Shown here: one piece after another, positions 1 through 61,212 of the stretch | Layout: each line of letters starts with the position of its first letter | Numbering within the stretch: position 1 is the stretch's first letter | NCBI GenBank assembly: GCA_947627505.1 | Contig: CANQWG010000004.1 | Coordinates: forward strand, 1 to 61,212 | Direction: 5' to 3' | DNA length: 61,212 nt | From: an uncultured Bacilli bacterium | GTDB taxonomy: Bacteria; Bacillota_I; Bacilli_A; RFN20; CAG-449 | Program-made: the position numbers and the translations under genes | The notes under the pieces: generated by a model | The model's database searches: none | What the model was told of the DNA's origin: nothing | Seen by the model: the letters and a program-made list of their open reading frames with translations, nothing else

Positions 1-325
1 TGCCTTTATTCTAGACTTTTCTCTTACATCCTTTTTACACTTTATGAAACTGGAATTTACTTTTTCAATTCACGAAACAAAGATGATTTATAACATTTCA
101 AATATATGTGTGGCATTGTGATTGGTAATAATAATGAACATAAATATGACATTTTGGTTATTTTTAAGATTTCATTGATAAATCAAAGAAACATATGAGT
201 TTGATTCAGTAAATCCGATAAGAAATATATCAAAAAGATGTTTGAAGTTTTTCATCGTGAGCAAGTTCCACTTATGGTTGGCAAAGGACAATATCGAAAG
301 AAAAGGCCTAAAAAATAAATAACAT

Positions 326-419
326 AAAAAAAGAAAGTGCCACGAGCAATTAAGCCTCTTTCCGTGGGGGCTACAAGGACGAAAGCGGTAAACGCTAACA
401 CCGAGCCAAACACTTTCTG
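326..419 (-). ncRNA. Candidate small structured RNA (family not recognised)
   Basis: On the minus strand a strong promoter (TTGACT-18nt-TACAAT) lies just upstream. The 5' AGAAAGUG (plus 411-418) can pair with the 3' CACUUUCU (plus 332-339). That pairing encloses hairpins AGCG-UUUAC-CGCU and CCACG...CGUGG and an unpaired CCCCC run, and is followed by a U-tract (plus A-run 326-332). There is no ORF. Confidence 0.35.
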
Positions 420-424
420 CACCT

Positions 425-454
425 ATTGTACTCGAAATTTCAAATATAAGTCAA
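425..454 (-). promoter_or_regulatory. Sigma-A-type promoter for the candidate sRNA
   Basis: The reverse complement reads TTGACT (454-449), an 18-nt spacer, then TACAAT (430-425). Confidence 0.45.
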
Positions 455-509
455 TAAATTTGTTAATGCATGAAGGAAACAAATTGATATAGGGCGAATT
501 TATAGAAAA

Positions 510-537
510 TTGTCCTTTTAGAAAAATATTATAGAAT
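510..537 (+). promoter_or_regulatory. Possible rpmG promoter
   Basis: TTGTCC (510-515), a 16-nt spacer, then TAGAAT (532-537), about 55 nt upstream of the rpmG ATG. Confidence 0.3.
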
Positions 538-590
538 TTAAAAGATACCTATGTTAAGATAACTAACGGAAACAAGAAAGAGGTGTTAAG

Positions 591-743
591 ATGCCACGCG
601 AAAATATTATCTTGCGTTGTACTGAATGCGGTGATGAAAATTATATCGGCACTAAGAATAAGCGCACTCATCCTGATAGAAGAGAGATAAAGAAATACTG
701 CCCTAAATGCAATAAAATGACAGTACATAAGGAAAAGAAATAG
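591..743 (+). CDS. rpmG: 50S ribosomal protein L33
   Basis: A 50-aa ORF below the track cutoff: [50 protein letters not shown]. It has the CxxC...CxxC zinc-ribbon pattern typical of L33 and an AGAGGTG RBS upstream. Confidence 0.9.
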
Positions 744-761
744 AGCTGCGGCTCTTTTTTT
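742..761 (+). terminator. Short hairpin plus T-run after rpmG
   Basis: AGAGC-TGCG-GCTCT followed by TTTTTTT. The stem is only 5 bp. Confidence 0.4.
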
Positions 762-771
762 ATTTAAGGCT

Positions 772-1389
772 ATGTATCGATTATTTGAAAAAAACGATGA
801 TTTTGCTTCCAATATGTATCTAGTAAAGGGAAGTGAAGGAACGATTCTTATCGATCCGAGTTTTATAAGTCAACATCTTCTGGAATTATGCAAATCTTGG
901 GGCTCGATTAAAGCAATCATCATCACTCACGGGCATTATGATCATTTTAAAGCTTTGGAAGCTTATTTAAAAATATTTCCAGAAGCGATTGTATATCTTT
1001 TTAAACAAGAGCGAATCTTTTTTAATCCGCATCAAAATTGTTCTTGTCTTTTCAATGAACCGCATTTTTATGACGGCGATGTGACTTTTCTCGATGAAGG
1101 AACGATAACTATCGCGGGATTGAAATTAGAAATTATCGCTTTTAGTGGTCATAGCGAAGGGTCGATGGCGATTTTCAATAAAGAAGAACATGAACTTTTC
1201 GTCGGTGATTTCATCTTTAAGGATAGTGTCGGACGTTGCGACTTGAAAAGCGGATCATGGCCGAAGATGCAAGAATCATTAAAGCGGTTCAAGATGATGA
1301 ATTTTGATCCGCAAACTTTGATTTTATCAGGTCATGGACCGACAACCACTTATGATTATTTAATGAAAAATAATCCTTTTTTGCGTTAA
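772..1389 (+). CDS. MBL-fold metallo-hydrolase
   Basis: It carries the THGHYDH metal-binding motif and a later GHGP motif. Its ~200-aa length is typical of glyoxalase-II-like hydrolases. Confidence 0.8.
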   Translation: MYRLFEKNDDFASNMYLVKGSEGTILIDPSFISQHLLELCKSWGSIKAIIITHGHYDHFKALEAYLKIFPEAIVYLFKQERIFFNPHQNCSCLFNEPHFYDGDVTFLDEGTITIAGLKLEIIAFSGHSEGSMAIFNKEEHELFVGDFIFKDSVGRCDLKSGSWPKMQESLKRFKMMNFDPQTLILSGHGPTTTYDYLMKNNPFLR

Positions 1390-1429
1390 AAACCGAATTT
1401 CTTCTCATACTAAAAGCGGTGATTAAACG

Positions 1430-1843
1430 ATGAAAAAGGGTGAAATTATTTTAATTGCATTATTGAGTACGATTGTTTTTGGTGGCATGAATGAGGTTTA
1501 TTATCTCTTTAATTTTTCGCCGCTATCCTTAGGACATCTTCATCGAAGCATCGACAGTTACGAATGGTCGTTACTTTTAAGCGGTGTGGTGATTTTTGTC
1601 ATATGGTCGCTGATCGGTCTTTTTTTTAAACGTCTCATAATGCGCTTTGATAAAATGCGCTATTACTTTATCACGTCGATGATTATTTTCGTCATCATCA
1701 ATTTTTACTTACGGTATATGTGGGATGATTTTTTGATGATGAACTTACAAGGTGAAGTATGTTTGATGTCGAGCATAATTTTTTCGACATATCTTTTTTT
1801 CTATTCCATATATTATGGAAATGAAGTAAAATATAGGCGTTAG
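1430..1843 (+). CDS. Hypothetical integral membrane protein
   Basis: Four hydrophobic segments. No recognisable motif. Confidence 0.5.
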   Translation: MKKGEIILIALLSTIVFGGMNEVYYLFNFSPLSLGHLHRSIDSYEWSLLLSGVVIFVIWSLIGLFFKRLIMRFDKMRYYFITSMIIFVIINFYLRYMWDDFLMMNLQGEVCLMSSIIFSTYLFFYSIYYGNEVKYRR

Positions 1844-1855
1844 GAGATTTAATAA

Positions 1856-2413
1856 ATGATTATTGTCAATGATTTTAAACCCGGTAATACTTTTATTTAC
1901 GAGAACCAATTGTACACGGTTCTTGACATTCAACACAACAAGACAGCGATGCGCCAAATGATCGTTAAAGTGAAAGCCAAAAATTGCCGTACCGGAGCAA
2001 TTACCGATATTTCTTTTACCGGTGGCGATAAAGTTGAATTAGCTCATCTTGAAAAGAAAAAGATGTCTTATCTTTACGATGAAGGCGATGCGTTATGCTT
2101 CATGGATCAAGATACTTACGATCAAGTGTCGATTCCTAAAGAGCGCTTACAATGGGAATTGAACTTTATCAAAGAAGGCGAAGTTTTGGAAATCGTCGAT
2201 TATGAAGGAGAAATTCTCGGTATTAACTTGCCGGCAAAAGTAACTTTAAAAATCACTAAATGCGAACCGGCGATTCGTGGCGATACGGTTAACAAAGCGA
2301 TGAAAGATGCTTATCTTGAAACCGGTTTGAAAGTTAGAGTTCCCTTATTCGTTGAAGAGGGCGATGATATCATCGTTTTTACCGCTGACGGGACTTACGA
2401 TTCAAGAGCTTAA
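1856..2413 (+). CDS. efp: Translation elongation factor P
   Basis: 185 aa. The N-terminus (NDFKPGNTF...YTVLDIQH...) and overall pattern are EF-P-like. An AGGAG RBS lies upstream. Confidence 0.95.
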   Translation: MIIVNDFKPGNTFIYENQLYTVLDIQHNKTAMRQMIVKVKAKNCRTGAITDISFTGGDKVELAHLEKKKMSYLYDEGDALCFMDQDTYDQVSIPKERLQWELNFIKEGEVLEIVDYEGEILGINLPAKVTLKITKCEPAIRGDTVNKAMKDAYLETGLKVRVPLFVEEGDDIIVFTADGTYDSRA

Positions 2414-2452
2414 TAAAACATTTTAGAAATTTACATTAAATGGATAATTTGT

Positions 2453-2479
2453 ATGCGTCCTTAGGGGCGCATTTATTTT
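2453..2479 (+). terminator. Rho-independent terminator of efp
   Basis: ATGCGTCC-TTAG-GGGCGCAT followed by a T-rich run. Confidence 0.7.
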
Positions 2480-2585
2480 AAAAAGAGATGTATGCGTTTC
2501 TTGAGTGCGGTTGTAATTTCAGACTTATTATGTTATATTCTTTCAAGAAGAAAATGTATAAGTTAAACGTAAATTAGGAGCAAAA

Positions 2586-3458
2586 ATGATGCGTGGTTGG
2601 TTAGTGGTAAATCACTATCTTGATTCAAAAAAATTTTCAGAACTTTACGCGATGCTTTGTGAATCTGCCACAAAACTGAATGTAAGTTTAGAAATCAAAA
2701 CTACTGGCGAAATCATCTGTGAGGTTTCGTCTCGTTTTGCTATGTATTCATTGCCCGATTTTGTGATATTTTGGGATAAGGATATTTATGTGGCGCAAAG
2801 GCTAGAAAATGCCGGTATCAAAGTGTTTAATTCTTCAAAAGCGATCGAACTTTGCGACAATAAAATTTTAACTGCCATCAATCTTGAAAATAAGGTTAAA
2901 ACACCAAAGACCATCATCGCTCCACGAACTTTTGAAGGAATCGACTATCCTAAATTGGATTTTCTTGAATATGCGAAAAATACGCTTCATTTTCCGCTTG
3001 TGATCAAAGAAGCATATGGATCGTTTGGAAAGCAAGTGTATTTAGCTAATGATATGGACGAGGCATGTGCTATCATTAAAAGCCTTCATCATAAGGAATT
3101 TTTAATTCAGGAATTTATCGCGACTAGTCAAGGACGCGATGTGCGTGTCAATGTGGTAGGGCAAAAGGTAGTTTCATCGATGTTACGATATAATCCCGAT
3201 GATTTCCGCTCCAACATCACAAATGGCGGTAAGATGAAAACTTATCAATTAAATGAACAACAAAAAAACATCGCTCTTAAAGCGTGTGAAACTTTAGGTC
3301 TTGATTTTGCCGGAGTGGATCTTCTTTTTGGTGAAAACGATGAACCGCTTGTATGTGAAGTCAACTCTAATCCGCATTTTAAAAGTAGTTATATTTGTAC
3401 TGGCATCGACATGAGCCTTTACGTAATTGAGTATATCATTGAAAAACTAAAAGGATAA
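2586..3458 (+). CDS. RimK-family ATP-grasp ligase (paralogue 1)
   Basis: 290 aa. The layout is ATP-grasp: LVIKEAYGSFGKQV (P-loop-like), IQEFI, RVNVVG and CEVNSNPHF near the C-terminus. This resembles RimK/LysX-type alpha-L-glutamate ligases. Confidence 0.7.
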   Translation: MMRGWLVVNHYLDSKKFSELYAMLCESATKLNVSLEIKTTGEIICEVSSRFAMYSLPDFVIFWDKDIYVAQRLENAGIKVFNSSKAIELCDNKILTAINLENKVKTPKTIIAPRTFEGIDYPKLDFLEYAKNTLHFPLVIKEAYGSFGKQVYLANDMDEACAIIKSLHHKEFLIQEFIATSQGRDVRVNVVGQKVVSSMLRYNPDDFRSNITNGGKMKTYQLNEQQKNIALKACETLGLDFAGVDLLFGENDEPLVCEVNSNPHFKSSYICTGIDMSLYVIEYIIEKLKG

Positions 3459-3479
3459 ACGATAAGTTGGTTAAAAATT

Positions 3480-4286
3480 ATGAACGGATGGCTAATTTAC
3501 GATGAAATAGGGGCTAATCGTAACCGATGGTTCATCGATCGCTTGATAATGCTTGCTAAACAAAAAGGAATCAATTTGAAGCTCATATTAACTGCTGATA
3601 ATTGGAAGAACAATGATGAATTCACGAAGATTGATTTTGCTATTGTAAGAACCATTGATCCTTCGATAAATAGGTTTTTTGAAGATCTTGGTATTAGAAC
3701 TTTTAACAATTACGTTACTTCGTCAGTCGCTAACGATAAATGGAAAACATTTCAGGTGGCTAAAGGACTTTCAATCCCCACTATGGACACGGTATTGATC
3801 AGTGAAAAATTTAAACCATCAGTTTATCCGTTTGTACTAAAAAGTCGTAATGGACATGGCGGTAGTGAAGTGTATTTGATAAATGATGAATTTGAGTATC
3901 GAAAAAGACTTCAAAATATCAATCCGCAAAACTATATTGCCCAAAAAGTGAGCGACAAGATTGGTTTCGATATGCGAGTGTATGTTCTAAAAAATGAAAT
4001 TTTAGCGGCGATTTTGAGGCATTCATCTACCGATTTTCGCAGTAACTATTCATTAGGTGGCGAAGTTAGCGTCGCTCAAGTAGATAATGCCCAAACCCAA
4101 ATCGTCCAAAAGATAGTTTCTACTCTAAATTGCGATTTTGTCGGCATCGATTTTATAATGAATGATGAAACTTGGGTATTGAATGAAATCGAAGATGTCG
4201 TGGGGACAAGAATGCTTTATAAATGTACAGACATCGATGCGGGACAACTTTATATCGATTATATTTATGATGAAATGAGAAAATAG
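3480..4286 (+). CDS. RimK-family ATP-grasp ligase (paralogue 2, more divergent)
   Basis: 268 aa with the same architecture: VLKSRNGHGGSEV, AQKV, DMRVYVL, and FRSNYSLGG matching FRSNITNGG of paralogue 1. Confidence 0.65.
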   Translation: MNGWLIYDEIGANRNRWFIDRLIMLAKQKGINLKLILTADNWKNNDEFTKIDFAIVRTIDPSINRFFEDLGIRTFNNYVTSSVANDKWKTFQVAKGLSIPTMDTVLISEKFKPSVYPFVLKSRNGHGGSEVYLINDEFEYRKRLQNINPQNYIAQKVSDKIGFDMRVYVLKNEILAAILRHSSTDFRSNYSLGGEVSVAQVDNAQTQIVQKIVSTLNCDFVGIDFIMNDETWVLNEIEDVVGTRMLYKCTDIDAGQLYIDYIYDEMRK

Positions 4287-4464
4287 AGTGAAAAAATCAT
4301 AAAAATACGTATCGATTTCGATGAATTATTTAGCGGATAATTTGCAATTGTAATTTTTTTTAATGTCTTCAAAAATCGACATCTTATTTCTTTTCAAATT
4401 CTTATGATAAGAGTGTTCTTTTTCTGACGGAAAGAACGTATATCTAATGTGAGGAGGAGATATT

Positions 4465-4959
4465 ATGAATCGTCAAATTGTTGCTTTCTTATCATTGTTT
4501 TCCTTGGCTTTAGTACTTTCGATTTACTATGTGATGATTCCAAGCGGTATTTCAAATGATCAACCGGTCGAAAATCCGATAACCGAAGTGGCTGATGCTT
4601 CTAGTTTATTCTTTGAGGCCTTAATTCTAGAACGCGATCAACGCCACGAAGAAACGATTGAAGGACATACCGCGATTTTGACATCAACTGAGTACACTAA
4701 TGCCGAAAAAGCTACGGCTTTAGAAGCGATTGAAAACGAAAAATACATTCAAGAAACCGAAAATAAATTACAAGATGAGATAAAAGAGCTAGGATATCCG
4801 GCGTGTTTTGTCGAAATGAGAGGCGATATGATCAATGTTTTGGCATATATGAAAGACGCTACGAAGCAAGAGCAAAAACGTTCGGCTAGTCAAATCATTT
4901 TTACCGTTCAAAGTATCCTAGAAACTGAATGTGATTTAGTCGTTGAATTCCAAAGTTAA
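4465..4959 (+). CDS. spoIIIAH: SpoIIIAH-like sporulation protein
   Basis: An N-terminal TM (LSLALVLSIYYVM), a central charged helical region and a C-terminal YscJ/FliF-like part (GYPACFVEMRGDMINV...VVEF) resemble B. subtilis SpoIIIAH as I remember it. A GAGGAGG RBS lies upstream. Confidence 0.5.
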   Translation: MNRQIVAFLSLFSLALVLSIYYVMIPSGISNDQPVENPITEVADASSLFFEALILERDQRHEETIEGHTAILTSTEYTNAEKATALEAIENEKYIQETENKLQDEIKELGYPACFVEMRGDMINVLAYMKDATKQEQKRSASQIIFTVQSILETECDLVVEFQS

Positions 4960-5015
4960 ACTTGATATAAACGTTGAAATAATATATCATAATGAATATT
5001 AAGGAGACGTTATAA

Positions 5016-5222
5016 ATGGAGTGGTTATTATATTTAGTTTTAGGTCTAATCGGTGGACTTGCTATTGGATTTTTCGGGGCTAGGGCGCTTTTTAAAAAGC
5101 AATTGCGCGACAATCCGCCGATCAACGAAAAAATGATAAGGGCAATGTACATGCAGATGGGACGTAAACCTTCAGAAGCGCAGATACGCGCGACGATCAA
5201 AGCGATGAATGACGCTAAATAA
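5016..5222 (+). CDS. yneF: YneF family (UPF0154) small membrane protein
   Basis: 68 aa with an N-terminal TM, then NPPINEKMIRAMYMQMGRKPSE, which is the hallmark of the family. Confidence 0.8.
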   Translation: MEWLLYLVLGLIGGLAIGFFGARALFKKQLRDNPPINEKMIRAMYMQMGRKPSEAQIRATIKAMNDAK

Positions 5223-5243
5223 AAGCCTTAAATGGCTTTTTTT
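5221..5243 (+). terminator. Terminator of yneF
   Basis: AAAGCC-TTAAAT-GGCTTT plus a T-run. Confidence 0.6.
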
Positions 5244-5248
5244 AGCAT

Positions 5249-5287
5249 AAAAAAAGGGTAAAGATAAAATAATCGTACCCTTTTTTA
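5249..5287. terminator. Bidirectional hairpin between yneF and plsY
   Basis: AGGGTA...15 nt...TACCCT, flanked by an A-run on the left and a T-run on the right. Confidence 0.5.
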
Positions 5288-5321
5288 ATGGTTATTTTTT
5301 TACTTGATATACCAAAATACA

Positions 5322-5347
5322 ACTAAATATCTACTAAAATAATACTA
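5322..5347 (-). repeat. Degenerate copy of the phased ACTAA element
   Basis: ACTAAATATCTACTAAAATAATACTA matches 22 of 26 positions of 15831-15856. The plsY TAG stop (5345-5347) sits at the same repeat position as the stop in the 15.8-kb copy. Confidence 0.3.
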
Positions 5348-6001
5348 TTTCATCCAAGTTATCTTTCTTTCTTCGTGGTGGATGAGGCGGATGATATTTT
5401 GATGATGACGAATCACGATATAGATAGCAATCGCGACGATGCAAAGGGCATAAGAAATATCATAACCCATTCCGAAGTTCATTCCATATGCGACAAAGGG
5501 AATAAAGGAGATGGCCGCTATTGCTAATGAGGCTAAAATCGAAGCGAGTGAAACATATTTTTTTAATTTTAAAACAATCATAAAAATGGTGATACCAATG
5601 AGTGATAACATCCAATTGGTGCCAAGAAGAAAGCCACCGAAAGAAGATACTGCTTTGCCACCTTTGAAGCCGGCAAAGATCGGAAAAGTGTGTCCGATGA
5701 TCGCTCCGATTCCCGCGATATAGTAGGTAAGAGGTAAAATCGCCGTTTCTTTTAAAGGTGTTAACGTCAAAACGAAGAAAGCAATCCACATCGGCAGAAT
5801 GCATTTTAATACATCTAAAGCAATCACGATTAAACCGACTTTTTTACCGAGTACACGTCCGGCATTGGTGCCACCGGCGTTATGAGAGCCTTGTTCGCGG
5901 ACATCGACTCCAAAAAAGGTTTTTCCAATCACGACAGCACTTGGAAAAGATCCAAATAAATAGCCCATCAATAACGCGGCAAATAAAATTAAATAATTCA
6001 C
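5345..6001 (-). CDS. plsY: Glycerol-3-phosphate acyltransferase PlsY
   Basis: 218 aa, polytopic. The N-terminus GYLFGSFPSAVVIGK...GSHNAGGTNAGRVLGKK is typical PlsY. Confidence 0.9.
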   Translation of the reverse strand: MNYLILFAALLMGYLFGSFPSAVVIGKTFFGVDVREQGSHNAGGTNAGRVLGKKVGLIVIALDVLKCILPMWIAFFVLTLTPLKETAILPLTYYIAGIGAIIGHTFPIFAGFKGGKAVSSFGGFLLGTNWMLSLIGITIFMIVLKLKKYVSLASILASLAIAAISFIPFVAYGMNFGMGYDISYALCIVAIAIYIVIRHHQNIIRLIHHEERKITWMK

Positions 6002-6054
6002 TTAATAAAACCTCATTTCTAATAAAATTACATCTACATTCTATATAAATAATG

Positions 6055-6083
6055 TGGAAATATAAAGCCTTTTTTGATATAAT
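6055..6083 (+). promoter_or_regulatory. Possible parE promoter with extended -10
   Basis: TGGAAA, a 17-nt spacer, then TGATATAAT (TG-extended TATAAT at 6078-6083). Confidence 0.4.
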
Positions 6084-6118
6084 CAAAAAGTGTGTGTAAC
6101 GTGCGATTGGAGGTTTCA

Positions 6119-8083
6119 ATGAGTAGTAATATACAAAGTAAATACGATAAGACATCGATCAAAAAACTTAAAGGGTTAGATCCTGTTAGAATGCGTCCTG
6201 GTATGTATATCGGTTCGACAGACTACATGGGTACTCACCATTTAGTTTGGGAAGTAGTCGACAACGCAGTCGACGAAGCGATGGTCGGTTATGGTAATAA
6301 AATTTATGTCACTTTACATGACGATGGATCATGTTCGGTTCGCGATGAAGGTAGAGGAATTCCTTGCGGTTACAATGAAGAAGAGAAAATGGAAGCTTTG
6401 GATTTGGTATTTCGCGAACTTCATGCTGGCGGTAAATTCGACGATTCTAACTACAAAGAATCCGCAGGTTTACATGGTGTCGGTGCGGCATGTACCAACG
6501 CTTTATCCGAATATGTCGAAATTAAAATATATCGCGATGGGCGCGAATATTATTGCAAATATAGCGATGGCGGTCGCAAAAGTACCGGAGTTAAAGAAGT
6601 AGGACCGACTACAAAAAGAGGCACTTATATCCGCTTTAAACCGAGTACCGAAGTGTTGACCGACGTAACGTTTCGCTATGAATTAATCGCGGAGCATCTC
6701 AATAATTCGGCGTGTCAGGTGCCGGGCGTTCACTTTTACTTATCCGATGAAAGAACTAAAACCAAGGAAGAATTTTTCTATCAAAACGGCATCAGTGAAT
6801 ATCTTGCTAAAATCAACGAAGGAAAAGAGCAGATTACACCGGTAATCACCTTCAAAGACGATTCACAAGAAATCAAAGTTGAGATCGCTTTTCAATTTTT
6901 AGAAAACGATTATAGCGAACATTTATATTCATTCGCCAACACCGTTTTTACTCCAAATGAGGGCAGTCACGTTAGAGGGTATCGTTCAGGTTTAACCAAA
7001 GCTTTCAACGATTACGCTAGTGCCAATGGCATAATCAAAGGCGAAAATAAATTGGACGGAGGCGACATTCGCGAAGGACTTTCGATAGTGGTATCGGTTA
7101 AAGTTCCTGAAAAACTCATTCAATTTGAAGGTCAAACCAAGGGAAAACTTGGAACCCCAAGCGCTGCTTTTGCCGTTGAGAATGTGATGTGCGATAAAAT
7201 GCGATCTTTCCTAGATGAAAACAAGACATATGCCACCAAGATTATGGCAAAAATTTTAAACGCTCAGAAAACGCGACTTGCCGCGAGAACCGTGCGCGAT
7301 GAAATGCGCGGCAAAGGAACCAAAAACAGTGAAAAAACCACCTTGCTTTTATCGGGTAAACTGGTGCCACCACAATCGAAAGATTATCGCCATTGCGAAC
7401 TATTCATCGTCGAAGGGGATTCCGCCGGCGGTTCGGCTAAAAAGTGCCGCGATCGGCGCTATCAAGGACTTTTGCCACTTCGCGGCAAACCAAAAAATAT
7501 CTCCAACGAAGCTGAAGATGCGTTTATGAAAAACGAAGAATTGTCGACTTTAGCGTATACGATCGGGACCGGCGTCGATAAAAATTTCAATATCAAAGAT
7601 TTGCATTACGATAAAATTATCATTATGACCGATGCTGATACCGATGGCGCTCACATTCAAAACTTGCTCATTAATTTCTTCTTTCTGAAGATGCTTCCGT
7701 TAATTGAAACGGGACATATATATATTGCTTGTCCGCCGTTATATCGAGTTTCTAAAATGGTCGGCAAAAAGACGATCGAAGAGTTTGTTTGGACCGACGA
7801 TGAATTGGCGGCAGCCAAAAAGAAAATCGGCGCCAATGCCGTCGTTTCGCGTTACAAAGGATTAGGTGAAATGGATGCCGATCAATTGTGGCGGACGACG
7901 ATGGATCCTAAAACCCGCAAATTGATTCGCGTTTCGATTCCCGATTTTGAATCAGCCCGCAGCAAAGTCAATCTTTTCATGGGCAAAGATGCGGCTCCGC
8001 GTTCAAGATGGATCAATGAAAACGTCGATTTTTCAAATAAAGATGATAATTTCAAATTGGAGGTAAACATCGATGAGCAGTAA
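6119..8083 (+). CDS. parE: DNA topoisomerase IV subunit B
   Basis: Type IIA B-subunit motifs: GLDPVRMRPGMYIGS, EVVDNAVDEA, the Toprim ELFIVEGDSAGGSAK, and IMTDADTDGAHI. I started it at ATG 6119 behind a GGAGG RBS rather than at the track start of 6092. I call it ParE rather than GyrB because of the plsY-parE-parC neighbourhood known from B. subtilis. Confidence 0.8.
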   Translation: MSSNIQSKYDKTSIKKLKGLDPVRMRPGMYIGSTDYMGTHHLVWEVVDNAVDEAMVGYGNKIYVTLHDDGSCSVRDEGRGIPCGYNEEEKMEALDLVFRELHAGGKFDDSNYKESAGLHGVGAACTNALSEYVEIKIYRDGREYYCKYSDGGRKSTGVKEVGPTTKRGTYIRFKPSTEVLTDVTFRYELIAEHLNNSACQVPGVHFYLSDERTKTKEEFFYQNGISEYLAKINEGKEQITPVITFKDDSQEIKVEIAFQFLENDYSEHLYSFANTVFTPNEGSHVRGYRSGLTKAFNDYASANGIIKGENKLDGGDIREGLSIVVSVKVPEKLIQFEGQTKGKLGTPSAAFAVENVMCDKMRSFLDENKTYATKIMAKILNAQKTRLAARTVRDEMRGKGTKNSEKTTLLLSGKLVPPQSKDYRHCELFIVEGDSAGGSAKKCRDRRYQGLLPLRGKPKNISNEAEDAFMKNEELSTLAYTIGTGVDKNFNIKDLHYDKIIIMTDADTDGAHIQNLLINFFFLKMLPLIETGHIYIACPPLYRVSKMVGKKTIEEFVWTDDELAAAKKKIGANAVVSRYKGLGEMDADQLWRTTMDPKTRKLIRVSIPDFESARSKVNLFMGKDAAPRSRWINENVDFSNKDDNFKLEVNIDEQ

Positions 8084-10658
8084 AGCAAAAAAGAGTGAAC
8101 AACCATCATTCACCGAAAATATTTTCGTCTCTACCATCGATGACGTTTTATCACAAGGATTTGGACGTTATTCTAAATACGTTCTTCAAGAAAGAGCGGT
8201 ACCTGATGTCCGCGATGGTCTAAAACCAGTTCAAAGAAGAATATTGTATACGATGTATCTTGAAGGAAATACATCAAATAAACCGACTCGTAAATGTGCG
8301 CGAACCGTCGGTCAAGTCATCGGGCGTTTTCATCCTCACGGCGATACGTCTGTCTATGAAGCGATGGTTCGTCTATCGCAAGATTGGAAAATGCGTATTC
8401 CTTTGATTGACTTTCAAGGAAATAATGGTTCTATCGACGGCGATTCGGCTGCGGCTTATCGTTATACCGAGGCGCGTTTAAGTGAAATCTCCGACAAATT
8501 AGTGCTTGATTTAAACAAAAACACCGTCGATATGGAACTCAATTTCGACGATCAAGAGTTAGAACCGGTCGTATTGCCGGCTCGTTTTCCTAATTTATTA
8601 GTCAATGGTTCTTCAGGTGTGGCTGTCGGTGCCTCGACGGATATTCCCCCACACAACCTTAGTGAGGTCGTCAAGGCCATAAATTATCGAATCAAACATC
8701 CGGATTGTCGTATCGAAGATCTTTTGAAATTTATTAAAGGCCCCGATTTTCCAACCGGTGGCGTCATTTTAAATCAAAGTGACTTTTTAAATATGTACAA
8801 AAGCGGCAAAGGCCTCATCAAATTGATGTCCAAAGCCGAAGTGATCGAAGACAAGAATATCAACCAAATCATCATCACTGAAATTCCTTATGGACGCGAT
8901 AAATCCGATTTGGTGTCCTCGATCGATAAATTTCGCTTTGCCAATAATTTAGACGCTATCATCGAAGTTCGCGATGAGACGGGGCAAGATGGTTTAAGAA
9001 TCGCAATTGATGTCAAAAAAGAGGCTGATCCTTACAATTTGTTGCGGTTTATTAAAAGCAAAGGCGTCTTATCGACCACGATTAAATATAATATGCTCGT
9101 CATCGATCACAATCGTCCGCGGACTTTAAACCTCGCGGAAGTGATCGATTGCTACGTCGAACACCAAATCGACGTCATTACCCGACGTTCCAAATACGAC
9201 CTTGATAAAATGTCGACGCGAGTTCATATCGTCGAAGGGTTAATCAAGGCGATTTCGATTCTCGATCAAGTGATAGAATTGATTCGTAAGAGCAAAGATA
9301 AAGCCGATGCCAAAGAAGGTTTGATTCATAAATTTGATTTTACTCCCGAACAAGCTGAAGCTTTATTGATGTTGCAACTTTATCGGTTATCGAATACCGA
9401 TGTGACAACTCTTATTGAGGAAGCCAAAAATTTGCATGCGTCGATCGATGATTTAAACGATCTTTTAAACAATCCGACGCGAATGGACAATTTAATTATC
9501 GACGATTTGACAAAGATCGCCGAATCTTACAAAGATCCACGGCGCACCAGCTTTGAAGAATTGACCTCGGAGGATACTTCAATTGATCACCGAGCCTTGG
9601 TCTTAAAAGAAGAGACAGTTATCGTTTTTACGCGCAACGGATATTTCAAGCGATGCCAAATGCGTTCTTATAACGCGGTGAGCGACCAATTGCCGGGCAT
9701 CAAAGACGGAGATGTGATTGTCGGTAGCGTCAAATGCTTTACAACCGATTATCTCCTTGCTTTCACTTCGCTTGGAAATTATCTTTTAATCCCGGTTTAC
9801 AAACTTTTCGACAATAAATGGAAAGAAGAGGGTAAACACATCAATGAGATTTCCTCTTTAGCTAATCAGGAAAAGATCGTCGGTGGTTTTGTTGTAAGCG
9901 AATTTATCGATGGCATCAATGTGGTGATGCTTTCAAAAAACAATCAAATCAAACGTTCTTCACTCAAAGAATTCGAAGGAACGCGGATTTCTAAGCCGGT
10001 CCGTTGCTTTAAACTCGCCCAAGACGATGAAATGGTCGCGGTGGTATCCACTTCCGGTAACAGCGATATATTAGTGCTAAATGCCGCCGGAACCGGCAGT
10101 TTCTTCAATGAGAATGAAATTCCTAAAGTCTCGCTTAAAGCTGGTGGGGTGAAGGCAATGAATCTAGGCAAAGATCAAGCTCCTTTAGCGGCTTTAATCG
10201 CATATTTACCAGAAGAGCGCTCTAAGTTGATGATCATCACCGATCGTCATGGTGCTAGAATCGTCGATCAATCTTCGATGGTACGCACCATTAGACCTGG
10301 CACTAAACAGGTGCTCTTTAAAACTTTCAACAGCGATCCGCAATCGGCGATTTATGCGACCAAGTGGTCTAAAAATCAAGAATCCAAGAGTTTAAGCGTC
10401 GTTCTTGACAACAATGTGGTCGTCAATCTTAATCTTGAAGAGTTGAAGCCACAACCTTTAGGCGGTTATTTAAAGACCAATCTTCAACTCGATGAAAAGA
10501 ATCCGCTTGTCGGGGTTCATAATTTCAAAGTCGATATCATCGACGAAAACACCAAGCCGTTAACGCCAGCAAGCGTCAAAAAAGTTAAAGAAGTAAAGCC
10601 TCAGGAAGAAGATTTTGAGCAAATAAGACTTTTTGATTTTGTCGACGATGACGATTAA
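8073..10658 (+). CDS. parC: DNA topoisomerase IV subunit A
   Basis: The N-terminal domain is type IIA A-subunit (RAVPDVRDGLKPVQRRILY, HPHGD, AAAYRYTEARL with the catalytic Tyr). I saw no GyrA-box (QRRGGKG-like). It overlaps the parE stop and has a long C-terminal tail ending DDDD. Confidence 0.8.
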   Translation: MSSKAKKSEQPSFTENIFVSTIDDVLSQGFGRYSKYVLQERAVPDVRDGLKPVQRRILYTMYLEGNTSNKPTRKCARTVGQVIGRFHPHGDTSVYEAMVRLSQDWKMRIPLIDFQGNNGSIDGDSAAAYRYTEARLSEISDKLVLDLNKNTVDMELNFDDQELEPVVLPARFPNLLVNGSSGVAVGASTDIPPHNLSEVVKAINYRIKHPDCRIEDLLKFIKGPDFPTGGVILNQSDFLNMYKSGKGLIKLMSKAEVIEDKNINQIIITEIPYGRDKSDLVSSIDKFRFANNLDAIIEVRDETGQDGLRIAIDVKKEADPYNLLRFIKSKGVLSTTIKYNMLVIDHNRPRTLNLAEVIDCYVEHQIDVITRRSKYDLDKMSTRVHIVEGLIKAISILDQVIELIRKSKDKADAKEGLIHKFDFTPEQAEALLMLQLYRLSNTDVTTLIEEAKNLHASIDDLNDLLNNPTRMDNLIIDDLTKIAESYKDPRRTSFEELTSEDTSIDHRALVLKEETVIVFTRNGYFKRCQMRSYNAVSDQLPGIKDGDVIVGSVKCFTTDYLLAFTSLGNYLLIPVYKLFDNKWKEEGKHINEISSLANQEKIVGGFVVSEFIDGINVVMLSKNNQIKRSSLKEFEGTRISKPVRCFKLAQDDEMVAVVSTSGNSDILVLNAAGTGSFFNENEIPKVSLKAGGVKAMNLGKDQAPLAALIAYLPEERSKLMIITDRHGARIVDQSSMVRTIRPGTKQVLFKTFNSDPQSAIYATKWSKNQESKSLSVVLDNNVVVNLNLEELKPQPLGGYLKTNLQLDEKNPLVGVHNFKVDIIDENTKPLTPASVKKVKEVKPQEEDFEQIRLFDFVDDDD

Positions 10659-11353
10659 TGAGTGTCTTGATGTTTCTTAAATTCTTGCAACAATTTGACT
10701 AAAGCGCGCTTTTCAATACGCGATACGTACGAACGGGAGATGTGATATTTTTTCGCAATCTCCTTTTGTGTATGTTCTTCAAATCCTTGTAATCCATAAC
10801 GAAGCGAGATGATTTCTAGTTCCCGATCATCGAGAACATCGATATATTGATTCAGTGAATCAAGCATGTGACGATGATCTAACTCTTCGTTAATCGGCGT
10901 CTCGTTTGAAGGAATGACATCCATCAAAGTGATTTCACTGCCATCTTTATCGGTGCCGATCGCTTCGAAAAACGAGACATCTTTAGAACGTTTTTTGCCG
11001 TTTCTTAGCGTCATCAAAATTTCGTTTTCGATGCATTTTGCGGCATAGGTCGCCAATTTTACTTTTTTATCGAGCGAATAAGTGTCGATCGCTTTGATTA
11101 AACCGATGGTTCCAATCGAAATCAAATCGTCGCTGTCTTCATCGGTTTTATCGTATTTTTTGGCGATGTGTGCCACTAAACGGAGATTGTGCGAGATCAA
11201 TTTGTCGCGCGCTTCATCGTGGGTTCTTTCGTCGAATAATTCGTTGATGCAACGTTCTTCTTCGCTTTCAGAAAGTTTTAACGGAAAGATGCCGTTGCGT
11301 AAAAAACCGACTAAAAAACGGAGATTGAAAATTCCAAGTAAATCGAAAAACAT
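10655..11353 (-). CDS. sigK: Sporulation sigma factor, SigK-like (pro-sigma-K)
   Basis: HNLRLVAHIAKKY, DLISIGTIGLIKAI, KLATYAAKCIENEILM and ISRSYVSRIEKRAL match my recollection of B. subtilis sigma-K more closely than sigma-E. A short hydrophobic pro-sequence precedes FPLKLSESEE. Confidence 0.7.
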   Translation of the reverse strand: MFFDLLGIFNLRFLVGFLRNGIFPLKLSESEEERCINELFDERTHDEARDKLISHNLRLVAHIAKKYDKTDEDSDDLISIGTIGLIKAIDTYSLDKKVKLATYAAKCIENEILMTLRNGKKRSKDVSFFEAIGTDKDGSEITLMDVIPSNETPINEELDHRHMLDSLNQYIDVLDDRELEIISLRYGLQGFEEHTQKEIAKKYHISRSYVSRIEKRALVKLLQEFKKHQDTH

Positions 11354-11496
11354 AATATCACCCAGTTAAATTTTAGGAATAAGACGTGAAAGATATGTCA
11401 TAAATCGACACTTTTAATAGTTATTTGACATCTAAATATCATCAATTATCTTTAAATTATCAACAATTTATACTATGATATGTAAAGAGGTAAATT

Positions 11497-12027
11497 ATGG
11501 CACGATTACTACCGGATTACTACGCTAAATCGATCTTCGATGTCCCGATGTCGTTTTACAAAGAACAAGGAATCACTCACGTGATTTCCGATCTTGATAA
11601 CACTCTCGACGCTTTCGATGTTTTACTTCCTTCCAAAAGAGTGGTAGAATTAGCAAAAAAGTTTTCCGACCATGGTATTACTCTTATCATAATTACCAAT
11701 AATACGGAAAAGAGAGTAAAAGATTATGCGACAGCTTTAAATGTCGCTTATCTTTACTCGGCACGAAAACCTTTTCCCAAAAAGATCATCCGCTTTTTAA
11801 ACAAGAATGAAATCGATAGATCGAAGCTTTTGCTTGTTGGCGACCAGCTGATGACGGATGTCAAATGCGCCAAAAAGGGAAATTTCAAGGTGATGCTTAC
11901 CGAACCAATTGTAAAAAAGGACCAGTGGACGACAAAATTTAATCGTCTTTTTGACCGCCCGATACGAAAAAGATATTTAAAACGAGGACTATTACAAAAA
12001 TTGGAGGTGCCTTATGGAAAACGATAA
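11497..12027 (+). CDS. yqeG: YqeG-family HAD-IIIA phosphatase
   Basis: It has the DLDNTL motif and GDQLMTD, and sits first in the yqeG-yqeH block. Confidence 0.8.
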   Translation: MARLLPDYYAKSIFDVPMSFYKEQGITHVISDLDNTLDAFDVLLPSKRVVELAKKFSDHGITLIIITNNTEKRVKDYATALNVAYLYSARKPFPKKIIRFLNKNEIDRSKLLLVGDQLMTDVKCAKKGNFKVMLTEPIVKKDQWTTKFNRLFDRPIRKRYLKRGLLQKLEVPYGKR

Positions 12028-13135
12028 CATGATGAAATTGCATTGCTATGGCTGCGGTGCGGAATTACAAAATACTGCGCCTGATCAAACCGGATATATT
12101 CCTAAAGCCGATATGCATTCGGGAGATCTTTTGCTTTGTCAAAGATGTTATCGATTGCAACATTACGGGGTGCAACGCGAAGTGGCGACCTATAATGGTG
12201 AATTTAAAAAGATTCTTGCTCACGCCAAAAAGAGTAAAAGTCTAATTGTATACGTCATCGATCTTTTCGCTTTTTCTTCTTCGATAGTGAGTGAGATCCA
12301 CGAATTGATCAAAGACAACAAAGTGTTAATTATCGCCAATAAACGCGATGTTTTACCGCGTGAAATCAACGATGAAAAATTAAAACAGCACGTTAAAGCG
12401 CGCCTTCTAGAAACCGGGCTTGACGTTAAGGATATTATCATCGCTTCGGCACATAAAAATTATAATATTGATGAATTTATGCAATATATCGATGATTTTA
12501 AAGACGGACGCGACGTTTATGTAGTCGGTGCTTCCTCGGTAGGGAAATCGTCGATCATCAATTCGTTTTTGAAAGTCTATAAAAACGAAACCAAAAATGT
12601 GATCACCACTTCACCATATCCGGGAACGACTTTAGATGTGATTAAAATACCATTGAACAATAAGAGTTACATCTACGATACGCCAGGCATTATCGTCGAT
12701 AAATCGATATATTCCCATATCGAAAACAAGATTTTGAAATATATCGCTCCGCGTCGTGAAATCAAACCGCGGACCTTTCAAATAAACGACAATCAATCGA
12801 TTTTTATCGGTGGCCTCGCGCGCTTGGATTTCTTAAAAGGACATCGAAGCGGCGTTACTTTCTATATTTCCAATGAAATTGATTTGCATAGGACAAAACT
12901 CGAACGCGCCGATCAAATTTTCGATTCGGTAATCGCCAATCATAAAATCAAACCGACTTCTTTGATGATTACCGGCGTTGAAAGTCTTGAAGCGCATACC
13001 GTCGATTTGCCATATCAAGACGTCGACATCATCATCAGCGGTCTTTGCACGATCAAGATCAACGGAAAAGGGCAAAAATTTCGAATTATGGCCCCGCGCG
13101 GCGTCGAAGTGATGGTCGCCGAAAGTAAGATTTAG
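12014..13135 (+). CDS. yqeH: Ribosome biogenesis GTPase YqeH
   Basis: An N-terminal zinc-finger CYGCG...CQRC, then a circularly permuted GTPase (NKRDV...GASSVGKSS...DTPG). The start could instead be ATG 12029. Confidence 0.85.
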   Translation: MENDNMMKLHCYGCGAELQNTAPDQTGYIPKADMHSGDLLLCQRCYRLQHYGVQREVATYNGEFKKILAHAKKSKSLIVYVIDLFAFSSSIVSEIHELIKDNKVLIIANKRDVLPREINDEKLKQHVKARLLETGLDVKDIIIASAHKNYNIDEFMQYIDDFKDGRDVYVVGASSVGKSSIINSFLKVYKNETKNVITTSPYPGTTLDVIKIPLNNKSYIYDTPGIIVDKSIYSHIENKILKYIAPRREIKPRTFQINDNQSIFIGGLARLDFLKGHRSGVTFYISNEIDLHRTKLERADQIFDSVIANHKIKPTSLMITGVESLEAHTVDLPYQDVDIIISGLCTIKINGKGQKFRIMAPRGVEVMVAESKI

Positions 13136-13146
13136 GGATTAGTATT

Positions 13147-13440
13147 ATGCTCAGTAAAAAACAATTAGCCCAACTTCGTTCATTAGCCCAAACCACTAAG
13201 GCAATGTACAATGTTGGCAAAAACGAAATCAACGAAAATGTGCTCTCGATGCTCGATAAAGCGCTCACTAAGCACGAGTTGATTAAAATCAGCGTCAATA
13301 AAGCGATGAGCGATGAAAAAGAGGAATTCGCCCGTGAATTATCGACGCTTCTTCACGCGGAATTAGTGACCATAATCGGACGAGTGATCGTCTTATATCG
13401 CAAAAATTTGAAAAATCCGCGTATCGAATTGGTAATGTGA
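13147..13440 (+). CDS. yhbY: YhbY/CRS1-type RNA-binding protein (YqeI-like)
   Basis: 97 aa. The pattern LSKKQLAQLRSLAQ...VGKNEINENV...ELIKI is typical of the YhbY family. Confidence 0.8.
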   Translation: MLSKKQLAQLRSLAQTTKAMYNVGKNEINENVLSMLDKALTKHELIKISVNKAMSDEKEEFARELSTLLHAELVTIIGRVIVLYRKNLKNPRIELVM

Positions 13441-14549
13441 AAAAGACGATCTTTTTCGGAGGCAGTTTTGATCCGATCCACGAGGGACATCTCGCTATCG
13501 CCTACGCGGCACTTAATGAGCTTCAAGCTTATCAAGTGCTTTTTGTCTTGGCACCGCTTGCCCGGTGGAAAGATCCTGAATCGTCGGTTTTTCACCGCCT
13601 TGAGATGATGAAAATTGCCTTGAAAGATGAACCACGTTTTAAAATATCGACGATAGAACTCGCTCAAGAGGGCGAATTGCATACGATCGATACCGTCAAA
13701 CAGTACCTCGAGACGGCTAAAGATGAAGAGTTGTATCTTCTTATCGGAGCTGATCAAGTCGCAAAGTTTCCGTCTTGGTATCAAAGCGAAGAATTAGCTT
13801 CGTTGGTCCACGTGATATATTCGTCACGCAATGGATATGAAATCGATGAAAAGATCGTAAATAAATATCAAATGCAAAAAATTTCTAGTCCGTTAGTCGA
13901 CGTATCAAGCAGCGATATTCGAAAGTTAGAAATCAATTACATGCCAAAAGAAATTCTCGACTATATCGGAGTACATCGCCTTTATTACGTTGAAGATTTA
14001 TTGAATCTAATCGGGGAAAAGCGTCTCAATCATTCCTTAAGCGTCGCATCTTTGGCTTTTGACCTAGCTAAAGCTAACGATATCGATCCCTATAAAGCCT
14101 ATATCGCCGGTTTGTTGCACGATTGTGCCAAACGTTTATCGTTAGATGAACATCTGCGTCTGATTGAAAAAAAGTTTTCCAAAGAGATTTTAAAAAACGT
14201 CGAAGCGCCGCTTTATCATCAATTTTCCGGGGCCGCTCTCGCTGAAGAACATTTTAAAATCAAAGATCTGGAAATTCTTGATGCGATTGCCTATCACGCG
14301 ACCGGAAAGGCCAATATGAGCCGTTTAGGACGCCTTTTATACGCCGCGGATAAGATTGAGCCGACACGCGATTTCGATTCAAGCGAGCTCATTATGGCGT
14401 GTATGCGCGATCTTGAAACAGGATTTATCGAAGTCTTGAAAGATAACATCAAGTATTTTCGGACCAAGGGCATCAAATATCAAAATTACTTAACTTTGGA
14501 ATGTATCGATTATTATTTAAAGGAGTATAAAGAAAATGGAAGAAATTAA
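13437..14549 (+). CDS. nadD: Fused nicotinate-nucleotide adenylyltransferase (NadD) and YqeK HD-domain hydrolase
   Basis: The N-terminal half has GGSFDPIHEGHL (HxGH) and SSSDIR. The C-terminal half has RLNHSLSVA...GLLHDCAK...YHATG (YqeK-type HD domain). It is one uninterrupted 370-aa frame. The GTG start overlaps the yhbY stop. Confidence 0.85.
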   Translation: MKKTIFFGGSFDPIHEGHLAIAYAALNELQAYQVLFVLAPLARWKDPESSVFHRLEMMKIALKDEPRFKISTIELAQEGELHTIDTVKQYLETAKDEELYLLIGADQVAKFPSWYQSEELASLVHVIYSSRNGYEIDEKIVNKYQMQKISSPLVDVSSSDIRKLEINYMPKEILDYIGVHRLYYVEDLLNLIGEKRLNHSLSVASLAFDLAKANDIDPYKAYIAGLLHDCAKRLSLDEHLRLIEKKFSKEILKNVEAPLYHQFSGAALAEEHFKIKDLEILDAIAYHATGKANMSRLGRLLYAADKIEPTRDFDSSELIMACMRDLETGFIEVLKDNIKYFRTKGIKYQNYLTLECIDYYLKEYKENGRN

Positions 14550-14877
14550 ATTAAAGGCGATTTTGAAAGCAATCAGTGACAAAAAGGGTGAAGATATCAA
14601 AGTGATCGATGTCTCTAATAGATCGCCGTTTTGCCATTATTACGTGATAGCAAGCATCAACACCGCTCGTCAAGCAGACGCGATCGTATCAGCGATTGAA
14701 GAAAGCCTATCGACTTTAAAACAAGCGGTTCATCATATCGAAGGCAATAATAAATCGGATTGGATTTTAATCGATTGTAACGATATTGTAATTCACGTTT
14801 TTACCCCTGAAGAAAGGGAAAGAATCGATTTAGAAACCCTGCTTAAGGGTGAAAAGACAATCCATTACGAGGGATAA
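14536..14877 (+). CDS. rsfS: Ribosome silencing factor RsfS
   Basis: 113 aa. KGEDIKVIDVS...YYVIAS...DWILIDCNDIVIHVF is typical RsfS/YqeL. Confidence 0.9.
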   Translation: MEEIKLKAILKAISDKKGEDIKVIDVSNRSPFCHYYVIASINTARQADAIVSAIEESLSTLKQAVHHIEGNNKSDWILIDCNDIVIHVFTPEERERIDLETLLKGEKTIHYEG

Positions 14878-14879
14878 AC

Positions 14880-15554
14880 ATGAAAAGGGAGATTTACTTA
14901 ATCGTCGCTGCGATGCGTGAAGAAAAGGACGCTATAATCGATAAATTAAAGCAGCAAAAGATTGCTTTATTCGAAGAAGAAGACGGAGTATCTTTCAAAA
15001 AGAACGAAAAATCATATCTAGTCATGAGAGGAAAAATCGGTAAAGTTCACACGGCATTTATGCTTGGAAAACTACACCAAAAGTACGATATCAAGCATAT
15101 TTACAATACCGGAACCGCCGGAACGATCGCTCATGATGTTAAAATTCTCGACGTTGTAATCGCCACTGGAGTCGCATATCACGATGTCGATGTCACAGGA
15201 TTCAATTACGCATACGGGCAATTGCCGGAATGTCCCTTGATATTTGATACGGTAGCGCCAAAATTAGAAGAAAGGAAAAGGGAGAAATATCAAATTCATT
15301 ATGGTCTCATTCTAAGCGGCGATAGTTTCATTACCAAAAATAATATTACAAAGCGAATGCTTGATTCTAAAGCCCTAGCGATTGAAATGGAATCGGGTAG
15401 CGTTGCTCAATGTGCGTATATCATGAACGTTCCTTGTACCATCGTGCGTTCGATAAGCGATAAGATAGTCGAAGAGGGTAACGGAAAAACTTTCGATGAT
15501 ATGTTGACGCGAGCCGCAAAAAATGCCGTCGACGTTCTATTTGAAATAATTTAA
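14880..15554 (+). CDS. mtnN: 5'-methylthioadenosine/S-adenosylhomocysteine nucleosidase
   Basis: AMREE, GKIGKV, NTGTAGT, EMESGSVAQ and RSISD motifs. Confidence 0.85.
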   Translation: MKREIYLIVAAMREEKDAIIDKLKQQKIALFEEEDGVSFKKNEKSYLVMRGKIGKVHTAFMLGKLHQKYDIKHIYNTGTAGTIAHDVKILDVVIATGVAYHDVDVTGFNYAYGQLPECPLIFDTVAPKLEERKREKYQIHYGLILSGDSFITKNNITKRMLDSKALAIEMESGSVAQCAYIMNVPCTIVRSISDKIVEEGNGKTFDDMLTRAAKNAVDVLFEII

Positions 15555-15566
15555 TAAAATCTTAAT

Positions 15567-15613
15567 AAGGAATATCTTTATATGAAAAACAATAAAGATG
15601 TTCCTTTTATTTT
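15567..15613 (+). terminator. Rho-independent terminator of mtnN
   Basis: A 14-bp stem, AAGGAATATCTTTA / TAAAGATGTTCCTT, followed by TTTTATTTT. Confidence 0.8.
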
Positions 15614-15820
15614 GACTAATTTAGGTCATAAATGGTAAAAGACGGATTTCGACGGCGTTTTTGATTATTTCGCATAATTACCATTATGTTAACCAATTTA
15701 AAAATAAATATTTATTTCTAGGCATTTTTAAACAATTGAAATCATTAATAAAATGCAATTTAAAAGCTCTTTTAATTTATTGTGAAAGTTTTCCACATAC
15801 CTTAAAAGAGCTTATTTTAA

Positions 15821-15856
15821 CTAATTAAATACTAATTATCTACTAATCTATTACTA
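15821..15856 (-). repeat. Phased ACTAA(T)x3 element, copy A
   Basis: TACTAATTATCTACTAATCTATTACT (15830-15855) is identical to 26570-26595, and the flanks extend the similarity. ACTAA starts at 15831, 15842 and 15853, an 11-bp phase. It overlaps the permease stop codon. Confidence 0.7.
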
Positions 15857-16633
15857 AATAGATTTTTCAAGATTCTTTTTTAATAAAAATATCAAACTTT
15901 CGATTGCGGCGATGATACCGATGATGATAAGACAATTTGCAATCAAATCGCTCATTTCAAAATCTCGGAACGCTTTATAGATATTGACTCCAATTCCATT
16001 CATCTTGGTATTGCCGATTACAATTTCCGCCATCACTTCGACTTTCATCGCTAAGCCGATCGACTGCACGATACCTAATGTAATATATCGTAGCGATAAC
16101 GGCAAAATGATTTTAACAATCGATTTGAAACTATAAAGTCCTTCAAGCTTCAACGGATCGCGATATTCTTTTTTTATCGCTTCAGCGCCGCTTTGTGATG
16201 CTTCATACATCAATGGGAAAATCATCAAAGCCACCATGATCATCGCGGTCGTTTCATTTTTAGTATATATGATAAGAATCAGCACTACCGCGCTTGTAGG
16301 AAGGCTTCTTAGAATGGTAATGGTCGGACGCATAAAATATCGCACCGGCTCAAAAACACCGCTCAAAACGCCTAAAATGATGCCAAGAAGCGAAGATACG
16401 ATTAAAGCTAGTAAAATTCTAAGCAAAGAATGGTAAAGGGCAAAGTAAGTTTCACCATCACCTAAAAGCATAATGGCCCGATAAAAGCATTGATGAGGAT
16501 ACGGAATGATGACTGACGAGGTCGTCAATGAAAGAAGATACCAAATGCCGCAAAAAAAGAGGAAACCTAAAAGAGAAAAAAGGACGATTTGCCCTTTTTT
16601 TTGTTTAAAAAACGCCCTTTTCTCTCTTTCCAT
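15854..16633 (-). CDS. ABC transporter permease (NitT/TauT-like family)
   Basis: 259 aa with about 6 TM segments. Its size and layout fit binding-protein-dependent permeases. It sits immediately downstream of a lipoprotein gene. Confidence 0.7.
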   Translation of the reverse strand: MEREKRAFFKQKKGQIVLFSLLGFLFFCGIWYLLSLTTSSVIIPYPHQCFYRAIMLLGDGETYFALYHSLLRILLALIVSSLLGIILGVLSGVFEPVRYFMRPTITILRSLPTSAVVLILIIYTKNETTAMIMVALMIFPLMYEASQSGAEAIKKEYRDPLKLEGLYSFKSIVKIILPLSLRYITLGIVQSIGLAMKVEVMAEIVIGNTKMNGIGVNIYKAFRDFEMSDLIANCLIIIGIIAAIESLIFLLKKNLEKSI

Positions 16634-16651
16634 ACTGCTTATTATTCCTTT

Positions 16652-17725
16652 TTATTTTGAAAAATAACCATCGATAAACAGCGTTTCATCGACTTCGCCT
16701 AAATCCATTATTTCGTAATATTGTTTGATATCTGGTTCATTTTTAGCGTATCCGATTAAATTTTTACCCTCTTTTTGGGTGTAGGTAAGATCGCTATAAG
16801 AAAGACCGAGTTTTTCCGCTTGTTTGGATTGATCGCCGAAATTTTGATAATACGATTCCGCATTGGTGTAATTGGAAACTAAATAATCTAGCGTCGTTTC
16901 AATATCGTTTAATAACGCGTCGACTTTCGTAGGATTAGTGGTATAAAGATCATCGCTAATAAACAATCCCGCTTGAGGAAAGCCCTCCATTCCGGTCGTT
17001 TCATACCATTTTTCCTGAAGATTGTATTTATAATTCATTAAACTTGGATTATAGTCTTTTGAAGTGGTATTTTCCATGATTCTTGAGACGTAAGGTTCCG
17101 CTAAAAGGACGTAATCGATCTGTTTGCCTTGATACATGTGTTCATTGCTCAAAACCAAATCGTAAACCATTTCGACGCCGCTAACATAATCGATTTGTTC
17201 CGTTAATTCAGGATAAAGCTTTTTAAATATTTTATCAGGAGTTCCGCCCTCACCAAAGCTTAAAATATTGGAAGAAGCACTGATCGGGGCATCGTTATCA
17301 TCATCGCCATTTAACGACATCAAAAAGAAATTTCCCTTAGTTAAAAGACGCGCTAATTTGTATTTTGCACCTTTATTTTTGATTAAATTCATGCCATTTA
17401 ATGAGTCGAAAACCAATACGTCATACTCCTTATTGGGGTTTAAAAATTGAGCGCTGACTAAGGTTGGTTGATCGACCGATTCGAATTTATCGTTATCGAA
17501 ATATGGATAAAAGACACCGGTAGGGGCCCCATTTGGCGCAAGAATCTTAAAATCAATATCACTGAAAGCATATTCCGATGTCGATGATTGATTTTCACTT
17601 TCAAGACTAGTGCTATTGCTTAAAACGGAGTTATTGCTACTGCTACTATTTTCATTTCCGGTAGAGCAGGCGACTAAAGGAGCGATGACTCCTAAAGTTA
17701 AAAAAGATATTAATTTTTTATTCAT
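16652..17725 (-). CDS. Putative ABC substrate-binding lipoprotein
   Basis: Signal peptide with an LVAC lipobox, then a Ser/Asn-rich linker. It is positioned between deoB and the permease. Confidence 0.5.
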   Translation of the reverse strand: MNKKLISFLTLGVIAPLVACSTGNENSSSSNNSVLSNSTSLESENQSSTSEYAFSDIDFKILAPNGAPTGVFYPYFDNDKFESVDQPTLVSAQFLNPNKEYDVLVFDSLNGMNLIKNKGAKYKLARLLTKGNFFLMSLNGDDDNDAPISASSNILSFGEGGTPDKIFKKLYPELTEQIDYVSGVEMVYDLVLSNEHMYQGKQIDYVLLAEPYVSRIMENTTSKDYNPSLMNYKYNLQEKWYETTGMEGFPQAGLFISDDLYTTNPTKVDALLNDIETTLDYLVSNYTNAESYYQNFGDQSKQAEKLGLSYSDLTYTQKEGKNLIGYAKNEPDIKQYYEIMDLGEVDETLFIDGYFSK

Positions 17726-18912
17726 AATAAATCCTCAATTATACTTCCTATTTGTCCCTCTTCGGGTTTTAAGTCAAAATTTTCGATGATGGTTCTTCCA
17801 ATATCGGCGAACGAATCGCGTTCTTGAAGCAGTTTACCATCGTTAATTTTTTTAGAATAAGCGATAAACGGTACTTTTTCTCGAGTATGATCGGATCCTT
17901 TAGCGGTTGGATCATTTCCGTGATCGGCCGTGATGATAAGCAAATCATCATCGCGAAGAACCTCTATAAGTTCTCCAAGGCGAATGTCGAAATCTTCAAT
18001 GGCCTTTCCATAGCCAAGGGGATTGCGTCGATGGCCGTATTCGGAATCGAATTCCACGAGATTGACAAAGCATAAACCCGTAAAATCGCTGTTTTTTACA
18101 AGATCAATCGTCTTATCCATACCATCTTCGTTGGATTTGGTTTTCGTAGTTGACGTGACCCCGACACCATTAAATATATCGCCGATTTTACCGATACACG
18201 GCACATCGTAACCATGATCTTGCAACAATTGCATATAGGTGTAATGAGTCGGCGAAAGCGCGATATCGTGACGATTGGGGGTTCTTTTAAACGAATCACG
18301 ATCTTTACCGATGAAGGGTCGCGCGATAATTCTTCCGACCATATATTCGGGTTTCATGCAAATTTCCCGAGCGATATTGCAATATTCGTAAAGCTGTTTA
18401 ACTGGAATCACTTCTTCGTGAGCCGCGATTTGTAAGACGGAATCAGCAGAGGTATAGACGATTAACTCGCCGGTTTTTAATTGACGTTCTCCAAGTTCTT
18501 TAATGATTTCCGTTCCGCTCGCGGCGACGTTACCGATTACTTTGCGCCCGGTTTTTTGCTCTAATTCTTCAATTAATGAGGCCGGGAAACCATGTTCGGT
18601 GAAGGTTAGAAATGGTTTGGTGGTCAATACTCCCATCATTTCCCAGTGTCCAGTCATCGTATCCTTACCATTGCTAGCTTCTTTCAAGATGGCAACGTAA
18701 GAATGTGGATGCGTTACTTTCGTAGTTCCCTTAATCGGACATAAATCATATAATCCTAACGAATTTAAATTTGGCACCTTTAACCCATCGCATCGTTCGC
18801 TAATATGAAGCAAGGTATTGGCACCTTGATCGTTAAAACGCTTAGCGTCCGGCATTTCTCCGATACCAAGGCTATCCATTACTATTAGAAAAATTCGCTT
18901 AAATTTTTTCAT
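17722..18912 (-). CDS. deoB: Phosphopentomutase
   Basis: MKKFKRIFLIVMDSLGIGEMPDA, GHWEMMG and ITADHGNDPT motifs. I started it at ATG 18912 rather than the track's alternative start at 18930. Confidence 0.9.
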   Translation of the reverse strand: MKKFKRIFLIVMDSLGIGEMPDAKRFNDQGANTLLHISERCDGLKVPNLNSLGLYDLCPIKGTTKVTHPHSYVAILKEASNGKDTMTGHWEMMGVLTTKPFLTFTEHGFPASLIEELEQKTGRKVIGNVAASGTEIIKELGERQLKTGELIVYTSADSVLQIAAHEEVIPVKQLYEYCNIAREICMKPEYMVGRIIARPFIGKDRDSFKRTPNRHDIALSPTHYTYMQLLQDHGYDVPCIGKIGDIFNGVGVTSTTKTKSNEDGMDKTIDLVKNSDFTGLCFVNLVEFDSEYGHRRNPLGYGKAIEDFDIRLGELIEVLRDDDLLIITADHGNDPTAKGSDHTREKVPFIAYSKKINDGKLLQERDSFADIGRTIIENFDLKPEEGQIGSIIEDLL

Positions 18913-18944
18913 ATCAAAGTTTCCTTTCAAAGATAAATTATACG

Positions 18945-19838
18945 CTATTTTTTATTCATATACAAATCATAAGCATCGAGAATTCGTCTTCCGGATGTAT
19001 GGAGATAAATCTGAGTGGTGGCGATATTTGAATGTCCAAGCATCGCTTGAACCGCGCGCAGTTCCGCGCCGTTTTCAAGCAGATGAGTGGCAAAACTATG
19101 ACGTAAAGTATGCGGTGAGATGTTTTTATCAATCCCGGCTTTAACGGCATATTTTTTTACTTGCTTGAAAAAATATTGACGCGATAAAGGTTTCCCTTTT
19201 TGATTTAAAAAGATGTATTTGCCGTTGCGTCCGACGTTTTTGCTTCGCACTTCCAAAATATAACGATTAAGATAATCCTTAGCATAATCACCTAGAGGAA
19301 CGATACGCTCTTTAGCCCCTTTCCCTTTTAATTTAATGATCCCGAGATCGATATTGACGCTGTTTTTTTCAAGCATCAGCAATTCGCTGACTCTTAATCC
19401 CGAAGCGTACATGATTTCAAGCATTGCTCGATCACGAACTCCAGCGGCAGTCTTAAGATTAGGCATTTCAAGCAGATCTTCGACTTCTTCTAACGTCAAA
19501 ACACTAGGCAAATGCTTAGGAAGACGCGGTAAATCAACCATCCCGGTTTTATTGACTAGAACTCCTTCGTTTTGAAGAAAATTATAAAATAGTCTCACAG
19601 TTGAAATGCGACGTAAAATCGTTGAAATCGAGCGATTTTTGCTAGACATCGAAATGATAAAGGTTTCCACGTCTTCGTTATTAAGTTCATTGGCATATTT
19701 CTTTTTCGTCAAGGAAGCCTCAAACATTTTTAAATCGTCCATATAATTTAGGATTGTATTTTTAGCGAGTCCTTTTTCAACGATTAAATACTGATTGAAA
19801 CGGTCGAAAGCATCAATCATTTCCATCATTTTTTCCAT
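18945..19838 (-). CDS. xerD: Tyrosine recombinase XerD
   Basis: HTLRHSFATHLLENGAELRAVQAMLGHSNIATTQIYLH is a catalytic R..HxxR..Y tail. It is 297 aa and lies next to deoB, as ripX/drm do in B. subtilis. Confidence 0.8.
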   Translation of the reverse strand: MEKMMEMIDAFDRFNQYLIVEKGLAKNTILNYMDDLKMFEASLTKKKYANELNNEDVETFIISMSSKNRSISTILRRISTVRLFYNFLQNEGVLVNKTGMVDLPRLPKHLPSVLTLEEVEDLLEMPNLKTAAGVRDRAMLEIMYASGLRVSELLMLEKNSVNIDLGIIKLKGKGAKERIVPLGDYAKDYLNRYILEVRSKNVGRNGKYIFLNQKGKPLSRQYFFKQVKKYAVKAGIDKNISPHTLRHSFATHLLENGAELRAVQAMLGHSNIATTQIYLHTSGRRILDAYDLYMNKK

Positions 19839-21013
19839 TGATTACCACCTCTTTTTAAATCGCTAGCAACCATAATTTTGGGAATTTTAAGCTTTTGATT
19901 CAATTCATTGACCAGTTGCCGCACCATCTGTTTGCTTTGATGGTCGGAAACATCAAATAATGTCGTCTGCACATAAAATTCACGCGGATCGCAAAGGTTC
20001 GATAACGTCACGCCGATAAGACGGATCGCTTGTTGGTCGTAGTTGCTTTCAAAGATCTTCAATGCATTGACGTAAATCTCTTCTTCCCCATTGAACGGAT
20101 GATCAAAACTTTTCGAGCGATGAAAACTACGAAATTCCGTATCTTTATAAGTGACGCTAAGCGTGGTGCCGACCTTATTCTCTGCTTTTGCACGCTTTGA
20201 AACTTCTAAGCATTTCTTTTTAAGCAAAGCTTTGATTTCATCGTAATCATTAGTGTCAAACAAAAATGTCGAAGAACTGCCGATCGATTTTGGATCGGCT
20301 TGTTCTACAATCACTTCATCGCTACCATAGCCGTTAGCCCAATCGTGCAAGACGTCAAAAAATTTCCCGAGAAGCTTTTTGACTTCTTGAGAATCGGTAT
20401 GGGCGATATCGTAAATGGTATATATTCCAAGTTTTTCGAGTCTAGGCGCTGTTTTTTTGCCGACACCATACATATCTTTGATCGGTAAAGGCCAAAGCAA
20501 TTTAGGAAGATCGCGGCGGCGGAGAATGGTGATTCCCAAAGGTTTTTTCATGTCGGAAGCCATCTTTGCCAAAAATTTTGTGGGAGCAATACCAATCGAG
20601 CACGGCAATTGATATTTGGATAATAGCCCTTTTTGCAGATTTTCTAAATATTTTTTCGGCTCCATCACCTTTTTCATCGCCGCGGTCATATCGACATAGC
20701 ATTCATCAATCGAAGCGACTTCGATAAAATCGCTATAATGATGAAGATACTCGAAAAATTTGGTGCTCAAATCATGATAAAATTCAAAATCCGGTTGGCA
20801 AACGATTAAGTTCGGGCAGAGCTTTTTAGCTTGATACATCGGCATTGCGGAATGAATCCCATATTTTCGCGCTTCGTATGACGCGGTTGAGACGATCCCT
20901 CTTCTTGAAGTTCCACCCACCACTAAAGGTTTGCCTTTATAAGCCGGATTTTTGATCGTTTCACAAGTGGCAAAAAAAGCATTCAAATCGATGTGCATGA
21001 TAATTTTTGCCAT
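19826..21013 (-). CDS. dinB: DNA polymerase IV
   Basis: MHIDLNAFFATCE, SIDECYVDMT and GVGKKTAPRLEKLGI (Y-family polymerase). Confidence 0.9.
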   Translation of the reverse strand: MAKIIMHIDLNAFFATCETIKNPAYKGKPLVVGGTSRRGIVSTASYEARKYGIHSAMPMYQAKKLCPNLIVCQPDFEFYHDLSTKFFEYLHHYSDFIEVASIDECYVDMTAAMKKVMEPKKYLENLQKGLLSKYQLPCSIGIAPTKFLAKMASDMKKPLGITILRRRDLPKLLWPLPIKDMYGVGKKTAPRLEKLGIYTIYDIAHTDSQEVKKLLGKFFDVLHDWANGYGSDEVIVEQADPKSIGSSSTFLFDTNDYDEIKALLKKKCLEVSKRAKAENKVGTTLSVTYKDTEFRSFHRSKSFDHPFNGEEEIYVNALKIFESNYDQQAIRLIGVTLSNLCDPREFYVQTTLFDVSDHQSKQMVRQLVNELNQKLKIPKIMVASDLKRGGNQWKK

Positions 21014-21088
21014 ATGAAACCACCTCTTAATGACATTTTACCATAAGTTTCATTAAGAATGTTAATAGTTAGCAAAGCGCTTAAAAAA

Positions 21089-21853
21089 TTAATGAGTCAG
21101 TTGTTTTTTATACTGAACTTGGAGATGATCGGCAATCATCGCAATGAATTCGCTATTAGTCGGCTTGGCTTTGGTCGCCGAGATCGTATAACCGAATATT
21201 TCATCGATGGTATCGATATTTCCCCGGCTCCAAGCGACTTCAATTGCGTGTCTTATCGCCCTTTCCACTCTGGAACCGGTAGTCTTGTAGCGACGTGCAA
21301 TTTCCGGATATAGAACCTTCGTCACTTGTCCGATGTATTCATGGGAATTGTACGAATAAGCAATCGCCGTTCTTAAATAGGAATAACCCTTGATATGTGC
21401 TGGGATTCCTACTTCGTGGAGCAATGACGTGATGCATCGCTCGAGATCGAATTCATGGTCGCTAGTTGTCACTACATTCAAAGAGCTGATGCGCGCGATC
21501 AAAGCATCGAGTTCGTAAGGCTTTAATAGAAAATGATGCACTCCATAAGAAGACATCATGTCGAAGATTTGCTGATTGACCAATCCGGATTGACAAATGA
21601 TCATTCCGATTTTTGGATATAAGGTACGATGATCGTTAAGTTCACGTAAAACTTCAAGTCCGTCTAAAATCGGCATGACTAAATCGAGAACCAAAACATC
21701 GATTTCATGATATCCGCGCAATCTTTGCAACGCTTCTTGCCCATTGGAAGCGGTATTGATAACATACATGTCTTCGTGCATTGAAATACCTTTTACTGCT
21801 TGTGACAAAAATTCTTCGTTGTCATCGACAACAAAAACCGTCTTTTTCTTCAT
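21089..21853 (-). CDS. spo0A: Sporulation master regulator Spo0A
   Basis: An N-terminal receiver domain (VVDDN...[10 protein letters not shown]) and a C-terminal Spo0A-specific DNA-binding domain ([16 protein letters not shown]...[15 protein letters not shown]). Confidence 0.9.
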
Positions 21854-22005
21854 ATAGTTATTTCTCTTTCTATTAACAATACTTCTACATATTACAAATT
21901 AATCCGTCTTTTTAAAAGTAAATTTTTCACTATTTTTCAATTTATTAAAAAAAATTTTTTTATTCGCGCGATAAAAAAAGAAATAAAATACATTTTGTAT
22001 TTTCA

Positions 22006-22012
22006 TGTCGAA
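22006..22012 (+). promoter_or_regulatory. 0A-box-like site (TGTCGAA) upstream of spo0A
   Basis: An exact TGNCGAA match about 150 nt upstream of the spo0A start. A second near-match, AGTCGAA, lies at 22037-22043. Confidence 0.3.
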
Positions 22013-22046
22013 TATTCTTGATGCGATAGGGAAATTAGTCGAAAAA

Positions 22047-22069
22047 AAGGAGACTTTTTTGTCTCCTTT
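22047..22069 (-). terminator. Rho-independent terminator of spoIVB
   Basis: The minus strand reads AAGGAGAC-AAAAAA-GTCTCCTT followed by TTTTTTT. Confidence 0.7.
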
Positions 22070-23068
22070 TTAGAAGTATTGTAAGGCATTTTGATACATA
22101 TATTCCATGTAAACGCCATAACCCATTTGAATATCATCGACGATGACGTGGGTTACCGCGCCGACTAACATGTTGTTTTGAATAATCGGCGAACCCGACA
22201 TTCCAGAGTAAATTCCATTTGAAATCGCCAATAGTTTAGGATCCGTGACTTTGAATGTGATTCCTTTAGTCGCTGATGTTTCCTGTTTTTTTAAGTTAGT
22301 GATCTCGATTTGATACGTTTCGACTTTACTCCCTTTTGTCACGGTTTGAATTTCCGCCTTACCTAATTTCACCTCGTCGTGAGTGGCCATTTTAATCGGT
22401 ACGTATGTAGAAGGAATTTCCTCGATGCTACCGAAAATGCCAAAAGAAGTGTTGGCTTCAATGGTACCGATTGAATCCTCCAATGACACTTCAGACATCT
22501 TATCACCCGGAGCGCCGTTTTGTCCTTTGTTGATTCCGATGACATTGCCATTATAGATGGCACCGCTTTTGATTTCGACGATTTCTTTGGTGCTAGAATC
22601 AGTCACTTCGTGACCTAGGGCGCCATAAATTTTATTGATCGGATCATAAAACGACATCGTTCCGATTCCAAGTACCCGTTCTTTGACATATAATCCGGTT
22701 TTGATGTCGCCGTTGACGCTAATTAACTTCAGTTTTTTATGATCGGCCTTTCCTTTTCTAGTGATGGTTATCTGCACTTCTTGATTATCCGTGAATTCGT
22801 TAAAATGTGAGATAAAATCGTATAAATTGCTGACGCGATAGTTTTCTATCCCGATTATCATATCTCCTTCGTTGATATCGGAATGTTTGCTAGGATTATA
22901 GATCGAATTGCCGGTTTTGACATCGTAGGTTCCAGTGACGATAATTCCGTTAGTCTTCATTTCAAAGACAACATTTTCTCCACCCGGAACAAGTTCGATG
23001 GCTTCGTAAAGTTTCGGTGCTCCAAAAGCGAAGAAAAAGGCCGAGGATAAAAGTAAAACTTTCCTCAT
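22070..23068 (-). CDS. spoIVB: SpoIVB peptidase (S55)
   Basis: A signal anchor, a PDZ-like region, then GTMSFYDP...GALGH and GMSGSPII (catalytic Ser). I started it at ATG 23068 behind an AAGGAGA RBS. Confidence 0.85.
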   Translation of the reverse strand: MRKVLLLSSAFFFAFGAPKLYEAIELVPGGENVVFEMKTNGIIVTGTYDVKTGNSIYNPSKHSDINEGDMIIGIENYRVSNLYDFISHFNEFTDNQEVQITITRKGKADHKKLKLISVNGDIKTGLYVKERVLGIGTMSFYDPINKIYGALGHEVTDSSTKEIVEIKSGAIYNGNVIGINKGQNGAPGDKMSEVSLEDSIGTIEANTSFGIFGSIEEIPSTYVPIKMATHDEVKLGKAEIQTVTKGSKVETYQIEITNLKKQETSATKGITFKVTDPKLLAISNGIYSGMSGSPIIQNNMLVGAVTHVIVDDIQMGYGVYMEYMYQNALQYF

Positions 23069-23130
23069 ATAAGATTCTCCTTTCACCTTTATTATGCGCA
23101 TAAAAAAAGTCTCCACAGTGGAAACTTTTG

Positions 23131-24783
23131 TTAATTCTTGAGCATTTTTCGCGCTAAATCAAGCGCAGTTTTATCGATGGTGCCGTTTGATAATAAACCG
23201 GCGATTTCTTTTACCCTTTCTTCTTCGTCAAGTGGAGTTATAAGGGTTCTTGTCGTTTGTGCGTCATTTGTTTTTACTACCCGATAATGATGTTCGGCCT
23301 TTGAAGCCACTTGGGCAAGGTGGGTGATCACTATCGCTTGCGAATGAAGGGACAATTGATGAATTTTTTCGCCGATGCAGGAAGCGACTTTACCTGAAAC
23401 CCCAGTATCAATTTCGTCAAAGACGATCGTTTCCACTGGATTTAAGGCGTTGAAGACGGTCTTTAAAGCGAGATTTAAGCGGCTAGCTTCACCTAATGAA
23501 GCGGTCTCTTCAAGCGGTAAGAATCGTCCGCCTAAATTGGCTCGTAAAGTAAAGACGATCTTTTCATTGCCACTTTCAAAAAGCTCGGTTTCGCTAAAAG
23601 AAACTTTAAAAAGCGCATTGTTAAGAAGCAGATCTTCAAGTTCACGATTGACTTTTTCTTCTAGAAGCGGCGCGTATTTATGACGTATGACCTGTAACTT
23701 TAAAGCGGTATCGAGCAATTTTACTTTCTTGTCGTTCAGTTCTTTTTCAAGCTTGTTTAAATTGTAATCATAATTGGAATAAGTGTTCAAATCCTCTTCG
23801 ATTTGCACTAGACGATTTAACATTTCTAAAGTTGAAGAGCCGTATTTTCGCATCAATCCTTTAAGAAAGAACAGACGATTTTTCATCTCTTCGATCTCGT
23901 AAGGGTTGAAATTGAGTTTTTCAAATGTCGCTAGAAGTTCATGATAGGCATCTTCAAGTTCAAAATAGCTTTCATCGAAGCGTTTAAGCGACGAATCGAA
24001 GGTTTCATCCTTCAATTGTCCTAAGATCTTTTTCGACGAATATAATTCATCGAAAGCTTGTTCCAAGGGCTCTTTGACAGTTTGAAATATCTCCAGTGTT
24101 TTAGAGTAAGAAGCGACGCTACGGAGCTTATCTTCAAGTTCTTCAACTTCGTTATCTTGAATTGCGGCATCTTTTAATTCTTGATATTGATATTGCAAGT
24201 ATTCAAGATCGGCATCGCTCATACGCGAAGCTTTCATGGTTTGATACCGCTTTAAAGTCGTGGAATAATCCTCAAATTGTTCTTGATATTGACGATAAAC
24301 CTCTTTTTCACTTTCATCAAGAAGTGACGAAAGAAAACGATCGTATATTTCAAGATGGCACGAACTATCCAAATACGAGCGATCTTTATGCTGTGAATGA
24401 ATGTCGATAAGCGAATTCATCAATTCTTTGCCGAGCGATAAAGGAACGCTACGTCCGTTGAGTTTCATCGTCGTTTTCATCGAAGCATCGAGCGTTCTAG
24501 AAACGATTAAAACGTCGCTTTCAAGTTCAAAATCATATTTTTGATTAAAAGCCTCGATGATTTGAGGATTGTCGATACGGAAAGTGCCTTCGATAAAGGC
24601 TTTTTCACAACCATTACGAATTTTATCATAACTGGAGCGATTGCCACATAAAAGACCTAAAGCCTCGATGATTATCGATTTACCGGCACCCGTTTCACCG
24701 GTTAAAACATTCATCCTATTATCGAAGATGACCTCGATATCTTCGATGATCGCAAAATTTTTGATCTGTAATCGTTCTAGCAT
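23131..24783 (-). CDS. recN: DNA repair protein RecN
   Basis: Walker A GETGAGKS at the N-terminus, a coiled-coil middle, and a C-terminal SGGE-like/Walker B region (VFDEIDTGVSG). Confidence 0.9.
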   Translation of the reverse strand: MLERLQIKNFAIIEDIEVIFDNRMNVLTGETGAGKSIIIEALGLLCGNRSSYDKIRNGCEKAFIEGTFRIDNPQIIEAFNQKYDFELESDVLIVSRTLDASMKTTMKLNGRSVPLSLGKELMNSLIDIHSQHKDRSYLDSSCHLEIYDRFLSSLLDESEKEVYRQYQEQFEDYSTTLKRYQTMKASRMSDADLEYLQYQYQELKDAAIQDNEVEELEDKLRSVASYSKTLEIFQTVKEPLEQAFDELYSSKKILGQLKDETFDSSLKRFDESYFELEDAYHELLATFEKLNFNPYEIEEMKNRLFFLKGLMRKYGSSTLEMLNRLVQIEEDLNTYSNYDYNLNKLEKELNDKKVKLLDTALKLQVIRHKYAPLLEEKVNRELEDLLLNNALFKVSFSETELFESGNEKIVFTLRANLGGRFLPLEETASLGEASRLNLALKTVFNALNPVETIVFDEIDTGVSGKVASCIGEKIHQLSLHSQAIVITHLAQVASKAEHHYRVVKTNDAQTTRTLITPLDEEERVKEIAGLLSNGTIDKTALDLARKMLKN

Positions 24784-24835
24784 GTTTTCACCTACTTAAT
24801 AATAGTGGATTTTCTTTATTGAGAAAAATATAACA

Positions 24836-26551
24836 CTATAAATATTTCTTTATTTCACTCATCAAATAGACGTAATCGACTTTATTGTCCGCTAACTGTT
24901 CCTTAATCGAAGCTTGTTTCACAAAAGAATCGGGAACATAGTACGTGTGAATTTGTCCTTGATATCCCTCTTTTATTAAATAATCCTCAATCTCTTGAAC
25001 AAAGCCGTGGCGCGTCGCCATCGAATTCATAATGAAAATGTGTTTTTTATCGAGCATCTGATGTAAAGCCTCGGTATCATAGGGCTTTAAAAACACCGCA
25101 TTGTACAAAGTGACTTTTAAATTTTCTTTTTTTATTTCATCGACCAAAAGATCGACTAAAGATCCGTAAGTGATAAGTGCGATTTGGGCATCGTCTTTTG
25201 AATACGGGCACAGCCACTTACCGAATTCCAGTGAAAGATATCCATCTTCGTCATCGCCTCTAAAGTATGACCGCGGATAGCGAATGGCAAAAGGTCCGTG
25301 ATATTTTTTCGATAGTTCAAAAAGCGCACGCGAAGTTTTCATGTCGCTTGGCGCCGTCAAAACGATATTCGGGGTATTGAAAATGAAGCCTTCATCGTAA
25401 AGTCCTTGATGAGTTTCCCCGTCTTCGCCGACTAATCCCGCGCGATCGATGAGCAATAACACGTCGAGATTCATGCGACAGACGTCGTGAGACAACTGAT
25501 CGAAAGCCCGTTGTAAAAATGTCGAGTAAATCGAAACAATCGGTTTAATGCCGTTTAAAGCCATTCCAGCCGCCAAAGTCAAAGCGTGTTCTTCGGCAAT
25601 TCCGACATCGAAACAGCGCGAAGGAAAATGATTGTAGACGTTAATTAACCCACTTCCAAGAACCATCGCAGGACAGATTAAAGTGACCCGATCGTTTTCT
25701 TCCATGTATTCTTCAACCAAAGAGCCGAAAAACGATGAATACGAAGTTTGCATCGGATGGGTGTCGATCTGTTCCCCGGTTTGGACTTTAAAGGGTTTTA
25801 TGCCGTGAAAGACACCTAAGGTATCTTCTCTTGCAAACGAATAACCTTTGCCCTTTTCGGTATAGGCGTGAATAACTACGCTTTTTTCTCGCTTACACGC
25901 TTCTTCAAAAGCCGATTCCAATTTTTTAATGTTGTGACCATTGACCGGTCCGATATAATCTAATCCAAAGCGCTCGTACACACTTGAAAAATTACGCGAA
26001 TGATTTTGAATCGCACCGACGGTTTTAGATACCGACATATCGTTATCGTTTAACACGATGATGATTTTATGATTTTGTTGCCCGATATCGTTTAATGCTT
26101 CTAGCGCCATCCCATTGACGATCGATGCATCACCGATTAAAGCGATAATATTATACTTTTCTTTCTTTAAATCGCGAGCAATCGCCATGCCAAGAGCCGC
26201 CGAAAGCGAAGTAGAAGAATGGCCGGCTTCAAAGACGTCATAAGGCGATTCATCGCGTTTTTGAAATCCGGAAATGCCGTTTTTCTTGCGCAAAGTGTCG
26301 AGGCGGCGACCGCTTAATAATTTATACGTGTATGATTGATGTCCAACGTCGATCAATAATTTATCGTGCGGGAAATCAAAGTATCGCATCAAAGCCATTT
26401 CAAGCTCGACTGCCCCTAAATTCGCGGATAAATGACCACCGTTTAAAGATACCACTCGGATGATTTCTTCGCGAATGCGGTATGCTAAAACGTTCAATTC
26501 ATCGTAATCCATCTGTTTTAACGTTTTGATGTCAAATTGTACTTTTTTCAT
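24836..26551 (-). CDS. dxs: 1-deoxy-D-xylulose-5-phosphate synthase
   Basis: GGHLSANLGAVEL, DVGHQSYTYKLL and the GDASIVNGMALEALN TPP motif. At 571 aa it is somewhat short for Dxs. Confidence 0.85.
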   Translation of the reverse strand: MKKVQFDIKTLKQMDYDELNVLAYRIREEIIRVVSLNGGHLSANLGAVELEMALMRYFDFPHDKLLIDVGHQSYTYKLLSGRRLDTLRKKNGISGFQKRDESPYDVFEAGHSSTSLSAALGMAIARDLKKEKYNIIALIGDASIVNGMALEALNDIGQQNHKIIIVLNDNDMSVSKTVGAIQNHSRNFSSVYERFGLDYIGPVNGHNIKKLESAFEEACKREKSVVIHAYTEKGKGYSFAREDTLGVFHGIKPFKVQTGEQIDTHPMQTSYSSFFGSLVEEYMEENDRVTLICPAMVLGSGLINVYNHFPSRCFDVGIAEEHALTLAAGMALNGIKPIVSIYSTFLQRAFDQLSHDVCRMNLDVLLLIDRAGLVGEDGETHQGLYDEGFIFNTPNIVLTAPSDMKTSRALFELSKKYHGPFAIRYPRSYFRGDDEDGYLSLEFGKWLCPYSKDDAQIALITYGSLVDLLVDEIKKENLKVTLYNAVFLKPYDTEALHQMLDKKHIFIMNSMATRHGFVQEIEDYLIKEGYQGQIHTYYVPDSFVKQASIKEQLADNKVDYVYLMSEIKKYL

Positions 26552-26560
26552 TCACTATTA

Positions 26561-26596
26561 CCAATTAATTACTAATTATCTACTAATCTATTACTT
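26561..26596 (-). repeat. Phased ACTAA(T)x3 element, copy B
   Basis: It fills almost the whole 43-nt xseB-dxs intergenic space. The 26-nt core is identical to copy A. Confidence 0.7.
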
Positions 26597-26804
26597 ATTC
26601 GTCTAAATTGCTGATTTTGCCGTCTTCAACCACTTGAACGACCTTTTTATTGACCTCATCGAGTTCTTTAGTTAACTCTTTGCCTAAAGCATTAGCCTCT
26701 TCGTATAACTTTACACTTTCCTCTAACGGAAGTTTCTTATTTTCTAAAAGATCGAGGATTTCATTTAACCTATCGAGTTTTTCTTCAAAAGACTTGTTTT
26801 CCAT
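26595..26804 (-). CDS. xseB: Exodeoxyribonuclease VII small subunit
   Basis: 69 aa. SFEEKLDRLNEILDLLENKKLPLEESVKLYEE is typical XseB. Confidence 0.85.
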   Translation of the reverse strand: MENKSFEEKLDRLNEILDLLENKKLPLEESVKLYEEANALGKELTKELDEVNKKVVQVVEDGKISNLDE

Positions 26805-26808
26805 ACCT

Positions 26809-28071
26809 TTACTCCTTTATCTCCTTAACTAATGCAGCGACGGTGCCGTCTTTTAGTTTAATCGTGATCGTTTCTCCAACATTAAGTTCAGCTTTCGAGG
26901 AAACGATTTGATTGTTCATATTATACACCATTCCGTACCCTTTTGATAGCAGTTTATACGGATTTAAACTTTCATTTTTCTGTATTAGAAAGCGTAGTTT
27001 TTCACTATTTTGAAGTAAAATCGTCTGAATCGCTTTTTTTAATCGTTCTTGAAGATGGGTCACCATCATATAATCAGTTTCTATATATTTTCTTATTTCT
27101 AAATAACGTGAATTGATTCGATTGTTGATATCGTCTCTAATCATCCGATAACGATTCTTAAAGTCCCGTAACACTTCTTTATTTAAGGCGTTGACGATTT
27201 CCAATTGGGCTTGTTTGATTTTACTATTGATCATCTGATACAAGTTTTTATCGATTGTCGTCAATTGTTCTTTTAAAAGATAGGCTTTTTCCGTGGCTTT
27301 TTCCGCCGCGGCGGTTGGAGTAATCGAAGAATAGTCGCACACCAAATCAAGAAGCGTCGAATTGATATCGTGACCCACGGCCGCAATCGTTGGTATTTTG
27401 ATGTCGTAGACGCGACGGATCAGCGCTTCGTCGTTATAGGCGATAAGATCTTCAAATGATCCTCCGCCTCGCCCGATGATTAATAAATCAAGTGGGTATT
27501 TTTCACTTTCATCGATTGCTTTAATAATCGACTTCGGCGCTTCTTTTCCTTGTACTAAGGACGGAAAAAGATAAATTTTAGTAGCAAAACGGCGCGATAT
27601 CGTGCTTATGATATCGTGTATCGCCGCGCCGCTTTTTGAAGTGATGACCCCGATGGTTTTAGGAATTAAAGGCAAAGGTTTCTTTTGACGAGAAAAAATC
27701 CCTTCTTCGAGCAATCGCTTTTTTAAAAGTTCGAGCTCCACTAGATACTTACCAAGACCATAGGCCTCCATTTCGTAGCAATTTAATTGATATTCGCCGC
27801 CACGCGTATAAAGCGTAACGCTCGCGATCACTATCACTTCATCGCCTTCTTTGGGATCAAATTTCAAACGTTGCACGTAACTATTAAACATCACGCAACG
27901 AATGCGACTCGATGAATCTTTAAGCGTAAAATAAAAGTGTCCACTTTGATGTTTGGTCAAATTGGATATTTCACCTTTTACGAAAACACGCTGAAATTCA
28001 AGATGTTCATCGAGAGCATCTTTGATTAATTGATTGATTTCTTGTACAGAAAGTAAATCTGAATCAATCAT
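26809..28071 (-). CDS. xseA: Exodeoxyribonuclease VII large subunit
   Basis: An OB-fold N-terminus (VKGEISN...SGHFYFTLKD) and IGRGGGS. ATG 28071 overlaps the nusB TGA (ATGA). Confidence 0.9.
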   Translation of the reverse strand: MIDSDLLSVQEINQLIKDALDEHLEFQRVFVKGEISNLTKHQSGHFYFTLKDSSSRIRCVMFNSYVQRLKFDPKEGDEVIVIASVTLYTRGGEYQLNCYEMEAYGLGKYLVELELLKKRLLEEGIFSRQKKPLPLIPKTIGVITSKSGAAIHDIISTISRRFATKIYLFPSLVQGKEAPKSIIKAIDESEKYPLDLLIIGRGGGSFEDLIAYNDEALIRRVYDIKIPTIAAVGHDINSTLLDLVCDYSSITPTAAAEKATEKAYLLKEQLTTIDKNLYQMINSKIKQAQLEIVNALNKEVLRDFKNRYRMIRDDINNRINSRYLEIRKYIETDYMMVTHLQERLKKAIQTILLQNSEKLRFLIQKNESLNPYKLLSKGYGMVYNMNNQIVSSKAELNVGETITIKLKDGTVAALVKEIKE

Positions 28072-28472
28072 AATACTTTGTCCAAAACTGCATTTACAAG
28101 TGGACACCGGTCTCTTTCGATATATCTTTTAGCGAGATTCATCGCAATATCGATAGTTATCGCCTTTTCGACGGTCTCTCCATACTGACTTTCAGCGATT
28201 GCAACAACTAATATCGCTTTTAAAACATTATTTAAGCGATCAAATTTCCAATCTATGAGATTTTTAGAAATTAGGTCGACTATTTCGTCAATATGCAATA
28301 ACGCTTTAACCGCGACTTCGCGCGAAAAAAGCGGAATTTCCTCATATGAAGTTTTGTATGTGTTTTCCAAAGAATTGACAGGATTAAAATCAAATTTGTA
28401 TTCACGACAAAAAAAGTATTGATAAAGAACGATCATCAATTTTTCGTGTTCTTTGTTTCTTGTTAACACCAT
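28068..28472 (-). CDS. nusB: Transcription antitermination factor NusB
   Basis: 134 aa. W...DRL...LKAILVVAIAE...LVNAVLDKV is a NusB-like pattern, and it lies upstream of xseA as in Bacillus. Confidence 0.75.
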   Translation of the reverse strand: MVLTRNKEHEKLMIVLYQYFFCREYKFDFNPVNSLENTYKTSYEEIPLFSREVAVKALLHIDEIVDLISKNLIDWKFDRLNNVLKAILVVAIAESQYGETVEKAITIDIAMNLAKRYIERDRCPLVNAVLDKVL

Positions 28473-28667
28473 TTATATCACCTCACAAAACTATATTATA
28501 ACTCACATATTTATAATAAACAAATCAATCGTGCAAATTAGCGTAAATTTCGGCGTTTTTGCATGTATTCTAAGATATTTTTGAGCATTATATTAATTTA
28601 TTGCTTTTAATTATCTTATTTCAATTATCGTCTTTAGATATTCTTTAGCTTATCTTTTAATTGTATA

Positions 28668-29294
28668 TTATTCATAGAAGACCTCCATAAAATTTATAAC
28701 CTTATCTTTAATTCCTAGCTTTTCGGCATAGTTGGATAGTTTTACTAAATCCTTATCTCTTCTTTTTATATATTCTCTAACGCTAAACTTAACAAGTTCA
28801 AAATCCATTCTCTTTTTGGAACGGATAATATCACATATGCATCTTTCTATATCATAAACCCTAACCTTATTGCCCATAGGTGTTTTAACTTCACTGAGAC
28901 CTAATTCATAAATATCATTAGATACATAAAATACTTCATGTTCTTTTAAATGTTCGTTATTATAAGTCTTTTTTATAGTTATATCATATCTGCCATTGGG
29001 TGCTTTTAATGATAAACCATAGAAATAAAGTGCTGTCATATGAGAAAAAATAGCATTGGGCATGGTTAAATTAAAGATATAATAAGGGTCATCTATTTTA
29101 GAAGAATCGATATAAATGCCATTACCAACCCTTTCTACGATACCTTTTTTCCACATAGAATTGAGATACATTCTATGAATACCACAATTGTCTAATTCTT
29201 TTGAAGTGATATATCCATTATTTTTTTCCATTATCATTTCAATAATTTCAACCTTACTTTTTCCTATAAAATCGCTTTGATACATTTTTTCCAT
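28668..29294 (-). CDS. AbiEi-family (type IV TA antitoxin-like) protein, orphan
   Basis: The N-terminal winged-helix part (GYITSKELDNCGIHRMYLNSMWKKGIVERVGNGIY) and AIFSHMTALYFYGL are typical of the AbiEi/AbiGi family. I started it at ATG 29294 behind a GGAGA RBS. The region is AT-rich. Confidence 0.55.
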   Translation of the reverse strand: MEKMYQSDFIGKSKVEIIEMIMEKNNGYITSKELDNCGIHRMYLNSMWKKGIVERVGNGIYIDSSKIDDPYYIFNLTMPNAIFSHMTALYFYGLSLKAPNGRYDITIKKTYNNEHLKEHEVFYVSNDIYELGLSEVKTPMGNKVRVYDIERCICDIIRSKKRMDFELVKFSVREYIKRRDKDLVKLSNYAEKLGIKDKVINFMEVFYE

Positions 29295-29472
29295 ATTATT
29301 CTCCATGACAAATCTACTTATACAATAATATTTATCAGTAGTTTTGTCAAAATTATTCAATAAAATGATAATAATTACTCAAATAATGACAGACACAAGT
29401 TTAAAAATATGACTTTAAATATAAAGTAATAAATAAAATTTTTTTATTAAGGTGCTAAATGACAATGTATTT

Positions 29473-29505
29473 AAAAAAAAGAATGATAAGAAACGTATCA
29501 TTCTT
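29473..29505 (-). terminator. Rho-independent terminator of the 676-aa lipoprotein gene
   Basis: The minus strand reads AAGAATGATA-CGTTTCT-TATCATTCTT followed by a T8 run. Confidence 0.65.
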
Positions 29506-31508
29506 CAATCATAAATCAATTTGGTGTTATTAATAACGATATCGGCACTGAAAGGCGCTATAATCCGTCGATTATCGTTTGTACTTAGCACTCTAAAATG
29601 CAAGATTATACCATTTTCACACTCTACTTTGCTAAGTTCACTAAGATTAGGATACAACAAGGATTGCGATAAATTATTTAGTGTTAAGTTTTGTGTGCCC
29701 TTCTGTAGCGTATATTTCTTATATCCTTCTACATTGCCACCTTTTACGAAGTCTAGATACATCTCGACTTTCATATCATCTTCTATATTAAGAGAAATAG
29801 TAATCGCATAGTCGCGGATATTTTCAATTTCTTTTGACGCATGTATAGCAATGGTATCGTAGCAATTTTTATTCGATGAGATATCGCTTAGATGTGTCGC
29901 ACTATCAGCACTACTACGCGTAGAAACTAGATATACACTATCATCTGCATTCAAATTCCCCTCTATATCGGTATCAAATTTTTCATTTGCGACCGCGTCT
30001 ACTATAGCAGCTACTGCTTGAGATAGATTGTAGATATTTCGCATACCCGTCTGCTCATTTGGTGTAAATGGAGCACGCATATCTTTAAATGCCTTCACCC
30101 CGTCTGCGATATATCCCGAATCATTTTCGCCGTAATACAATAAATGAGCAGTTTCATAACGGTCACCATAAAAACCCTCAATAGAAAATTTAGATAAATA
30201 CGCCATAGACGACGTATAATCATCATCATTTACAAGCTTATTAAATTCATTATAATATGACTGATAAGTGGTATTATGCATTATATAGATATTTGCCGTA
30301 TCCATATTGCCATCTATTTCTGTATACACATCACCCAAACTATAACAATTACCACGGTTATCTGTAATAAATTCTGAGTCAATAAGTTGACAGGTCATCA
30401 TTCCACTAAGTTCAGCAATACTATAGCAATATCCACATGTATTACAAAACTCCTCATAACGCTCTTTAACGTCAGCAAAGGTTTCTTTGCTACGCTTGTC
30501 ATCTTTGATTAAATTGTCACCAACAACATATTTTCTGACAAATTCCTTGATATTATCAGCAAAATCTTGTGCATAATTTCCAAGATAGAATATTTTCTCT
30601 AGCAGTGCGTTGTACTCACTATTTACTGTAGAAATATCCGCGCTATAGGACGTGCACTCATTTGGCGCGTAACCCACTACAAGCTGTGCGATGACTAGTT
30701 TCATTCTCTCTTGTGCTGTGCCATCCGCAAAGTAGTCCGCCCATAGCCACTTGCGACTATCGTCTGTCGTCGTACCTATCTTTTTCTCACTTTCTAGTAT
30801 CGTATAATAATTCTCGCCATACATCGAGCCATATGGGATAGTGTAGTGCGATGTGATGTAATCATTTTTCTCACTATATGTGTCACGAGCGGTACGATTA
30901 TTTGCAAGGAATGCGGTAAGCACCATAGTTGACAGGTCGCACTCGTGTTGGTCGATATTGTTGTAATATTCATTCTGATAAAATACTACGCTGCCCCACT
31001 TTTGTGCAATCTCATCAAAACGTGTGACACCCGAGGACGAGATATTCTTGCCATCCTCGTCATAAAGGAAGACGTAGTACATACTGCCGTCTTGATGCAC
31101 CTCGTATTTTTTACCAAGCGATGTGCCCGACTCCCAACTATTGAATATTTTACCGTCGTATTCATAGGTGTAATTATTGCCATGACCGTAGATATTGTCT
31201 AGTCGACTGATGATGCCATTTGCAATGCTTCCTATCTGTCGATCGAGCAAATATTCAAAAGAACGATAGGTACCATCAAAATCCACGAAGGTTTGTTCAC
31301 TGATACGGCGTACTACAGTTGCCGATACTTCATCGGTAAAATAATTCTCGGCATAATGCGATGTAGCGCTGCTACTGTCGCTTGAATGCGGTTCAAAACT
31401 AGAATTATCAGTTAATACACCGCTAGTTGGGTCATCGTTTATTCCGCTACAACCGACCAATGTTGCAAGCACCATGATCGTCAAAAGATTTAAAGTCGTT
31501 TTTTTCAT
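29505..31508 (-). CDS. Large lipoprotein of unknown function
   Basis: MKKTTLNLLTIMVLATLVGCSG is a signal peptide plus lipobox, taken from ATG 31508. About 650 aa follow with no motif I recognise. Confidence 0.55.
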   Translation of the reverse strand: MKKTTLNLLTIMVLATLVGCSGINDDPTSGVLTDNSSFEPHSSDSSSATSHYAENYFTDEVSATVVRRISEQTFVDFDGTYRSFEYLLDRQIGSIANGIISRLDNIYGHGNNYTYEYDGKIFNSWESGTSLGKKYEVHQDGSMYYVFLYDEDGKNISSSGVTRFDEIAQKWGSVVFYQNEYYNNIDQHECDLSTMVLTAFLANNRTARDTYSEKNDYITSHYTIPYGSMYGENYYTILESEKKIGTTTDDSRKWLWADYFADGTAQERMKLVIAQLVVGYAPNECTSYSADISTVNSEYNALLEKIFYLGNYAQDFADNIKEFVRKYVVGDNLIKDDKRSKETFADVKERYEEFCNTCGYCYSIAELSGMMTCQLIDSEFITDNRGNCYSLGDVYTEIDGNMDTANIYIMHNTTYQSYYNEFNKLVNDDDYTSSMAYLSKFSIEGFYGDRYETAHLLYYGENDSGYIADGVKAFKDMRAPFTPNEQTGMRNIYNLSQAVAAIVDAVANEKFDTDIEGNLNADDSVYLVSTRSSADSATHLSDISSNKNCYDTIAIHASKEIENIRDYAITISLNIEDDMKVEMYLDFVKGGNVEGYKKYTLQKGTQNLTLNNLSQSLLYPNLSELSKVECENGIILHFRVLSTNDNRRIIAPFSADIVINNTKLIYD

Positions 31509-31540
31509 CACTAACAATTCCTTTCTACACCACAAGCGAT

Positions 31541-32029
31541 CTATCGATGTTTTTGTACCAAGTTATTGATTTTTAAATAAAGAAACAGTGCGATAATAGA
31601 CATTATAAGGACTCCAAAACGAAAAGCAAGTCCGAAAATATAATCGTATATTCCACTATTCAAATATTCAAAATCGAGATAAAAATAAGCTATGGTATCA
31701 AATATATAATAGATAATCGAAGCGATAAGTCCATATAAGCGTCCCTTAAAAGCCAAATAACCCGCAAAAGCCACGATGAGATTGATAACTAATCCGCACG
31801 CTAAAGTTAATAGATAGTTGATTTCTCCGCTAATCCCGTTATTCGCGGCAAGAAGCGAAATAAAACCGATCGGCGAAAAAGCGATGGTGTACGAGCGTGG
31901 CCCATTGATAAAAACAAAAAATAAGGCGACAGTCGACAAAATAGCTCCCCACATCGGGAGCCGAGCAAAACGTTTATATCGCGTATATTTGAGTTTGATT
32001 TCTTCCTTTAACGAATGGATTTTATCCAT
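31541..32029 (-). CDS. Integral membrane protein coupled to the Asp23 gene
   Basis: 162 aa with about 4 TM segments. Its ATG overlaps the Asp23-family stop (TAATG). Confidence 0.5.
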   Translation of the reverse strand: MDKIHSLKEEIKLKYTRYKRFARLPMWGAILSTVALFFVFINGPRSYTIAFSPIGFISLLAANNGISGEINYLLTLACGLVINLIVAFAGYLAFKGRLYGLIASIIYYIFDTIAYFYLDFEYLNSGIYDYIFGLAFRFGVLIMSIIALFLYLKINNLVQKHR

Positions 32030-32364
32030 TATTGAACACCCATAACTTTGATATCCACCGAAAATGGAACCATTTCAATCATTTGGGTAAAAGCGGAGGC
32101 GACTTCTTCTTGAATCTGAGTGCATACGTCATTGACATTGACGTTGCTACCGACGCAGATTTCGATTTTAACCATCACTTTTCCGTTTCGGATTTCACAA
32201 TGAACGGGTTTGTGGAAAGTAAAGAAAAATTTATCGGAATTCGGTTTGATTTTAACCCCTTGTATTCTATTGGTGACATCGGTGGCAATCTGATCGAAAA
32301 CGACTCTTGAAATGCCTAAAGCCCCGCGATTATTATAGTTTTGAATATAAACATATTCAGCCAT
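32029..32364 (-). CDS. Asp23/Gls24-family envelope stress protein (YqhY-like)
   Basis: 111 aa. ALGISRVVFDQIATDV...VKI...V.I.V is the typical Asp23 pattern. Confidence 0.75.
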   Translation of the reverse strand: MAEYVYIQNYNNRGALGISRVVFDQIATDVTNRIQGVKIKPNSDKFFFTFHKPVHCEIRNGKVMVKIEICVGSNVNVNDVCTQIQEEVASAFTQMIEMVPFSVDIKVMGVQ

Positions 32365-32387
32365 AACGTACCTCCTATAATACTCTT

Positions 32388-33908
32388 TTATTTAAGGCGA
32401 TAAATGACCGAAGAATTCGGTTTTAAAGCCATTTGATCGAGATCTAAGCAACAATGTTCGCAACCATTGATTGCTAAGATTTCTTTGACGTCTTGAAGTT
32501 TATAATCGACGGAAGAAAGATTGATCACTACGCGGATCGTCCCTCTTCTATAAGCGATGATTTTACTGGCATCATCGCAAATTTCAAGTTGAAAATCACG
32601 CGAGCGAAGCTCTTCATTATTGTTTCTAATGGCAATTAAACGGCGAATGTAATTTAATAGTGATTTTGGATTTTGCTCTTGTGAAGCTACCGAAGCTTCG
32701 TCATCGCCGACTGGCAAATAAAGCTCTTTAGAAGTTGAAAAACCACGTTGCGGTTCATCGCTCCATTGCATCGGTGTTCGATCTCCGGTGCGTTGGTAAC
32801 CGCCGTCTTTACTCGGTAAATCGCGATGGACCATCCCGATTTCATCGCCATAGTATAAAAATGGCGTTCCGGGTAAAGTATAAAGCATCATGTAAAAGAT
32901 TCTTAACGGTTTTTTATCTAAGAAAGAAGCGATACGTGGCGTATCGTGATTGCCAGAGATAAAAGCCAAATAGCCATTGTTTTGATTGGCATCGTCGATC
33001 CTTTCAAGAAGGTCTTTCTTGAAGAAAGAAAAGTCACCGCCATTTAAAACCGCTTTACCGCGCGTACTTTCAGTAGAACGAACGAGACGATGGAAACAAT
33101 TGTCCCAATGATCCAAAACAAAATCGGCATCGAATCCGCAAGCTAAGGAGCGTTTGGGGTTTGACCATTCCGAAACCAAAACGGCTTCAGGATAATCTTT
33201 TTCAAAGACGTCGCGTTTAAATTCCCGCCACAACTCCATCGTTTTCGTCTTGTCATCGTCGCCTTTAACCAAGGAATCGGCCATGTCGACTCTAAAACCA
33301 TCGACGCCCTTTTGTAACCAAAAGCGCATCACCGACTTCAAAAAGTTTTTCGCGGGTTCCGTTCTTTTATCGCCGAAAGGAATCTGCCATTCGGGATATT
33401 CGATTTTATTCCACCCGTAATTGAAGGCCGGTTGCGTAAAAAAGAAATTTACCATATAACAGCCGAAACGGTCATAGCGTCCGGCGATCATTCGATAGTA
33501 AGGCGGCAATTCCCAAACGTTGTTATTCCAAATAAAAAGATCGGAATATTCGTTGCGTTCGGCTTTACCACTTTCGATAAAATACTTATTTTCTTCACTA
33601 GCGTGTCCAGCCACCAAATCGATGATGATTCTGATATTGCGTTTATGGGCATCTTCAAGCAAATCTTCGAAATCTTTCATCGTTCCGAAACGTGGATCGA
33701 CATCTTTAAAGTCACTCACGTCGTATCCGCCGTCTTTAAATGGTGATTTAAAGAACGGATTCAGCCATATCGCGTTAACTCCTAACGATTCAACATAATC
33801 CAATTTTTGTTGAATGCCTTTTAAATCACCGATCCCATCGCCATTAGAATCGTAAAATGAGGTCGGATATATTTCGTAAAAAATCGCATCTTTCAACCAT
33901 TTAGCCAT
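32388..33908 (-). CDS. GH13 alpha-glucosidase-type glycoside hydrolase
   Basis: WLKDAIFYEIYPTSF, GDGIGDLKG, DLVAGHAS, GFRVDMAD, VSEW and GNHDTPR (GH13 regions I-IV). Confidence 0.85.
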   Translation of the reverse strand: MAKWLKDAIFYEIYPTSFYDSNGDGIGDLKGIQQKLDYVESLGVNAIWLNPFFKSPFKDGGYDVSDFKDVDPRFGTMKDFEDLLEDAHKRNIRIIIDLVAGHASEENKYFIESGKAERNEYSDLFIWNNNVWELPPYYRMIAGRYDRFGCYMVNFFFTQPAFNYGWNKIEYPEWQIPFGDKRTEPAKNFLKSVMRFWLQKGVDGFRVDMADSLVKGDDDKTKTMELWREFKRDVFEKDYPEAVLVSEWSNPKRSLACGFDADFVLDHWDNCFHRLVRSTESTRGKAVLNGGDFSFFKKDLLERIDDANQNNGYLAFISGNHDTPRIASFLDKKPLRIFYMMLYTLPGTPFLYYGDEIGMVHRDLPSKDGGYQRTGDRTPMQWSDEPQRGFSTSKELYLPVGDDEASVASQEQNPKSLLNYIRRLIAIRNNNEELRSRDFQLEICDDASKIIAYRRGTIRVVINLSSVDYKLQDVKEILAINGCEHCCLDLDQMALKPNSSVIYRLK

Positions 33909-33910
33909 AA

Positions 33911-34801
33911 TTATTTTTTCTCCTCTTCATCAGTAAAGTTCATATATGAGTATTCCCCGATTTCTTCATCAAATTGTAAATCGGTGCTTTGGACATTGAC
34001 TGGGGCCTTTAAGTAGCGTTCGGTTTTGATTTCAACCGTGGATAAAAACGAAATAAAGGACATATCTTCGTAATTTCTTTTTTCTAAATCCTCGTCTTCG
34101 AAAAGCGAGAAAGTATTGCTTTCTTCTTCTAATAGATTTAAATCGGCTAACCAATCCTCATTTTTCTCGGTATCGAATTTAAAATTTTCATTGTCGCTTG
34201 AAGCCATTAAGGTGTTGAGATTTAATCCTTTGTCGAGAATATCAGGACTTATTCCTAAGGAAAATTTGATATAATCGCCATCACGACTGGCGCTAAAATT
34301 ATATTTATCGGCAATATCTCGAGCGTTTAATTCGCCATAATCGGTCTCATCTAAAAGTCCTTGATTTGTTTTGAAAAAACTTTCAAGATACCATCCCTTA
34401 AATACCATAGCATTATTTTCATCGTGTCTAGTATCGTTATTGTTAGCTAACAAAGACCCTAACAAAAGCTTTTGAGCACTATAATTGTCAATGTCATCGT
34501 TTAATTTATAACTGCGGGCAAAAGCCGGAATAAAATTATTGGTTTCAAATAAAATCGGAGCTTCAAAGGTAAAACTTAAAGAAGGTGAAACTTCACTCAA
34601 GGCGTGAATATCAAATTTTACTACCAAGTTTTTGTCGTTATTCACGGTAAGTTTCTTTGCTTTATCATCAGTAACCAAAAAACTCGTAGTATCCCACACT
34701 TTGATGGAAGCACTATCGATTTGCGAGGTCGAATCATTGCTATAGGAACTGAATCCTAAAGCGGTGACGCCTGATATTAAAAGCAAATTGAGTTTGATCA
34801 C
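33911..34801 (-). CDS. Secreted acidic protein of unknown function
   Basis: GTG start, N-terminal signal-like segment, acidic C-terminus. No recognised motif. Confidence 0.45.
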   Translation of the reverse strand: MIKLNLLLISGVTALGFSSYSNDSTSQIDSASIKVWDTTSFLVTDDKAKKLTVNNDKNLVVKFDIHALSEVSPSLSFTFEAPILFETNNFIPAFARSYKLNDDIDNYSAQKLLLGSLLANNNDTRHDENNAMVFKGWYLESFFKTNQGLLDETDYGELNARDIADKYNFSASRDGDYIKFSLGISPDILDKGLNLNTLMASSDNENFKFDTEKNEDWLADLNLLEEESNTFSLFEDEDLEKRNYEDMSFISFLSTVEIKTERYLKAPVNVQSTDLQFDEEIGEYSYMNFTDEEEKK

Positions 34802-34821
34802 CCTGCGCTCCTTTCTAATCT

Positions 34822-34844
34822 AAATATAGATTATATCTATATTT
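34822..34844. promoter_or_regulatory. Perfect 23-bp palindrome upstream of the 33911-34801 gene
   Basis: AAATATAGAT-TAT-ATCTATATTT has 10-bp arms and lies 21-43 nt upstream of the GTG start. Confidence 0.3.
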
Positions 34845-34937
34845 TAAATTTTGAAGGCAAGATTTGCAATCAAATATATTTAAAGTGTCGGAAATATTAA
34901 AAAAAGTTCCCCATTTTGTAATGAGAAACCTTTAAAT

Positions 34938-37076
34938 TTAGACATCGCGAATTGAAAGACTGATCTTTTTATTGGCACTATCGACACCGATCACCTTGAC
35001 ACGAACAATTTGACCGATATGGAGAACCTCTAAAGGATGCTTAATATAATGAGAAGCAATTTTAGAAATGTGAACTAAGCCGTCTTGATGGACGCCGATG
35101 TCGATGAAGGCGCCAAAATCCATGATATTTCTCACTGTTCCTTCAAGAATCATCCCCTCTTTAAGATCTTTGATGTCGATCACATCGTGCCTTAAGATCG
35201 CTTTCTTGTTGAGATCACGTGGATCACGACCGATTTTAGTTAATTCGGAAACGATATCTTTAAGCGTAGGAACTCCAATGTTCAATTTTGCGGCCAATTT
35301 TTCATAATCGGTGATACTTTCAAGCCGCTTTTTGCATTCTTCGGAATTTAAATCGTCGAGTGAAAGCTCCAATTCTTTCAATAATTCCAAAGCGATATTG
35401 TAGGATTCAGGATGCACGGCAGTATTATCTAAAGGATAATGTCCGCTGATACGTAAAAAGCCGGCGCATTGTTCAAAGGCCTTGTCACCGAGTTTTGGTA
35501 CTTTTTTAAGTTCGTCGCGGGCTTTAAACGATCCATTATTTTCGCGATAGGCGACGATAGATTTAGCTAAACCGCTATTAATGCCTGAAACATAGCTAAG
35601 GAGCGAAGGTGAAGCGTTATTTAAATCGACACCGACCATGTTGACGCAATCTTCAACCACGCCGCCTAAAGCCTCACCGAGATGTTTTTGATTCATATCA
35701 TGTTGATATTGACCAACTCCGATCGATTTCGGATCGATTTTAATTAGTTCCGCTAGTGGATCTTGAACGCGTCTTGCTAAAGAGACGGCACTTCTTAAGG
35801 AGACGTCAAATTGCGGAAATTCCTCCGTTCCTAATTTTGAAGCACTGTAGACGGAAGCACCGGCTTCATTGGTGATGATATAATCGCAATCAATTTCGTG
35901 ATCGTCGATCATTTTCTTTAGAAAAGCTTCTGATTCACGGGAAGCGGTGCCGTTTCCAAGTGAAATCAAATCGACTTTATACTTAGTGACGATCTCTTTA
36001 ATCACTTTTTTGGCCTCTTCGATTTTATTTTGAGGTGGAGTTGGATAGATGACTCCAGTGTAAAGAACTTTTCCGTTTGCATCGACAATCGCTAATTTAC
36101 AACCCGTTCGATAAGCCGGATCAAAACCTAAAACCACTTTGTTTTTAACCGGTGGTTCCAGTAACAATTCTTTTAGATTACTCTTAAAAGTCACAATCGA
36201 ACGATTCTCGGCGATTTCGGTTAAGTCGTTTCGAATTTCATTGTCGATTGAAGGTTTGATCAATCGCTTATACGCATCGCTTGCCGCTTCAAAAATGATC
36301 GGTTTAAATTGATTTTCACCCTTTAAAAGCTGATTTAAGATATAGTTAATGTTGTCATCGTCAGGTGTCGACAACGTTACTTTTAAGGCCTCGGCTTTTT
36401 CGCCACGATTGATTGCTAAAATGCGATGAGCGACGATTTTATTGATCGGTTCTTGATAATCTTGATACATCTCGAAAATCGGAGAATAATTTTTATCGTT
36501 TTTCTTGGTGCAGATTAAGCCACATGAAAAATTCACGTTACGGATGTGCTTACGATATGACGCATTGTCGGAAATCATCTCGGCGATGATATCTTTAGCT
36601 CCATTTAAAGCTTCTTCAAATGAATTCACTTCCCGCTTAGGATCGATGAACTCGTTAACATAGTCATTCAATTTTTCATAGTGTTCTTGATTTAGAATAA
36701 AAGTCGCCAAAGGTTCTAATCCACGCGCCTTAGCGATTGAAGCGCGCGTCTTTTTTTTCGGTTTATAGGGACGATATAAATCCTCTAATTCACTCATTAC
36801 TAATGTTTCATCGATGGCTTTAAAGAGTTGTTCATCGTTGATGTTCTGTTCAATAAGTGAATTTACAATCGATTTTTTTCGTTCCTCAAGACCGACTAAA
36901 TAACGATAACGTTCGTCAAATTGACGCAGTTTTTCATCACTTAAAGAGCCGGTCATCTCTTTACGATACCTAGCGATAAAAGGAATCGTATTTCCTTCGT
37001 TGATCAAATTGATCACAGCTTCTACACGCGACGGCTTAATCTCAAGTTCCGTCGCTAAAATATTTATTAAATTCAT
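34938..37076 (-). CDS. tex: Tex-like transcription accessory protein (S1 domain)
   Basis: 712 aa. The N-terminus IPFIARYRKE, a YqgF-like core, HhH motifs and a C-terminal S1 domain (GTVRNIMDFGAFIDIG...GLVHIS). Confidence 0.9.
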   Translation of the reverse strand: MNLINILATELEIKPSRVEAVINLINEGNTIPFIARYRKEMTGSLSDEKLRQFDERYRYLVGLEERKKSIVNSLIEQNINDEQLFKAIDETLVMSELEDLYRPYKPKKKTRASIAKARGLEPLATFILNQEHYEKLNDYVNEFIDPKREVNSFEEALNGAKDIIAEMISDNASYRKHIRNVNFSCGLICTKKNDKNYSPIFEMYQDYQEPINKIVAHRILAINRGEKAEALKVTLSTPDDDNINYILNQLLKGENQFKPIIFEAASDAYKRLIKPSIDNEIRNDLTEIAENRSIVTFKSNLKELLLEPPVKNKVVLGFDPAYRTGCKLAIVDANGKVLYTGVIYPTPPQNKIEEAKKVIKEIVTKYKVDLISLGNGTASRESEAFLKKMIDDHEIDCDYIITNEAGASVYSASKLGTEEFPQFDVSLRSAVSLARRVQDPLAELIKIDPKSIGVGQYQHDMNQKHLGEALGGVVEDCVNMVGVDLNNASPSLLSYVSGINSGLAKSIVAYRENNGSFKARDELKKVPKLGDKAFEQCAGFLRISGHYPLDNTAVHPESYNIALELLKELELSLDDLNSEECKKRLESITDYEKLAAKLNIGVPTLKDIVSELTKIGRDPRDLNKKAILRHDVIDIKDLKEGMILEGTVRNIMDFGAFIDIGVHQDGLVHISKIASHYIKHPLEVLHIGQIVRVKVIGVDSANKKISLSIRDV

Positions 37077-37077
37077 C

Positions 37078-37554
37078 TTATTCTAAGGCCTCAAATTCAT
37101 TAAATGTGAAAAAATAAGTGCTAGAAGCAGTGCTTAAACGCACTTTATATACCACATCGTATTTGGAGGCCGTAAAATTCAAAATAACCCCTTGATGTGT
37201 CGTTTCACTAGCGACTTTATCGATGTTTTGTGCTCCGTCGGTTCCATATCCTAGAGACGGAAATTGGGTAGCTTCTTCGTTTTCATCGACACTACTTGGC
37301 ATCATGATCAACTTCACGTTTTCAAGCCGTTCGTTTTTATAAGAAACGACTAAAGAAATCAAATAGAAGCCTTTGACTGACGATGAATTGGCATAAGTTC
37401 CTTCTACCAAAAATGGAAGAAGCGATTTTTGTGAGTTATAACTTTGCGGTGTGTTCTTTTTTAGTTCTAGAACATCATCTTGATATGTCGAAAATCCATT
37501 GCACGCGGTGCATAATATCCCGACAGAAAGAAGAGTCAGCGCTGCTTTTTTCAT
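37078..37554 (-). CDS. Lipoprotein of unknown function
   Basis: MKKAALTLLSVGILCTACNG (lipobox), taken from ATG 37554 behind AAGGAGG. Confidence 0.55.
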   Translation of the reverse strand: MKKAALTLLSVGILCTACNGFSTYQDDVLELKKNTPQSYNSQKSLLPFLVEGTYANSSSVKGFYLISLVVSYKNERLENVKLIMMPSSVDENEEATQFPSLGYGTDGAQNIDKVASETTHQGVILNFTASKYDVVYKVRLSTASSTYFFTFNEFEALE

Positions 37555-37564
37555 TATTACCTCC

Positions 37565-37729
37565 TTACACGCGATAGATGACCATCGCCGTATATCGCGT
37601 CGAATCATCGTTTATCGGCATATACTTGATGTCGATATACAAATGATCCTCCAATTTGCTAAGAAAAAAATTAATATTGTTTGTCAACTCGTCGATACTT
37701 GTCTCTTCGAATAATTCGACTTGAATCAT
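37565..37729 (-). CDS. cse60: Cse60-like small sporulation protein (not in ORF track)
   Basis: A 54-aa ORF, MIQVELFEETSIDELTNNINFFLSKLEDHLYIDIKYMPINDDSTRYTAMVIYRV, behind an AAAGGTGA RBS. Its pattern matches my recollection of the Cse60/YteV family (V.LF....LE..IN.FL....I.DIKY....A.IIY). Confidence 0.5.
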   Translation of the reverse strand: MIQVELFEETSIDELTNNINFFLSKLEDHLYIDIKYMPINDDSTRYTAMVIYRV

Positions 37730-37782
37730 GATATCACCTTTTTTGATTATAAGTATGATTCAAGCGAGATTTTGTCGATTTA

Positions 37783-40182
37783 CTAGATGACGATGTTGAC
37801 GATTTTATTTTTAATGACGATGATGCGTCGGATCGTTTGGCCTTCAAGCCGCTTTTTAATCGCTTCGCGAGCAAGAGCCGTCTGTTTGATCGTTTCTTCA
37901 TCACTACCGCTACTAACTTGCATCACATCGCGAAGTTTTCCGTTGATTTGAATGGCAATTTCAATTTCGTCTTTAACTAACTTTGAAGGATCATAAGTCG
38001 GCCACGATTCAAAATCAATAATCGTCTGATGACCCAATAAAGAGTAGATCTCTTCACCGAGATGAGGCGCGATACAACTGAAAACCTTCACGAATCCTTC
38101 TAGATATGGACGATAAATCCTGTTTGCACGATAAACCTCATTGATGAAGATCATCATTTGACTAATCGCCGTATTGAATTGCAGTTTTTCATAATCATCA
38201 GTGACTTTTTTAATCGTGCTATGGTAGACATAGTCGAGTGTTCCGTCGTTTTCATCGGTAAATTTCATCAAGAAATTTTGATCGGTGAAAATTCGATAGA
38301 CTCTTTCAAGAAAACGTCGCGCTCCGTCTAATCCATTATTTGACCACGGAAGCGAAGCCTCAAGCGGTCCCATAAACATCTCATAAAGACGCAACGTGTC
38401 AGCCCCATATTGTTCAACGATTTCGTTTGGATTGATGACGTTACCCCGTGATTTAGACATCTTCTCGCCGTTTTCACCGAGAATCATCCCTTGATGGAAC
38501 AATTTCTTAAATGGTTCCTCACACGGAACAACCCCGATATCATAGAGAAATTTATGATAAAAACGGGCGTACAATAAGTGTAAAACGGCATGTTCGGCAC
38601 CACCGACATACAAATCGACCGGCAACCAATGCTTTAAAAGTTTTTCGTCCGCGAGAGCCTTATCGTTATGTGGGTCGATGTAACGGAGATAATACCAACA
38701 AGATCCAGCCCACTGTGGCATGGTGTTAGTTTCCCTTCGCCCTTTTTGACCATCGATAGTGACATTTAACCACTCGGTAGCATTAGCTAACGGCGATTCG
38801 CCGTTAGAAGAAGGTTTAAAGTTTTCAATTCGCGGCAAAAGCAAGGGAAGTTCGTCGCTAGGAACGGCCTTTAAACTTCCGTCTTCCATATGAATTATCG
38901 GAATCGGTTCGCCCCAATAACGTTGTCTTGAAAAAAGCCAATCCCGTAGCTTATAGTTGATTTTGCGTCTTCCGACTTTCAGTTCTTCTAGACGCTTGGT
39001 GATCGCTTCTTTAGCTTCTTTAATCATGAGACCATCGGCAAAAGACGAATTGCAATGGCGGCTATCGCCTTCAAAAGCTTCAGAAGTGATATCCCCTTCA
39101 AGCACCTGTATAAATGGTAAATGATATTTTTTAGCGAAAGCGTAGTCGCGTGAATCATGCGCGGGAACCGCCATCACCGCTCCGCTTCCGTAACTTGCAA
39201 GCACGTAATCGGCAATGTAGATCGGAACTTTTTTACCATTGATCGGATTAATGCAATAAGCGCCGGTAAAGACTCCAGTTTTATCTTTGTTGAGTTCCGT
39301 TCTTTCTAAATCGGATTTCGACTCGATCGCTTTTAGATACTCTTGTATCGCTTGTTGTTGTTCTGGAGTAACAATTTTAGAAACAAGGGGATGTTCAGGT
39401 GCTAACACGCAGTACGTGCAACCGAATAAGGTATCAACGCGGGTGGTGAAAACCACAAAAGAATAGTCGCTGTCGACTACTTTAAAGTCGATTTCAACCC
39501 CTTCCGATTTTCCAATCCAGTTGCGTTGCATCTCAATCGTCGAAGACGGCCAATCGATTTTATCAAGACCGCTCAACAATTTTTCAGCGTATTTTGTAAT
39601 CAAAAGAACCCATTGTTTCATCGGTTTTCGAATCACCGGGTAACCACCGCGTTCAGAACGGCCGTCGATCACCTCTTCATTGGCTAAGACCGTTCCAAGT
39701 TCCGGGCAATAATTGACCGGGATCTCTTTGATTTCGGCTAAACCATGTTTGTAAAGTTCAAGGAAAATCCATTGTGTCCACTTATAATATTCCGGATCGC
39801 AAGTGGCGATTTCCTTACTCCAATCGTACGAAAAGCCTAACATTTTGATTTGCATTCTGAAGTTATCGATATTCTTTTTGGTAAAACTTTCAGGATGATT
39901 ACCGGTCTTTAAAGCATATTGTTCCGCCGGTAAACCAAACGCATCCCAACCCATCGGGTGCAAAACGTTGTAACCTTGCATCCTTTTCATGCGACAGATA
40001 ACGTCAGTCGCGGTATAACCTTCAGGATGTCCGACATGTAATCCGGCACCGGAAGGATACGGAAACATATCCAAAGCGTAAAATTTGGGTTTCGACATAT
40101 CGTGAACGTCACAATAATAAGTTTTGTTTTTCTCCCAATAATCTTGCCATTTCTTTTCAATTTTGATGTGATCGTAAGCCAT
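37783..40182 (-). CDS. leuS: Leucine--tRNA ligase
   Basis: 799 aa. HVGHPEGY (HIGH), KMSKS and a CP1 editing domain. It is preceded by a Leu T-box. Confidence 0.95.
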
Positions 40183-40195
40183 GTATCATCGCCTC

Positions 40196-40395
40196 CAAAA
40201 AATAAAAAAGGTAGTCCTAAGGACGCTTATGCGCGGTACCACCTTAGTTCGAATCATTTTGATTCGCCCTCTTAGTTTGCCTTAATGCGGCATACAAGCA
40301 ATGTGATGGAGTGAGTTCATCGTTTTCTTCTTAATGGTTTGCACCATCCACCATCTCTCTTCAAAGAAAAAAAGACGATTACTATTTCCTTGCTA
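40196..40395 (-). promoter_or_regulatory. T-box riboswitch leader (Leu specifier)
   Basis: The minus strand has AGAGAG and GGTGCAA stem-I elements, and a specifier-loop candidate GAA-CUC-A (CUC is the complement of 40313-40315). The T-box sequence AAGGTGGTACCGCG (complement of 40232-40245) is followed by a GTCC-TTA-GGAC hairpin and a U-run just before the leuS RBS. Confidence 0.85.
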
Positions 40396-40400
40396 TTAGA

Positions 40401-40430
40401 ATTATAGTAAATTCGTCTTTTTAAAGTCAA
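40401..40430 (-). promoter_or_regulatory. Sigma-A promoter of the leuS leader
   Basis: The reverse complement reads TTGACT, an 18-nt spacer, then TATAAT. Confidence 0.6.
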
Positions 40431-40433
40431 TCT

Positions 40434-41606
40434 TTAATACTCGATTGTCACATTTCGTAAACGATATTGCACTTCCTTAATAATATCTCCGGTTTTTTCG
40501 CGATATGTTAAAGATAAACGAACGTGATGGTCACTGTCATAAGGAATTACGAAAATTCCGAATTTATCTAGCAATAGCGTAGCAAATTCCGTGGCGTTTT
40601 TAATTGATTTGCCATTGAAATTTTTTGGAATTTTGACGTAAATGTAAAAAGTTGCTTCGCTATCGAGATAGATAAAGCCTAGTTGTTTTAAAAGTGACGT
40701 AAGCATTTTTCTTCGATACGCATAATAGCTTTGATTGTCACGCAGAAACGCTAGATCTTCAAGCGCTTCTTTTCCGGCGAGCAACAGTGGTAAAAATGTT
40801 CCAGAATCGACTTGTTCTTTAAGACTTCGATATGCTTGTATTAAACTCGCATTTCCAAGAATAAAACCTAGACGCACACCTGTCATATTATGACTTTTCG
40901 ATAAAGTAAATAATTCAATAGCGTAATTATCAAAAGAAATGCATTCAAATAGCGACGGAATTTTCGCATTCGTAACGTCAAGATAGGCCGCATCATTAAT
41001 CAAAACAATGTCATATTTTTTACAAATTTGCCCGATTTTTTGATATTCAAAACTATCGAGTGCTCTTGAACTAGGATTATTAGGATAATTGATAAGAATA
41101 ATCTTCGCGCGTTTTAAGATCTCTTTTTCGATATCGTCGATTTTAAAGCGATAATCGTTACTTTCGTTGAGCACATATGAATAAACTTCGCCTCCGCGCC
41201 TTTTGACGGCATTTTCAAAAACGTTATATCCGGGAGTGGTCACGATTACCATATCCCCTTCGCTTACAAAAAGTTCGCTTAATAACACTAACGCACTTTT
41301 AGTGCCTAAACTCGGGGCGAGATTCTCACTTTTAACATCAAGATTATGCGTTTCCTTTAAATAATGCTTTGCCGCTTCTAAAAAGCCATAATCATCGTTA
41401 TCGGTGTAATGATATAGGGATTGATTAGCGACGCTTTCTTGAAGAATCGAAATACTTTTTGAAGGAATACGATGATTCGATTCGCCGATTCCAAAGTCAA
41501 GTAACGAGAGATTGCCGCGATACTCTTTTTTTAACTGCATATATTCCGTAAAACGATTTTTAATCGTTGCTTGATTTTTGTAAAGATATTTATTTAAATA
41601 GTTCAT
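40434..41606 (-). CDS. Class I/II PLP aminotransferase, probably LL-diaminopimelate aminotransferase-type
   Basis: 390 aa with the PLP-lysine motif SKSHNMTGVRLGF. It is last in an asd-dapF operon, which supports a DAP-pathway role by inference. Confidence 0.6.
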   Translation of the reverse strand: MNYLNKYLYKNQATIKNRFTEYMQLKKEYRGNLSLLDFGIGESNHRIPSKSISILQESVANQSLYHYTDNDDYGFLEAAKHYLKETHNLDVKSENLAPSLGTKSALVLLSELFVSEGDMVIVTTPGYNVFENAVKRRGGEVYSYVLNESNDYRFKIDDIEKEILKRAKIILINYPNNPSSRALDSFEYQKIGQICKKYDIVLINDAAYLDVTNAKIPSLFECISFDNYAIELFTLSKSHNMTGVRLGFILGNASLIQAYRSLKEQVDSGTFLPLLLAGKEALEDLAFLRDNQSYYAYRRKMLTSLLKQLGFIYLDSEATFYIYVKIPKNFNGKSIKNATEFATLLLDKFGIFVIPYDSDHHVRLSLTYREKTGDIIKEVQYRLRNVTIEY

Positions 41607-42300
41607 CGTTTAGCGCTCCTTGATAGATAAATTGAACCGCACCGCCTAAATAAATTAATCCGTCACTTTCATAAAGCGTTAGATCTCCGTAAGGATTTTT
41701 AATGGTCACCTGATCATCGATTAAATCGCGATTGCGTAAAAAGAAATATGCCGCGACTGAAGCACTTCCACAACTTTTTGTAAGTCCCACGCCCCGTTCA
41801 TTGGTTACGATATCGAAATGATGGCGGTCGACGACTTTAATGAGACTATGATTGTATATTTCATCGTGTTTAAGATCCGCTAAATCCAAATCCTCACTAA
41901 TTTTTAAACGATGAAGATTGCCATTATTCACGATGCCACTAACATTATCGCTTTCAACGATTTCCGGTTTCTTAAATGAAACAAAATATTTATCGTCTTT
42001 TTTCAATAATTTGTGTGTACCGTCAAGGGCTTTAATCGTCGTTTCATTTTGCGAATATAAAAGTATTTTAGCGGCAATTCTTAACCCGTTTCCGCAGGTG
42101 AGTGCTTCGCTACCATCATGATTGAAAATGCGGAAAAGATACGTGTTTCCGACTTTTAAAATATAGATAATACCATCACCGCCGATGATCTCTTTTTGAC
42201 ATAGATAAGCAATCGCGTTACGATTTCCGTATATTTCATTCAATTTATTGAAGACGATAAAATGATTGAACGAAGCTTGATATTTATAAAATGGTATCAT
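41590..42300 (-). CDS. dapF: Diaminopimelate epimerase
   Basis: FNHDGSEALTCGNGLR and TKSCGSASVAA supply the two catalytic Cys motifs. At 236 aa it is short. Confidence 0.75.
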   Translation of the reverse strand: MIPFYKYQASFNHFIVFNKLNEIYGNRNAIAYLCQKEIIGGDGIIYILKVGNTYLFRIFNHDGSEALTCGNGLRIAAKILLYSQNETTIKALDGTHKLLKKDDKYFVSFKKPEIVESDNVSGIVNNGNLHRLKISEDLDLADLKHDEIYNHSLIKVVDRHHFDIVTNERGVGLTKSCGSASVAAYFFLRNRDLIDDQVTIKNPYGDLTLYESDGLIYLGGAVQFIYQGALNDELFK

Positions 42301-43298
42301 TTGATGTTTTCACCTTGCACCAATAAATCGAAGAGGTATAGCGCATTGGAAGCCGCACCGACTAATAGATTATCGCTACTAACGAAGAAGGTTAAAGCAT
42401 ATGGACAATCTAAATCGCGACGAAATCTCGAAACGAAGACATCTTCACTACCTGTCGCATCTAAGGGACAACAATATTCCTCTTGATATTTGATCCCTTC
42501 GCTATTTTTTAACGTTTCCAAAGCTTTAGTTACATCGACTTCGCGTTCAAAAGTGACGTGGATGACGGACGAATGTCCGTTAGTGAGCGGAACTCTAACG
42601 GCCGTGATCGACGATTCAAGTTCTGGATCGTGAAAGATCTTTTTCAATTCATGACGAATTTTATATTCTTCACTGGTGTAACCGTCATTTTCTAGGGTTC
42701 CGATTAATGGCAAAATGTTATTGAATAGAGGGCGTTTTTTAACACAATCATCTAAGAAAAAACCACTAATAAAATCAGGCGATGCTTGCTCTTTTAAAAA
42801 GCCATCTAGCGCTTTTTTCCCCATGCCCGAGGCCGCTTGATAAGTCGCAACGATCACTTTTTCCATTTTAAAAAGATCATGTAAAGGTTTTAAAACTCTA
42901 GCGACCATAATCGTGACACAGTTTGGATTGCAATATAGTTCCCCTTTTTCAAAGCGATCTTCGTCATTGACGTGCATCGCGATCAATTTGCTTTCTTGAT
43001 TTAAACGAAAGATCGAGGAATTGTCGATCACCGTGGCCCCTAATTCCATAAAACGCGCGGCATATTTAAGGCTTATGAGATCGCCTCCTGAAAAAAACGC
43101 AAAATCGTGAGAGGCGATATTTTCAAACTTCATCTCTTTAACTTGATATTCATCGCTTTTTAAACTCTCGACACCATCTTTAGAAGCGTAAATGGTGATT
43201 CTTTCAATAACGGAACTCCGTTTTTTCAATAATTTTAAAATGTGCTGTAACACTAAACTGCGACCACCGACTAACGCCACATCATATTTCTTGCTCAT
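42297..43298 (-). CDS. asd: Aspartate-semialdehyde dehydrogenase
   Basis: 333 aa. It has an N-terminal Rossmann fold (VALVGG), NPNCVTI (active-site Cys) and a C-terminal dimerisation domain. Confidence 0.8.
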   Translation of the reverse strand: MSKKYDVALVGGRSLVLQHILKLLKKRSSVIERITIYASKDGVESLKSDEYQVKEMKFENIASHDFAFFSGGDLISLKYAARFMELGATVIDNSSIFRLNQESKLIAMHVNDEDRFEKGELYCNPNCVTIMVARVLKPLHDLFKMEKVIVATYQAASGMGKKALDGFLKEQASPDFISGFFLDDCVKKRPLFNNILPLIGTLENDGYTSEEYKIRHELKKIFHDPELESSITAVRVPLTNGHSSVIHVTFEREVDVTKALETLKNSEGIKYQEEYCCPLDATGSEDVFVSRFRRDLDCPYALTFFVSSDNLLVGAASNALYLFDLLVQGENIK

Positions 43299-43388
43299 AT
43301 TTATACCTCATCTAAAAAGTATTCAAAATCTGCTTTTTATATGATTAGCACATGAGATAACTTCGGCATAAGATAGTTTGGAGGAACC

Positions 43389-44012
43389 ATGAAACGAATT
43401 CTTTGCTGTCCGCGAATCGAACAAAATAAAATATTCTGCAATGCTCGCTATATTGAGTTTTTCAAAGAATGTCAATGTATCTTGATGATGCCCTTGATGA
43501 GCAAAACTAGCGAACTTAAAAAGGTGCTTAATGAATACGACGCTTTGTTATTGCCTGGAGGCGGCGATTTGGACCCGTCGCTATATGGTGTAGATGATCA
43601 AAATATCGTTTTTGATCGAAATCTTGATGACTATGAAATGCGTCTTATCGATCTTTTTCTTGAAATGCAAAAACCGATTATTGGAATTTGTCGTGGAATA
43701 CAAACCTTAAATGTTTACTTTAATGGCACTTTGAAAGGTCATATCGAAGGACATTTAAATACCTACCATCGGGTCATAAGTTTAGATCCCTCATTAAATT
43801 TTTTAAATAATCAAAAAATAAATTCCTATCATCATCAAAGCATAAAAAAAATTGCTCCGAATCTGATCTCCACTCTCATCAGTGACGATCACGAAATCGA
43901 AGCAATCAAGCATCGCTATTTAAAAGTTTATGGTTTCCAGTTTCATCCCGAGATGTTAGAAGGAAAATTGCGTCTTAAATTTATCAAATATCTTCGCTCA
44001 CTAGTTGACTAA
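43389..44012 (+). CDS. Class I glutamine amidotransferase / gamma-glutamyl hydrolase family (peptidase C26)
   Basis: GICRGIQTLNV (nucleophile Cys) and FQFHPE (His-Glu). Confidence 0.75.
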   Translation: MKRILCCPRIEQNKIFCNARYIEFFKECQCILMMPLMSKTSELKKVLNEYDALLLPGGGDLDPSLYGVDDQNIVFDRNLDDYEMRLIDLFLEMQKPIIGICRGIQTLNVYFNGTLKGHIEGHLNTYHRVISLDPSLNFLNNQKINSYHHQSIKKIAPNLISTLISDDHEIEAIKHRYLKVYGFQFHPEMLEGKLRLKFIKYLRSLVD

Positions 44013-45428
44013 CAGACGATAAAGTTCAAGATATTTATTCGCGGAGATTTTCCAATCAAAGCGCGCTTTTAAGGCATTTTTAGAAAGTTTTTTAAATAAA
44101 GTTTTATTTTTATAAAGATTGAAAGCCATGCCTATCGCCGATTCAAATGCCGATAATGAATAATGATAGATATAAAGTCCGTTGGCCGTATTGGGATTTA
44201 GCCCGGTGTAACCGATGACGGTATCTGCCAAACCGCCGACAGGACGAACAATCGGTAAGGCTCCGTAGCGCAAGGCGATGAGCTGTCCAATACCGCAGGG
44301 TTCAAATAACGAAGGCATCAAGAAAAAGTCACTCGCGGCATAGATAAGATGGGCTTCGTCTTCATCAAAACCGATGTGGACGTAGAGGTGTTCTGGATGT
44401 TCGTGATAAAGGAACGACAATTGATTTTCCAAATTGTATTCCCCAGTTCCAAGGACGATGACGTTGGCTCCGGTTTTAACGAGGGTCGGAATCACATCGT
44501 TGACCAATTCGATGCCTTTTTGAAAGGTCAAACGCGTGACGATTGCAAATAACGGCCTTTCTTCATCTTTTAACCCGAATTTTTTGATTATTTCCGCTTT
44601 GGCGCGTTTTTTGCCAAGCGCAAAATCGCCAAGCCCGTAATTTAAGGGCAAGAGGTGATCGCTTTTAGGATTGTAATATTTATAATCGATGCCGTTTAAA
44701 ATACCGACGATATCTTTTTCGCGCATTTTAAGAATCGGTTGCAACCCATAATCGTATTTGCCATTCAAGATTTCTTTCGCGTAATTTAAAGAGACGGTCG
44801 TGATTTTATCGCACGTTACTAACGCCGCTTTCATGAAGTTTACTTCCCCATTGAAACGAACAACGCCGCTATCGAAATAATAATCGTCGAGATTTAAATA
44901 ATCTCCGAGTTTCTCTTTGGCACAAATTCCTTGATAAGCGATATTGTGAATGGTGAAAACGTATTTGAATTTCTTTTTTCGCACTTCATAATCGCGCATC
45001 ACTAAAGGCAACATTCCCCCGTGCCAATCGTGAATGTGAATGATATCAAAATGAAGGTTCTTATTGATGATCAAACCCTTGATTGCCATCGTAAAAAACG
45101 AGAAACGTTCGATATCGTCATCGTAACCATATAGCTTATCGCGCATAAAATACGACTCTTGATCGATAAATAGGTACGTGATTCGTTTGTACTCTAAGCG
45201 ATAAACGTCGCATCTTTTCTTGCGCCATGACATTTGAACTTCAAAAGAAGCGAAAAGTTCTAACGCCTCAAACGAGATGTGTCTTAAAACTTCTTGATAA
45301 AGCGGAATAACGATCGTCACTTTTTGACGTCGTTCCACCAATTTGGAACTCAGTGAAAATAAAACATCGGCCAAGCCACCGCTTTTGGCAAATGGAAAGG
45401 CCTCGGAGGCCACCATTAAAACTTTCAT
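44001..45428 (-). CDS. glgA: Glycogen synthase
   Basis: MKVLMVASEAFPFAKSGGLADV, HDWH, and PSLFEPCGIGQL. Confidence 0.9.
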   Translation of the reverse strand: MKVLMVASEAFPFAKSGGLADVLFSLSSKLVERRQKVTIVIPLYQEVLRHISFEALELFASFEVQMSWRKKRCDVYRLEYKRITYLFIDQESYFMRDKLYGYDDDIERFSFFTMAIKGLIINKNLHFDIIHIHDWHGGMLPLVMRDYEVRKKKFKYVFTIHNIAYQGICAKEKLGDYLNLDDYYFDSGVVRFNGEVNFMKAALVTCDKITTVSLNYAKEILNGKYDYGLQPILKMREKDIVGILNGIDYKYYNPKSDHLLPLNYGLGDFALGKKRAKAEIIKKFGLKDEERPLFAIVTRLTFQKGIELVNDVIPTLVKTGANVIVLGTGEYNLENQLSFLYHEHPEHLYVHIGFDEDEAHLIYAASDFFLMPSLFEPCGIGQLIALRYGALPIVRPVGGLADTVIGYTGLNPNTANGLYIYHYSLSAFESAIGMAFNLYKNKTLFKKLSKNALKARFDWKISANKYLELYRLLVN

Positions 45429-46540
45429 TAAATTTTGTCTCCTTCTTTGATATATAACGGAATCTTTGCGTCTCCTTCCAATTTTCGCACATTTTCAATC
45501 GTCGCTTTTTTATCAATCACACAGTTTTCGATGATGGTACCGCTTTTGATCGTCGCTTCTGAAAAAACGATGCAGTTACGAACGTTGGCTCCCTTTTCGA
45601 TTTTGCAAGAACGAGAAATAATGCTAGAAGTCACTTTTCCTTCGATGATCGAACCATTAGCGATATAGGAATCGCGTACTTTAGCACTCGCAGTATAATG
45701 AACCGGAGGCGAATCGTAGGTACGGGTAAAAATCGGCCAATCTTCATCTAATAGACCTAAATTATCCTTTTTAAGAAATTCAAGCGAATATTTAAAATAG
45801 TGCTCTAACGAGTTGAAATTTCGTAAATATCCTTCGTATTCGTAAGTGTCGATTTCGATTTCCGAGCAGGCGTAAGAAAGAATATCCCGCAAGGAAAAAA
45901 AGCCACTCGCCCGTTGCGCCCGATTGAATAATTCTTCCAAAAAGTCACGGGAGATGACGTATGTTTCAAGCGAAATGTGCATATTGGTGACATTTCCGAA
46001 ATTTTTTTGAATCATTTTGACGCGTCTATGATGGTCGAGTATCAAACAATCACAATCGATGAAATCGTTCTTTTCACTCGGCTTGATGGTTTTATAAACC
46101 ATCGTGATTTTGCTCTTATTCTTGATATGTTGATGAATCACTTTTGAAAAATCGAGACGATAGATCAAATGACACGGAGCAATCAATACGTAATCGGCAT
46201 CGGCTTGATCGATGACCCACCGATTTTCAATAATGTTGTTGATGTCGTGATTATAAAGTGAATCGGCACCGCCCTTTTCGTTATACATCAAAGATAACGA
46301 ACCGATTTTAGTGTTCGCATTCCACATTTTGCCAGAACCGATGTGCTTAATCAAAGAACGTGGTTTTTCTTTCACCAAAATACCGATGGTATCGATTTTG
46401 GAATTAGAAAAGTTCGATAACGGAAAATCGACGAACGCAAACCGTCCTAAAAAAGACGCACTCGCCAACGGACGTGTTTCAGTTATTCCGCGAAGTTGCG
46501 GCGAATCGTGTAAGTTTACTAGGCCTAAAAATCGTGGCAT
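45428..46540 (-). CDS. glgD: Glucose-1-phosphate adenylyltransferase regulatory subunit GlgD
   Basis: 370 aa and GlgC-like, but it lacks the GGxGxRL motif. It sits between glgC and glgA as in Firmicutes. Confidence 0.8.
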   Translation of the reverse strand: MPRFLGLVNLHDSPQLRGITETRPLASASFLGRFAFVDFPLSNFSNSKIDTIGILVKEKPRSLIKHIGSGKMWNANTKIGSLSLMYNEKGGADSLYNHDINNIIENRWVIDQADADYVLIAPCHLIYRLDFSKVIHQHIKNKSKITMVYKTIKPSEKNDFIDCDCLILDHHRRVKMIQKNFGNVTNMHISLETYVISRDFLEELFNRAQRASGFFSLRDILSYACSEIEIDTYEYEGYLRNFNSLEHYFKYSLEFLKKDNLGLLDEDWPIFTRTYDSPPVHYTASAKVRDSYIANGSIIEGKVTSSIISRSCKIEKGANVRNCIVFSEATIKSGTIIENCVIDKKATIENVRKLEGDAKIPLYIKEGDKI

Positions 46541-46548
46541 AATGATCC

Positions 46549-47664
46549 CTACTTTCCTATTAAAACGATCTTCTTATCGTCGGGGTTGATCTTCCGCTCT
46601 TTAATAACTTCAACACCACTTGCGATAATCGCCTTATGAATTATCGCGTCGCGACGAATGATAGCCCCAGGCATAATCACCGAATCGTAAATCTCCGCTC
46701 CCTCTTCGATAATCACATCGGTAAAGATCACGGAGTGAAAAACTTTTCCGTCACATTTGACTCCTTGATTAATGATTGAATCAGAAATCAAAGCGTGATG
46801 ACCGATGTATTGCGGCAAGGAACGGGTGTCTTCTGAAAGTATTTTAAAACTATCGTCAGCGTATAATCCTAAAGGATCGCCGTCGATTAAATCCATGTTG
46901 GCGCGCCATAACGACTCGATCGTTCCAACGTCACGCCAATATCCAACATATGGAAAAGCGTACACTTTTAACTTTTGTTCGAGAATATAAGGAATGATGT
47001 TTTTACCGAAATCGTAATTATTATTGCCGCCGACTTTATTGCTGATGAGGACTTTCTTTAATATATCGTAATTGAAAATGTAAATTCCCATTGACGCGGT
47101 AAGAGAATCGCTCGCGGTCGGCTTTTCGATAAAGGCAGTAATTAAACGATTTTCATCGAATTTTAAAATCCCAAAACGCGAGACATCTTTCTTTTCGACC
47201 GTGATAGAAGCGATAGTAACATCTGCTTTCTTTTCTCGATGAAATGCCAACATCTTGGCATAGTTCATCTTGTAAATCTGGTCACCTGAAAGAATAATTA
47301 CGTATTTGGGATTTATTTCATCGATAAATTCGAGATTTTGATAAATCGCATCCGCGGTGCCTTGGTACCAGCTGATACCGTCTTCATGTTGTCTAGGCGT
47401 CAACACGCCGGTTTTAGAACGGTTGCCGTCGATTCCCCAATGAGATCCGTTGCCAATATAATTGTTTAAAGAGATCGATTCGTATTGGGTTAACACCCAG
47501 ACGTTATTGATCCCGGAATGAGCGCAATTTGACATCGTAAAATCGATGATGCGGTACTTTCCGCCAAAAAAGACCGCTGATTTCGCCATCTTTTTGGTTA
47601 AAGACTCTAATCTAGTACCCTTGCCACCGGCAAGAATCATCGCTACGATTTCAGTTTGCATCAT
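46549..47664 (-). CDS. glgC: Glucose-1-phosphate adenylyltransferase
   Basis: ILAGGKGTRLESLT, FGGKYRIIDF, and left-handed beta-helix repeats at the C-terminus. Confidence 0.9.
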   Translation of the reverse strand: MMQTEIVAMILAGGKGTRLESLTKKMAKSAVFFGGKYRIIDFTMSNCAHSGINNVWVLTQYESISLNNYIGNGSHWGIDGNRSKTGVLTPRQHEDGISWYQGTADAIYQNLEFIDEINPKYVIILSGDQIYKMNYAKMLAFHREKKADVTIASITVEKKDVSRFGILKFDENRLITAFIEKPTASDSLTASMGIYIFNYDILKKVLISNKVGGNNNYDFGKNIIPYILEQKLKVYAFPYVGYWRDVGTIESLWRANMDLIDGDPLGLYADDSFKILSEDTRSLPQYIGHHALISDSIINQGVKCDGKVFHSVIFTDVIIEEGAEIYDSVIMPGAIIRRDAIIHKAIIASGVEVIKERKINPDDKKIVLIGK

Positions 47665-48621
47665 TTAGTGCTCTCCAATATTCCAATTTTTAATCGAATC
47701 GATCAACATGAATACTTGTTGATGCAGTTTTTTCAAACCTTCAACTTGAGTGTCAAGTTCATTAGGACGCGGTTTCCATTTCAACGGGCGCATCAATCTT
47801 AAGCGCCACCCATCTAACATAATCACCAAGCGATTGTCATAGTAAGTGACAATCCAGTTCGATTGCACGAATTTTCCAAAAGCGAATACCGAGCTTTCAA
47901 GTCCGTTACGCAACAACTTGTAAGTTTCGCGTTCCAAAGTTGAAAACACCGCGCAATTACGCAAGAATTGGGTACTTTCATGTCCAAAGTGAAGCACCGC
48001 TTTATCGCGATATTCTTGAATACCGGGCACACCGCATTTTCGGAGTTGTATGAAGCCATTGATCGCTTGATCTAGATATGTGGTAATCAACAATCCGTAA
48101 CCATTATTTTTACGAGTATAGCGAACTTGGGTCATTTCGATAACTGTGTCAGTTGAAGCGTCACTATAAGAACTGAGGTATTTAAATGAATTGTAACCTA
48201 ACATTTTAGCCTCTTCTTTTTCAAAATCGTTGACGGTCGGATTATTTTTTACAAAAAGATTCAAATCGTGAAGATGCGCTTCTTCAAATAAAATTTCGAG
48301 ATATCTTTTACGATATTTACGATCACTGGATCGATATTGCAAATGTCTTATAAGCCAAATCAAACCTAAAAAGACAAGTCCGACTCCAGCATAGATAAGT
48401 CCGTCATAAAGGCGTCTCTCTTTAAAGAAACGAAGATCGAGCGGTGTAGGAATAAAACTTGGCAACTCGCCAAAATTAACAAGTTGCAAAGTGTACAAAG
48501 CGAACACTACAAGAGCTCCTTCTAGTAACACAAATAAAAGAAGACTCACAAAATTTCGCCAAAATAATAATTTTCTGCGATAACGGACAACAGTACGTCC
48601 GGCAATTGAATAGTTTTTCAT
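47665..48621 (-). CDS. Membrane protein of unknown function abutting glgC
   Basis: Two N-terminal TM segments, then a ~200-aa soluble domain. Its stop abuts the glgC ATG. Confidence 0.5.
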   Translation of the reverse strand: MKNYSIAGRTVVRYRRKLLFWRNFVSLLLFVLLEGALVVFALYTLQLVNFGELPSFIPTPLDLRFFKERRLYDGLIYAGVGLVFLGLIWLIRHLQYRSSDRKYRKRYLEILFEEAHLHDLNLFVKNNPTVNDFEKEEAKMLGYNSFKYLSSYSDASTDTVIEMTQVRYTRKNNGYGLLITTYLDQAINGFIQLRKCGVPGIQEYRDKAVLHFGHESTQFLRNCAVFSTLERETYKLLRNGLESSVFAFGKFVQSNWIVTYYDNRLVIMLDGWRLRLMRPLKWKPRPNELDTQVEGLKKLHQQVFMLIDSIKNWNIGEH

Positions 48622-48737
48622 ATGCTTTACCTCTTTTTCTATTATAACATGATGATTGAAAAAAAATAGTCTCGAACATTAAATTTCGCGATTTTTTCAA
48701 GATAAAATGACTAAGTTTTTTTGTTAAAAGAAAAAAT

Positions 48738-49718
48738 TTAATTTAAATACAGAAATGATGAATGCTGGAAATCGATCTGATAGACGATAAGATCGCTTCC
48801 GCCACAATTTTCATGATCAAGTGTGACGGCGTTTATAGTATTGTTCCAATAGGTTTTAAAATAATAAATTAATTCTTTTAAATCGATGCAACATGAATAG
48901 ATGGTGTAGACACACCCTTGATTTTGATTTTTTACCGAACCTTTCAAGGGACTTACGGCGTCAAGGACATGAAAGAATTGTGCTACCGCTTCATCGTAAC
49001 TTTCGATTTGAAGACTATTACAGGTTAAAAAGCTCGCTTTGACAAACCGCGACGGCGAAGAAAAATCACCCGGAAGGCCTAATCCGCCCATCCCGTTTGA
49101 AAAAGGCATCAAATCGAGGGCTTGGCTAAATCGATTAGACGGGTATGCCGAAGTCAAATTGATATAATTGGCAATATTTTCCTGATGATAAGGAAATGGC
49201 GGATTATTGGTCATTACGTTGTACACATCATCGTAAACTTTAAGACCACTTTCAGTCGATTCGATGACTATCGATCGCTCGTTATCGGAAATCATCCAAT
49301 GTAATGGCACTGTCAACACGATCTCATCGAAACTTTTATCGACCAACTGTGTTTTTTTTATGATTTCTTTGACCTCTTGAATATTCTGACATTGTCTTAG
49401 AATGAATGGGATTATCTCAAATGGCGTGATGTTGACTTTGCTAGGATAAAACGGAAAATAATGCGAATTGCTCGGAAATTCTAAAGCCGCGATACAGAGT
49501 CCCTTTTCGTTTACCGCTTCAGCGTATAACGGATAATTTTTATAGACGGTCGCCATTCCTAGAATCGCTAAATGACGATCTTCAATTTCGCAATAATTGA
49601 ATTTAAACTGATAATTTCGCGGTGTAATCACGACCTTTTGCGCAAACATTTCGGCACTATCTAAAGTTCTTCCGAAAAATACTTGCTCTTTCCATTTCCA
49701 CCTAATCGCCGTACACAT
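48738..49718 (-). CDS. Choloylglycine hydrolase family (bile salt hydrolase / penicillin V acylase-like) Ntn hydrolase
   Basis: MCTAIRW... carries the nucleophile Cys2, taken from ATG 49718 behind an AGGTGA RBS. The longer track ORF (to 49997) overlaps the upstream gene and is rejected. Confidence 0.8.
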   Translation of the reverse strand: MCTAIRWKWKEQVFFGRTLDSAEMFAQKVVITPRNYQFKFNYCEIEDRHLAILGMATVYKNYPLYAEAVNEKGLCIAALEFPSNSHYFPFYPSKVNITPFEIIPFILRQCQNIQEVKEIIKKTQLVDKSFDEIVLTVPLHWMISDNERSIVIESTESGLKVYDDVYNVMTNNPPFPYHQENIANYINLTSAYPSNRFSQALDLMPFSNGMGGLGLPGDFSSPSRFVKASFLTCNSLQIESYDEAVAQFFHVLDAVSPLKGSVKNQNQGCVYTIYSCCIDLKELIYYFKTYWNNTINAVTLDHENCGGSDLIVYQIDFQHSSFLYLN

Positions 49719-49803
49719 ATAATCACCTAATAATGTATGTGCATCAAAAAAAAGAATTATGATAAGAAAACGGATAAAAAAAACTTCCTTTTCAGGAAGT
49801 TTT

Positions 49804-50268
49804 CTATTCATCGTAGTCGTCAAATTCATGTCTCTTTTTGCGTCTCTTTTTAAAGACCAAGAACGCGATAAGAGCCAAGATAACCCACAAACAGAGATAT
49901 GTGATTTCGTTGTTGATAATGTCAACGACAATTTGCGGTAAAGAAACAGATGACAATGAAGTTTTAATGAACTCGCAAATGATGGTGTTAACCACATCGA
50001 TTGGATGAGTTACAAGCGTAAGACCATAAGTGACATACGGCATATATCCATCGGTTTTACCAAAGAAATCTTTTAGTGCATCTAAATGAAGCACGAAATT
50101 TAAAATCGCCAAAAGCGCGATGAAATTGAAAAGTCCTGCAATCCAACTTCTAAAGCGACATACAAAGGATGAAAAGAAAATTGGAAGCAGCATCACGCCG
50201 ATGATGACTAAAGCTTGTAGAATATCAAGTGATTCAAACGGAAACACAACACCGAGAAGCATATTCAT
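49804..50268 (-). CDS. Small polytopic membrane protein, unknown function
   Basis: 154 aa with about 4 TM segments and a basic/acidic tail. It lies 67 nt downstream of the SMC-like gene. Confidence 0.45.
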   Translation of the reverse strand: MNMLLGVVFPFESLDILQALVIIGVMLLPIFFSSFVCRFRSWIAGLFNFIALLAILNFVLHLDALKDFFGKTDGYMPYVTYGLTLVTHPIDVVNTIICEFIKTSLSSVSLPQIVVDIINNEITYLCLWVILALIAFLVFKKRRKKRHEFDDYDE

Positions 50269-50335
50269 AATAATTTACCCACACTTTCATTTAGATTATA
50301 TTTTCTTTTAGCAATAAATGCAAGATATAAAATAT

Positions 50336-53300
50336 TTAAACACGGATTTCAAAGCGACCGACTTGAGAACGATTGTTATTTCTCGTCACGACCAAAGTTT
50401 CGTCGGCGATCTTCGAGATGTGTTGCACCTTATCTGGTGGTGCTGAAAGAATCACTTGAAGTCCGAATTTTTCAAGGATTGCAATTGCTTCGATAATTCT
50501 CGCGCTATCCATCTTTGAGAAAGCTTCGTCGAAGATCACAAGTCGTGTGCAATTAGAGGTGCTCTTACTACCATTGATACGATAAAGTTGCGAGAAAGAT
50601 GCCAAAATCGAAATATAGAACGGAGTCTGCGTCTCGCCCCCTGAAGCTTGATTGATCATGTAAGATAACGAATTGACGCGATCGCCTTTTTTCGAAAGTA
50701 AGTCAAACAACAGATAAGAACGATAATCGGTAAATTTAGCTACATTTTGTTCCAAAACCGCATTTTGATCGCGCGAATTAGAAACATCACCGATGGCTTT
50801 AAAGAGGCTATCCATCGTCTCTTTGTACTTTTCAAGATAAGTTTCATCATTGCCACTTGTCAAAAGCAGATCGTCCATAATCATGTTGTAGTAATCGAGA
50901 TATTCACTGCGTGGTTCGACGCGGAATTCATAGGTGTCTTCACCGAATTGCGAATCGCGAATCGCCTCATTTAGTTCCTCGATTCGGGCAATCGCCATAT
51001 TGATCGAAGTGTTAAGTTTATGAATAAAGTGATCTTTGAATTCTTTTGAAGCCTTTTCGTAAGCGTCTTGAATCTTTTCTTGATATTCCGGAAGTTTGAC
51101 GTCGCGGATGTTGATTAAATCGCGTTCGTAATCGTCATTGTTTTCGGCTTGTACATCGTAACTGAGGCGATAAGTGAGGACATAGTCGCGACGCAATTCA
51201 AACAAAGCCGCCTTCAGACTATTGATCTTATTTTGGGCTTTGATGTAAATTTCATCGTAACGTTCTCTTATCTGCGGTAATGAATCGCCAGTTTCCTCTT
51301 CGTTATGGAAAGTAACCATCGCCACATTGTTGACAAACTCTTGATCAAATTTTTCTTCTAGTTCTTTGAGCAAAGCAGAAGCAGTGTTCATTTCAAAAGG
51401 AATTTTTTCGTCATTGATATTTTGAATGGTGGCTTTTAAAGTACCCTTTTGCATTACCAATTCTTGAATCTCATTAGCGATATTTTCTAGATCGAGATTG
51501 ATCCGATTGATTTTCTCGTCGAGAACCGAAATTTCTGAAGAACCCGACTCTTCAAGTTCCGCTTCGTAAGTTTTTAAGTTACGGCGTAAACCTTCAAGAC
51601 TTTCAGCCTCATTTAAAGCAGCGGTGGCACTATTCAATTCGTTGTTGTTAATCACGTCTTGACCATTGACCTCTTGCAATAACGCGATCACCGTTCGATA
51701 AGTTTCGGCTAAATGTTCTTTTAAAGCCAGTTCTTCTTCGGTTTGCTTTAAACTCTCTTTTGAAATTTGGCGACCCAAAAGCGCGTATTTATAATTGCTT
51801 TCGGGAATCACAAATGAAGAGAAGTTTCGATAACCTTCACAGGTAGGAGTAATGCCACGACCTCTAGCACGAGCTTCGCTCAAATCGGCGCATTTGTAAA
51901 TGCGACCCATTAAGAAGTTGGTATAATCACGAGCCCCGTCATGGTCCGTTAAAATTTCTTCAGCCAAAGAATTGCGTTCCGCGATGAAATTTTGCTCATG
52001 TAATTTTTCACTGTCGACCAGCCCGGTTCGATAATAGTGATTGCGGCGCATGATTTCTGGTAAAATTCGATTGGCCGCATCGTAATACTCCTCTTCAACG
52101 AACATATTGAGTTTTTGCGAAGAGATAAAACCTTCGATAGCATTCACCCATTTTGGTGATTTGACATCGACCAAATCGGCGTAGATGTAAACTTTGATTT
52201 TTTTGCCATAATGATTGGAAAGCGCATTTTCGAGTTGATTGCGGACTTGAACTAATTGATAATCATAAAGTTTGCCGCCGATATCGCTATTAGCTTGTTG
52301 CTGTTTGGTATAATTGATATCTTGCACCAATGTCGCAAGATCTTTCTTCAAAGAAAAAGCCAATTCGCTACAGGCGCTTTTAAAAGCGATCGTCGCATCG
52401 CGGAAATCACCGATTACCTGCGGTTCGATATTTTCTTTCGTTTGAAGCACTTGGCGCAATTTGGAGGCAGTATCCCTAACATCTTTGCAAGCAGAAAGAA
52501 TCGCTTTAGAATCGATGCTTGACGTCAGTTGATCCTCTTTGAGACTTTCAAAGCAAGCTTCTACTTTATTCGCCAAATTATTAAATTCGTTGATATAGGA
52601 ACCGAATTTCTTTTGAATGTCGTTGATGCTTGCTTCAAGTCGTTCGATTTTCTCTTTGGTCCGCGTTCTTGAATTTTTCAAATCGGCGGTCAATTGATAA
52701 GCTCCGTTTCCAACTTTCGAAGCGATGTATTGTTCTTTTAAAGTGTTGAGTTCTTTGCTTTGATTTTCAAGTTCTTGAACTTCGCGATCGATTTCTTGAA
52801 GACGTTCCTTTGAAGCGGTGATATCATCGCGAAGCGTCTGTATCCGATTGAGATGCATTTGATAAGTCACACGTTTAGAAATGTAACTGGCTAGATTCAA
52901 TTCATCTTTTTTGCTAGCAAATTGATTGTAGACTTCTTGAATGTCTTCAAGTTTTTTGATTTTCACTTGCATAGCTTCCGCTTCAATTTCCAATTTTTTG
53001 TATTGGCGGATATTTTCCTGCATCACATCGATATTGATTTCGCTTGGAACATCACAAACATAATCGGTGATGAATTGTTCGATATTGGTGATCGGTTGAA
53101 AAGAGACTGCCTTTTTAAATAGCGAAAAATATTTATCGGACAAATTACCGAATTTCTTTTTGAGCAATTTTTGATATTGGGCGTTAGTTTCCGTAAAGAT
53201 AAAACGACCATCATAATTTTCTTTGAAGAATTCTAAAAGGGTCTCATATGACATCGGAACATCGTCAATCACGAAATTGTTGCTTGGGAATTCACTATCT

Positions 53301-53689
53301 AAAATGAAAAATTTGTGTTCTTCGCTACCATCGTCATAGACGTCAAAGACGATACCCATCGTGAAATCACAGTCTTCATAGTCATCGTGAAACTGCATCG
53401 CGATATAAGATGAAAAGCGACCGCTTCTTAAATAAGTGACACTCCCTTTTCCATCTCCCCCGGTTTGTCCCCGCAAGTAACTTTTCAAAGTACGACCGGA
53501 TTTTTCATTAGCGGCTTTGTTAAACGATCTTCCGGTAGTATCGCCAAGCAAAACCACTTGCATCGCATCGATGAGAGTCGATTTACCGGAAGCATTCTCA
53601 CCGGTCAAAAAGTTAACTTTACCGAACTCCATGGTTACATTTTGAAAATAATGCCAGTTAATTAGGCGCATTTTTGTTAATAATTTCAT
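50336..53689 (-). CDS. jetC: SMC-like ATPase, JetC/MksB-like
   Basis: 1117 aa. The N-terminal head has Walker A (LTGENASGKSTLIDA). A very long coiled-coil region rich in E/K/L/Q follows. The C-terminal head has SGGETQ (signature) and VIFDEAFSKMD (Walker B). Confidence 0.75.
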   Translation of the reverse strand: MKLLTKMRLINWHYFQNVTMEFGKVNFLTGENASGKSTLIDAMQVVLLGDTTGRSFNKAANEKSGRTLKSYLRGQTGGDGKGSVTYLRSGRFSSYIAMQFHDDYEDCDFTMGIVFDVYDDGSEEHKFFILDSEFPSNNFVIDDVPMSYETLLEFFKENYDGRFIFTETNAQYQKLLKKKFGNLSDKYFSLFKKAVSFQPITNIEQFITDYVCDVPSEINIDVMQENIRQYKKLEIEAEAMQVKIKKLEDIQEVYNQFASKKDELNLASYISKRVTYQMHLNRIQTLRDDITASKERLQEIDREVQELENQSKELNTLKEQYIASKVGNGAYQLTADLKNSRTRTKEKIERLEASINDIQKKFGSYINEFNNLANKVEACFESLKEDQLTSSIDSKAILSACKDVRDTASKLRQVLQTKENIEPQVIGDFRDATIAFKSACSELAFSLKKDLATLVQDINYTKQQQANSDIGGKLYDYQLVQVRNQLENALSNHYGKKIKVYIYADLVDVKSPKWVNAIEGFISSQKLNMFVEEEYYDAANRILPEIMRRNHYYRTGLVDSEKLHEQNFIAERNSLAEEILTDHDGARDYTNFLMGRIYKCADLSEARARGRGITPTCEGYRNFSSFVIPESNYKYALLGRQISKESLKQTEEELALKEHLAETYRTVIALLQEVNGQDVINNNELNSATAALNEAESLEGLRRNLKTYEAELEESGSSEISVLDEKINRINLDLENIANEIQELVMQKGTLKATIQNINDEKIPFEMNTASALLKELEEKFDQEFVNNVAMVTFHNEEETGDSLPQIRERYDEIYIKAQNKINSLKAALFELRRDYVLTYRLSYDVQAENNDDYERDLINIRDVKLPEYQEKIQDAYEKASKEFKDHFIHKLNTSINMAIARIEELNEAIRDSQFGEDTYEFRVEPRSEYLDYYNMIMDDLLLTSGNDETYLEKYKETMDSLFKAIGDVSNSRDQNAVLEQNVAKFTDYRSYLLFDLLSKKGDRVNSLSYMINQASGGETQTPFYISILASFSQLYRINGSKSTSNCTRLVIFDEAFSKMDSARIIEAIAILEKFGLQVILSAPPDKVQHISKIADETLVVTRNNNRSQVGRFEIRV

Positions 53690-53698
53690 AATGGCCTC

Positions 53699-54313
53699 CT
53701 AAAATTCTTCCCCTTCGAAGTTTTGAATATCTTCAAAGATTTTGTTGATTCTTTCATTGTCGATTACATAGAGAATCGATGGAAGAATATAAAATTGCAA
53801 ATTGCGATCGCGATAATCGCCGGAAATTCTAGCGATAATATTGTGCTGTTCCAAAAATCGGTAAGCAGTGGCAAAAGTAACCTGGGGAACCTTCTTATCA
53901 CTTCGCACTAGCGATTTGTCATTAAGAATTTTATTGACCTCAGATGCAGTAAAATATACTTCGGAGGTCGTTTGATTTTTTTCTTTTTCGCATTCATAGG
54001 CGTAACGTAAACAATAGATAATAAGCGACGTCATAAAATCGAGACGAATGCGATTATCTTGAAATTCATTGCTGATTATGATTACTCCAAGTCGAGAATC
54101 TTTTTCAACAATCCACCCCGTGTAAGCCAAATATTCGCGAATTAAATCGATGTTTCGTTCGACAAAATAATAATCGCGATTGGATTTTATAATTTTGCTA
54201 TGACGATCATAGTTTTCACGGAGTAAGAATGATTTAAGCATCAATTCGTTGACGATTCGCGCAAAATCGTCACGTTCATGTTCAGATAATTTGTTGTATG
54301 TTTCTTCGAACAT
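53699..54313 (-). CDS. jetB: JetB/MksE-like (DUF4194-like) subunit
   Basis: 204 aa, taken from ATG 54313 behind an AAGGGAG RBS. The pattern ARIVNELMLKSFLLRE...IREYLAYTGWIVEKDSRLGVI resembles DUF4194. It is sandwiched between the kleisin-like and SMC-like genes. Confidence 0.6.
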   Translation of the reverse strand: MFEETYNKLSEHERDDFARIVNELMLKSFLLRENYDRHSKIIKSNRDYYFVERNIDLIREYLAYTGWIVEKDSRLGVIIISNEFQDNRIRLDFMTSLIIYCLRYAYECEKEKNQTTSEVYFTASEVNKILNDKSLVRSDKKVPQVTFATAYRFLEQHNIIARISGDYRDRNLQFYILPSILYVIDNERINKIFEDIQNFEGEEF

Positions 54314-55745
54314 TCTTATTCTCCCTTCTTTCAAAAGTGTAGTTTGGCATCGAAAATTTTTCATTGACGAATTGGTCGATCGTCTTTTGATAATCGATGC
54401 TATAAAACGAATTGTAATCGTTGGATTTGACAGTACCAAGAATCAAATAGATAAAGTCATTGATGTTTTTAATATCGATTTCAGAGACCGTAACTTTATC
54501 GTTATCACCGAAAGCATCATCCATGAAATCGAGGACTTTATCGTCAGTAAACATCAAGTCTTCCTCATCGATTATCGAAGAGAAATCGTTGCTTTCGCTT
54601 TCTTCTTCGATCGTTAAAGGTGCAGTTTCAATGCGTTCACTGCGGTGAATCGGTTTTTGTAAACTATCAGCATCAAAATAACATTGACGAAAAAGCGTGA
54701 CCGAATTAGTGATATCGCGAATGATCGTCGGGTATGATTGTCCTTTTTCGTGACGTTCACCGGCTTCGGTCTTGGCAACCGCGAGAAAAATCGTCTCCAG
54801 TTTTCCTTTGATCGATTTATCATTGTTATTCAAATAAATCACTTTTTCAGCGCTCGCTTTAGTGTAAGCCGCGCGAGTCTTATCAATTTCATTCATTTCT
54901 AGCGATAAACGTGAATAAGTATCGCGGATATAGTTGATTTTATCGATAATTTGATTTTGAAGTTCCTCTAGTGTTGCTTCAGGTTGCTCGACTTTAGCTT
55001 GTTCAGCAATCTTTTCTAAAACACTTGGAGTAATCATCCATCGTTTAAGGATGATATTGATCGGTTCACTATAAAGAATTATCGAATCCGTAGTCTTTAA
55101 CGGGTGATATAAAGGATCCAAGACATCTTCTCGTGCAATATCAAAGTGCTGTCTTAATACATCGTTTGGTGTAAAAATCGTCGACAGTTGATTTTGAAAC
55201 ACGCGGATTGAATGATCTAATGTCGTCATTTGAAGCGAAAGATCTTTAGTGCGTGTCACAGCGTCATTCAATGCTTTATACATGTATTCGGGTTGTTCTT
55301 CATCGGCATTTTTCAATTCGATGTAAGTGGAATGAACGTTGCTTACGTAACGTGTCGAAGACGAATCGACGAATTCATAAATGATTTTAAGCAATGCTAC
55401 CGAATAACTGGGTACCAAAACATACTCGACTCCCGTTTTAAAATCAACATCAACCACAATCCATCCGGTATCGACCAAACGTCTAAAGACTAAATTGATT
55501 TTTGATTGTAAAGTGGGTTGAAAGATGACGTCGTCATCGACATCACCCTCTACCGAAACATCGAAAGTCTCCAAATCTTTATCGACTCGCCCCTTTAAAA
55601 GATCAATGTAGTCAGATTTACGGATTTTATTGCGATATATTGTAAGACAATCATATAATGCCACTAAAGCAACACCATAGATATTCTTATTTTTAGATGA
55701 CAAAATCGAGAAGAAATTCTCAGGAATTTTAGCAAATAAATTCAT
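54282..55745 (-). CDS. jetA: JetA/MksF-like kleisin candidate
   Basis: 487 aa and first gene of the three-gene operon (AGGAGG RBS). Assignment rests on size and position, plus an acidic linker before the C-terminal domain. I saw no unambiguous motif. Confidence 0.45.
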   Translation of the reverse strand: MNLFAKIPENFFSILSSKNKNIYGVALVALYDCLTIYRNKIRKSDYIDLLKGRVDKDLETFDVSVEGDVDDDVIFQPTLQSKINLVFRRLVDTGWIVVDVDFKTGVEYVLVPSYSVALLKIIYEFVDSSSTRYVSNVHSTYIELKNADEEQPEYMYKALNDAVTRTKDLSLQMTTLDHSIRVFQNQLSTIFTPNDVLRQHFDIAREDVLDPLYHPLKTTDSIILYSEPINIILKRWMITPSVLEKIAEQAKVEQPEATLEELQNQIIDKINYIRDTYSRLSLEMNEIDKTRAAYTKASAEKVIYLNNNDKSIKGKLETIFLAVAKTEAGERHEKGQSYPTIIRDITNSVTLFRQCYFDADSLQKPIHRSERIETAPLTIEEESESNDFSSIIDEEDLMFTDDKVLDFMDDAFGDNDKVTVSEIDIKNINDFIYLILGTVKSNDYNSFYSIDYQKTIDQFVNEKFSMPNYTFERRENKNVRRNIQQII

Positions 55746-55795
55746 GTTAAACCTCCTGTAATTATCATATCAAAAAAAAAAAACTAAAGATAGTC

Positions 55796-55836
55796 TAAAA
55801 AGTAATTTATTTTGCAATTTTCGATAGTTATTTTAA
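55796..55836. repeat. 41-bp direct repeat, left copy
   Basis: TAAAAAGTAATTTATTTTGCAATTTTCGATAGTTATTTTAA is identical to 59465-59505. It lies 51-91 nt upstream of the jetA ATG. Confidence 0.95.
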
Positions 55837-56150
55837 CGGCTTAATTAAAATAAAAAAATCAATTTTTAATTTGCCCACCAATAGTAGATTGATCCAATCA
55901 ATATTAAAACAATTTTACTCATAAAATTAAGAAAAAAAATATTATCGACGTATAAATCACCAACGTATTAATTGTGACCACAACAAGGATATTTTCGCAT
56001 ATCAAAACAAAAGTTATCTTTAATGTCTTTCACAGAAAAATGACATTAAAAAAACTTACAACCATCGACGTTATATGCATTAATATGATTGTAATAAATA
56101 ATGTGCTTTAAATTTCAAATCATACTTCAATATAGTTTTGCAAGAAAAAA

Positions 56151-57518
56151 TTAAATTCGTTCTTTTAAATTAACGGCTATCAACGCTTCTTCCAATTTAT
56201 CTTTAATACTTTTTATAAAACCTTCCTGCCCTAGAGAAACTATTTCATCATAAGTCCATTTATACTCAAGCAGTATTTCTGGTATGACAAGTACTGGATT
56301 TTTTTTACCCGTCAAATGCTCCTTTAGTGATAAAAAAGTTTGTTCATCAATCACTTTATCGTCATATAATTTTCGATAGAGATCTATCGCCTCTTGTGGC
56401 GTGCAAGTCTTTATCAAATTAATATTGTTTTTCCAATATGCAATATATTGATCTATAGAAGAAACAATCTTATGGTCATATGATGTATATGATTTTTTAA
56501 TGTTTCTTCCTCGTTTATACTGGAGGTGTAAAGTTTCACACAAAAAATCAATATGATCCTTTGAAAGTTCCAATCCATTAATTTCGCTCATCATTGAACG
56601 CGCACTTGATTGTTTAGGACCAAAAGCTAAAGATAAACTTATTGAATCACTTTTTATTATCAGATTAACTTCTCCAAGCCATTTATAATTTACTTTGCAT
56701 CTCCAAGTATTATACCTTCTTTTATCTATTGCGCCATTATGAACTTGTGAAAGAATTTTTTCTCCAAAAGGAATTGTTAATTTTTCTCTAATGCTTTCAT
56801 CTGATTGACAAGCAACAATAAAATTATCCAAACCAATATATCCTAAGATGGTCAAGTATTCGACAAATTGATTAGTGGTGAACGTATCAAGTGTAAGAAA
56901 CAAATCAACTATTTCGCTGTATTTTTTATAAATAACATTACTTTTGTTTTCCGTTATTAACAAACTTTTTTCAATGTGATTATTAATTTGATCGGGATTT
57001 AGATTGTGTAATTTGTTTTCTAAGGCAATAATGTATTGAGGATTTTCATCAATATAAATCAAAATCCATCCATCCGGAATCGAGCCATCTTTTTTGTTTT
57101 GTAGATAATCTTTAACTTCGTTTTCAGTTGCTTCCTTACATTCTCTTTCATCTTTTATTGTTATAGATAATTCATTGTAAATTGCTTTGTACAATTCTTT
57201 TTTGTTTTTAGTATCTTGACCACTAAATCCCCAACATTTACCCGTGGGACTAAATCCAAACATTATTCTATTATCGATAGGGAAACTTTTAATTCGATCT
57301 TCAGCTGGTTTTTTTTGAAGATAACAATCAACTTTTAAATTTCCCTCTTTCAAATCAATTGAAAACAATTTAGTAATAACTTTTCGCTTCAAATCATCAG
57401 ATAAACTGTCAATCGAATTAATAAAAGCTTTTGTTATATTATTTTCCAAATGTGGTTTTCCCTCATATTGCCAAAAAATATTCAAATGTGGATCTCTAAA
57501 ACTTTTATAATTTAACAT
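56151..57518 (-). CDS. PD-(D/E)xK-type nuclease-motif protein with a C-terminal domain of unknown function
   Basis: 455 aa with a GAGGAGA RBS. The N-terminal half shows a helix with conserved E (HLENNITKAF), then SIPDGWILIY...(13 aa)...IIALENKLH. That gives the PD...ExK arrangement of restriction-endonuclease-fold enzymes. No motif is recognised in residues ~200-455. Confidence 0.45.
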   Translation of the reverse strand: MLNYKSFRDPHLNIFWQYEGKPHLENNITKAFINSIDSLSDDLKRKVITKLFSIDLKEGNLKVDCYLQKKPAEDRIKSFPIDNRIMFGFSPTGKCWGFSGQDTKNKKELYKAIYNELSITIKDERECKEATENEVKDYLQNKKDGSIPDGWILIYIDENPQYIIALENKLHNLNPDQINNHIEKSLLITENKSNVIYKKYSEIVDLFLTLDTFTTNQFVEYLTILGYIGLDNFIVACQSDESIREKLTIPFGEKILSQVHNGAIDKRRYNTWRCKVNYKWLGEVNLIIKSDSISLSLAFGPKQSSARSMMSEINGLELSKDHIDFLCETLHLQYKRGRNIKKSYTSYDHKIVSSIDQYIAYWKNNINLIKTCTPQEAIDLYRKLYDDKVIDEQTFLSLKEHLTGKKNPVLVIPEILLEYKWTYDEIVSLGQEGFIKSIKDKLEEALIAVNLKERI

Positions 57519-57703
57519 TTTTTTCTCCTCTATTATTTTTGCGGGTTTTGAAGCATATTATTTTTCTAATAGATTTTTATCTAATTTCTAAAAATCATTT
57601 ATCAAATACGCAATATAATAAGTACCCTTAAATTTTTTATCATTATTTTACATTTGCTTTCTATTGCATCTTTTTATTTTGCTAGAATTGCAAACAATAC
57701 AAT

Positions 57704-57847
57704 TCATTTTTTATTACCTTTGACATATGGTAAATTTGAAGTTCTAACCGCTCTTTTTACAAGTTTTGACTGTTCTGCCAAATATTTGTTTCTATCCATG
57801 GGTCTATTAAGACTATCAATAAAAGCATTTGCAAGTTTTTTAAGCAT
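57704..57847 (-). CDS. Unlisted 47-aa basic ORF between the WYL gene and the nuclease-like gene
   Basis: MLKKLANAFIDSLNRPMDRNKYLAEQSKLVKRAVRTSNLPYVKGNKK, preceded by AAGGAG with an 8-nt spacer before the ATG. Confidence 0.45.
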   Translation of the reverse strand: MLKKLANAFIDSLNRPMDRNKYLAEQSKLVKRAVRTSNLPYVKGNKK

Positions 57848-57897
57848 AAATAAGCTCCTTGTTCATAATTTCATCTCTAAACGCAGCAAATTTTTAT

Positions 57898-58890
57898 TTA
57901 CTTTTTATATTTTTCTATTTGCGATGTTAGATGGTTTATAAATTTATCGATAAGTGATTTAGGTTCTAATAATTTAAATTCATCCCCGTATTGATTAATC
58001 CAATAAAACAATGCAGTTTCATCGCATTTCACTTTCGCATAGAGTTTACCATCTTTCTCGAAAATTTTTGCCTTTTTACCAAACCAATCATTTATATACT
58101 GAATTGCCCAAGATTTTTCTATAAGAATTAGAGCGTCAACAACTTCATTTGCAAACAAATAAATATGTTCATTTAAATATTTACTGATATCAAAATTTTC
58201 TATTCCATTGAGCGTATTTAACGGCTTAATTGTCCATTCTTCTTCGATTTTGGTTTCTATCATATAATCAATACGAAATGTCTGCAATGGTCTATATTTT
58301 TCTCGATAGTTGCATAATAAATAATATCTTCCAAAATTATTAATCAAAAAATACGGAGACACGATATATCGATATCCATTTCTTCGTACACAAGGATTAC
58401 CATTTTTGTCATAAGTCAAATACTTAAATGATATGCGCTTATTAGCTTTAATGGCATCCTCTATCAACTCAATATTATAGAAAATATCATGATTAGTTGT
58501 TCTTATAAGTTCATCACTTTTATAGATGTACGAGTAATTTTTTCTTTGATATTTACTTAAACACGAATTAACTTTCTGTGATAAATTTATAGCTTGCTTC
58601 CCTGTTATAGCCTTTGAAGAAAAAATTGCATCATTAATAAATCTCACTTCAGCAAGATCAAAGGTCCTAGAAAGCAGAGCGAAGCCACCTTTCGAACCTC
58701 TAACAATATCATAGTCAAGTTCTTCTAACAAATTCAAAGAAGAGCCTATACTTTTTCTCTCTAATTCGATTCCATATTGACGAGAAATTATACTCGCTAT
58801 TTCCATTTGTGTTAAATAATGTTCTTCATCGGTAAATTCATGTAAAACCTTAAGAACTAGAAGTATTGAGCTCTTTTTATTTTGCAGCAT
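57898..58890 (-). CDS. HTH + WYL-domain transcriptional regulator (BrxR/CapW-like architecture)
   Basis: An N-terminal winged HTH (ILLVLKVLHEFTDEEHYLTQMEIASII), a central WYL-type segment (RYIVSPYFLINNFGRYYLLCNY...LQTFRIDYM) and a C-terminal WCX-like extension. Confidence 0.7.
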   Translation of the reverse strand: MLQNKKSSILLVLKVLHEFTDEEHYLTQMEIASIISRQYGIELERKSIGSSLNLLEELDYDIVRGSKGGFALLSRTFDLAEVRFINDAIFSSKAITGKQAINLSQKVNSCLSKYQRKNYSYIYKSDELIRTTNHDIFYNIELIEDAIKANKRISFKYLTYDKNGNPCVRRNGYRYIVSPYFLINNFGRYYLLCNYREKYRPLQTFRIDYMIETKIEEEWTIKPLNTLNGIENFDISKYLNEHIYLFANEVVDALILIEKSWAIQYINDWFGKKAKIFEKDGKLYAKVKCDETALFYWINQYGDEFKLLEPKSLIDKFINHLTSQIEKYKK

Positions 58891-58955
58891 ACATTAACTC
58901 TCTTTTTTGTTTTTTAACTTAAAAAAATATTAATAAAAAATTAATGTCGCAAAAA

Positions 58956-59141
58956 TTATTTGTTCAAGAGCATTGTTAGAAGATTTCCTTGACCAATTTT
59001 ACGGCCAGAGGCATCTCTTGTGACCTTGCCATCAAATTCACCTAACTTGCGTCCACTAGCGTCTCTAATGATTTGTCTCGTTCCGTAATCTTGGATTTCA
59101 CCAATTTTACGACCAGTTCTGTCTCTTAAAACTTGATTCAT
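58956..59141 (-). CDS. 61-aa tandem-repeat miniprotein
   Basis: Three copies of RD(R/A)(T/S)GRK(I/L)G: RDRTGRKIGE, RDASGRKLGE, RDASGRKIGQ. A strong AAGGAGAG RBS lies upstream. Confidence 0.5.
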   Translation of the reverse strand: MNQVLRDRTGRKIGEIQDYGTRQIIRDASGRKLGEFDGKVTRDASGRKIGQGNLLTMLLNK

Positions 59142-59161
59142 TTTTTACTCTCCTTTTTTTA

Positions 59162-59290
59162 TTATTTTATCATATCAAGTGTCCGATTTTTAGTACTTGT
59201 AATACTCCTATCAGTTATATTCATTAATAAACCATCATCAACTAATGCATGCCTAAAGTAAACATAATTAAAAGCGAGGTACTTTTTCAT
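59162..59290 (-). CDS. Possible 42-aa ORF at the head of the cassette operon
   Basis: MKKYLAFNYVYFRHALVDDGLLMNITDRSITSTKNRTLDMIK. It has a weak GGAAG RBS and ends 20 nt before the 61-aa ORF. Confidence 0.2.
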   Translation of the reverse strand: MKKYLAFNYVYFRHALVDDGLLMNITDRSITSTKNRTLDMIK

Positions 59291-59464
59291 TTTTTTACTT
59301 CCATAATTAATTAATGTCAATAAGAATGCTTTTTGTATATAAATTATAATTTATGCCAAATATAAATGGTTGTTTTAATAGTAAAAATATTAATTTATAT
59401 TTTCGTGCTTCATTAAACATTTAAGTTTATGAATTTTTAAAAATATTAAATTCCGTAATAGAGG

Positions 59465-59505
59465 TAAAAAGTAATTTATTTTGCAATTTTCGATAGTTAT
59501 TTTAA
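59465..59505. repeat. 41-bp direct repeat, right copy
   Basis: Identical to 55796-55836. Confidence 0.95.
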
Positions 59506-59548
59506 TGAGGCATTTTTTGTGATAAACTCATAGTGAGAGGTCAACAAA

Positions 59549-59995
59549 ATGAAACTTAAACCATATATAAAAATACCTTTGATTTCCAATAGTGTAATTA
59601 CTTTATTTGCTTTGATTATCGTCTTTTTAATTTACTTTGACGTTCATCATATGACGATGCCAATCGAAGGTCTTATTTTCATCGGTGCGGTTCTTGTTGT
59701 CGCCATCATTTACACTATTTTATTAATCGTTAAAACTGAATACTTATTAATGGATGACACCTTTACTTACAAAGCCATCTTCAAAAGCATGACTTACGAT
59801 TATAAAGATGTGATTTTTATCGCCGATCAACATGCCATTAAAGGACATCACTTGACGATTTATTTTTACGATGGTCGTTCCCTTGCATTAGTAACCGACA
59901 AAGAAAACACTCTCGGTCAAGAGTTGAAAAAAAGATGCCCTCAAACGATCGACGAAACGGAATTTCATAATCGTTATCCAGGCATCAAATTATAA
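59549..59995 (+). CDS. Membrane protein of unknown function
   Basis: 148 aa with two N-terminal TM segments plus a soluble tail. GAGAGG RBS. Confidence 0.5.
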   Translation: MKLKPYIKIPLISNSVITLFALIIVFLIYFDVHHMTMPIEGLIFIGAVLVVAIIYTILLIVKTEYLLMDDTFTYKAIFKSMTYDYKDVIFIADQHAIKGHHLTIYFYDGRSLALVTDKENTLGQELKKRCPQTIDETEFHNRYPGIKL

Positions 59996-60739
59996 TTTTT
60001 TAATTAACTCTTGATCGCGAAGACGCATCTTATCAACCTCTTCGCGAATCCGTTTTTCGATTAAAGGAGCAATTTCAGTGCCGTTTTTTCCTTGATATTG
60101 AGAAGGATCAACCGGCTCTAAAAAGCGTATTTGAACTGGGAATTCCCGGTTTTTATATTTTGTATCAAAGATTCTAAATGTCCCATATATAGCAACCGGG
60201 ACAATCTTTTTTTCGGTCGCTAGCGCCGGTTTTAAAGCTCCGGCTTTGAATTCGCCAAGTTCCATATTCTTATCTTTAGTACGGGTACCTTCCGGAAAAA
60301 TAATCCATCGGCGATTATCGTATAATAGCGATTTTTTAATCGCCTTCATTACATTCATTTCCTGACGTAAATTATCGCGATCGATAAATTCACCATTGAT
60401 GGCTTTTACGATTCTTCCAATCAGCGGATATTTTTCGATTTCCTTCTTTGCCACGAAAGTGGTCGGTTCTTTAAAAATCGCTAGGAAAACCAAAGGATCC
60501 GCGACCGATTGATGATTGGGGGTCAACAAGTAACTTTGTTCACATGGCAGATTTTCATAACCATCAATATAATATTTAACATTGAATGCTTTCAAAACTT
60601 TAGCGCAAATCTTCGACGATTTTTGGTAACGTTTCAAATACGAGAAACGTTCCGGATGTCGCGAATATCGAAAAATCCAAACATAAGAAACTAGCAATCG
60701 GGGAAGTAGCAAAATCACCGCTTTGACATACTTGAGCAT
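59990..60739 (-). CDS. plsC: 1-acyl-sn-glycerol-3-phosphate acyltransferase
   Basis: NHQSVADP (HX4D) and FPEGTR motifs. Confidence 0.8.
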   Translation of the reverse strand: MLKYVKAVILLLPRLLVSYVWIFRYSRHPERFSYLKRYQKSSKICAKVLKAFNVKYYIDGYENLPCEQSYLLTPNHQSVADPLVFLAIFKEPTTFVAKKEIEKYPLIGRIVKAINGEFIDRDNLRQEMNVMKAIKKSLLYDNRRWIIFPEGTRTKDKNMELGEFKAGALKPALATEKKIVPVAIYGTFRIFDTKYKNREFPVQIRFLEPVDPSQYQGKNGTEIAPLIEKRIREEVDKMRLRDQELIKKL

Positions 60740-60748
60740 AACTCCTCC

Positions 60749-61042
60749 TTAAAGAGATTCGATCTTACCTCCAGAACTAAGGACTAAGTTCAAACTCTCT
60801 ACTATAATTATAGCGATTTTGTTCTGAGTTTCAATTCTTCCGCGAATCACGACCAAACTTTCTTCCGGCAAGGAAAAAAGGACGTTTTTTTGATCGCGAG
60901 TCCAATACATCAGCGGCAGTCGATCGCATTCAAAATGGCCTTGACTATCCTTATAGTCCCTTTCAACCGCTAAATAACGAATCGCCTCTTCGTTTTGGTC
61001 GCGTTCTTTTAAAATTCCTAGCAATGTAACTGAATTAATCAT
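60749..61042 (-). CDS. Short SSB-like OB-fold protein
   Basis: From ATG 61042 (GGAGG RBS): MINSVTLLGIL...LAVER.YKD..G....D.L.L.YW...LVVIRGRIET. It follows the SSB OB-fold pattern but lacks an acidic tail. Confidence 0.45.
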   Translation of the reverse strand: MINSVTLLGILKERDQNEEAIRYLAVERDYKDSQGHFECDRLPLMYWTRDQKNVLFSLPEESLVVIRGRIETQNKIAIIIVESLNLVLSSGGKIESL

Positions 61043-61077
61043 ATAAAAACCTCCGCTTCTTTTATTGTAACGGAGGT
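61043..61077 (-). promoter_or_regulatory. Hairpin whose 3' arm is the SD of the SSB-like gene, followed by a U-run
   Basis: The minus strand reads ACCTCCG-15nt-CGGAGGT-TTTTTA-ATG. It could be an upstream terminator or an SD-sequestering structure. Confidence 0.35.
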
Positions 61078-61212
61078 CACTTAAATTGAATCTCAAGTTT
61101 CGTTTGAAGTTGTCTCAAAGTTTAGCACAGACAAGACCCATCTTCCGTCGTTGTTCACTAGATTTTCCGTCGTTTTAATAAAATAATTTCATGCAAATTG
61201 ATTTAACTATAT

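What the first reader, a model, noticed from the sequence alone, without database searches (positions are those of the whole stretch)
50336..55745. Wadjet/Mks-like jetA-jetB-jetC operon without a JetD (Toprim nuclease) gene
The operon is tightly packed, with overlapping or abutting ORFs. It encodes a 487-aa kleisin-like protein, a ~204-aa DUF4194-like protein and an 1117-aa SMC-like ATPase with Walker A, SGGE signature and DEAF Walker B. That is the JetABC/MksFEB arrangement. In described Wadjet systems a JetD/MksG Toprim nuclease gene follows jetC. Here the next genes are a 154-aa membrane protein and a bile-salt-hydrolase-family enzyme. No ORF in the window shows the JetD-type E...DxD Toprim pattern. 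The operon may act as a nuclease-less condensin, may be a decayed Wadjet, or may work with a different effector. The only nuclease-motif gene nearby is the 455-aa protein in the adjacent cassette.
Basis: partly seen in the sequence, partly recalled or inferred. Interest (0 to 1): 0.7.

Follow-up and report, generated by a model that had tools for sequence, protein, structure and literature searches.

The report
Nuclease-less Wadjet SMC operon, chromosomally fixed
This is a plasmid-defence SMC machine (Wadjet JetABC) that lost its DNA-cutting subunit long ago and has since been kept as a core chromosomal operon across a whole clade of uncultured gut and digester Bacilli, so it offers a natural test of the idea that bacterial condensins such as MukBEF/MksBEF evolved from defence systems.

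Summary
On the minus strand lie jetA (54282..55745), jetB (53699..54313) and jetC (50336..53689). All three give strong type-I Wadjet profile matches, and the ATPase motifs are intact. A JetD profile finds nothing in any frame of the 61-kb contig.

The loss is not local decay. In 41 related loci (JetC 34-99% identical), jetABC always lacks jetD. It sits among housekeeping genes, usually directly upstream of glgC-glgD-glgA. These loci form one clade with 100/100 bootstrap support. Nearly all relatives outside the clade carry jetD right after jetC. dN/dS for jetA, jetB and jetC is 0.01-0.14, the same as for the neighbouring glg genes.

The 455-aa "nuclease-motif" gene belongs to a WYL-regulated cassette. 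The cassette is bounded by a perfect 41-bp direct repeat, is absent from same-species relatives, and occurs elsewhere without jetABC. It is not the effector.

Best reading: one ancient JetD loss domesticated a Wadjet into an MksBEF-like, nuclease-free loop-extruding complex that acts on the host chromosome.

Two things could not be tested: whether JetD is encoded elsewhere in these genomes, and whether Smc-ScpAB is still present. I rate this a new variant of a known kind, of moderate interest.

The parts
54282..55745 (-). jetA, 487-aa kleisin subunit
   Evidence: Pfam JetA PF18982 1.1e-75 covering 40-474; PADLOC JetA1 1.5e-104 covering 1-477. Present in 39 of 41 clade loci; the other two are truncated contigs. 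dN/dS 0.03-0.10.
53699..54313 (-). jetB, 204-aa KITE subunit (DUF4194). It starts at the ATG that gives MFEETY and overlaps the end of jetA by 32 nt.
   Evidence: DUF4194 5e-17; PADLOC JetB1 1.3e-63. The start is supported by the alignment of N-termini across 80+ loci. dN/dS 0.03-0.19.
50336..53689 (-). jetC, 1117-aa SMC-like ABC ATPase: Walker A at 30-38, signature SGGE at 1016-1019, Walker B DEAF at 1054-1057
   Evidence: PADLOC JetC1 E=0, 1058 bits, full length. AAA_29 and SbcC_Walker_B. The motifs are invariant in alignment A2. The closest solved structures are the JetC chains 9qxt and 8as8, then 8dk1/8dk2. dN/dS 0.01-0.11.
55746..55855 (-). jetA leader and promoter region that is conserved with same-species loci, including the RBS AGGAGG at 55757..55752
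   Evidence: Homology with L001/L002 runs from inside jetA up to 55855 and then breaks. Sequence read. No promoter is established; the consensus scan found no more sites than shuffled sequence.
44001..47664 (-). glgC-glgD-glgA, the conserved syntenic partner block downstream of jetC. This is context, not a subunit.
   Evidence: glgC/D follow jetC in 32 of 41 clade loci and glgA in 30. The jetC-glgC gap is only 15-65 bp in eight members. JetC and GlgC pairwise identities correlate: Pearson 0.82, Mantel p=0.001.
59549..59995 (+). 148-aa membrane protein ('p150' family), the ancestral divergent neighbour of jetA. This is context and a possible accessory gene.
   Evidence: An HMM of the family hits 17 of 41 JetD-less clade loci and no JetD+ locus. 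The gene is always divergent from jetA and usually less than 120 bp away. It has no Pfam, PADLOC or NCBIfam family.
55837..59505 (.). Not part of the system: a strain-specific insertion carrying p455 (56151..57518) and a WYL-WCX regulator (57898..58890). It is bounded by a perfect 41-bp direct repeat (55796-55836 / 59465-59505).
   Evidence: Repeat found. Synteny with L001/L002 breaks here. GC content is 27-29%. p455 and WYL are absent from every other jetABC locus. Homologues occur elsewhere without jetABC: directly next to a WYL gene in L092, and one gene away from a WYL gene inside a defence island in L093/L094.
49804..50268 (-). 154-aa membrane protein downstream of jetC. It is shared only by the window's subclade and appears to have its own promoter-like TTGCAT-17-TATAAT.
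   Evidence: No family hits. phmmer homologues occur only in L001, L002 and L006-L008. Intergenic sequence read.

Best explanation
The operon encodes a complete three-subunit SMC complex of Wadjet type I ancestry: a JetC ATPase dimer, the JetA kleisin and a JetB KITE dimer. The fourth gene, the Toprim nuclease JetD, was lost once in the ancestor of a large clade of uncultured, sporulating Bacilli (Erysipelotrichales-like MAGs from gut and anaerobic digesters). The three genes have since been inherited vertically as a core chromosomal operon, ancestrally placed between a small divergent membrane-protein gene and the glycogen operon glgCDA.

Without JetD the complex cannot cleave DNA. The most likely activity is ATP-driven DNA entrapment and loop extrusion on the host chromosome, giving compaction or segregation support of the MksBEF/MukBEF kind. 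That would make it a domesticated Wadjet.

Shown here:
- the identity of the three proteins and their intact ATPase motifs;
- the absence of JetD from the contig and from 41 related loci;
- monophyly of the JetD-less clade;
- the housekeeping gene context;
- strong purifying selection.

Inferred:
- that the complex extrudes DNA loops (by homology with characterised JetABC);
- that its substrate is the chromosome (by analogy with P. aeruginosa MksBEF, and from the core-genome behaviour).
For: (1) Family identity. ATPase motifs invariant.
(2) No JetD in the window by tblastn, PADLOC and a dedicated HMM.
(3) No JetD within +/-8-10 kb of jetABC in 41 loci with JetC 34-99% identical. In relatives outside the clade, JetD starts immediately after jetC in all but four of the loci with enough downstream sequence to judge.
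(4) On a JetC NJ tree the JetD-less loci form a single bipartition, with bootstrap 100/100.
(5) The neighbours are housekeeping genes (pulA, plsC, ftsK, rpmB, relA, glgCDA, leuS). glgC follows jetC in 32 of 41 loci, with 15-65 bp gaps in eight, which suggests co-transcription.
(6) dN/dS is 0.01-0.14 for jetA, jetB and jetC, the same as for glgC and glgA. JetC and GlgC divergences correlate (r=0.82, Mantel p=0.001).
(7) JetC shows no relaxation: 105 columns are conserved in both groups, 13 only in JetD+ relatives and 17 only in the JetD-less clade.
Against: - There are no functional data of any kind.
- The window is one contig of a MAG, so a JetD gene elsewhere in the genome is not excluded. 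The only test available was weak: the top 120 JetD-profile hits in the protein collection were not on the clade's long contigs.
- The short N-terminal JetB motif (MFEE) is retained and resembles that of JetD+ relatives (MWxE/MFEE). If this motif is the counterpart of the JetD-docking IFDR motif, its retention is unexpected. The equivalence could not be established, because the PDB JetB matches only at E=0.62 and not at the N-terminus.
- Whether these genomes still have Smc-ScpAB is unknown.
- Chromosomal action is by analogy only. Core-genome conservation would also fit a nuclease-independent anti-plasmid role.
Confidence: 0.6

Rival explanations
1. It is still a working Wadjet. JetD, or a functionally equivalent nuclease, is encoded elsewhere in the genome and joins JetABC in trans to cleave small circular DNA.
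For: The JetB N-terminal motif is conserved in JetD-less and JetD+ relatives alike. JetC shows no loss of constraint.
Against: In the JetD+ relatives sampled, jetD is always the next gene after jetC. In 41 clade loci, many on contigs of 100-900 kb, none has it within +/-8-10 kb. Among the top 120 JetD-profile hits, the named ones are mostly Clostridia (one is labelled only 'Bacillota bacterium'), and none has a longest-contig length equal to those listed for the clade's JetC clusters. An unlinked nuclease stably co-inherited over this depth of divergence would be unusual for Wadjet.
Confidence: 0.12
2. It provides nuclease-free immunity. JetABC still recognises small circular DNA by complete extrusion and stalling, and restricts it without cutting, by compaction, silencing or mis-segregation, as proposed for Smc5/6 on episomes.
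For: Its ancestry is clearly a plasmid-sensing type I Wadjet. [quoted passage not shown] In the window the operon abuts a variable insertion slot that holds a defence-type cassette.
Against: The distribution is core-genome, vertical and syntenic, and selection is at housekeeping level. Defence systems are normally patchy and mobile. The variable slot holds non-defence cargo (BspA-type LRR proteins) in L001/L002. No non-cleaving Wadjet has been described in the papers I could read.
Confidence: 0.15
3. It is a decaying remnant of a Wadjet system that lost JetD recently and is on its way to pseudogenisation.
For: JetD is missing. Elsewhere, some JetD+ lineages show split jetD ORFs (L056-L062) and sporadic JetD-less loci (L052, L065, L083, L089), so loss does recur.
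Against: All three ORFs are full length in every one of the 41 loci where the contig permits. The catalytic motifs are invariant. dN/dS is 0.01-0.14. The JetD-less state spans JetC divergence down to 34% identity.
Confidence: 0.02
4. JetABC has swapped effector and now works with the adjacent 455-aa PD-(D/E)xK-like protein, or with another neighbour such as the 154-aa or 148-aa membrane proteins.
For: p455 has invariant D149/E167/K169 and lies 405 bp upstream of jetA. The 148-aa 'p150' family is found only in JetD-less loci and always divergent from jetA.
Against: p455 and WYL form an insertion flanked by a perfect 41-bp repeat. They are absent from same-species L001/L002 and from all other jetABC loci, and occur elsewhere without jetABC. 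The 154-aa gene is limited to one subclade. p150 is missing from about 20 clade loci that have enough upstream sequence. Apart from glgCDA, no gene family other than jetA, jetB and jetC is present throughout the clade.
Confidence: 0.04

Closest known systems
Type I Wadjet / JetABCD (E. coli GF4-3, P. aeruginosa PA14; = MksBEFG of C. glutamicum, EptABCD of M. smegmatis)
   Same: The three core subunits and the gene order jetA-jetB-jetC are the same. The best PADLOC models are JetA1, JetB1 and JetC1. The only PDB sequence matches are JetC chains. Relatives outside the clade carry a canonical JetD1.
   Different: There is no JetD gene in the operon or the contig. The operon is not in a mobile or defence context: it is fixed next to glgCDA and other housekeeping genes across a deep clade. 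It is distant in sequence from the structurally characterised proteobacterial systems (JetC head only, E 1e-14; JetA and JetB have no PDB match).
MksBEF of Pseudomonas aeruginosa (nuclease-less Muk-like condensin; also mycobacterial MksB)
   Same: It is a kleisin-KITE-SMC operon without the nuclease. [quoted passage not shown]
   Different: The origin looks independent. Here the proteins still score as type I JetABC, the JetD+ relatives sampled outside the clade are Firmicutes type I Wadjets (names), and the host is a Gram-positive spore-former.
MukBEF of gamma-proteobacteria
   Same: The architecture is the same (SMC-like ATPase, dimerising kleisin, KITE dimer), and MukBEF is hypothesised to derive from Wadjet. 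It is a core chromosomal operon.
   Different: JetC reaches only 18.5 bits on Pfam MukB_N (cut-off 23). MukBEF replaced Smc-ScpAB; whether that happened here is unknown.
Smc-ScpAB
   Same: ABC-type SMC ATPase with long coiled coils, plus kleisin and KITE partners.
   Different: JetC scores 34 bits against TIGR02168 (cut-off 567). JetA and JetB are not ScpA or ScpB. It is not a member.

Membership tests
Wadjet type I (JetABCD) | JetA kleisin subunit | tested here: met
   PF18982 255 bits (cut-off 26.2); PADLOC JetA1 1.5e-104, full length.
Wadjet type I (JetABCD) | JetB KITE subunit (DUF4194) | tested here: met
   PF13835 62.5 bits (cut-off 32.7); PADLOC JetB1 1.3e-63.
Wadjet type I (JetABCD) | JetC SMC-like ATPase with intact Walker A, signature and Walker B motifs | tested here: met
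   PADLOC JetC1 1058 bits over 1-1114; motifs invariant in A2.
Wadjet type I (JetABCD) | JetD Toprim/CAP nuclease encoded with jetABC | tested here: not met
   No hit in the window by tblastn, PADLOC or a 35-sequence JetD HMM at E<=10. Also absent from 41 related loci. The rest of the genome was not searchable.
Wadjet type I (JetABCD) | ATP-dependent cleavage or restriction of small circular DNA | not testable with these tools
   Needs biochemistry or plasmid assays.
Nuclease-less Wadjet-derived condensins (MksBEF/MukBEF kind) | kleisin-KITE-SMC operon that stably lacks the nuclease gene | tested here: met
   The JetD-less state is shared by a monophyletic clade (bootstrap 100/100) with JetC identity down to 34%.
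Nuclease-less Wadjet-derived condensins (MksBEF/MukBEF kind) | Core-genome behaviour: conserved chromosomal position, vertical descent, purifying selection | tested here: met
   Synteny with glgCDA, leuS, pulA and plsC. dN/dS 0.01-0.14. Co-divergence with GlgC. There was no species tree to reconcile against.
Nuclease-less Wadjet-derived condensins (MksBEF/MukBEF kind) | Sequence membership in MukB/MksB families | tested here: not met
   Pfam MukB_N 18.5 bits, below the cut-off of 23. No MukB chain appears among the PDB hits. The case therefore rests on working like MksBEF, not on orthology to it.
Nuclease-less Wadjet-derived condensins (MksBEF/MukBEF kind) | Contribution to chromosome organisation or segregation | not testable with these tools
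   Needs Hi-C, ChIP or genetics.
Smc-ScpAB | Match to the SMC equivalog model, with ScpA/ScpB partners | tested here: not met
   TIGR02168 34 bits versus cut-off 567. The partners are JetA and JetB.

The most novel reading that the evidence does not exclude
In this clade of uncultured sporulating Bacilli, the Wadjet-derived JetABC has not merely been added to Smc-ScpAB but has replaced it as the main chromosome-organising SMC complex. That would be a second, Gram-positive takeover parallel to MukBEF, caught at a stage where the proteins are still recognisably type I Wadjet and JetD-bearing relatives still exist outside the clade.
Probability: 0.1. Interest if true: 0.85.

Novelty: new variant of a known kind. 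Interest (0 to 1): 0.55.

Why it matters
Reviews of the SMC field propose that MukBEF and MksBEF began as Wadjet defence systems that were "locked" into chromosome maintenance when the nuclease was lost. That proposal rests on distant structural resemblance.

This clade supplies a much closer natural case:
- The proteins are still unmistakably type I JetABC.
- Relatives outside the clade still carry JetD.
- There appears to have been a single loss event.
- The operon has since behaved like a housekeeping locus.

This makes the domestication hypothesis directly testable. One can add JetD back from a JetD-bearing relative, ask whether JetABC alone affects plasmids or chromosomes, and compare genomes for loss of Smc-ScpAB.

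There is also a practical point. Defence-system annotators that count JetABC hits may over-call Wadjet in these genomes.

Tried and rejected
- Looked for JetD remnants in the window with a single JetD, with PADLOC on all ORFs and with a custom HMM. Nothing was found.
- Tried to settle whether Smc-ScpAB is present. This says nothing about whole genomes, and those queries are unverified recollections.
- Tried to test whether the JetB N-terminal motif equals the published JetD-docking IFDR motif. A profile search of the PDB reached PA14 JetB only at E=0.62 and not at the N-terminus. Inconclusive.
- Scanned JetC for rate shifts that would mark a lost JetD interface. The group-specific conserved columns are few, symmetric (13 versus 17) and scattered. 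No signal.
- The promoter and terminator consensus scan gave counts equal to shuffled sequence. Uninformative.
- Foldseek of a confident p455 model (pLDDT 90.5) against the PDB gave no match better than E=0.097, so the nuclease assignment stays at motif level.
- Literature searches for JetD-less Wadjet in Firmicutes found only general statements about MksBEF. One Erysipelotrichales paper (Bulleidia) reports a complete JetABCD.
- Considered the downstream 408-aa gene in L045 as an alternative effector. It is ComFA-like, followed by a phosphoribosyltransferase-domain (ComFC-like) gene.


Full report
**What is there.** Three tightly packed ORFs lie on the minus strand: 54282..55745 (487 aa), 53699..54313 (204 aa from the ATG) and 50336..53689 (1117 aa).
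- They score as JetA (Pfam PF18982 1e-75; PADLOC JetA1 1.5e-104), JetB (DUF4194 5e-17; JetB1 1e-63) and JetC (JetC1, 1058 bits, full length).
- JetC keeps Walker A (G30..GKST38), the SGGE signature (1016-1019) and Walker B DEAF (1054-1057). These columns are invariant in an alignment of nine homologues down to 31% identity.
- The only sequence matches in the PDB are JetC chains (9qxt, 8as8, 8dk1, 8dk2).
- JetC scores 34 bits against the SMC equivalog model, whose cut-off is 567, and falls below the Pfam MukB_N cut-off.

**JetD is absent.** I first verified a genuine JetD in a distant relative: L005, PADLOC JetD1 9.5e-116, placed directly after jetC.
- tblastn with that JetD finds nothing in the window at E<=10.
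- A PADLOC scan of the other 114 stop-to-stop ORFs lists no JetD.
- A JetD HMM built from 35 JetDs found in related loci gives zero hits in the window, even with filters off and E<=10.
- The window is the entire 61,212-bp contig of a MAG. The rest of the genome is out of reach.

**The loss is ancient, single and fixed.** I collected 96 related loci from genome, metagenome and assembly collections.
- In 41 of them jetABC lacks jetD within +/-8-10 kb. This group includes the window, its 98-99% identical relatives L001/L002, and loci whose JetC is only 34-55% identical.
- Outside this group, jetD starts immediately after jetC wherever the contig leaves room. The exceptions are four sporadic loci (L052, L065, L083, L089).
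- On a JetC neighbour-joining tree the 41 JetD-less loci form one bipartition, recovered in 100 of 100 bootstrap replicates.
- The JetD+ relatives outside the clade, where named, are mostly Clostridia. Named clade members are 'Bacilli', 'Erysipelotrichales' or 'Erysipelotrichaceae' MAGs.
- The window's organism is a spore-former: spo0A, spoIVB and spoIIIAH are present.

**It behaves like a housekeeping locus.**
- Clustering all neighbouring ORFs shows that only jetA, jetB and jetC are found throughout the clade. Next come glgC/glgD (32 of 41 loci) and glgA (30 of 41) directly downstream.
- In eight members the jetC stop and the glgC start are 15-65 bp apart, which suggests one transcript.
- Other neighbours are pulA, plsC, ftsK, relA, rpmB, leuS, xseAB and recN.
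- dN/dS is 0.03-0.10 for jetA, 0.03-0.19 for jetB and 0.01-0.11 for jetC. This equals glgC (0.03-0.13) and glgA (0.04-0.21).
- JetC and GlgC pairwise identities co-vary (Pearson 0.82, Mantel p=0.001).
- A column-by-column comparison shows no relaxation of JetC in the JetD-less clade: 105 columns are conserved in both groups, 13 only in JetD+ relatives and 17 only in JetD-less ones.
- Together these results reject the 'decayed Wadjet' option.

**The 455-aa neighbour is not the missing effector.**
- Homology with same-species loci L001/L002 stops 110 bp upstream of jetA (55855) and resumes near 59385-59513.
- The intervening low-GC segment carries the WYL-WCX regulator and p455. It is bracketed by a perfect 41-bp direct repeat (55796-55836 and 59465-59505).
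- L001 and L002 hold BspA-type LRR genes at the same slot.
- p455 homologues occur near WYL genes elsewhere with no jetABC nearby: directly adjacent in L092, and one gene away in L093/L094, whose defence islands also carry SIR2, GIY-YIG and NERD genes.
- p455 does have an invariant D149...E167-x-K169 pattern and a confident AlphaFold model (pLDDT 90.5). No PDB fold match supports a nuclease fold.

**Mechanism.**
- By homology with characterised type I JetABC, the complex should be a dimer of SMC motor units that entraps DNA and extrudes loops using ATP.
- Without JetD it has no cleavage module.
- Given the core-genome behaviour, the most likely substrate is the host chromosome. [quoted passage not shown] - This clade looks like an independent, Gram-positive instance of that process. 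I put 0.6 on this reading.

**What remains open.**
- (a) A trans-encoded JetD cannot be excluded without the full genomes. The one indirect test was negative but weak: the top 120 JetD-profile hits were not on the clade's long contigs.
- (b) The JetB N-terminus (MFEE...) is as conserved in the JetD-less clade as in JetD+ relatives. Type I JetB is reported to dock JetD's aCAP through an N-terminal IFDR motif. I could not establish whether MFEE is its counterpart.
- (c) A nuclease-independent anti-plasmid role is possible.
- (d) Whether Smc-ScpAB coexists is unknown. One cultured Erysipelotrichaceae member, C. innocuum, is reported to have Smc-ScpAB (PMC10197239), so outright replacement is a low-probability but high-interest reading.

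**Verdict.** It is sharpened to: a domesticated, nuclease-less type I Wadjet derivative fixed in the core genome of an uncultured Bacilli clade. The kind of system (MksBEF-like) is known. This lineage, its independent origin and its glgCDA linkage were not described in the papers I could search. Interest is moderate (0.55), mainly because it makes the Wadjet-to-condensin domestication hypothesis experimentally tractable.

Noticed in passing
window 15668..15695 (core 15672..15692): A dif-like site, ATTTCGCATAA-TTACCA-TTATGTTAACC, resembles the E. coli dif sequence as I recall it (not checked here). It sits in the 300-bp gap where gene orientation converges (+ genes end at 15554, - genes start at 15854) and GC skew flips from + to -. 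The core is unique in 1.43 Mb of related loci at <=1 mismatch. An XerD-like recombinase (18945..19838; TIGR02225 325 bits, cut-off 329.6) and parE/parC (6092..10658) are nearby. The contig probably spans the replication terminus, with jetABC about 35-40 kb from dif.
   Followed up: partly
window 55796..59505: A 3.7-kb low-GC insertion bounded by a perfect 41-bp direct repeat carries a WYL-WCX regulator (57898..58890) and an uncharacterised 455-aa protein (56151..57518). That protein has invariant D149/E167/K169, a confident AlphaFold model and no PDB fold match. The family has 79 hits, and its members occur near WYL genes (adjacent in L092; within defence islands in L093/L094). This is a candidate new two-gene defence module.
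   Followed up: partly
window 58989..59127: Three copies of a roughly 31-nt repeat (TTCACCAATTTTACGNCCAG...) spaced 48-60 bp apart lie just upstream of the WYL gene. They may be operator sites for the regulator.
   Followed up: no
window 59549..59995; also L009-L011, L013-L016, L018, L019, L021, L022, L029, L030, L042: A family of roughly 150-aa proteins (two TM helices plus a C-terminal domain ending ..EEF..RFP..) is encoded divergently, usually less than 120 bp upstream of jetA. It occurs in 17 of 41 JetD-less loci and in no JetD+ locus, and has no known family. It is either ancestral synteny or a clade-specific accessory gene.
   Followed up: partly
L015-L018, L021, L023, L027, L029: The jetC stop and the glgC start are only 15-65 bp apart, so jetABC and the glycogen-synthesis genes glgCDA may form one transcription unit in these members. 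From memory, the B. subtilis glg operon is sporulation-regulated, which hints at stationary-phase or sporulation expression.
   Followed up: no
L056-L062: In these JetD+ relatives jetD is split into two or three consecutive ORFs that each match the JetD profile. This suggests frameshifts and ongoing JetD decay in another lineage. L052, L065, L083 and L089 lack JetD sporadically.
   Followed up: no
window 28668..31535: A low-GC patch (29.5% at 28-30 kb) holds an AbiEi-like antitoxin/regulator (28668..29360; PF13338 6e-9; the PADLOC AbiEi hit of 1e-60, which the PADLOC output did not tie to a specific ORF, probably belongs to it) next to a 676-aa protein with no Pfam or NCBIfam hit (29505..31535). 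This may be an AbiE-like pair with an unusual toxin.
   Followed up: no
window 48738..49997: The 419-aa ORF of the choloylglycine hydrolase overlaps the 154-aa gene. The Pfam match starts at residue 95 (CTAIRW), so the real start is probably the Met at 49718, which gives the usual N-terminal Cys nucleophile. Among the jetABC loci, this gene is found only in the window, L001 and L002, so it is a recent addition between jetC and glgC.
   Followed up: partly
window 50269..50335: The 67-bp jetC-to-154-aa-gene spacer contains a near-consensus promoter-like TTGCAT-17 bp-TATAAT, so the downstream membrane-protein gene may be transcribed on its own.
   Followed up: no

What the first reader, a model, noticed from the sequence alone, without database searches (positions are those of the whole stretch)
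55796..59505. Perfect 41-bp direct repeats bracket a 3.7-kb AT-rich cassette that has no recombinase
TAAAAAGTAATTTATTTTGCAATTTTCGATAGTTATTTTAA occurs twice in the same orientation, at 55796-55836 and 59465-59505 (41 of 41 identical, 3669 bp apart). The sequences outside the two copies are unrelated to each other. Between them lie only the cassette genes and long non-coding AT-rich spacers. This geometry fits site-specific or homology-mediated insertion into the jetA / 59549-gene intergenic region with duplication of an att-like core. However, no integrase, transposase or relaxase is present. If mobile, the element would have to be moved in trans, or exchanged as a cassette by recombination between the repeats.
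Basis: seen in the sequence. Interest (0 to 1): 0.8.

Follow-up and report, generated by a model that had tools for sequence, protein, structure and literature searches.

The report
Duplicated insertion site flanking defence-like cassette
The two identical 41-base repeats are one piece of the host's own promoter-region DNA, duplicated when foreign DNA was inserted between two divergent genes; the insert now holds a small regulator-controlled, defence-like gene module with no mobility gene of its own, which makes this a good but not extraordinary example of a gene-swapping hotspot.

Summary
The 41-mer occurs exactly twice in the window, at 55796-55836 and 59465-59505, where none is expected by chance. 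Its 30-nt core is absent from three public collections.

The repeat is host DNA, not cassette DNA. It lies between the divergent core promoters of jetA and the 148-aa gene. A more distant relative (L037) has the site unoccupied, with 136 bp between the two genes. Collapsing the window's two copies into one gives 134 bp and the same 90-nt spacing between the two -10 boxes. So DNA was inserted here with an exact 41-bp duplication.

Three closer lineages carry a BspA-type LRR gene at the same place instead. They have an intact left copy, and two of them have a decayed right copy. The window's insert shares its outermost 19 nt on the left and about 80 nt on the right with those LRR inserts. Only about 55856-59384 is truly foreign (28% GC).

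The cargo is a conserved module: a 61-aa protein, a WYL/WCX regulator, a 47-aa protein and an uncharacterised 455-aa protein. It is a candidate defence system without a recombinase.

The enzyme that made the duplication is unresolved. It could be a recombinase acting in trans, host recombination, or later gene conversion. Interest is moderate.

The parts
55796..55836 (.). Left copy (L) of the 41-bp repeat. It is native host DNA lying about 39 to 79 nt upstream of the inferred jetA transcription start.
   Evidence: Exact match. The same sequence sits at the same position in relatives that lack the cassette: L021 41/41, L015 37/41, L027 36/41.
59465..59505 (.). Right copy (R) of the 41-bp repeat. 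Its last 6 nt (TTTTAA) lie where the -35 element of the 148-aa gene promoter would be.
   Evidence: Exact match. L021 and L027 have a decayed copy at the homologous position (31/41 matches with 3 gaps), which is the best match in their whole 1.2-kb insert. The distance from the conserved right-end block to the end of R is 56 nt in both the window and L027 (my count from those coordinates).
55837..55855 (.). Left end of the insert, shared with the LRR-type inserts of relatives (CGGCTTAATTAAAA-TAAAA).
   Evidence: blastn homology to L021, L026 and L027 runs through L and stops at window 55855 in all three. The alignment to L021 is 18/19 identical, directly after L.
55856..59384 (.). Truly foreign DNA of about 3.5 kb at 28% GC, carrying the four-gene WYL module.
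   Evidence: No homology to the LRR-type alleles. GC is 0.280 against 0.384 for jetABC. The closest protein homologues are only 56-58% identical. There is no match in plasmid or phage records.
59385..59464 (.). Right end of the insert. The block 59385-59449 is about 83% identical, with indels, to the equivalent block of the LRR-type inserts. The last 15 nt are only loosely similar.
   Evidence: Local alignment scores are 66 (L027) and 53 (L021), and 0 of 200 shuffles reach either score. Alignment shown. The motif TTTATSAATTTT(N)AAAAATATTAA is found only at this hotspot among the fetched loci.
58956..59141 (-). 61-aa protein with three internal RDxxGRKxGE-like repeats. It is the first gene of the module.
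   Evidence: 56% identical to the 61-aa gene that precedes the WYL gene in L008. Weak Bflower_2 hit below the Pfam threshold. Internal repeats seen.
57898..58890 (-). WYL-domain transcription regulator of 330 aa, with an N-terminal winged-helix-like region, a WYL domain and a WCX domain.
   Evidence: Pfam WYL 6.1e-08. WCX 2.8e-04, which is just under the Pfam cut-off. PADLOC WYL model 1.1e-24. 56% identical to the regulator next to the 455-aa homologue in L008.
57704..57847 (-). 47-aa ORF between the regulator gene and the 455-aa gene.
   Evidence: Called as a gene in L001. 44% identical over 32 aa to a 47-aa ORF in the related module of L011.
56151..57518 (-). 455-aa protein of an uncharacterised family, the presumed effector of the module.
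   Evidence: 79 homologues, none named. No Pfam, PADLOC, NCBIfam, PHROGs or PDB sequence hit. Invariant P148-D149 and E167-x-K169. Confident model with pLDDT 92.9, but no PDB or BFVD structural neighbour at E<0.001.
55764..55772 (-). Inferred extended -10 box of jetA (TGATATGAT).
   Evidence: Read from the sequence. Conserved as ATCATATC on the + strand in L021, L027 and the empty-site relative L037. That it acts as a promoter is an inference.
59520..59528 (+). Inferred extended -10 box of the 148-aa gene (TGATAAACT).
   Evidence: TGnTAAACT is conserved in the window, L015, L021, L027 and L037. That it acts as a promoter is an inference.
54282..55745 (-). jetA, the left-flank gene. jetB (53699-54313) and jetC (50336-53689) follow it. 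No jetD is present.
   Evidence: Pfam JetA 1.1e-75, JetB/DUF4194, and SMC-type JetC. Downstream of jetC come a 154-aa membrane-like ORF and a CBAH hydrolase gene.
59549..59995 (+). 148-aa membrane-like protein gene, the right-flank gene, transcribed divergently from jetA.
   Evidence: ORF. Only three homologue clusters, all from this clade. It lies directly next to jetA in the empty-site relative L037.

Best explanation
The two 41-mers are the two copies of one host target sequence, duplicated when DNA was inserted into the short divergent promoter region between jetA and the 148-aa gene.

Shown:
- The ancestral or unoccupied form is a 134-136 bp intergenic region with a single copy of this sequence.
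- The occupied form carries an insert bracketed by the duplicated 41 bp, so each flanking gene keeps its own upstream DNA.
- The site is a cargo hotspot. Three related lineages hold a BspA-type LRR surface-protein gene there. This strain holds a foreign, AT-rich, four-gene WYL-regulator module instead.
- The outermost ends of the two kinds of insert are homologous.

Inferred:
- The perfect right-hand copy was made, or re-made, recently. An old untouched copy would have decayed, as it did in the LRR-type alleles.
- The most economical reading is a fresh insertion-linked duplication of an element that keeps conserved ends and swaps its cargo.
- The element is non-autonomous. It must be moved by a recombinase encoded elsewhere or by host recombination.

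The cargo most likely works like other WYL (BrxR/CapW)-controlled defence modules. The regulator would repress the operon until a stress or DNA-damage signal releases it, and the 455-aa protein would then act as the effector. No terminator is predicted between the module and jetA, so read-through into jetABC is possible.
For: - Repeat: it is exact, unique in the window and not expected by chance.
- Empty site: in L037 the acyltransferase gene, the 145-aa gene and jetA are adjacent with 136 bp between the last two. The window with its two copies collapsed to one gives 134 bp.
- Spacing: the distance from the jetA -10 box (ATCATATC) to the 148-aa-gene -10 box (TAAACTC) is 90 nt in L037. After collapsing L..R it is 90, 90 and 89 nt in the window, L021 and L027. 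A single diverged counterpart of the 41-mer is recognisable in L037.
- Host origin of the repeat: L is present at the same place next to jetA in L021 (41/41), L015 (37/41) and L027 (36/41), none of which has the cassette.
- Alternative cargo: LRR_5 genes of 179, 904 and 193 aa occupy the site in those lineages.
- Decayed right copy: it lies at the homologous position in L021 and L027.
- Shared insert ends.
- Foreign core: 28% GC.
- Recency: L differs by 4-5 of 41 nt between species and the decayed copy by about 24%, while the window's L and R differ by 0 of 41.
- Real junctions: an independent assembly spans both.
- No mobility gene: none in the cassette or within about 10 kb on either side.
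- Module conservation: the 61-aa, WYL, 47-aa and roughly 450-aa genes recur together in unrelated genomes, in neighbourhoods rich in defence genes and mobile elements.
- Analogy: WYL regulators of this type are known to co-localise with and repress defence systems (PMC9122601, PMC9122588, PMC11662680).
Against: - The only empty site is in a fairly distant relative (JetA 77% aa, flanks 70-75% nt). Its counterpart of the 41-mer is poorly conserved. No empty site was found within the species.
- The foreign DNA does not abut the repeats. 19 nt on the left and about 80 nt on the right are shared with the LRR-type insert. The left junction carries the same local variant (AACGGCTT) as the conspecific LRR-type strain L021. 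This fits cargo replacement inside an older insert at least as well as a fresh insertion.
- No terminal inverted repeats.
- No recombinase or second element using this sequence was found anywhere.
- No known transposition system makes a 41-bp target duplication (my own knowledge).
- The defence role of the cargo is inferred only from gene neighbourhood. The 455-aa protein has no family or structural match.
Confidence: 0.6

Rival explanations
1. The duplication is old and the cargo was swapped later. A single ancient insertion of the LRR-bearing DNA duplicated the 41-mer. In this lineage the LRR gene was later replaced by the WYL cassette, through homologous or illegitimate recombination inside the conserved insert ends. 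The right copy was re-homogenised to the left copy by gene conversion or repair synthesis templated by L. On this view the perfect identity is a by-product and the cassette never moved as a repeat-bounded unit.
For: - The insert ends inside the repeats are homologous between the WYL-type and LRR-type alleles.
- R and the decayed copy are positional homologues, each ending 56 nt after the conserved right-end block.
- The left junction shares the variant AACGGCTT with the conspecific strain L021.
- The cassette is found in other genomes without flanking repeats.
Against: - Gene conversion would have to act between 41-bp sequences 3.7 kb apart whose older form was only about 76% alike with indels. 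It would also have to cover all 41 nt and nothing more. That is mechanistically unlikely (my own knowledge of minimal homology requirements).
- The window's right end is about 17% diverged from the L021 and L027 right ends, although the coding flanks are 96-99% identical to L021. Extra import events are therefore needed.
Confidence: 0.25
2. The 41-mer is a regulatory module, an operator or upstream promoter element, kept identical by selection. One regulator, for example the cassette's WYL protein, would then control both the cassette and jetABC.
For: - Both copies lie upstream of minus-strand operons, 51 nt before jetA and about 320 nt before the 61-aa gene.
- CapW/BrxR-type regulators are reported to be associated with Wadjet systems (PMC11662680).
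Against: - The 41-mer is host DNA present next to jetA in strains without the WYL gene. It is absent from related cassettes elsewhere.
- It has no clear dyad symmetry (reading of the sequence).
- Between species it changes as fast as the surrounding DNA: 88-90% identity against 93-94% for the flanks.
- Selection does not require 41/41 identity.
Confidence: 0.05
3. The structure is an assembly artefact, or an ordinary dispersed repeat or transposon footprint.
For: Short-k (k=31) Logan contigs break inside the 41-mer.
Against: - Breaks at k=31 are what a true 41-bp repeat produces.
- A metaSPAdes contig spans both copies and both junctions.
- The 41-mer has only two copies in the window, and its 30-nt core has none in GTDB genomes, JGI metagenomes or IMG/VR.
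- There are no inverted terminal repeats and no transposase.
Confidence: 0.03

Closest known systems
CIMEs (cis-mobilizable elements): integrated elements that have lost their integration and transfer genes but keep attL and attR (defined in PMC5704250)
   Same: A small chromosomal insert is bracketed by identical direct repeats of the target. It has no recombinase of its own. A relative has an unoccupied site with one copy. Movement would need a recombinase supplied in trans.
   Different: There are no remnants of integrase, relaxase or conjugation genes. No cognate ICE or IME that uses this site is known. The target is a divergent promoter region rather than a tRNA gene or the 3' end of a gene. 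At 3.7 kb the insert is very small. Its outer ends are shared with a different cargo.
Defence-system hotspots between conserved core genes (for example the E. coli pan-genome hotspots, PMC10121019)
   Same: The flanking genes are conserved, while occupancy and cargo vary between strains (empty, LRR gene, defence-like module). The cargo is compositionally foreign.
   Different: The published hotspots were defined for islands of at least ten genes, mostly carried by recognisable mobile elements. Here the cargo is one to four genes, no mobile-element gene is present, and a precise 41-bp duplication marks the site.
BrxR/CapW-type WYL regulators paired with defence operons (PMC9122601, PMC9122589, PMC9122588, PMC11662680)
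   Same: The regulator has WYL and WCX domains behind an N-terminal DNA-binding region. It is encoded directly upstream of, and co-oriented with, a variable effector. It sits in defence-island-like neighbourhoods, here next to a jetABC operon.
   Different: The partner 455-aa protein belongs to no described defence family. Two small conserved ORFs (61 aa and 47 aa) travel with the pair. Repression, the inducing signal and any anti-phage activity are untested.
Target-site duplications of transposons and casposons, and repeat duplication by Cas1-type integrases
   Same: Host sequence is duplicated exactly on both sides of the inserted DNA, as staggered cuts followed by fill-in would produce.
   Different: Known transposon and casposon duplications are about 2-15 bp (my own knowledge), whereas this one is 41 bp. 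There are no terminal inverted repeats, and no transposase or Cas1 nearby.

Membership tests
CIME / att-flanked non-autonomous integrative element | Identical direct repeats (attL/attR) bracket the element | tested here: met
   41/41 identity at 55796-55836 and 59465-59505.
CIME / att-flanked non-autonomous integrative element | An unoccupied site (attB) with a single copy exists in relatives | tested here: met
   L037 has 136 bp between the 145-aa gene and jetA. The window with its copies collapsed gives 134 bp. The spacing between the two -10 boxes is 90 nt in both. The relative is distant and its single copy is diverged.
CIME / att-flanked non-autonomous integrative element | Derived from an ICE or IME: remnants of integration or transfer genes, or a cognate element using the same att site | tested here: not met
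   No such domains in the insert. The 30-nt core of the repeat is absent from GTDB genomes, JGI metagenomes and IMG/VR. The cassette DNA is absent from plasmid and phage records.
CIME / att-flanked non-autonomous integrative element | Excision to a circle and mobilisation in trans | not testable with these tools
   This needs read-level or PCR data from the cassette-bearing samples (ERR10663710-13).
Transposon / insertion sequence | Terminal inverted repeats and a transposase; short target duplication | tested here: not met
   No inverted repeats at the ends of the insert. No transposase. A 41-bp duplication exceeds the known range (my own knowledge).
IMEX (elements integrated by host Xer recombinases at dif) | Flanking repeats are dif-like sites | tested here: not met
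   The 41-mer has at least 14 mismatches of 28-31 to the B. subtilis, E. coli and streptococcal dif sequences. A dif-like site lies elsewhere, at 15667-15694.
BrxR/CapW-type WYL-regulated defence module | Regulator with wHTH-WYL-WCX architecture | tested here: met
   Pfam WYL 6.1e-08. WCX 2.8e-04, at 21.6 bits just under the 23.9-bit cut-off. PADLOC WYL 1.1e-24. The N-terminal HTH region was judged by eye only.
BrxR/CapW-type WYL-regulated defence module | Regulator gene directly upstream of and co-oriented with the genes it controls, with conserved pairing | tested here: met
   A WYL gene directly precedes the roughly 450-aa gene in L008-L014, which represent three homologues of 41-58% identity. 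The pairing is absent for two distant homologues of 30-38% identity.
BrxR/CapW-type WYL-regulated defence module | Partner genes form a known defence system / protection against phage is shown | tested here: not met
   No PADLOC, Pfam, NCBIfam or PHROGs family for the 455-aa, 61-aa or 47-aa proteins. Function could not be tested.
Wadjet (JetABCD) for the neighbouring operon | JetA, JetB and JetC together with the JetD nuclease | tested here: not met
   JetA, JetB and JetC are present. No JetD is present: jetC is followed by a 154-aa ORF and a CBAH gene here and in all relatives.
PD-(D/E)xK nuclease (for the 455-aa protein) | Catalytic D...(D/E)xK motif on the characteristic fold | tested here: inconclusive
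   Invariant P148-D149 and E167-x-K169 lie on a beta-hairpin of the model. Foldseek finds no nuclease, or any other structure, at E<0.001.

The most novel reading that the evidence does not exclude
The jetA / 148-aa-gene site is the dedicated docking site of a family of recombinase-less cassettes. Members would have conserved ends and exchangeable cargo (an LRR surface protein, or a WYL defence-like module). An as yet unidentified enzyme acting in trans would insert them and make, or carry, a 41-bp duplication. That is far longer than any transposon target duplication and is not linked to a tRNA gene or to dif. The cargo itself would be a new WYL-controlled defence system whose 455-aa effector has a fold without known relatives.
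Probability: 0.15. Interest if true: 0.7.

Novelty: new variant of a known kind. Interest (0 to 1): 0.45.

Why it matters
This locus shows all three states of a small gene-swapping hotspot: an empty site, an old insert with a decayed repeat, and a new insert with a perfect repeat. No mobility gene is present in any of them. That makes it a tractable case for asking how defence genes move between strains without recognisable mobile elements. It also flags an uncharacterised four-gene WYL-regulated module, with about 80 homologues of its 455-aa protein in gut and other metagenomes, as a candidate defence system. Finally, it shows that the neighbouring 'Wadjet' operon lacks its nuclease throughout this clade.

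Tried and rejected
- Dispersed repeat: rejected. There are two copies in the window, and the 30-nt core has none in GTDB genomes, JGI metagenomes or IMG/VR.
- dif / Xer site: rejected. The 41-mer has at least 14 mismatches to dif consensus sequences.
- Terminal inverted repeats at the insert ends: none found.
- Flanking repeats as a property of the cassette family: rejected. Related modules in L008, L010, L011 and L012 have none.
- Known RNA in the spacers: none in Rfam at E<=1.
- Sigma-70 promoter inside the 41-mer: no convincing -35/-10 pair on either strand (reading of the sequence).
- Plasmid or phage carrier of the cassette: no DNA match.
- Older decayed copy of the 41-mer inside the right insert end (59378-59401): not significant, since 132 of 500 shuffles reach the score.
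- Decayed right copy in L015: not significant as a local alignment, although the spacing argument places a remnant ending at L015 position 9957.
- R carries species-specific derived variants of L: withdrawn. The 'CGAT' variant is also in the outgroup L037 and is therefore ancestral.
- Nuclease fold for the 455-aa protein: not confirmed by PDB or BFVD fold searches or by PDB profile search.
- More relatives: the JGI metagenome scan with JetA found none. More distant jetABC loci (53% identity) are in a different genomic context and say nothing about this site.

Full report
**1. Observation**

The 41-mer TAAAAAGTAATTTATTTTGCAATTTTCGATAGTTATTTTAA is present at 55796-55836 and 59465-59505, both on the + strand. 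Allowing three mismatches finds no other copy, and shuffled sequence gives no match. It is the only perfect long repeat family in the window.

The interval between the copies is AT-rich. GC is 26-29% in 1-kb windows against roughly 38-40% around it. For 55856-59384 it is 28.0%, against 38.4% for jetABC.

An independent metaSPAdes contig from sample ERZ27249483 (L001) reads through both copies and both junctions. It matches the window except for one base in a poly-A run. Short-k Logan contigs break inside the 41-mer, as expected for a real repeat longer than k. The structure is real.

**2. What lies between the copies**

All genes are on the minus strand, like jetABC:
- a 61-aa protein (59141..58956)
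- a 330-aa WYL/WCX regulator (58890..57898)
- a 47-aa ORF (57847..57704)
- a 455-aa protein (57518..56151)

Only the regulator has family hits: Pfam WYL, WCX just under its cut-off, and a PADLOC WYL model at 1.1e-24. NCBIfam and PHROGs add nothing useful. No integrase, transposase or relaxase domain is present. The insert ends have no inverted repeats, and Rfam finds no known RNA.

The left flank is jetA-jetB-jetC without jetD. The right flank is a 148-aa membrane-like gene transcribed divergently, followed by an acyltransferase gene.

**3. Relatives at the same locus**

Exact-protein look-ups and one genome scan gave four other versions of the locus.

- (a) The same strain in other samples, always with the cassette (L001, L004-L007).
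- (b) A conspecific strain (L021/L029). Its left flank is 98.95% identical and its right flank 96%. It has a 179-aa BspA-type LRR gene between jetA and the 148-aa gene.
- (c) Two neighbouring species-level MAGs from rabbit gut. These are L015=L026 (Lapin-005 bin97) and L027 (Lapin-002 bin95), with 93-94% nt identity to the window. Their LRR genes at this place are 904 aa and 193 aa.
- (d) A more distant relative (L037; JetA 77% aa, flanks 70-75% nt). Here the 145-aa gene and jetA are adjacent, separated by 136 bp with no cargo.

**4. The 41-mer is host DNA and was a single-copy site**

The left copy is found at the same position, 51 nt upstream of the jetA start codon, in the lineages that lack the cassette. 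Identity is 41/41 in L021, 37/41 in L015 and 36/41 in L027.

Joining the window's jetA-to-L segment to the segment that follows R gives a 134-bp 'virtual empty site'. This aligns colinearly with the 136-bp intergenic region of L037.

Two conserved boxes anchor the comparison:
- ATCATATC is the reverse complement of an extended -10-like TGATATGAT in front of jetA.
- TAAACTC is part of TGnTAAACT in front of the 148-aa gene.

The start-to-start distance between them is 90 nt in L037. After collapsing L..R to one copy it is 90, 90 and 89 nt in the window, L021 and L027. L037 has one diverged counterpart of the 41-mer between the boxes.

So L and R descend from one ancestral sequence, and the insert is bracketed by an exact 41-bp duplication of it. 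The duplicated segment is the DNA between the two divergent core promoters. Each flanking gene therefore keeps its own upstream region. That these boxes are promoters is my inference from the conserved motifs, not a measurement.

**5. The foreign DNA does not fill the space between the repeats**

blastn homology between the window and all three LRR-type alleles continues through L and stops at 55855. The 19 nt after L are 18/19 identical to L021.

On the right, window 59385-59449 is homologous to the block that precedes the decayed right copy in L021 and L027. Identity is about 83% with indels, and 0 of 200 shuffles reach the scores. None of this DNA is in the empty site of L037.

L021 and L027 also carry, exactly where the window has R, a decayed full-length copy of the 41-mer (31/41 with three gaps). 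It is the best match in their 1.2-kb inserts, reached by 11/300 and 3/300 shuffles respectively. The distance from the shared right-end block to the end of the copy is 56 nt in both the window and L027.

In summary, the LRR-type and WYL-type inserts share their outer ends and their bracketing repeats, and differ in the cargo. Only about 55856-59384 is foreign.

**6. Age of the perfect copy**

Between species, L has changed at 4-5 of 41 positions. The decayed right copy differs from L by about 24% with indels, and it is nearly the same in L021 and L027, so that decay predates their split.

The window's right insert end is itself about 17% diverged from that of L021 and L027. Yet the coding flanks of the window and L021 are 96-99% identical.

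An untouched ancient R that stayed 41/41 identical to L over such a time is not credible. R was either made afresh or re-copied from L recently.

I withdrew one earlier argument. The 'CGAT' variant shared by L and R is also present in the outgroup L037, so it is ancestral and does not date the copy.

**7. Mechanism**

Shown: insertion with exact duplication of a 41-bp host segment, a hotspot with three states, shared insert ends, and no recombinase in the insert or within about 10 kb on either side.

The only recombinase seen in the window is a XerC/D-like protein at 18945-19838. It lies close to a dif-like site at 15667-15694, at the GC-skew and gene-orientation switch. The 41-mer is not dif-like.

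My preferred reading, at about 0.6 including its hedges, is that the repeats are an insertion scar of a non-autonomous element that keeps its ends and swaps its cargo. It would be moved by a function supplied in trans or by host recombination. The perfect copy would reflect a recent insertion or re-insertion.

The main rival, at about 0.25, is one ancient insertion followed by replacement of the LRR gene inside the conserved ends and gene conversion of R by L. It explains the shared ends and the shared AACGGCTT variant at the left junction with L021. It needs an unlikely conversion between short, diverged repeats.

A regulatory-duplication reading and an artefact reading are weak, for the reasons given under the rival explanations.

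I cannot tell whether the enzyme is a site-specific recombinase, whether staggered breaks were filled in, or whether RecA-type recombination with a circular intermediate was used.

**8. The cargo**

The 455-aa protein has 79 homologues. In three homologues of 41-58% identity, a WYL gene directly precedes it, overlapping it by 4 bp. A 61-aa gene lies upstream in L008-L010, and L011 has 59-aa and 47-aa ORFs upstream.

Conservation across the module:
- The 61-aa proteins of the window and L008 are 56% identical.
- The regulators are 56% identical.
- The 47-aa ORFs of the window and L011 are 44% identical over 32 aa.

The neighbourhoods are rich in defence and mobile-element genes: HipA, Schlafen/AlbA_2, DUF4143 ATPases, type I restriction, serine recombinases and IS elements. 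Two distant homologues lack the regulator and sit beside a SIR2 gene or an FtsH-like AAA/M41 protease gene.

The family alignment has invariant P148-D149 and E167-x-K169, which looks like a PD-(D/E)xK motif. The AlphaFold model is confident (pLDDT 92.9). It has no PDB or BFVD neighbour at E<0.001, and profile searches of PDB sequences find nothing. The nuclease idea therefore remains a motif-level guess.

By analogy with BrxR and CapW (PMC9122601, PMC9122589, PMC9122588, PMC11662680), the regulator would repress the module until a DNA-damage or single-stranded-DNA signal releases it. This is inference.

The simple scan predicts no terminator between the 455-aa gene and jetA, so read-through into jetABC is possible.

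**9. Comparison with known systems**

The geometry works like a CIME, an att-flanked element without recombination genes (PMC5704250), or like a small strain-variable defence hotspot (PMC10121019). It fails the CIME criterion of descent from an ICE or IME, and no cognate element is known. It is not a transposon, not an IMEX, and not part of a complete Wadjet system. The cargo fits the BrxR/CapW-regulated pattern, but its effector belongs to no described family.

**10. Verdict**

Two of its proposed tests, an empty site and different cargo, came out positive. However, the repeat is host promoter-region DNA, the cassette does not reach the repeats, and the mechanism is open.

It is a new variant of a known kind, a repeat-flanked non-autonomous islet at a hotspot. 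Interest is moderate at 0.45. It would be raised by evidence of ongoing excision, or by a demonstrated defence function of the module.

Noticed in passing
window 49804-55745; also L015, L021, L037, L040-L044: The jetABC operon has no jetD. It is followed by a conserved membrane-like ORF of about 150 aa in every relative examined. These include 53%-identical homologues that sit in a different housekeeping context, after relA and a pseudouridine synthase gene. This looks more like a nuclease-less MksBEF-type condensin than a Wadjet defence system.
   Followed up: partly
window 15667-15694 and 18945-19838: Cumulative GC skew peaks and gene orientation switches from + to - at about 15.7 kb. A dif-like sequence (ATTTCGCATAATTACCATTATGTTAACC) lies there, and a XerC/D-type tyrosine recombinase gene is 3 kb away. 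The window probably spans the replication terminus.
   Followed up: partly
window 55772-55783: A run of 12 A lies between the left 41-mer and the jetA -10 box. It is 11 A in contig L001 and 12 A in contig L004 from the same sample, and only 7-8 A in the neighbouring species. This could be sequencing noise or slipped-strand length variation in the jetA promoter region.
   Followed up: partly
window 55762-55773 and 59167-59178: The same 12-mer TTATCATATCAA (TTGATATGATAA on the minus strand, an extended -10-like motif) lies just upstream of jetA and just upstream of the 61-aa gene of the cassette.
   Followed up: no
window 55832-55846 and 58217-58231: An exact 15-nt match (TTTAACGGCTTAATT) links the junction of the left 41-mer with the insert end to a site inside the WYL gene. 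It is probably chance, since 15 of 100 shuffles reach the alignment score, but it could be a microhomology used in recombination.
   Followed up: partly
window 28000-30000: A second AT-rich islet (about 29.5% GC) holds an AbiEi_4-type antitoxin-like gene (28668-29360) and a 134-aa ORF. It may be another small acquired defence or toxin-antitoxin locus.
   Followed up: no
window 15820-15855 and 26560-26595 (weaker copy at 5311-5346): A 36-nt intergenic repeat built of TACTAAT-like units (ACTAATTAAATACTAATTATCTACTAATCTATTACT) occurs twice at 94% identity, 10.7 kb apart. Its function is unknown.
   Followed up: no
window 58956-59141: The 61-aa cassette protein consists of three tandem RDxxGRKxGE-like units and gives a weak hit to a 'five-fold beta-flower' family. 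It is conserved with the WYL module in other genomes, so it is probably a functional part of the system.
   Followed up: partly
L011 9443-10678; L035 7576-8838; L036 4119-5381: Homologues of the 455-aa protein are repeatedly followed by a gene of about 410-420 aa encoding an FtsH-like protein (AAA + peptidase M41). This may be an alternative partner in this family.
   Followed up: no
L015 7098-9812; L021 5896-6435; L027 6989-7570: The alternative cargo, a BspA-type LRR lipoprotein-like gene, varies from 179 to 904 aa between close lineages. This suggests repeat-mediated expansion or contraction of a surface protein at the same hotspot.
   Followed up: partly

Follow-up and report, generated by a model that had tools for sequence, protein, structure and literature searches.

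Candidate WYL-regulated defence-type cassette encoding a 455-aa protein of no named family in an AT-rich insert of a gut Firmicute

Gene content and borders of the insert

The window, meaning the whole stretch of 61,212 nucleotides analysed here, contains an AT-rich block of ~3.7 kb in the genome of a gut Firmicute. GC content is 0.24 to 0.29 over 55.5 to 59.5 kb and 0.34 to 0.42 on both flanks, in agreement with an earlier note on this DNA that had described the block as much more AT-rich than its surroundings. All open reading frames (ORFs) listed in that note were recovered on the minus strand at the same positions, and the features of the block are as follows.

59465..59505, no strand assigned: upstream copy of a 41-bp direct repeat (TAAAAAGTAATTTATTTTGCAATTTTCGATAGTTATTTTAA on the plus strand), an exact match to the downstream copy
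59162-59290, minus strand: 42-aa ORF, translation checked, overlapping the promoter/operator region
59181..59196, minus strand: candidate WYL operator, GTAC-TAAAAATC-GGAC, with one mismatch to the cassette palindrome
59169..59177, minus strand: extended -10-like box TGaTATGAT, a putative operon promoter read directly from the sequence
58956-59141, minus strand: cassette leader gene for a 61-aa basic protein (pI 10.6, three repeats)
57898-58890, minus strand: gene for a 330-aa WYL-WCX transcription regulator, with Pfam and PADLOC matches
57704-57847, minus strand: gene for a 47-aa basic protein (pI 10.6), AAGGAG 7 nt before the ATG
56151-57518, minus strand: gene for the 455-aa protein
55796..55836, no strand assigned: downstream copy of the 41-bp direct repeat, an exact match to the upstream copy

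The two perfect repeat copies lie 3,669 bp apart (0 found in 100 shuffles), and their positions match the drop in GC content. The upstream copy forms the insert edge beside a gene for a 148-aa membrane protein, and the downstream copy forms the other edge, 51 nt 5' of the jetA start codon. Low GC content combined with a perfect 41-bp direct repeat constitutes an insertion signature. Assemblies of this organism built with a short k break within the repeat. The Wadjet-like operon that had been placed next to the block is there in part: JetA, JetB and JetC lie directly 3' of it and are intact, but JetD was not detectable anywhere in the window. Since no Jet gene was found near the 455-aa family in the other 43 non-redundant clusters, the adjacency of cassette and Wadjet genes is coincidental.

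The small ORFs differ in standing. The longest ORF at the 42-aa site is 52 aa, starting from TTG at 59320, and homologues were found only in identical copies of this contig; since the candidate operator and the -10 box also fall within it, it is probably promoter DNA and not a gene. The 61-aa protein consists, as proposed, of tandem repeats, namely three of beta-hairpin type (RD..G(R)K(I/L)G), followed by a hydrophobic C-terminal helix, with a weak Bflower_2 match (E 0.001). Its family comprises 68 clusters at 52 to 87% identity, and its gene precedes WYL-455-aa cassettes in other loci as well as GmrSD_N genes, once in a prophage between terminase and portal. It is an interchangeable leader gene that also heads GmrSD-type cassettes. 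The 47-aa ORF with its AAGGAG ribosome-binding site withstood scrutiny; family searches gave no match, and BLASTP homologues at 45 to 52% identity (E 5e-8 to 2e-7) occur in 3 clusters (L003/L004, L028/L048, L049), where they sit between the 61-aa gene and the WYL gene, not after the latter. It is a real yet sporadic accessory gene. A fixed module of WYL regulator, 455-aa protein and three miniproteins, as first suggested, does not hold: the gene for the 47-aa protein occurs only sporadically, the 42-aa ORF is likely to be spurious, and the 61-aa gene also leads GmrSD-type genes.

The 455-aa family, its regulator and its genomic context

The 455-aa protein has two domains, located together with the motif residues at the following positions.

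56823..57518, minus strand: N-terminal domain, aa 1-232, a candidate metal-dependent nuclease domain by sequence and model
57444-57446, minus strand: E25
57072-57074, minus strand: D149
57018-57020, minus strand: E167
57012-57014, minus strand: K169
56151..56822, minus strand: C-terminal alpha/beta domain, aa 233-455, with the stop codon included

The E...PD...ExK motif reported for the N-terminal half is real and far beyond chance, being conserved across 53 family sequences that reach down to ~21% identity. E167, K169 and Q177 are invariant in these sequences, and for E25 and D149 conservation is 90% or higher. The 13-aa gap given earlier between PD and ExK was wrong: E25 is followed by P148-D149, then by a spacing of 17 residues and E167-x-K169, after which come Q177, N180 and H181. 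The family comprises 680 representatives at E<=1e-3 (50% identity clustering), 91 of them at E<=1e-30. Searches of Pfam, NCBIfam, PADLOC, PHROGs and PDB sequences matched the protein to no named family, in line with the first impression. Profiles linked the family to no PD-(D/E)xK Pfam family, and no relatives were found in sequenced phages or plasmids.

The AlphaFold model is confident (pLDDT 92 overall, 91 for the N-terminal domain and above 90 for the C-terminal domain). In the model, the N-terminal domain runs helix (E25)-strand-strand-helical insert of 45 residues-strand (D149 at the beginning)-strand (E167xK169 at the end)-helix-strand, an order that fits a PD-(D/E)xK core. Foldseek, run with the full model and with the N-terminal domain alone, returned no significant PDB or viral match and no nuclease. 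Structural comparison thus did not confirm the proposed restriction-endonuclease fold, and the PD-(D/E)xK assignment is based on the conserved E25/D149/E167/K169 and on how the strands and helices follow one another. The C-terminal domain accompanies the N-terminal domain throughout the family. It had been called unrecognizable, and indeed showed only partial, weak similarity to YbjN, 2a8e and TtfA (Foldseek E 0.07 to 0.5); it contains a SHOCT-like helical hairpin at about aa 374-402, with a weak SHOCT_2 match in 5/36 family members.

The 330-aa regulator matches Pfam WYL (6e-8) and WCX (2.8e-4) and PADLOC WYL (1e-24). Its N-terminal region is conserved and presumed to be a helix-turn-helix (HTH) domain, detected as such by no tool. 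A profile built from 13 WYL orthologues matches DriD structures (E about 1e-6) and PafBC (E 0.02), but neither BrxR nor CapW at E<=1; of the earlier label, an HTH-WYL regulator of BrxR/CapW type, the WYL part stands. WYL regulators co-localize with defence islands (PMC9122601), and ssDNA sensing by such regulators, including CapW, has been published (PMC11662680, PMC9186387, PMC11804915). The predicted co-occurrence of the two genes in other genomes was found: a WYL gene lies nearby on the same strand in 20/44 non-redundant clusters, in 13 of which it overlaps the 455-aa gene or lies <=60 nt upstream, and the two proteins co-diverge (r = 0.71, Mantel 0/2000). The window departs from this tight coupling, with 379 nt holding the 47-aa gene between them. 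About half of the 455-aa loci lack both WYL and AAA genes, so WYL control is optional.

Only three genes recur beside the 455-aa gene in 35 representative loci: WYL (17/35), a soluble FtsH-like AAA+ protease (10/35) and the 61-aa gene (7/35). The protease is a soluble FtsH-like AAA plus Peptidase_M41 protein, encoded on either side of the WYL/455-aa pair and absent from the window; of 10 sequences inspected, 9 carry Walker A, 9 the HEAGH zinc site and 5 a strict Walker B pattern, and its similarity to IetA is weak (E 2e-8 to 5e-19). Pseudogenized copies are frequent (L007, L018 and L019, with AAA fragments in L002 and L010). Overall, these are mobile cassettes of two to five genes in gut and rumen Firmicutes.

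Cassette promoters share a conserved palindrome, GTCC-N6-10(A-rich)-GGAC. Related loci totalling 1.05 Mb contained 28 perfect palindromes, of which 24 lay 37 to 95 nt 5' of the start codons of cassette mini47, WYL or AAA genes; loci with a solo 455-aa gene, and those in which the repeat protein comes before GmrSD, had none. The candidate operator of the window lies ~40 nt 5' of the start codon of the 61-aa gene, and the block has no other site of this kind (shuffles give an expectation of 0.17); no copy was found in front of the WYL or 455-aa gene. The -10-like box sits immediately 3' of the candidate operator, a geometry also seen at the relative locus L004 (GGGACAtcTGcTATAAT). A generic scan for promoters yielded no information in DNA so rich in AT.

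Is the 455-aa family associated with defence genes? Its neighbours include SIR2_2, ThsA-like, DUF4238, SLFN/AlbA_2, NERD, PLDc and type I HsdR genes, serine recombinase, IS110 and MobL genes, and frequent toxin-antitoxin genes (HipA, HigB, MazE, HepT/MNT). Among the 121 nearest neighbours, PDC-S01 was matched 7 times, and GajB, PbeA, DruE, DrmD, DpdE, PD-T7-3 and GmrSD were also present; a much narrower range of matches came from 47 window genes used as a control, the enrichment being semi-quantitative. The expected proximity to defence genes was thus found, together with toxin-antitoxin and mobile-element genes, and the protein fell into no characterized non-defence family. Distribution of the family is patchy and strain-variable, and some loci adjoin ordinary genes such as guaA/guaB and gltX.

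Proposed mechanism and competing explanations

Gene context suggests a defence function, most likely one directed against phages or plasmids by a system that appears undescribed. The reading that we favor, at roughly even chances, takes block 55796-59505 for a defence-type cassette that was acquired horizontally and regulates itself, with the 455-aa protein as effector and the WYL-WCX regulator as switch. The regulator, probably a dimer, would bind the palindromic site abutting the extended -10 box before the 61-aa gene and so set expression of a single operon encoding the 61-aa, WYL, 47-aa and 455-aa proteins. By analogy with DriD, PafBC and CapW, ssDNA from phage replication or DNA damage might bind the WYL domain and switch the regulator, raising expression. 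The E25/D149/E167/K169 metal site could then cut nucleic acid, the target being the DNA of an invader or, if the system acts by abortive infection, that of the host, with the C-terminal domain and its SHOCT-like hairpin perhaps governing assembly or target choice. The 61-aa protein would be a portable leader shared with other defence cassettes and the 47-aa protein an optional accessory. Many relatives add the FtsH-like zinc protease under the same palindrome, and the window copy would be a reduced version lacking it. Gene linkage, co-divergence, the conserved palindrome, motif conservation, the neighbourhoods and the insertion signature speak for this reading. Against it count the negative Foldseek and profile results, the roughly half of loci with neither WYL nor AAA genes, the degenerate operator of the window, the 379 nt between its WYL and 455-aa genes, and the failure to find relatives in sequenced phages or plasmids.

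Several other explanations deserve consideration. The 455-aa protein may be no nuclease at all, its E/D/E/K residues forming another catalytic or ligand site in a new fold, such as a nucleotide- or metal-binding sensor. Two confident models that fold search matches to none of the numerous PD-(D/E)xK enzymes of known structure, and the lack of any profile link, speak for this, yet residue spacing and placement are canonical: E opens the first helix, PD opens a strand, and ExK ends its hairpin partner, followed by a helix with the conserved Q. PD-(D/E)xK domains with large insertions can escape fold and profile searches, and the 45-residue insert could hide a nuclease domain in this way; we consider a non-nuclease unlikely. 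That the protein replaces the missing JetD of the neighbouring JetABC complex might be supposed from a nuclease-like gene directly 5' of jetA, but with Jet genes near 0/43 other clusters and the cassette a separate low-GC insert between repeats, this is very improbable.

The role of the regulator could also be different, with the WYL protein binding the 455-aa protein and gating its activity upon an ssDNA or nucleotide ligand. Genes that overlap or lie a few nucleotides apart in 13 clusters suggest translational coupling, the proteins co-diverge, and in KELShedu the WYL-like KELA gene lies 3 bp upstream of the gene for the PD-(D/E)xK nuclease KELB, with which KELA forms a complex (PMC12577705). 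Against such a complex stand the WYL-WCX architecture of DNA-binding regulators with its conserved N-terminal region, the conserved promoter-proximal palindrome, the half of the family that works without WYL and the uncoupled genes of the window; we rate it as quite unlikely, and it does not exclude the cassette model. A housekeeping DNA-damage response, in which WYL controls a repair or processing nuclease, would agree with the DriD and PafBC regulons (PMC9186387, PMC11804915) and with the loci beside guaA/guaB and gltX. It is improbable, however, in view of the patchy distribution, the low-GC window copy with flanking repeats, the mobile-element and defence neighbours, the leader that is also found with GmrSD-type restriction genes and at a moron site in a prophage, and the frequent pseudogenes. 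No likelier is an addiction module that stabilizes an island instead of countering phages, with the 455-aa protein as toxin and a small basic protein or WYL as antitoxin. Small basic proteins encoded in the same operon, toxin-antitoxin neighbours and apparent mobility are compatible with it, but the miniproteins are inconstant partners, the 61-aa gene stands before unrelated GmrSD genes as well, and the solo genes at half of the 455-aa loci are hard to square with an unneutralized toxin. Toxin-antitoxin function and abortive-infection defence are, in any event, hard to separate cleanly.

Comparison with known systems

The favored cassette model can be placed beside several described systems. 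With its three hairpin-type repeats and D-x-x-G tip motif, the 61-aa protein resembles beta-flower/MORN-like proteins (Pfam PF21784-6), although it scores less than Pfam requires (19.4 bits against a cut-off of 38). We know of no function for beta-flowers. The hydrophobic C-terminal helix recalls "half-flower" proteins (PMC10584680). No report linking beta-flowers to defence cassettes was found in the searchable literature.

In relatives, not in the window, linkage of the 455-aa protein to an AAA+ gene recalls the pairing of McrB AAA+ with the PD-(D/E)xK protein McrC and of the IetA ATPase with the IetS protease. Their partner, however, is a soluble FtsH-like AAA plus Peptidase_M41 protein, and no McrB, McrC or IetS homology was found. 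Like Shedu, whose DUF4263 is a PD-(D/E)xK domain, and KELShedu, the cassette has an effector that combines a nuclease motif with a second, presumably regulatory domain. For the 455-aa protein, however, neither Pfam nor PADLOC gave a match to DUF4263 or SduA, its nuclease-like motif is N-terminal, and its partner is a full 330-aa WYL-WCX regulator and not a 111-aa WYL-like protein such as KELA.

BrxR-BREX and CapW-CBASS share with the cassette a WYL-WCX regulator heading a defence-type operon (PMC9122601, PMC9122588, PMC11662680), a palindromic site at the promoter, a likely ssDNA or DNA-damage signal and a defence-island location. The differences are an effector belonging to no described system, a regulator nearer DriD/PafBC in sequence, and regulator and effector genes that usually overlap and co-diverge, a tighter relation than that of an exchangeable regulator module. 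Among proteins of solved structure, DriD and PafBC come closest to the regulator. Both are WYL transcription factors activated by ssDNA, and their binding sites adjoin the -10 region, as does the candidate operator. Their targets are chromosomal genes for repair and the cell cycle in Caulobacter and Actinobacteria, whereas here such a regulator belongs to a mobile two- to five-gene cassette lying among defence genes in gut and rumen Firmicutes.

Gene content and boundaries of the AT-rich block

All five minus-strand open reading frames (ORFs) that an earlier note on this DNA had proposed were found in the window. They lie in a block which, as that note also claimed, is richer in AT than its surroundings, with a GC content of 0.24 to 0.29 across 55.5 to 59.5 kb compared to 0.34 to 0.42 on both flanks.

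ORFs of the AT-rich block
59162-59290, minus strand, candidate ORF of 42 aa (the longest ORF at that place has 52 aa)
58956-59141, minus strand, gene of the 61-aa protein
57898-58890, minus strand, gene of the 330-aa WYL protein
57704-57847, minus strand, basic ORF of 47 aa, with AAGGAG 7 nt ahead of its ATG
56151-57518, minus strand, gene of the 455-aa protein

Of the three supposed miniproteins, the 61-aa protein is recurrent and the 47-aa protein has true homologues, though sporadic ones, whereas the 42/52-aa ORF is probably not a real gene, because it has no homologue and overlaps with the promoter region. Searches of all three against Pfam, NCBIfam, PADLOC, and PHROGs were blank except for a weak Bflower_2 match of the 61-aa protein. 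Rfam and tRNA scans gave no matches, and a generic promoter/terminator scan was uninformative in such AT-rich DNA.

The edges of the low-GC block coincide with the two copies of a perfect direct repeat of 41 bp (55796-55836 and 59465-59505, 3,669 bp apart), for which shuffled sequences yielded no counterpart. The first copy is 51 nt upstream of jetA and the second adjoins a gene for a 148-aa membrane protein, so that the block combines the direct repeats and the deviant composition of a mobile element. The repeat resembles an att-type duplication. No recombinase (integrase or transposase) gene is present in the block. Both copies are spanned by an independent SPAdes contig (L024), while short-k assemblies break inside the repeat. 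No empty site was found, either in exact-protein look-ups of JetA and the 148-aa neighbor or in JGI metagenomes scanned for the exact DNA: contigs end within the repeat, and the exact DNA pattern is absent from these metagenomes. No flanking repeats surround the other cassette copies, so that the 41-bp repeat is not common to cassettes in general.

The 455-aa family and its predicted nuclease site

What kind of protein does the last gene of the block encode? The earlier note recognized nothing in its C-terminal ~250 aa, and the searches place the whole protein outside named families: the protein and more than 70 relatives matched nothing in Pfam, NCBIfam, PADLOC, or PHROGs save a weak SHOCT_2, and the family profiles A1 and A2 retrieved nothing relevant from PDB sequences. 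There was likewise no sequence or profile match to the PD-(D/E)xK clan and no tblastn match among annotated phages and plasmids, and a word-indexed homology search started from a diverse alignment neither extended the family nor turned up a relative with a Pfam annotation. When 1.84 billion representatives were searched exhaustively with a profile, 680 family members were recovered at E ≤ 1e-3, of which 269 also passed 1e-10 and 91 passed 1e-30; these correspond to at least 680 clusters at 50% identity. Their hosts are uncultured gut and rumen Bacilli, Erysipelotrichaceae, Clostridia, Lachnospiraceae, and Acidaminococcaceae; a cultured strain, Trichococcus ilyis DSM 22150 (L022), and a Heimdallarchaeota bin contribute one member each. 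The 455-aa gene is frameshifted or split at two related loci (L018 and L019) and the WYL gene at a third (L007), which fits the frequent decay typical of defense genes.

The protein carries E25, then P148-D149 and, after 17 intervening residues, E167-x-K169, and thus the PD-(D/E)xK signature of a glutamate in the first helix followed by D and (D/E)xK. The motif type reported earlier therefore stands, but the spacing from D149 to E167 is 17 residues rather than 13. Three alignments (A1, A2, and A3) show no exception at E167, K169, and Q177 and at least 90% conservation at E25 and D149; because these residues are kept in alignments reaching down to ~20% identity, the alignments indicate that the E/D/ExK motif is no chance pattern. 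Two AlphaFold2 models are confident, with a pLDDT of 92.3 (full chain) and 91.3 (residues 1 to 232), and the order of the elements in this N-domain fits the alpha-beta-beta-beta-alpha-beta core of PD-(D/E)xK proteins.

Elements of the N-domain model (residues of the 455-aa protein)
25-37, helix beginning at E25
61-67 and 84-90, strands
106-140, helical insert
150-156, strand with D149 at its start
159-168, strand with E167-x-K169 at its end, hairpin partner of the D149 strand
175-185, helix bearing Q177, N180, and H181
195-199, strand

Foldseek did not confirm the restriction-endonuclease fold suggested earlier: against the PDB it retrieved no nuclease, with no E value lower than 0.07 for the full chain or than 0.68 for the N-domain alone, and the full model had no significant match in BFVD. 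Hhalign comparisons of the family with its NERD and AAA_14/DUF4143 neighbors were noise, no better than negative controls. Since neither Foldseek nor hhalign provided confirmation, we infer only that the 455-aa protein is a predicted nuclease, a well-motivated assignment of the motif-based kind that current fold searches may fail to verify. The C-terminal half (residues 233 to 455) is modeled as an alpha/beta domain with weak partial likeness to YbjN-like folds and a SHOCT-like helical hairpin with weak SHOCT_2 matches.

Cassette partners and a candidate operator

To describe the cassette we compared ~80 related loci from genomes and metagenomes (each labeled L and a number), which form 44 clusters when their 455-aa proteins are grouped at 90% identity. 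A same-strand WYL gene is nearby in 20 of the 44 clusters, in answer to the question of co-occurrence raised in the earlier note, and in 13 it overlaps the 455-aa gene or ends at most 60 nt upstream of it. Neighbor clustering of 35 representative loci yielded three recurrent families only: WYL (17/35), a soluble FtsH-like AAA protein (10/35), and the 61-aa protein (7/35). The 455-aa protein is the constant element of the cassette family, and about half of its loci have neither a WYL nor an AAA gene. Where paired, the WYL and 455-aa proteins have diverged together (r = 0.71 over 105 pairs; 0 of 2,000 permutations as high).

The FtsH-like protein combines AAA and Peptidase_M41 domains, is mostly 408 to 435 aa long, and has weak similarity to PADLOC IetA. 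Among 10 sequences checked, 9 have Walker A, 9 the HEAGH zinc site, and 5 a strict Walker B. Its gene occurs on either side of the pair, as WYL-455aa-AAA at the end of some cassettes and AAA-WYL-455aa in others, and L002 and L010 contain degraded fragments of it. No trace of such a gene was detected in the window, which makes the window cassette a reduced version.

Features at related loci
FtsH-like genes: L048:9443-10678; L004:4221-5522; L016:11425-12663; L036:11576-12838; L054:5150-6568; L055:2375-3682
61-aa gene with GmrSD-type gene: L085:5001-7080; L092:5001-7024; L088:5001-9940
Palindrome copies before mini47 (the 47-aa gene)/WYL and AAA genes: L004:1605-1620 and 4184-4199; L048:6803-6818 and 9384-9399; L016:8953-8968; L001:8371-8386

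Some loci depart from this scheme. L031 (10001-14885) has a rearranged cassette in the order 455aa-X-WYL-AAA, in which X is a DUF6884 and GIY-YIG_2 protein matching PADLOC PDC-M57A (1e-26) and the FtsH-like AAA protein has no HExxH; genes for a 1,197-aa SIR2_2 protein, DUF4238, NERD, and PLDc flank it. WYL-less members have upstream genes of their own, encoding proteins of 80, 115, and 274 aa or of 286 and 109 aa with no family matches (L095:214-1791, L036:8678-9921). A homologue of the 80-aa protein (L033:11347-11544) adjoins the WYL-455aa pair of L033. These genes are lineage specific and were rejected as general partners.

The basic 61-aa protein (pI 10.6) combines three hairpin-type repeats (RD..GRK[IL]G) with a C-terminal helix that is hydrophobic, in agreement with the published description of beta-flower "half" proteins (PMC10584680). 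Its Pfam matches (Bflower_2, E = 0.001, 19.4 bits against a cutoff of 38; Bflower, E = 0.11) do not reach the cutoffs of PF21784/PF21785, and the resemblance is a weak one. The family is tightly conserved (68 clusters at 52 to 87% identity) and extends to other surroundings: directly before a GmrSD_N (DUF262-type) gene among housekeeping genes (L085 to L087), before a GmrSD_N-type gene inside a prophage, between the large terminase subunit and portal genes (L092 to L094), and in a 61aa-WYL-455aa cassette followed by a full GmrSD gene (L088 to L091). Judged by these arrangements, the 61-aa protein appears to behave as a portable leader gene of defense cassettes rather than as a cassette-specific one, which supports a defense role of the WYL-455aa pair. 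The 47-aa gene is real but sporadic: its homologues (45 to 52% identity) occur in only two other cassette lineages, where they sit between the 61-aa gene and WYL.

The WYL domain of the 330-aa protein is recognized by Pfam PF13280 (E = 6e-8, 33 bits against a cutoff of 21.8) and by PADLOC WYL (1e-24). Its WCX region scores 21.6 bits in Pfam, slightly below the cutoff of 23.9, and we count it as WCX on the alignment of orthologue profile positions 186 to 325 with the WYL and C-terminal region of DriD (E = 1e-6). Orthologues agree closely over the first ~100 residues, where no Pfam HTH model matched. The WYL part of the BrxR/CapW-type architecture noted earlier was upheld, but similarity to that subfamily was not supported, as the orthologue profile leaves BrxR and CapW chains unmatched at E ≤ 1 and its closest solved relatives are DriD (1e-6) and PafBC (0.02). 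The published WYL ligand of DriD, PafBC, and CapW is single-stranded DNA (ssDNA) (PMC9186387, PMC11804915, PMC11662680).

Which site might such a regulator bind? Cassette upstream regions have in common a palindrome, GTCC-N6-10(A-rich)-GGAC, with TGTCC-TAAAAAC-GGGACA as a typical copy. It occurs 28 times in 1.05 Mb of fetched DNA, and 24 of these copies, including four in L088 to L091, lie on the coding strand 37 to 95 nt upstream of the start codons of cassette mini47, WYL, or AAA genes. The palindrome abuts an extended -10 box, as in L004 (GGGACAtcTGcTATAAT). It is absent where the 455-aa gene stands alone and where the 61-aa gene precedes GmrSD without WYL, the promoter at the latter loci being of the ordinary TTGACT...TATAAT type. 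The window has no perfect copy; a one-mismatch copy, GTAC-TAAAAATC-GGAC (59196-59181, minus strand), is followed by TGaTATGAT and ends ~40 nt upstream of the 61-aa start codon, and shuffles predict 0.17 such sites in the block by chance. Hence, the palindrome is likely the operator of this WYL clade, a candidate through which a single regulator would control the WYL-455aa pair together with the 61-aa gene and, in relatives, also the gene of the FtsH-like protein. L004 also has, at 604-1183, a tandem duplication of 290 nt (98% identity) that borders the 61-aa gene region on its upstream side and extends into it.

Genomic neighborhood, proposed mechanism, and known systems

The expectation of defense neighborhoods around 455-aa homologues was borne out gene by gene: nearby genes include SIR2_2, ThsA-like, DUF4238, SLFN/AlbA_2, NERD, PLDc, PDC-M57A, and type I HsdR, the toxin-antitoxin genes HipA, HigB, MazE, and HepT/MNT, and the mobile-element genes large serine recombinase, IS110, and MobL. 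The 121 nearest unrelated neighbors matched 268 PADLOC models, with PDC-S01 seven times and GajB, PbeA, PsyrT, PglW, DruE, DrmD, DpdE, PD-T7-3, and PDC-S56 also present. A control scan of 47 ordinary genes of the window gave 52 matching models; of the 25 of these 52 that were listed, a single AbiEi-like protein accounted for the majority, and generic ATPase-type matches made up most of the remainder. The enrichment is semiquantitative and points in the same direction as the individual contexts. The AbiEi-like protein, encoded by one of the 47 ORFs (window 1-47000), matches PADLOC AbiEi models strongly (best, 7.7e-61), indicating another defense or toxin-antitoxin element elsewhere on the contig.

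The Wadjet-like operon noted downstream of the block was identified at window 48738-55745 by PADLOC matches to JetA (1.5e-104), JetB (2.4e-63), and JetC (E = 0). JetC is followed by a 154-aa ORF without matches (49804-50268) and a choloylglycine/bile-salt hydrolase (CBAH) gene. A JetD Toprim nuclease was found neither after JetC nor among the 25 of 52 models listed for the 47 other window ORFs, and with no JetD detectable in the window, the operon could represent a condensin of the MksBEF kind or a Wadjet in decay. Could the 455-aa protein take the place of the missing JetD? This is very unlikely, since no JetA or JetC gene occurs near the family in the ~80 related loci outside copies of the window contig; membership in Wadjet was rejected for the same reason. 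As the neighboring Wadjet operon shows, a gene may lie beside a known system by coincidence.

How, then, would the cassette work? The reading with the best support, which we regard as roughly an even call, is that the block arrived by horizontal transfer and works as a cassette switched by its WYL protein. In this model, the regulator would sit on the palindrome at the extended -10 promoter and respond to ssDNA from infection or DNA damage, and this response would raise expression of the 455-aa effector, whose E/D/ExK site would most likely cleave nucleic acid. One rival, in which the WYL protein and the effector form a physical complex as in KELShedu (PMC12577705), is compatible with this switch model. 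Other rivals are as follows: the 455-aa protein may be a non-immune nuclease of the DNA-damage response, the cassette may be an addiction module resembling toxin-antitoxin systems, or the effector may have a non-nuclease activity in a new fold. The wider proposal, which we hold tentatively and rate below the switched cassette, is that the 455-aa proteins form an unrecognized immune-effector family (at least 680 clusters at 50% identity in Firmicutes and possibly an archaeon) with an N-domain too divergent to match solved structures. Together with the ssDNA-sensing WYL regulator, the soluble FtsH-like AAA+ metalloprotease, and the portable 61-aa beta-hairpin leader, they might constitute a new multigene defense system under one conserved palindromic operator, the window carrying a reduced, protease-less version.

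The interest of the cassette depends on experimental confirmation. If confirmed, a sizeable unnamed family would join the bacterial immune effectors, one common in uncultured gut and rumen Firmicutes, whose defense systems are poorly charted. The cassette would also be a natural case of a WYL regulator, its operator, and its target coevolving as a unit, useful for finding what WYL domains sense in real infections. It would further point to two unexplained accessories. One is the soluble FtsH-like protease that shares the candidate operator, and the other is the 61-aa protein with hairpin repeats, whose gene also stands ahead of GmrSD-type restriction genes, one of them inside a prophage.

Among the known systems compared, Shedu has the DUF4263 (SduA) nuclease domain, whose Pfam and PADLOC models leave the 455-aa protein unmatched at E ≤ 1. 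BrxR/CapW regulators have the WYL domain in common with the window regulator but no sequence similarity to it at that threshold. The pairing of a WYL regulator with an effector resembling a nuclease, inside a defense island, is known logic; what appears undescribed in the libraries and literature searched is the effector family, its coevolving regulator and operator, the FtsH-like partner, and the portable 61-aa leader.
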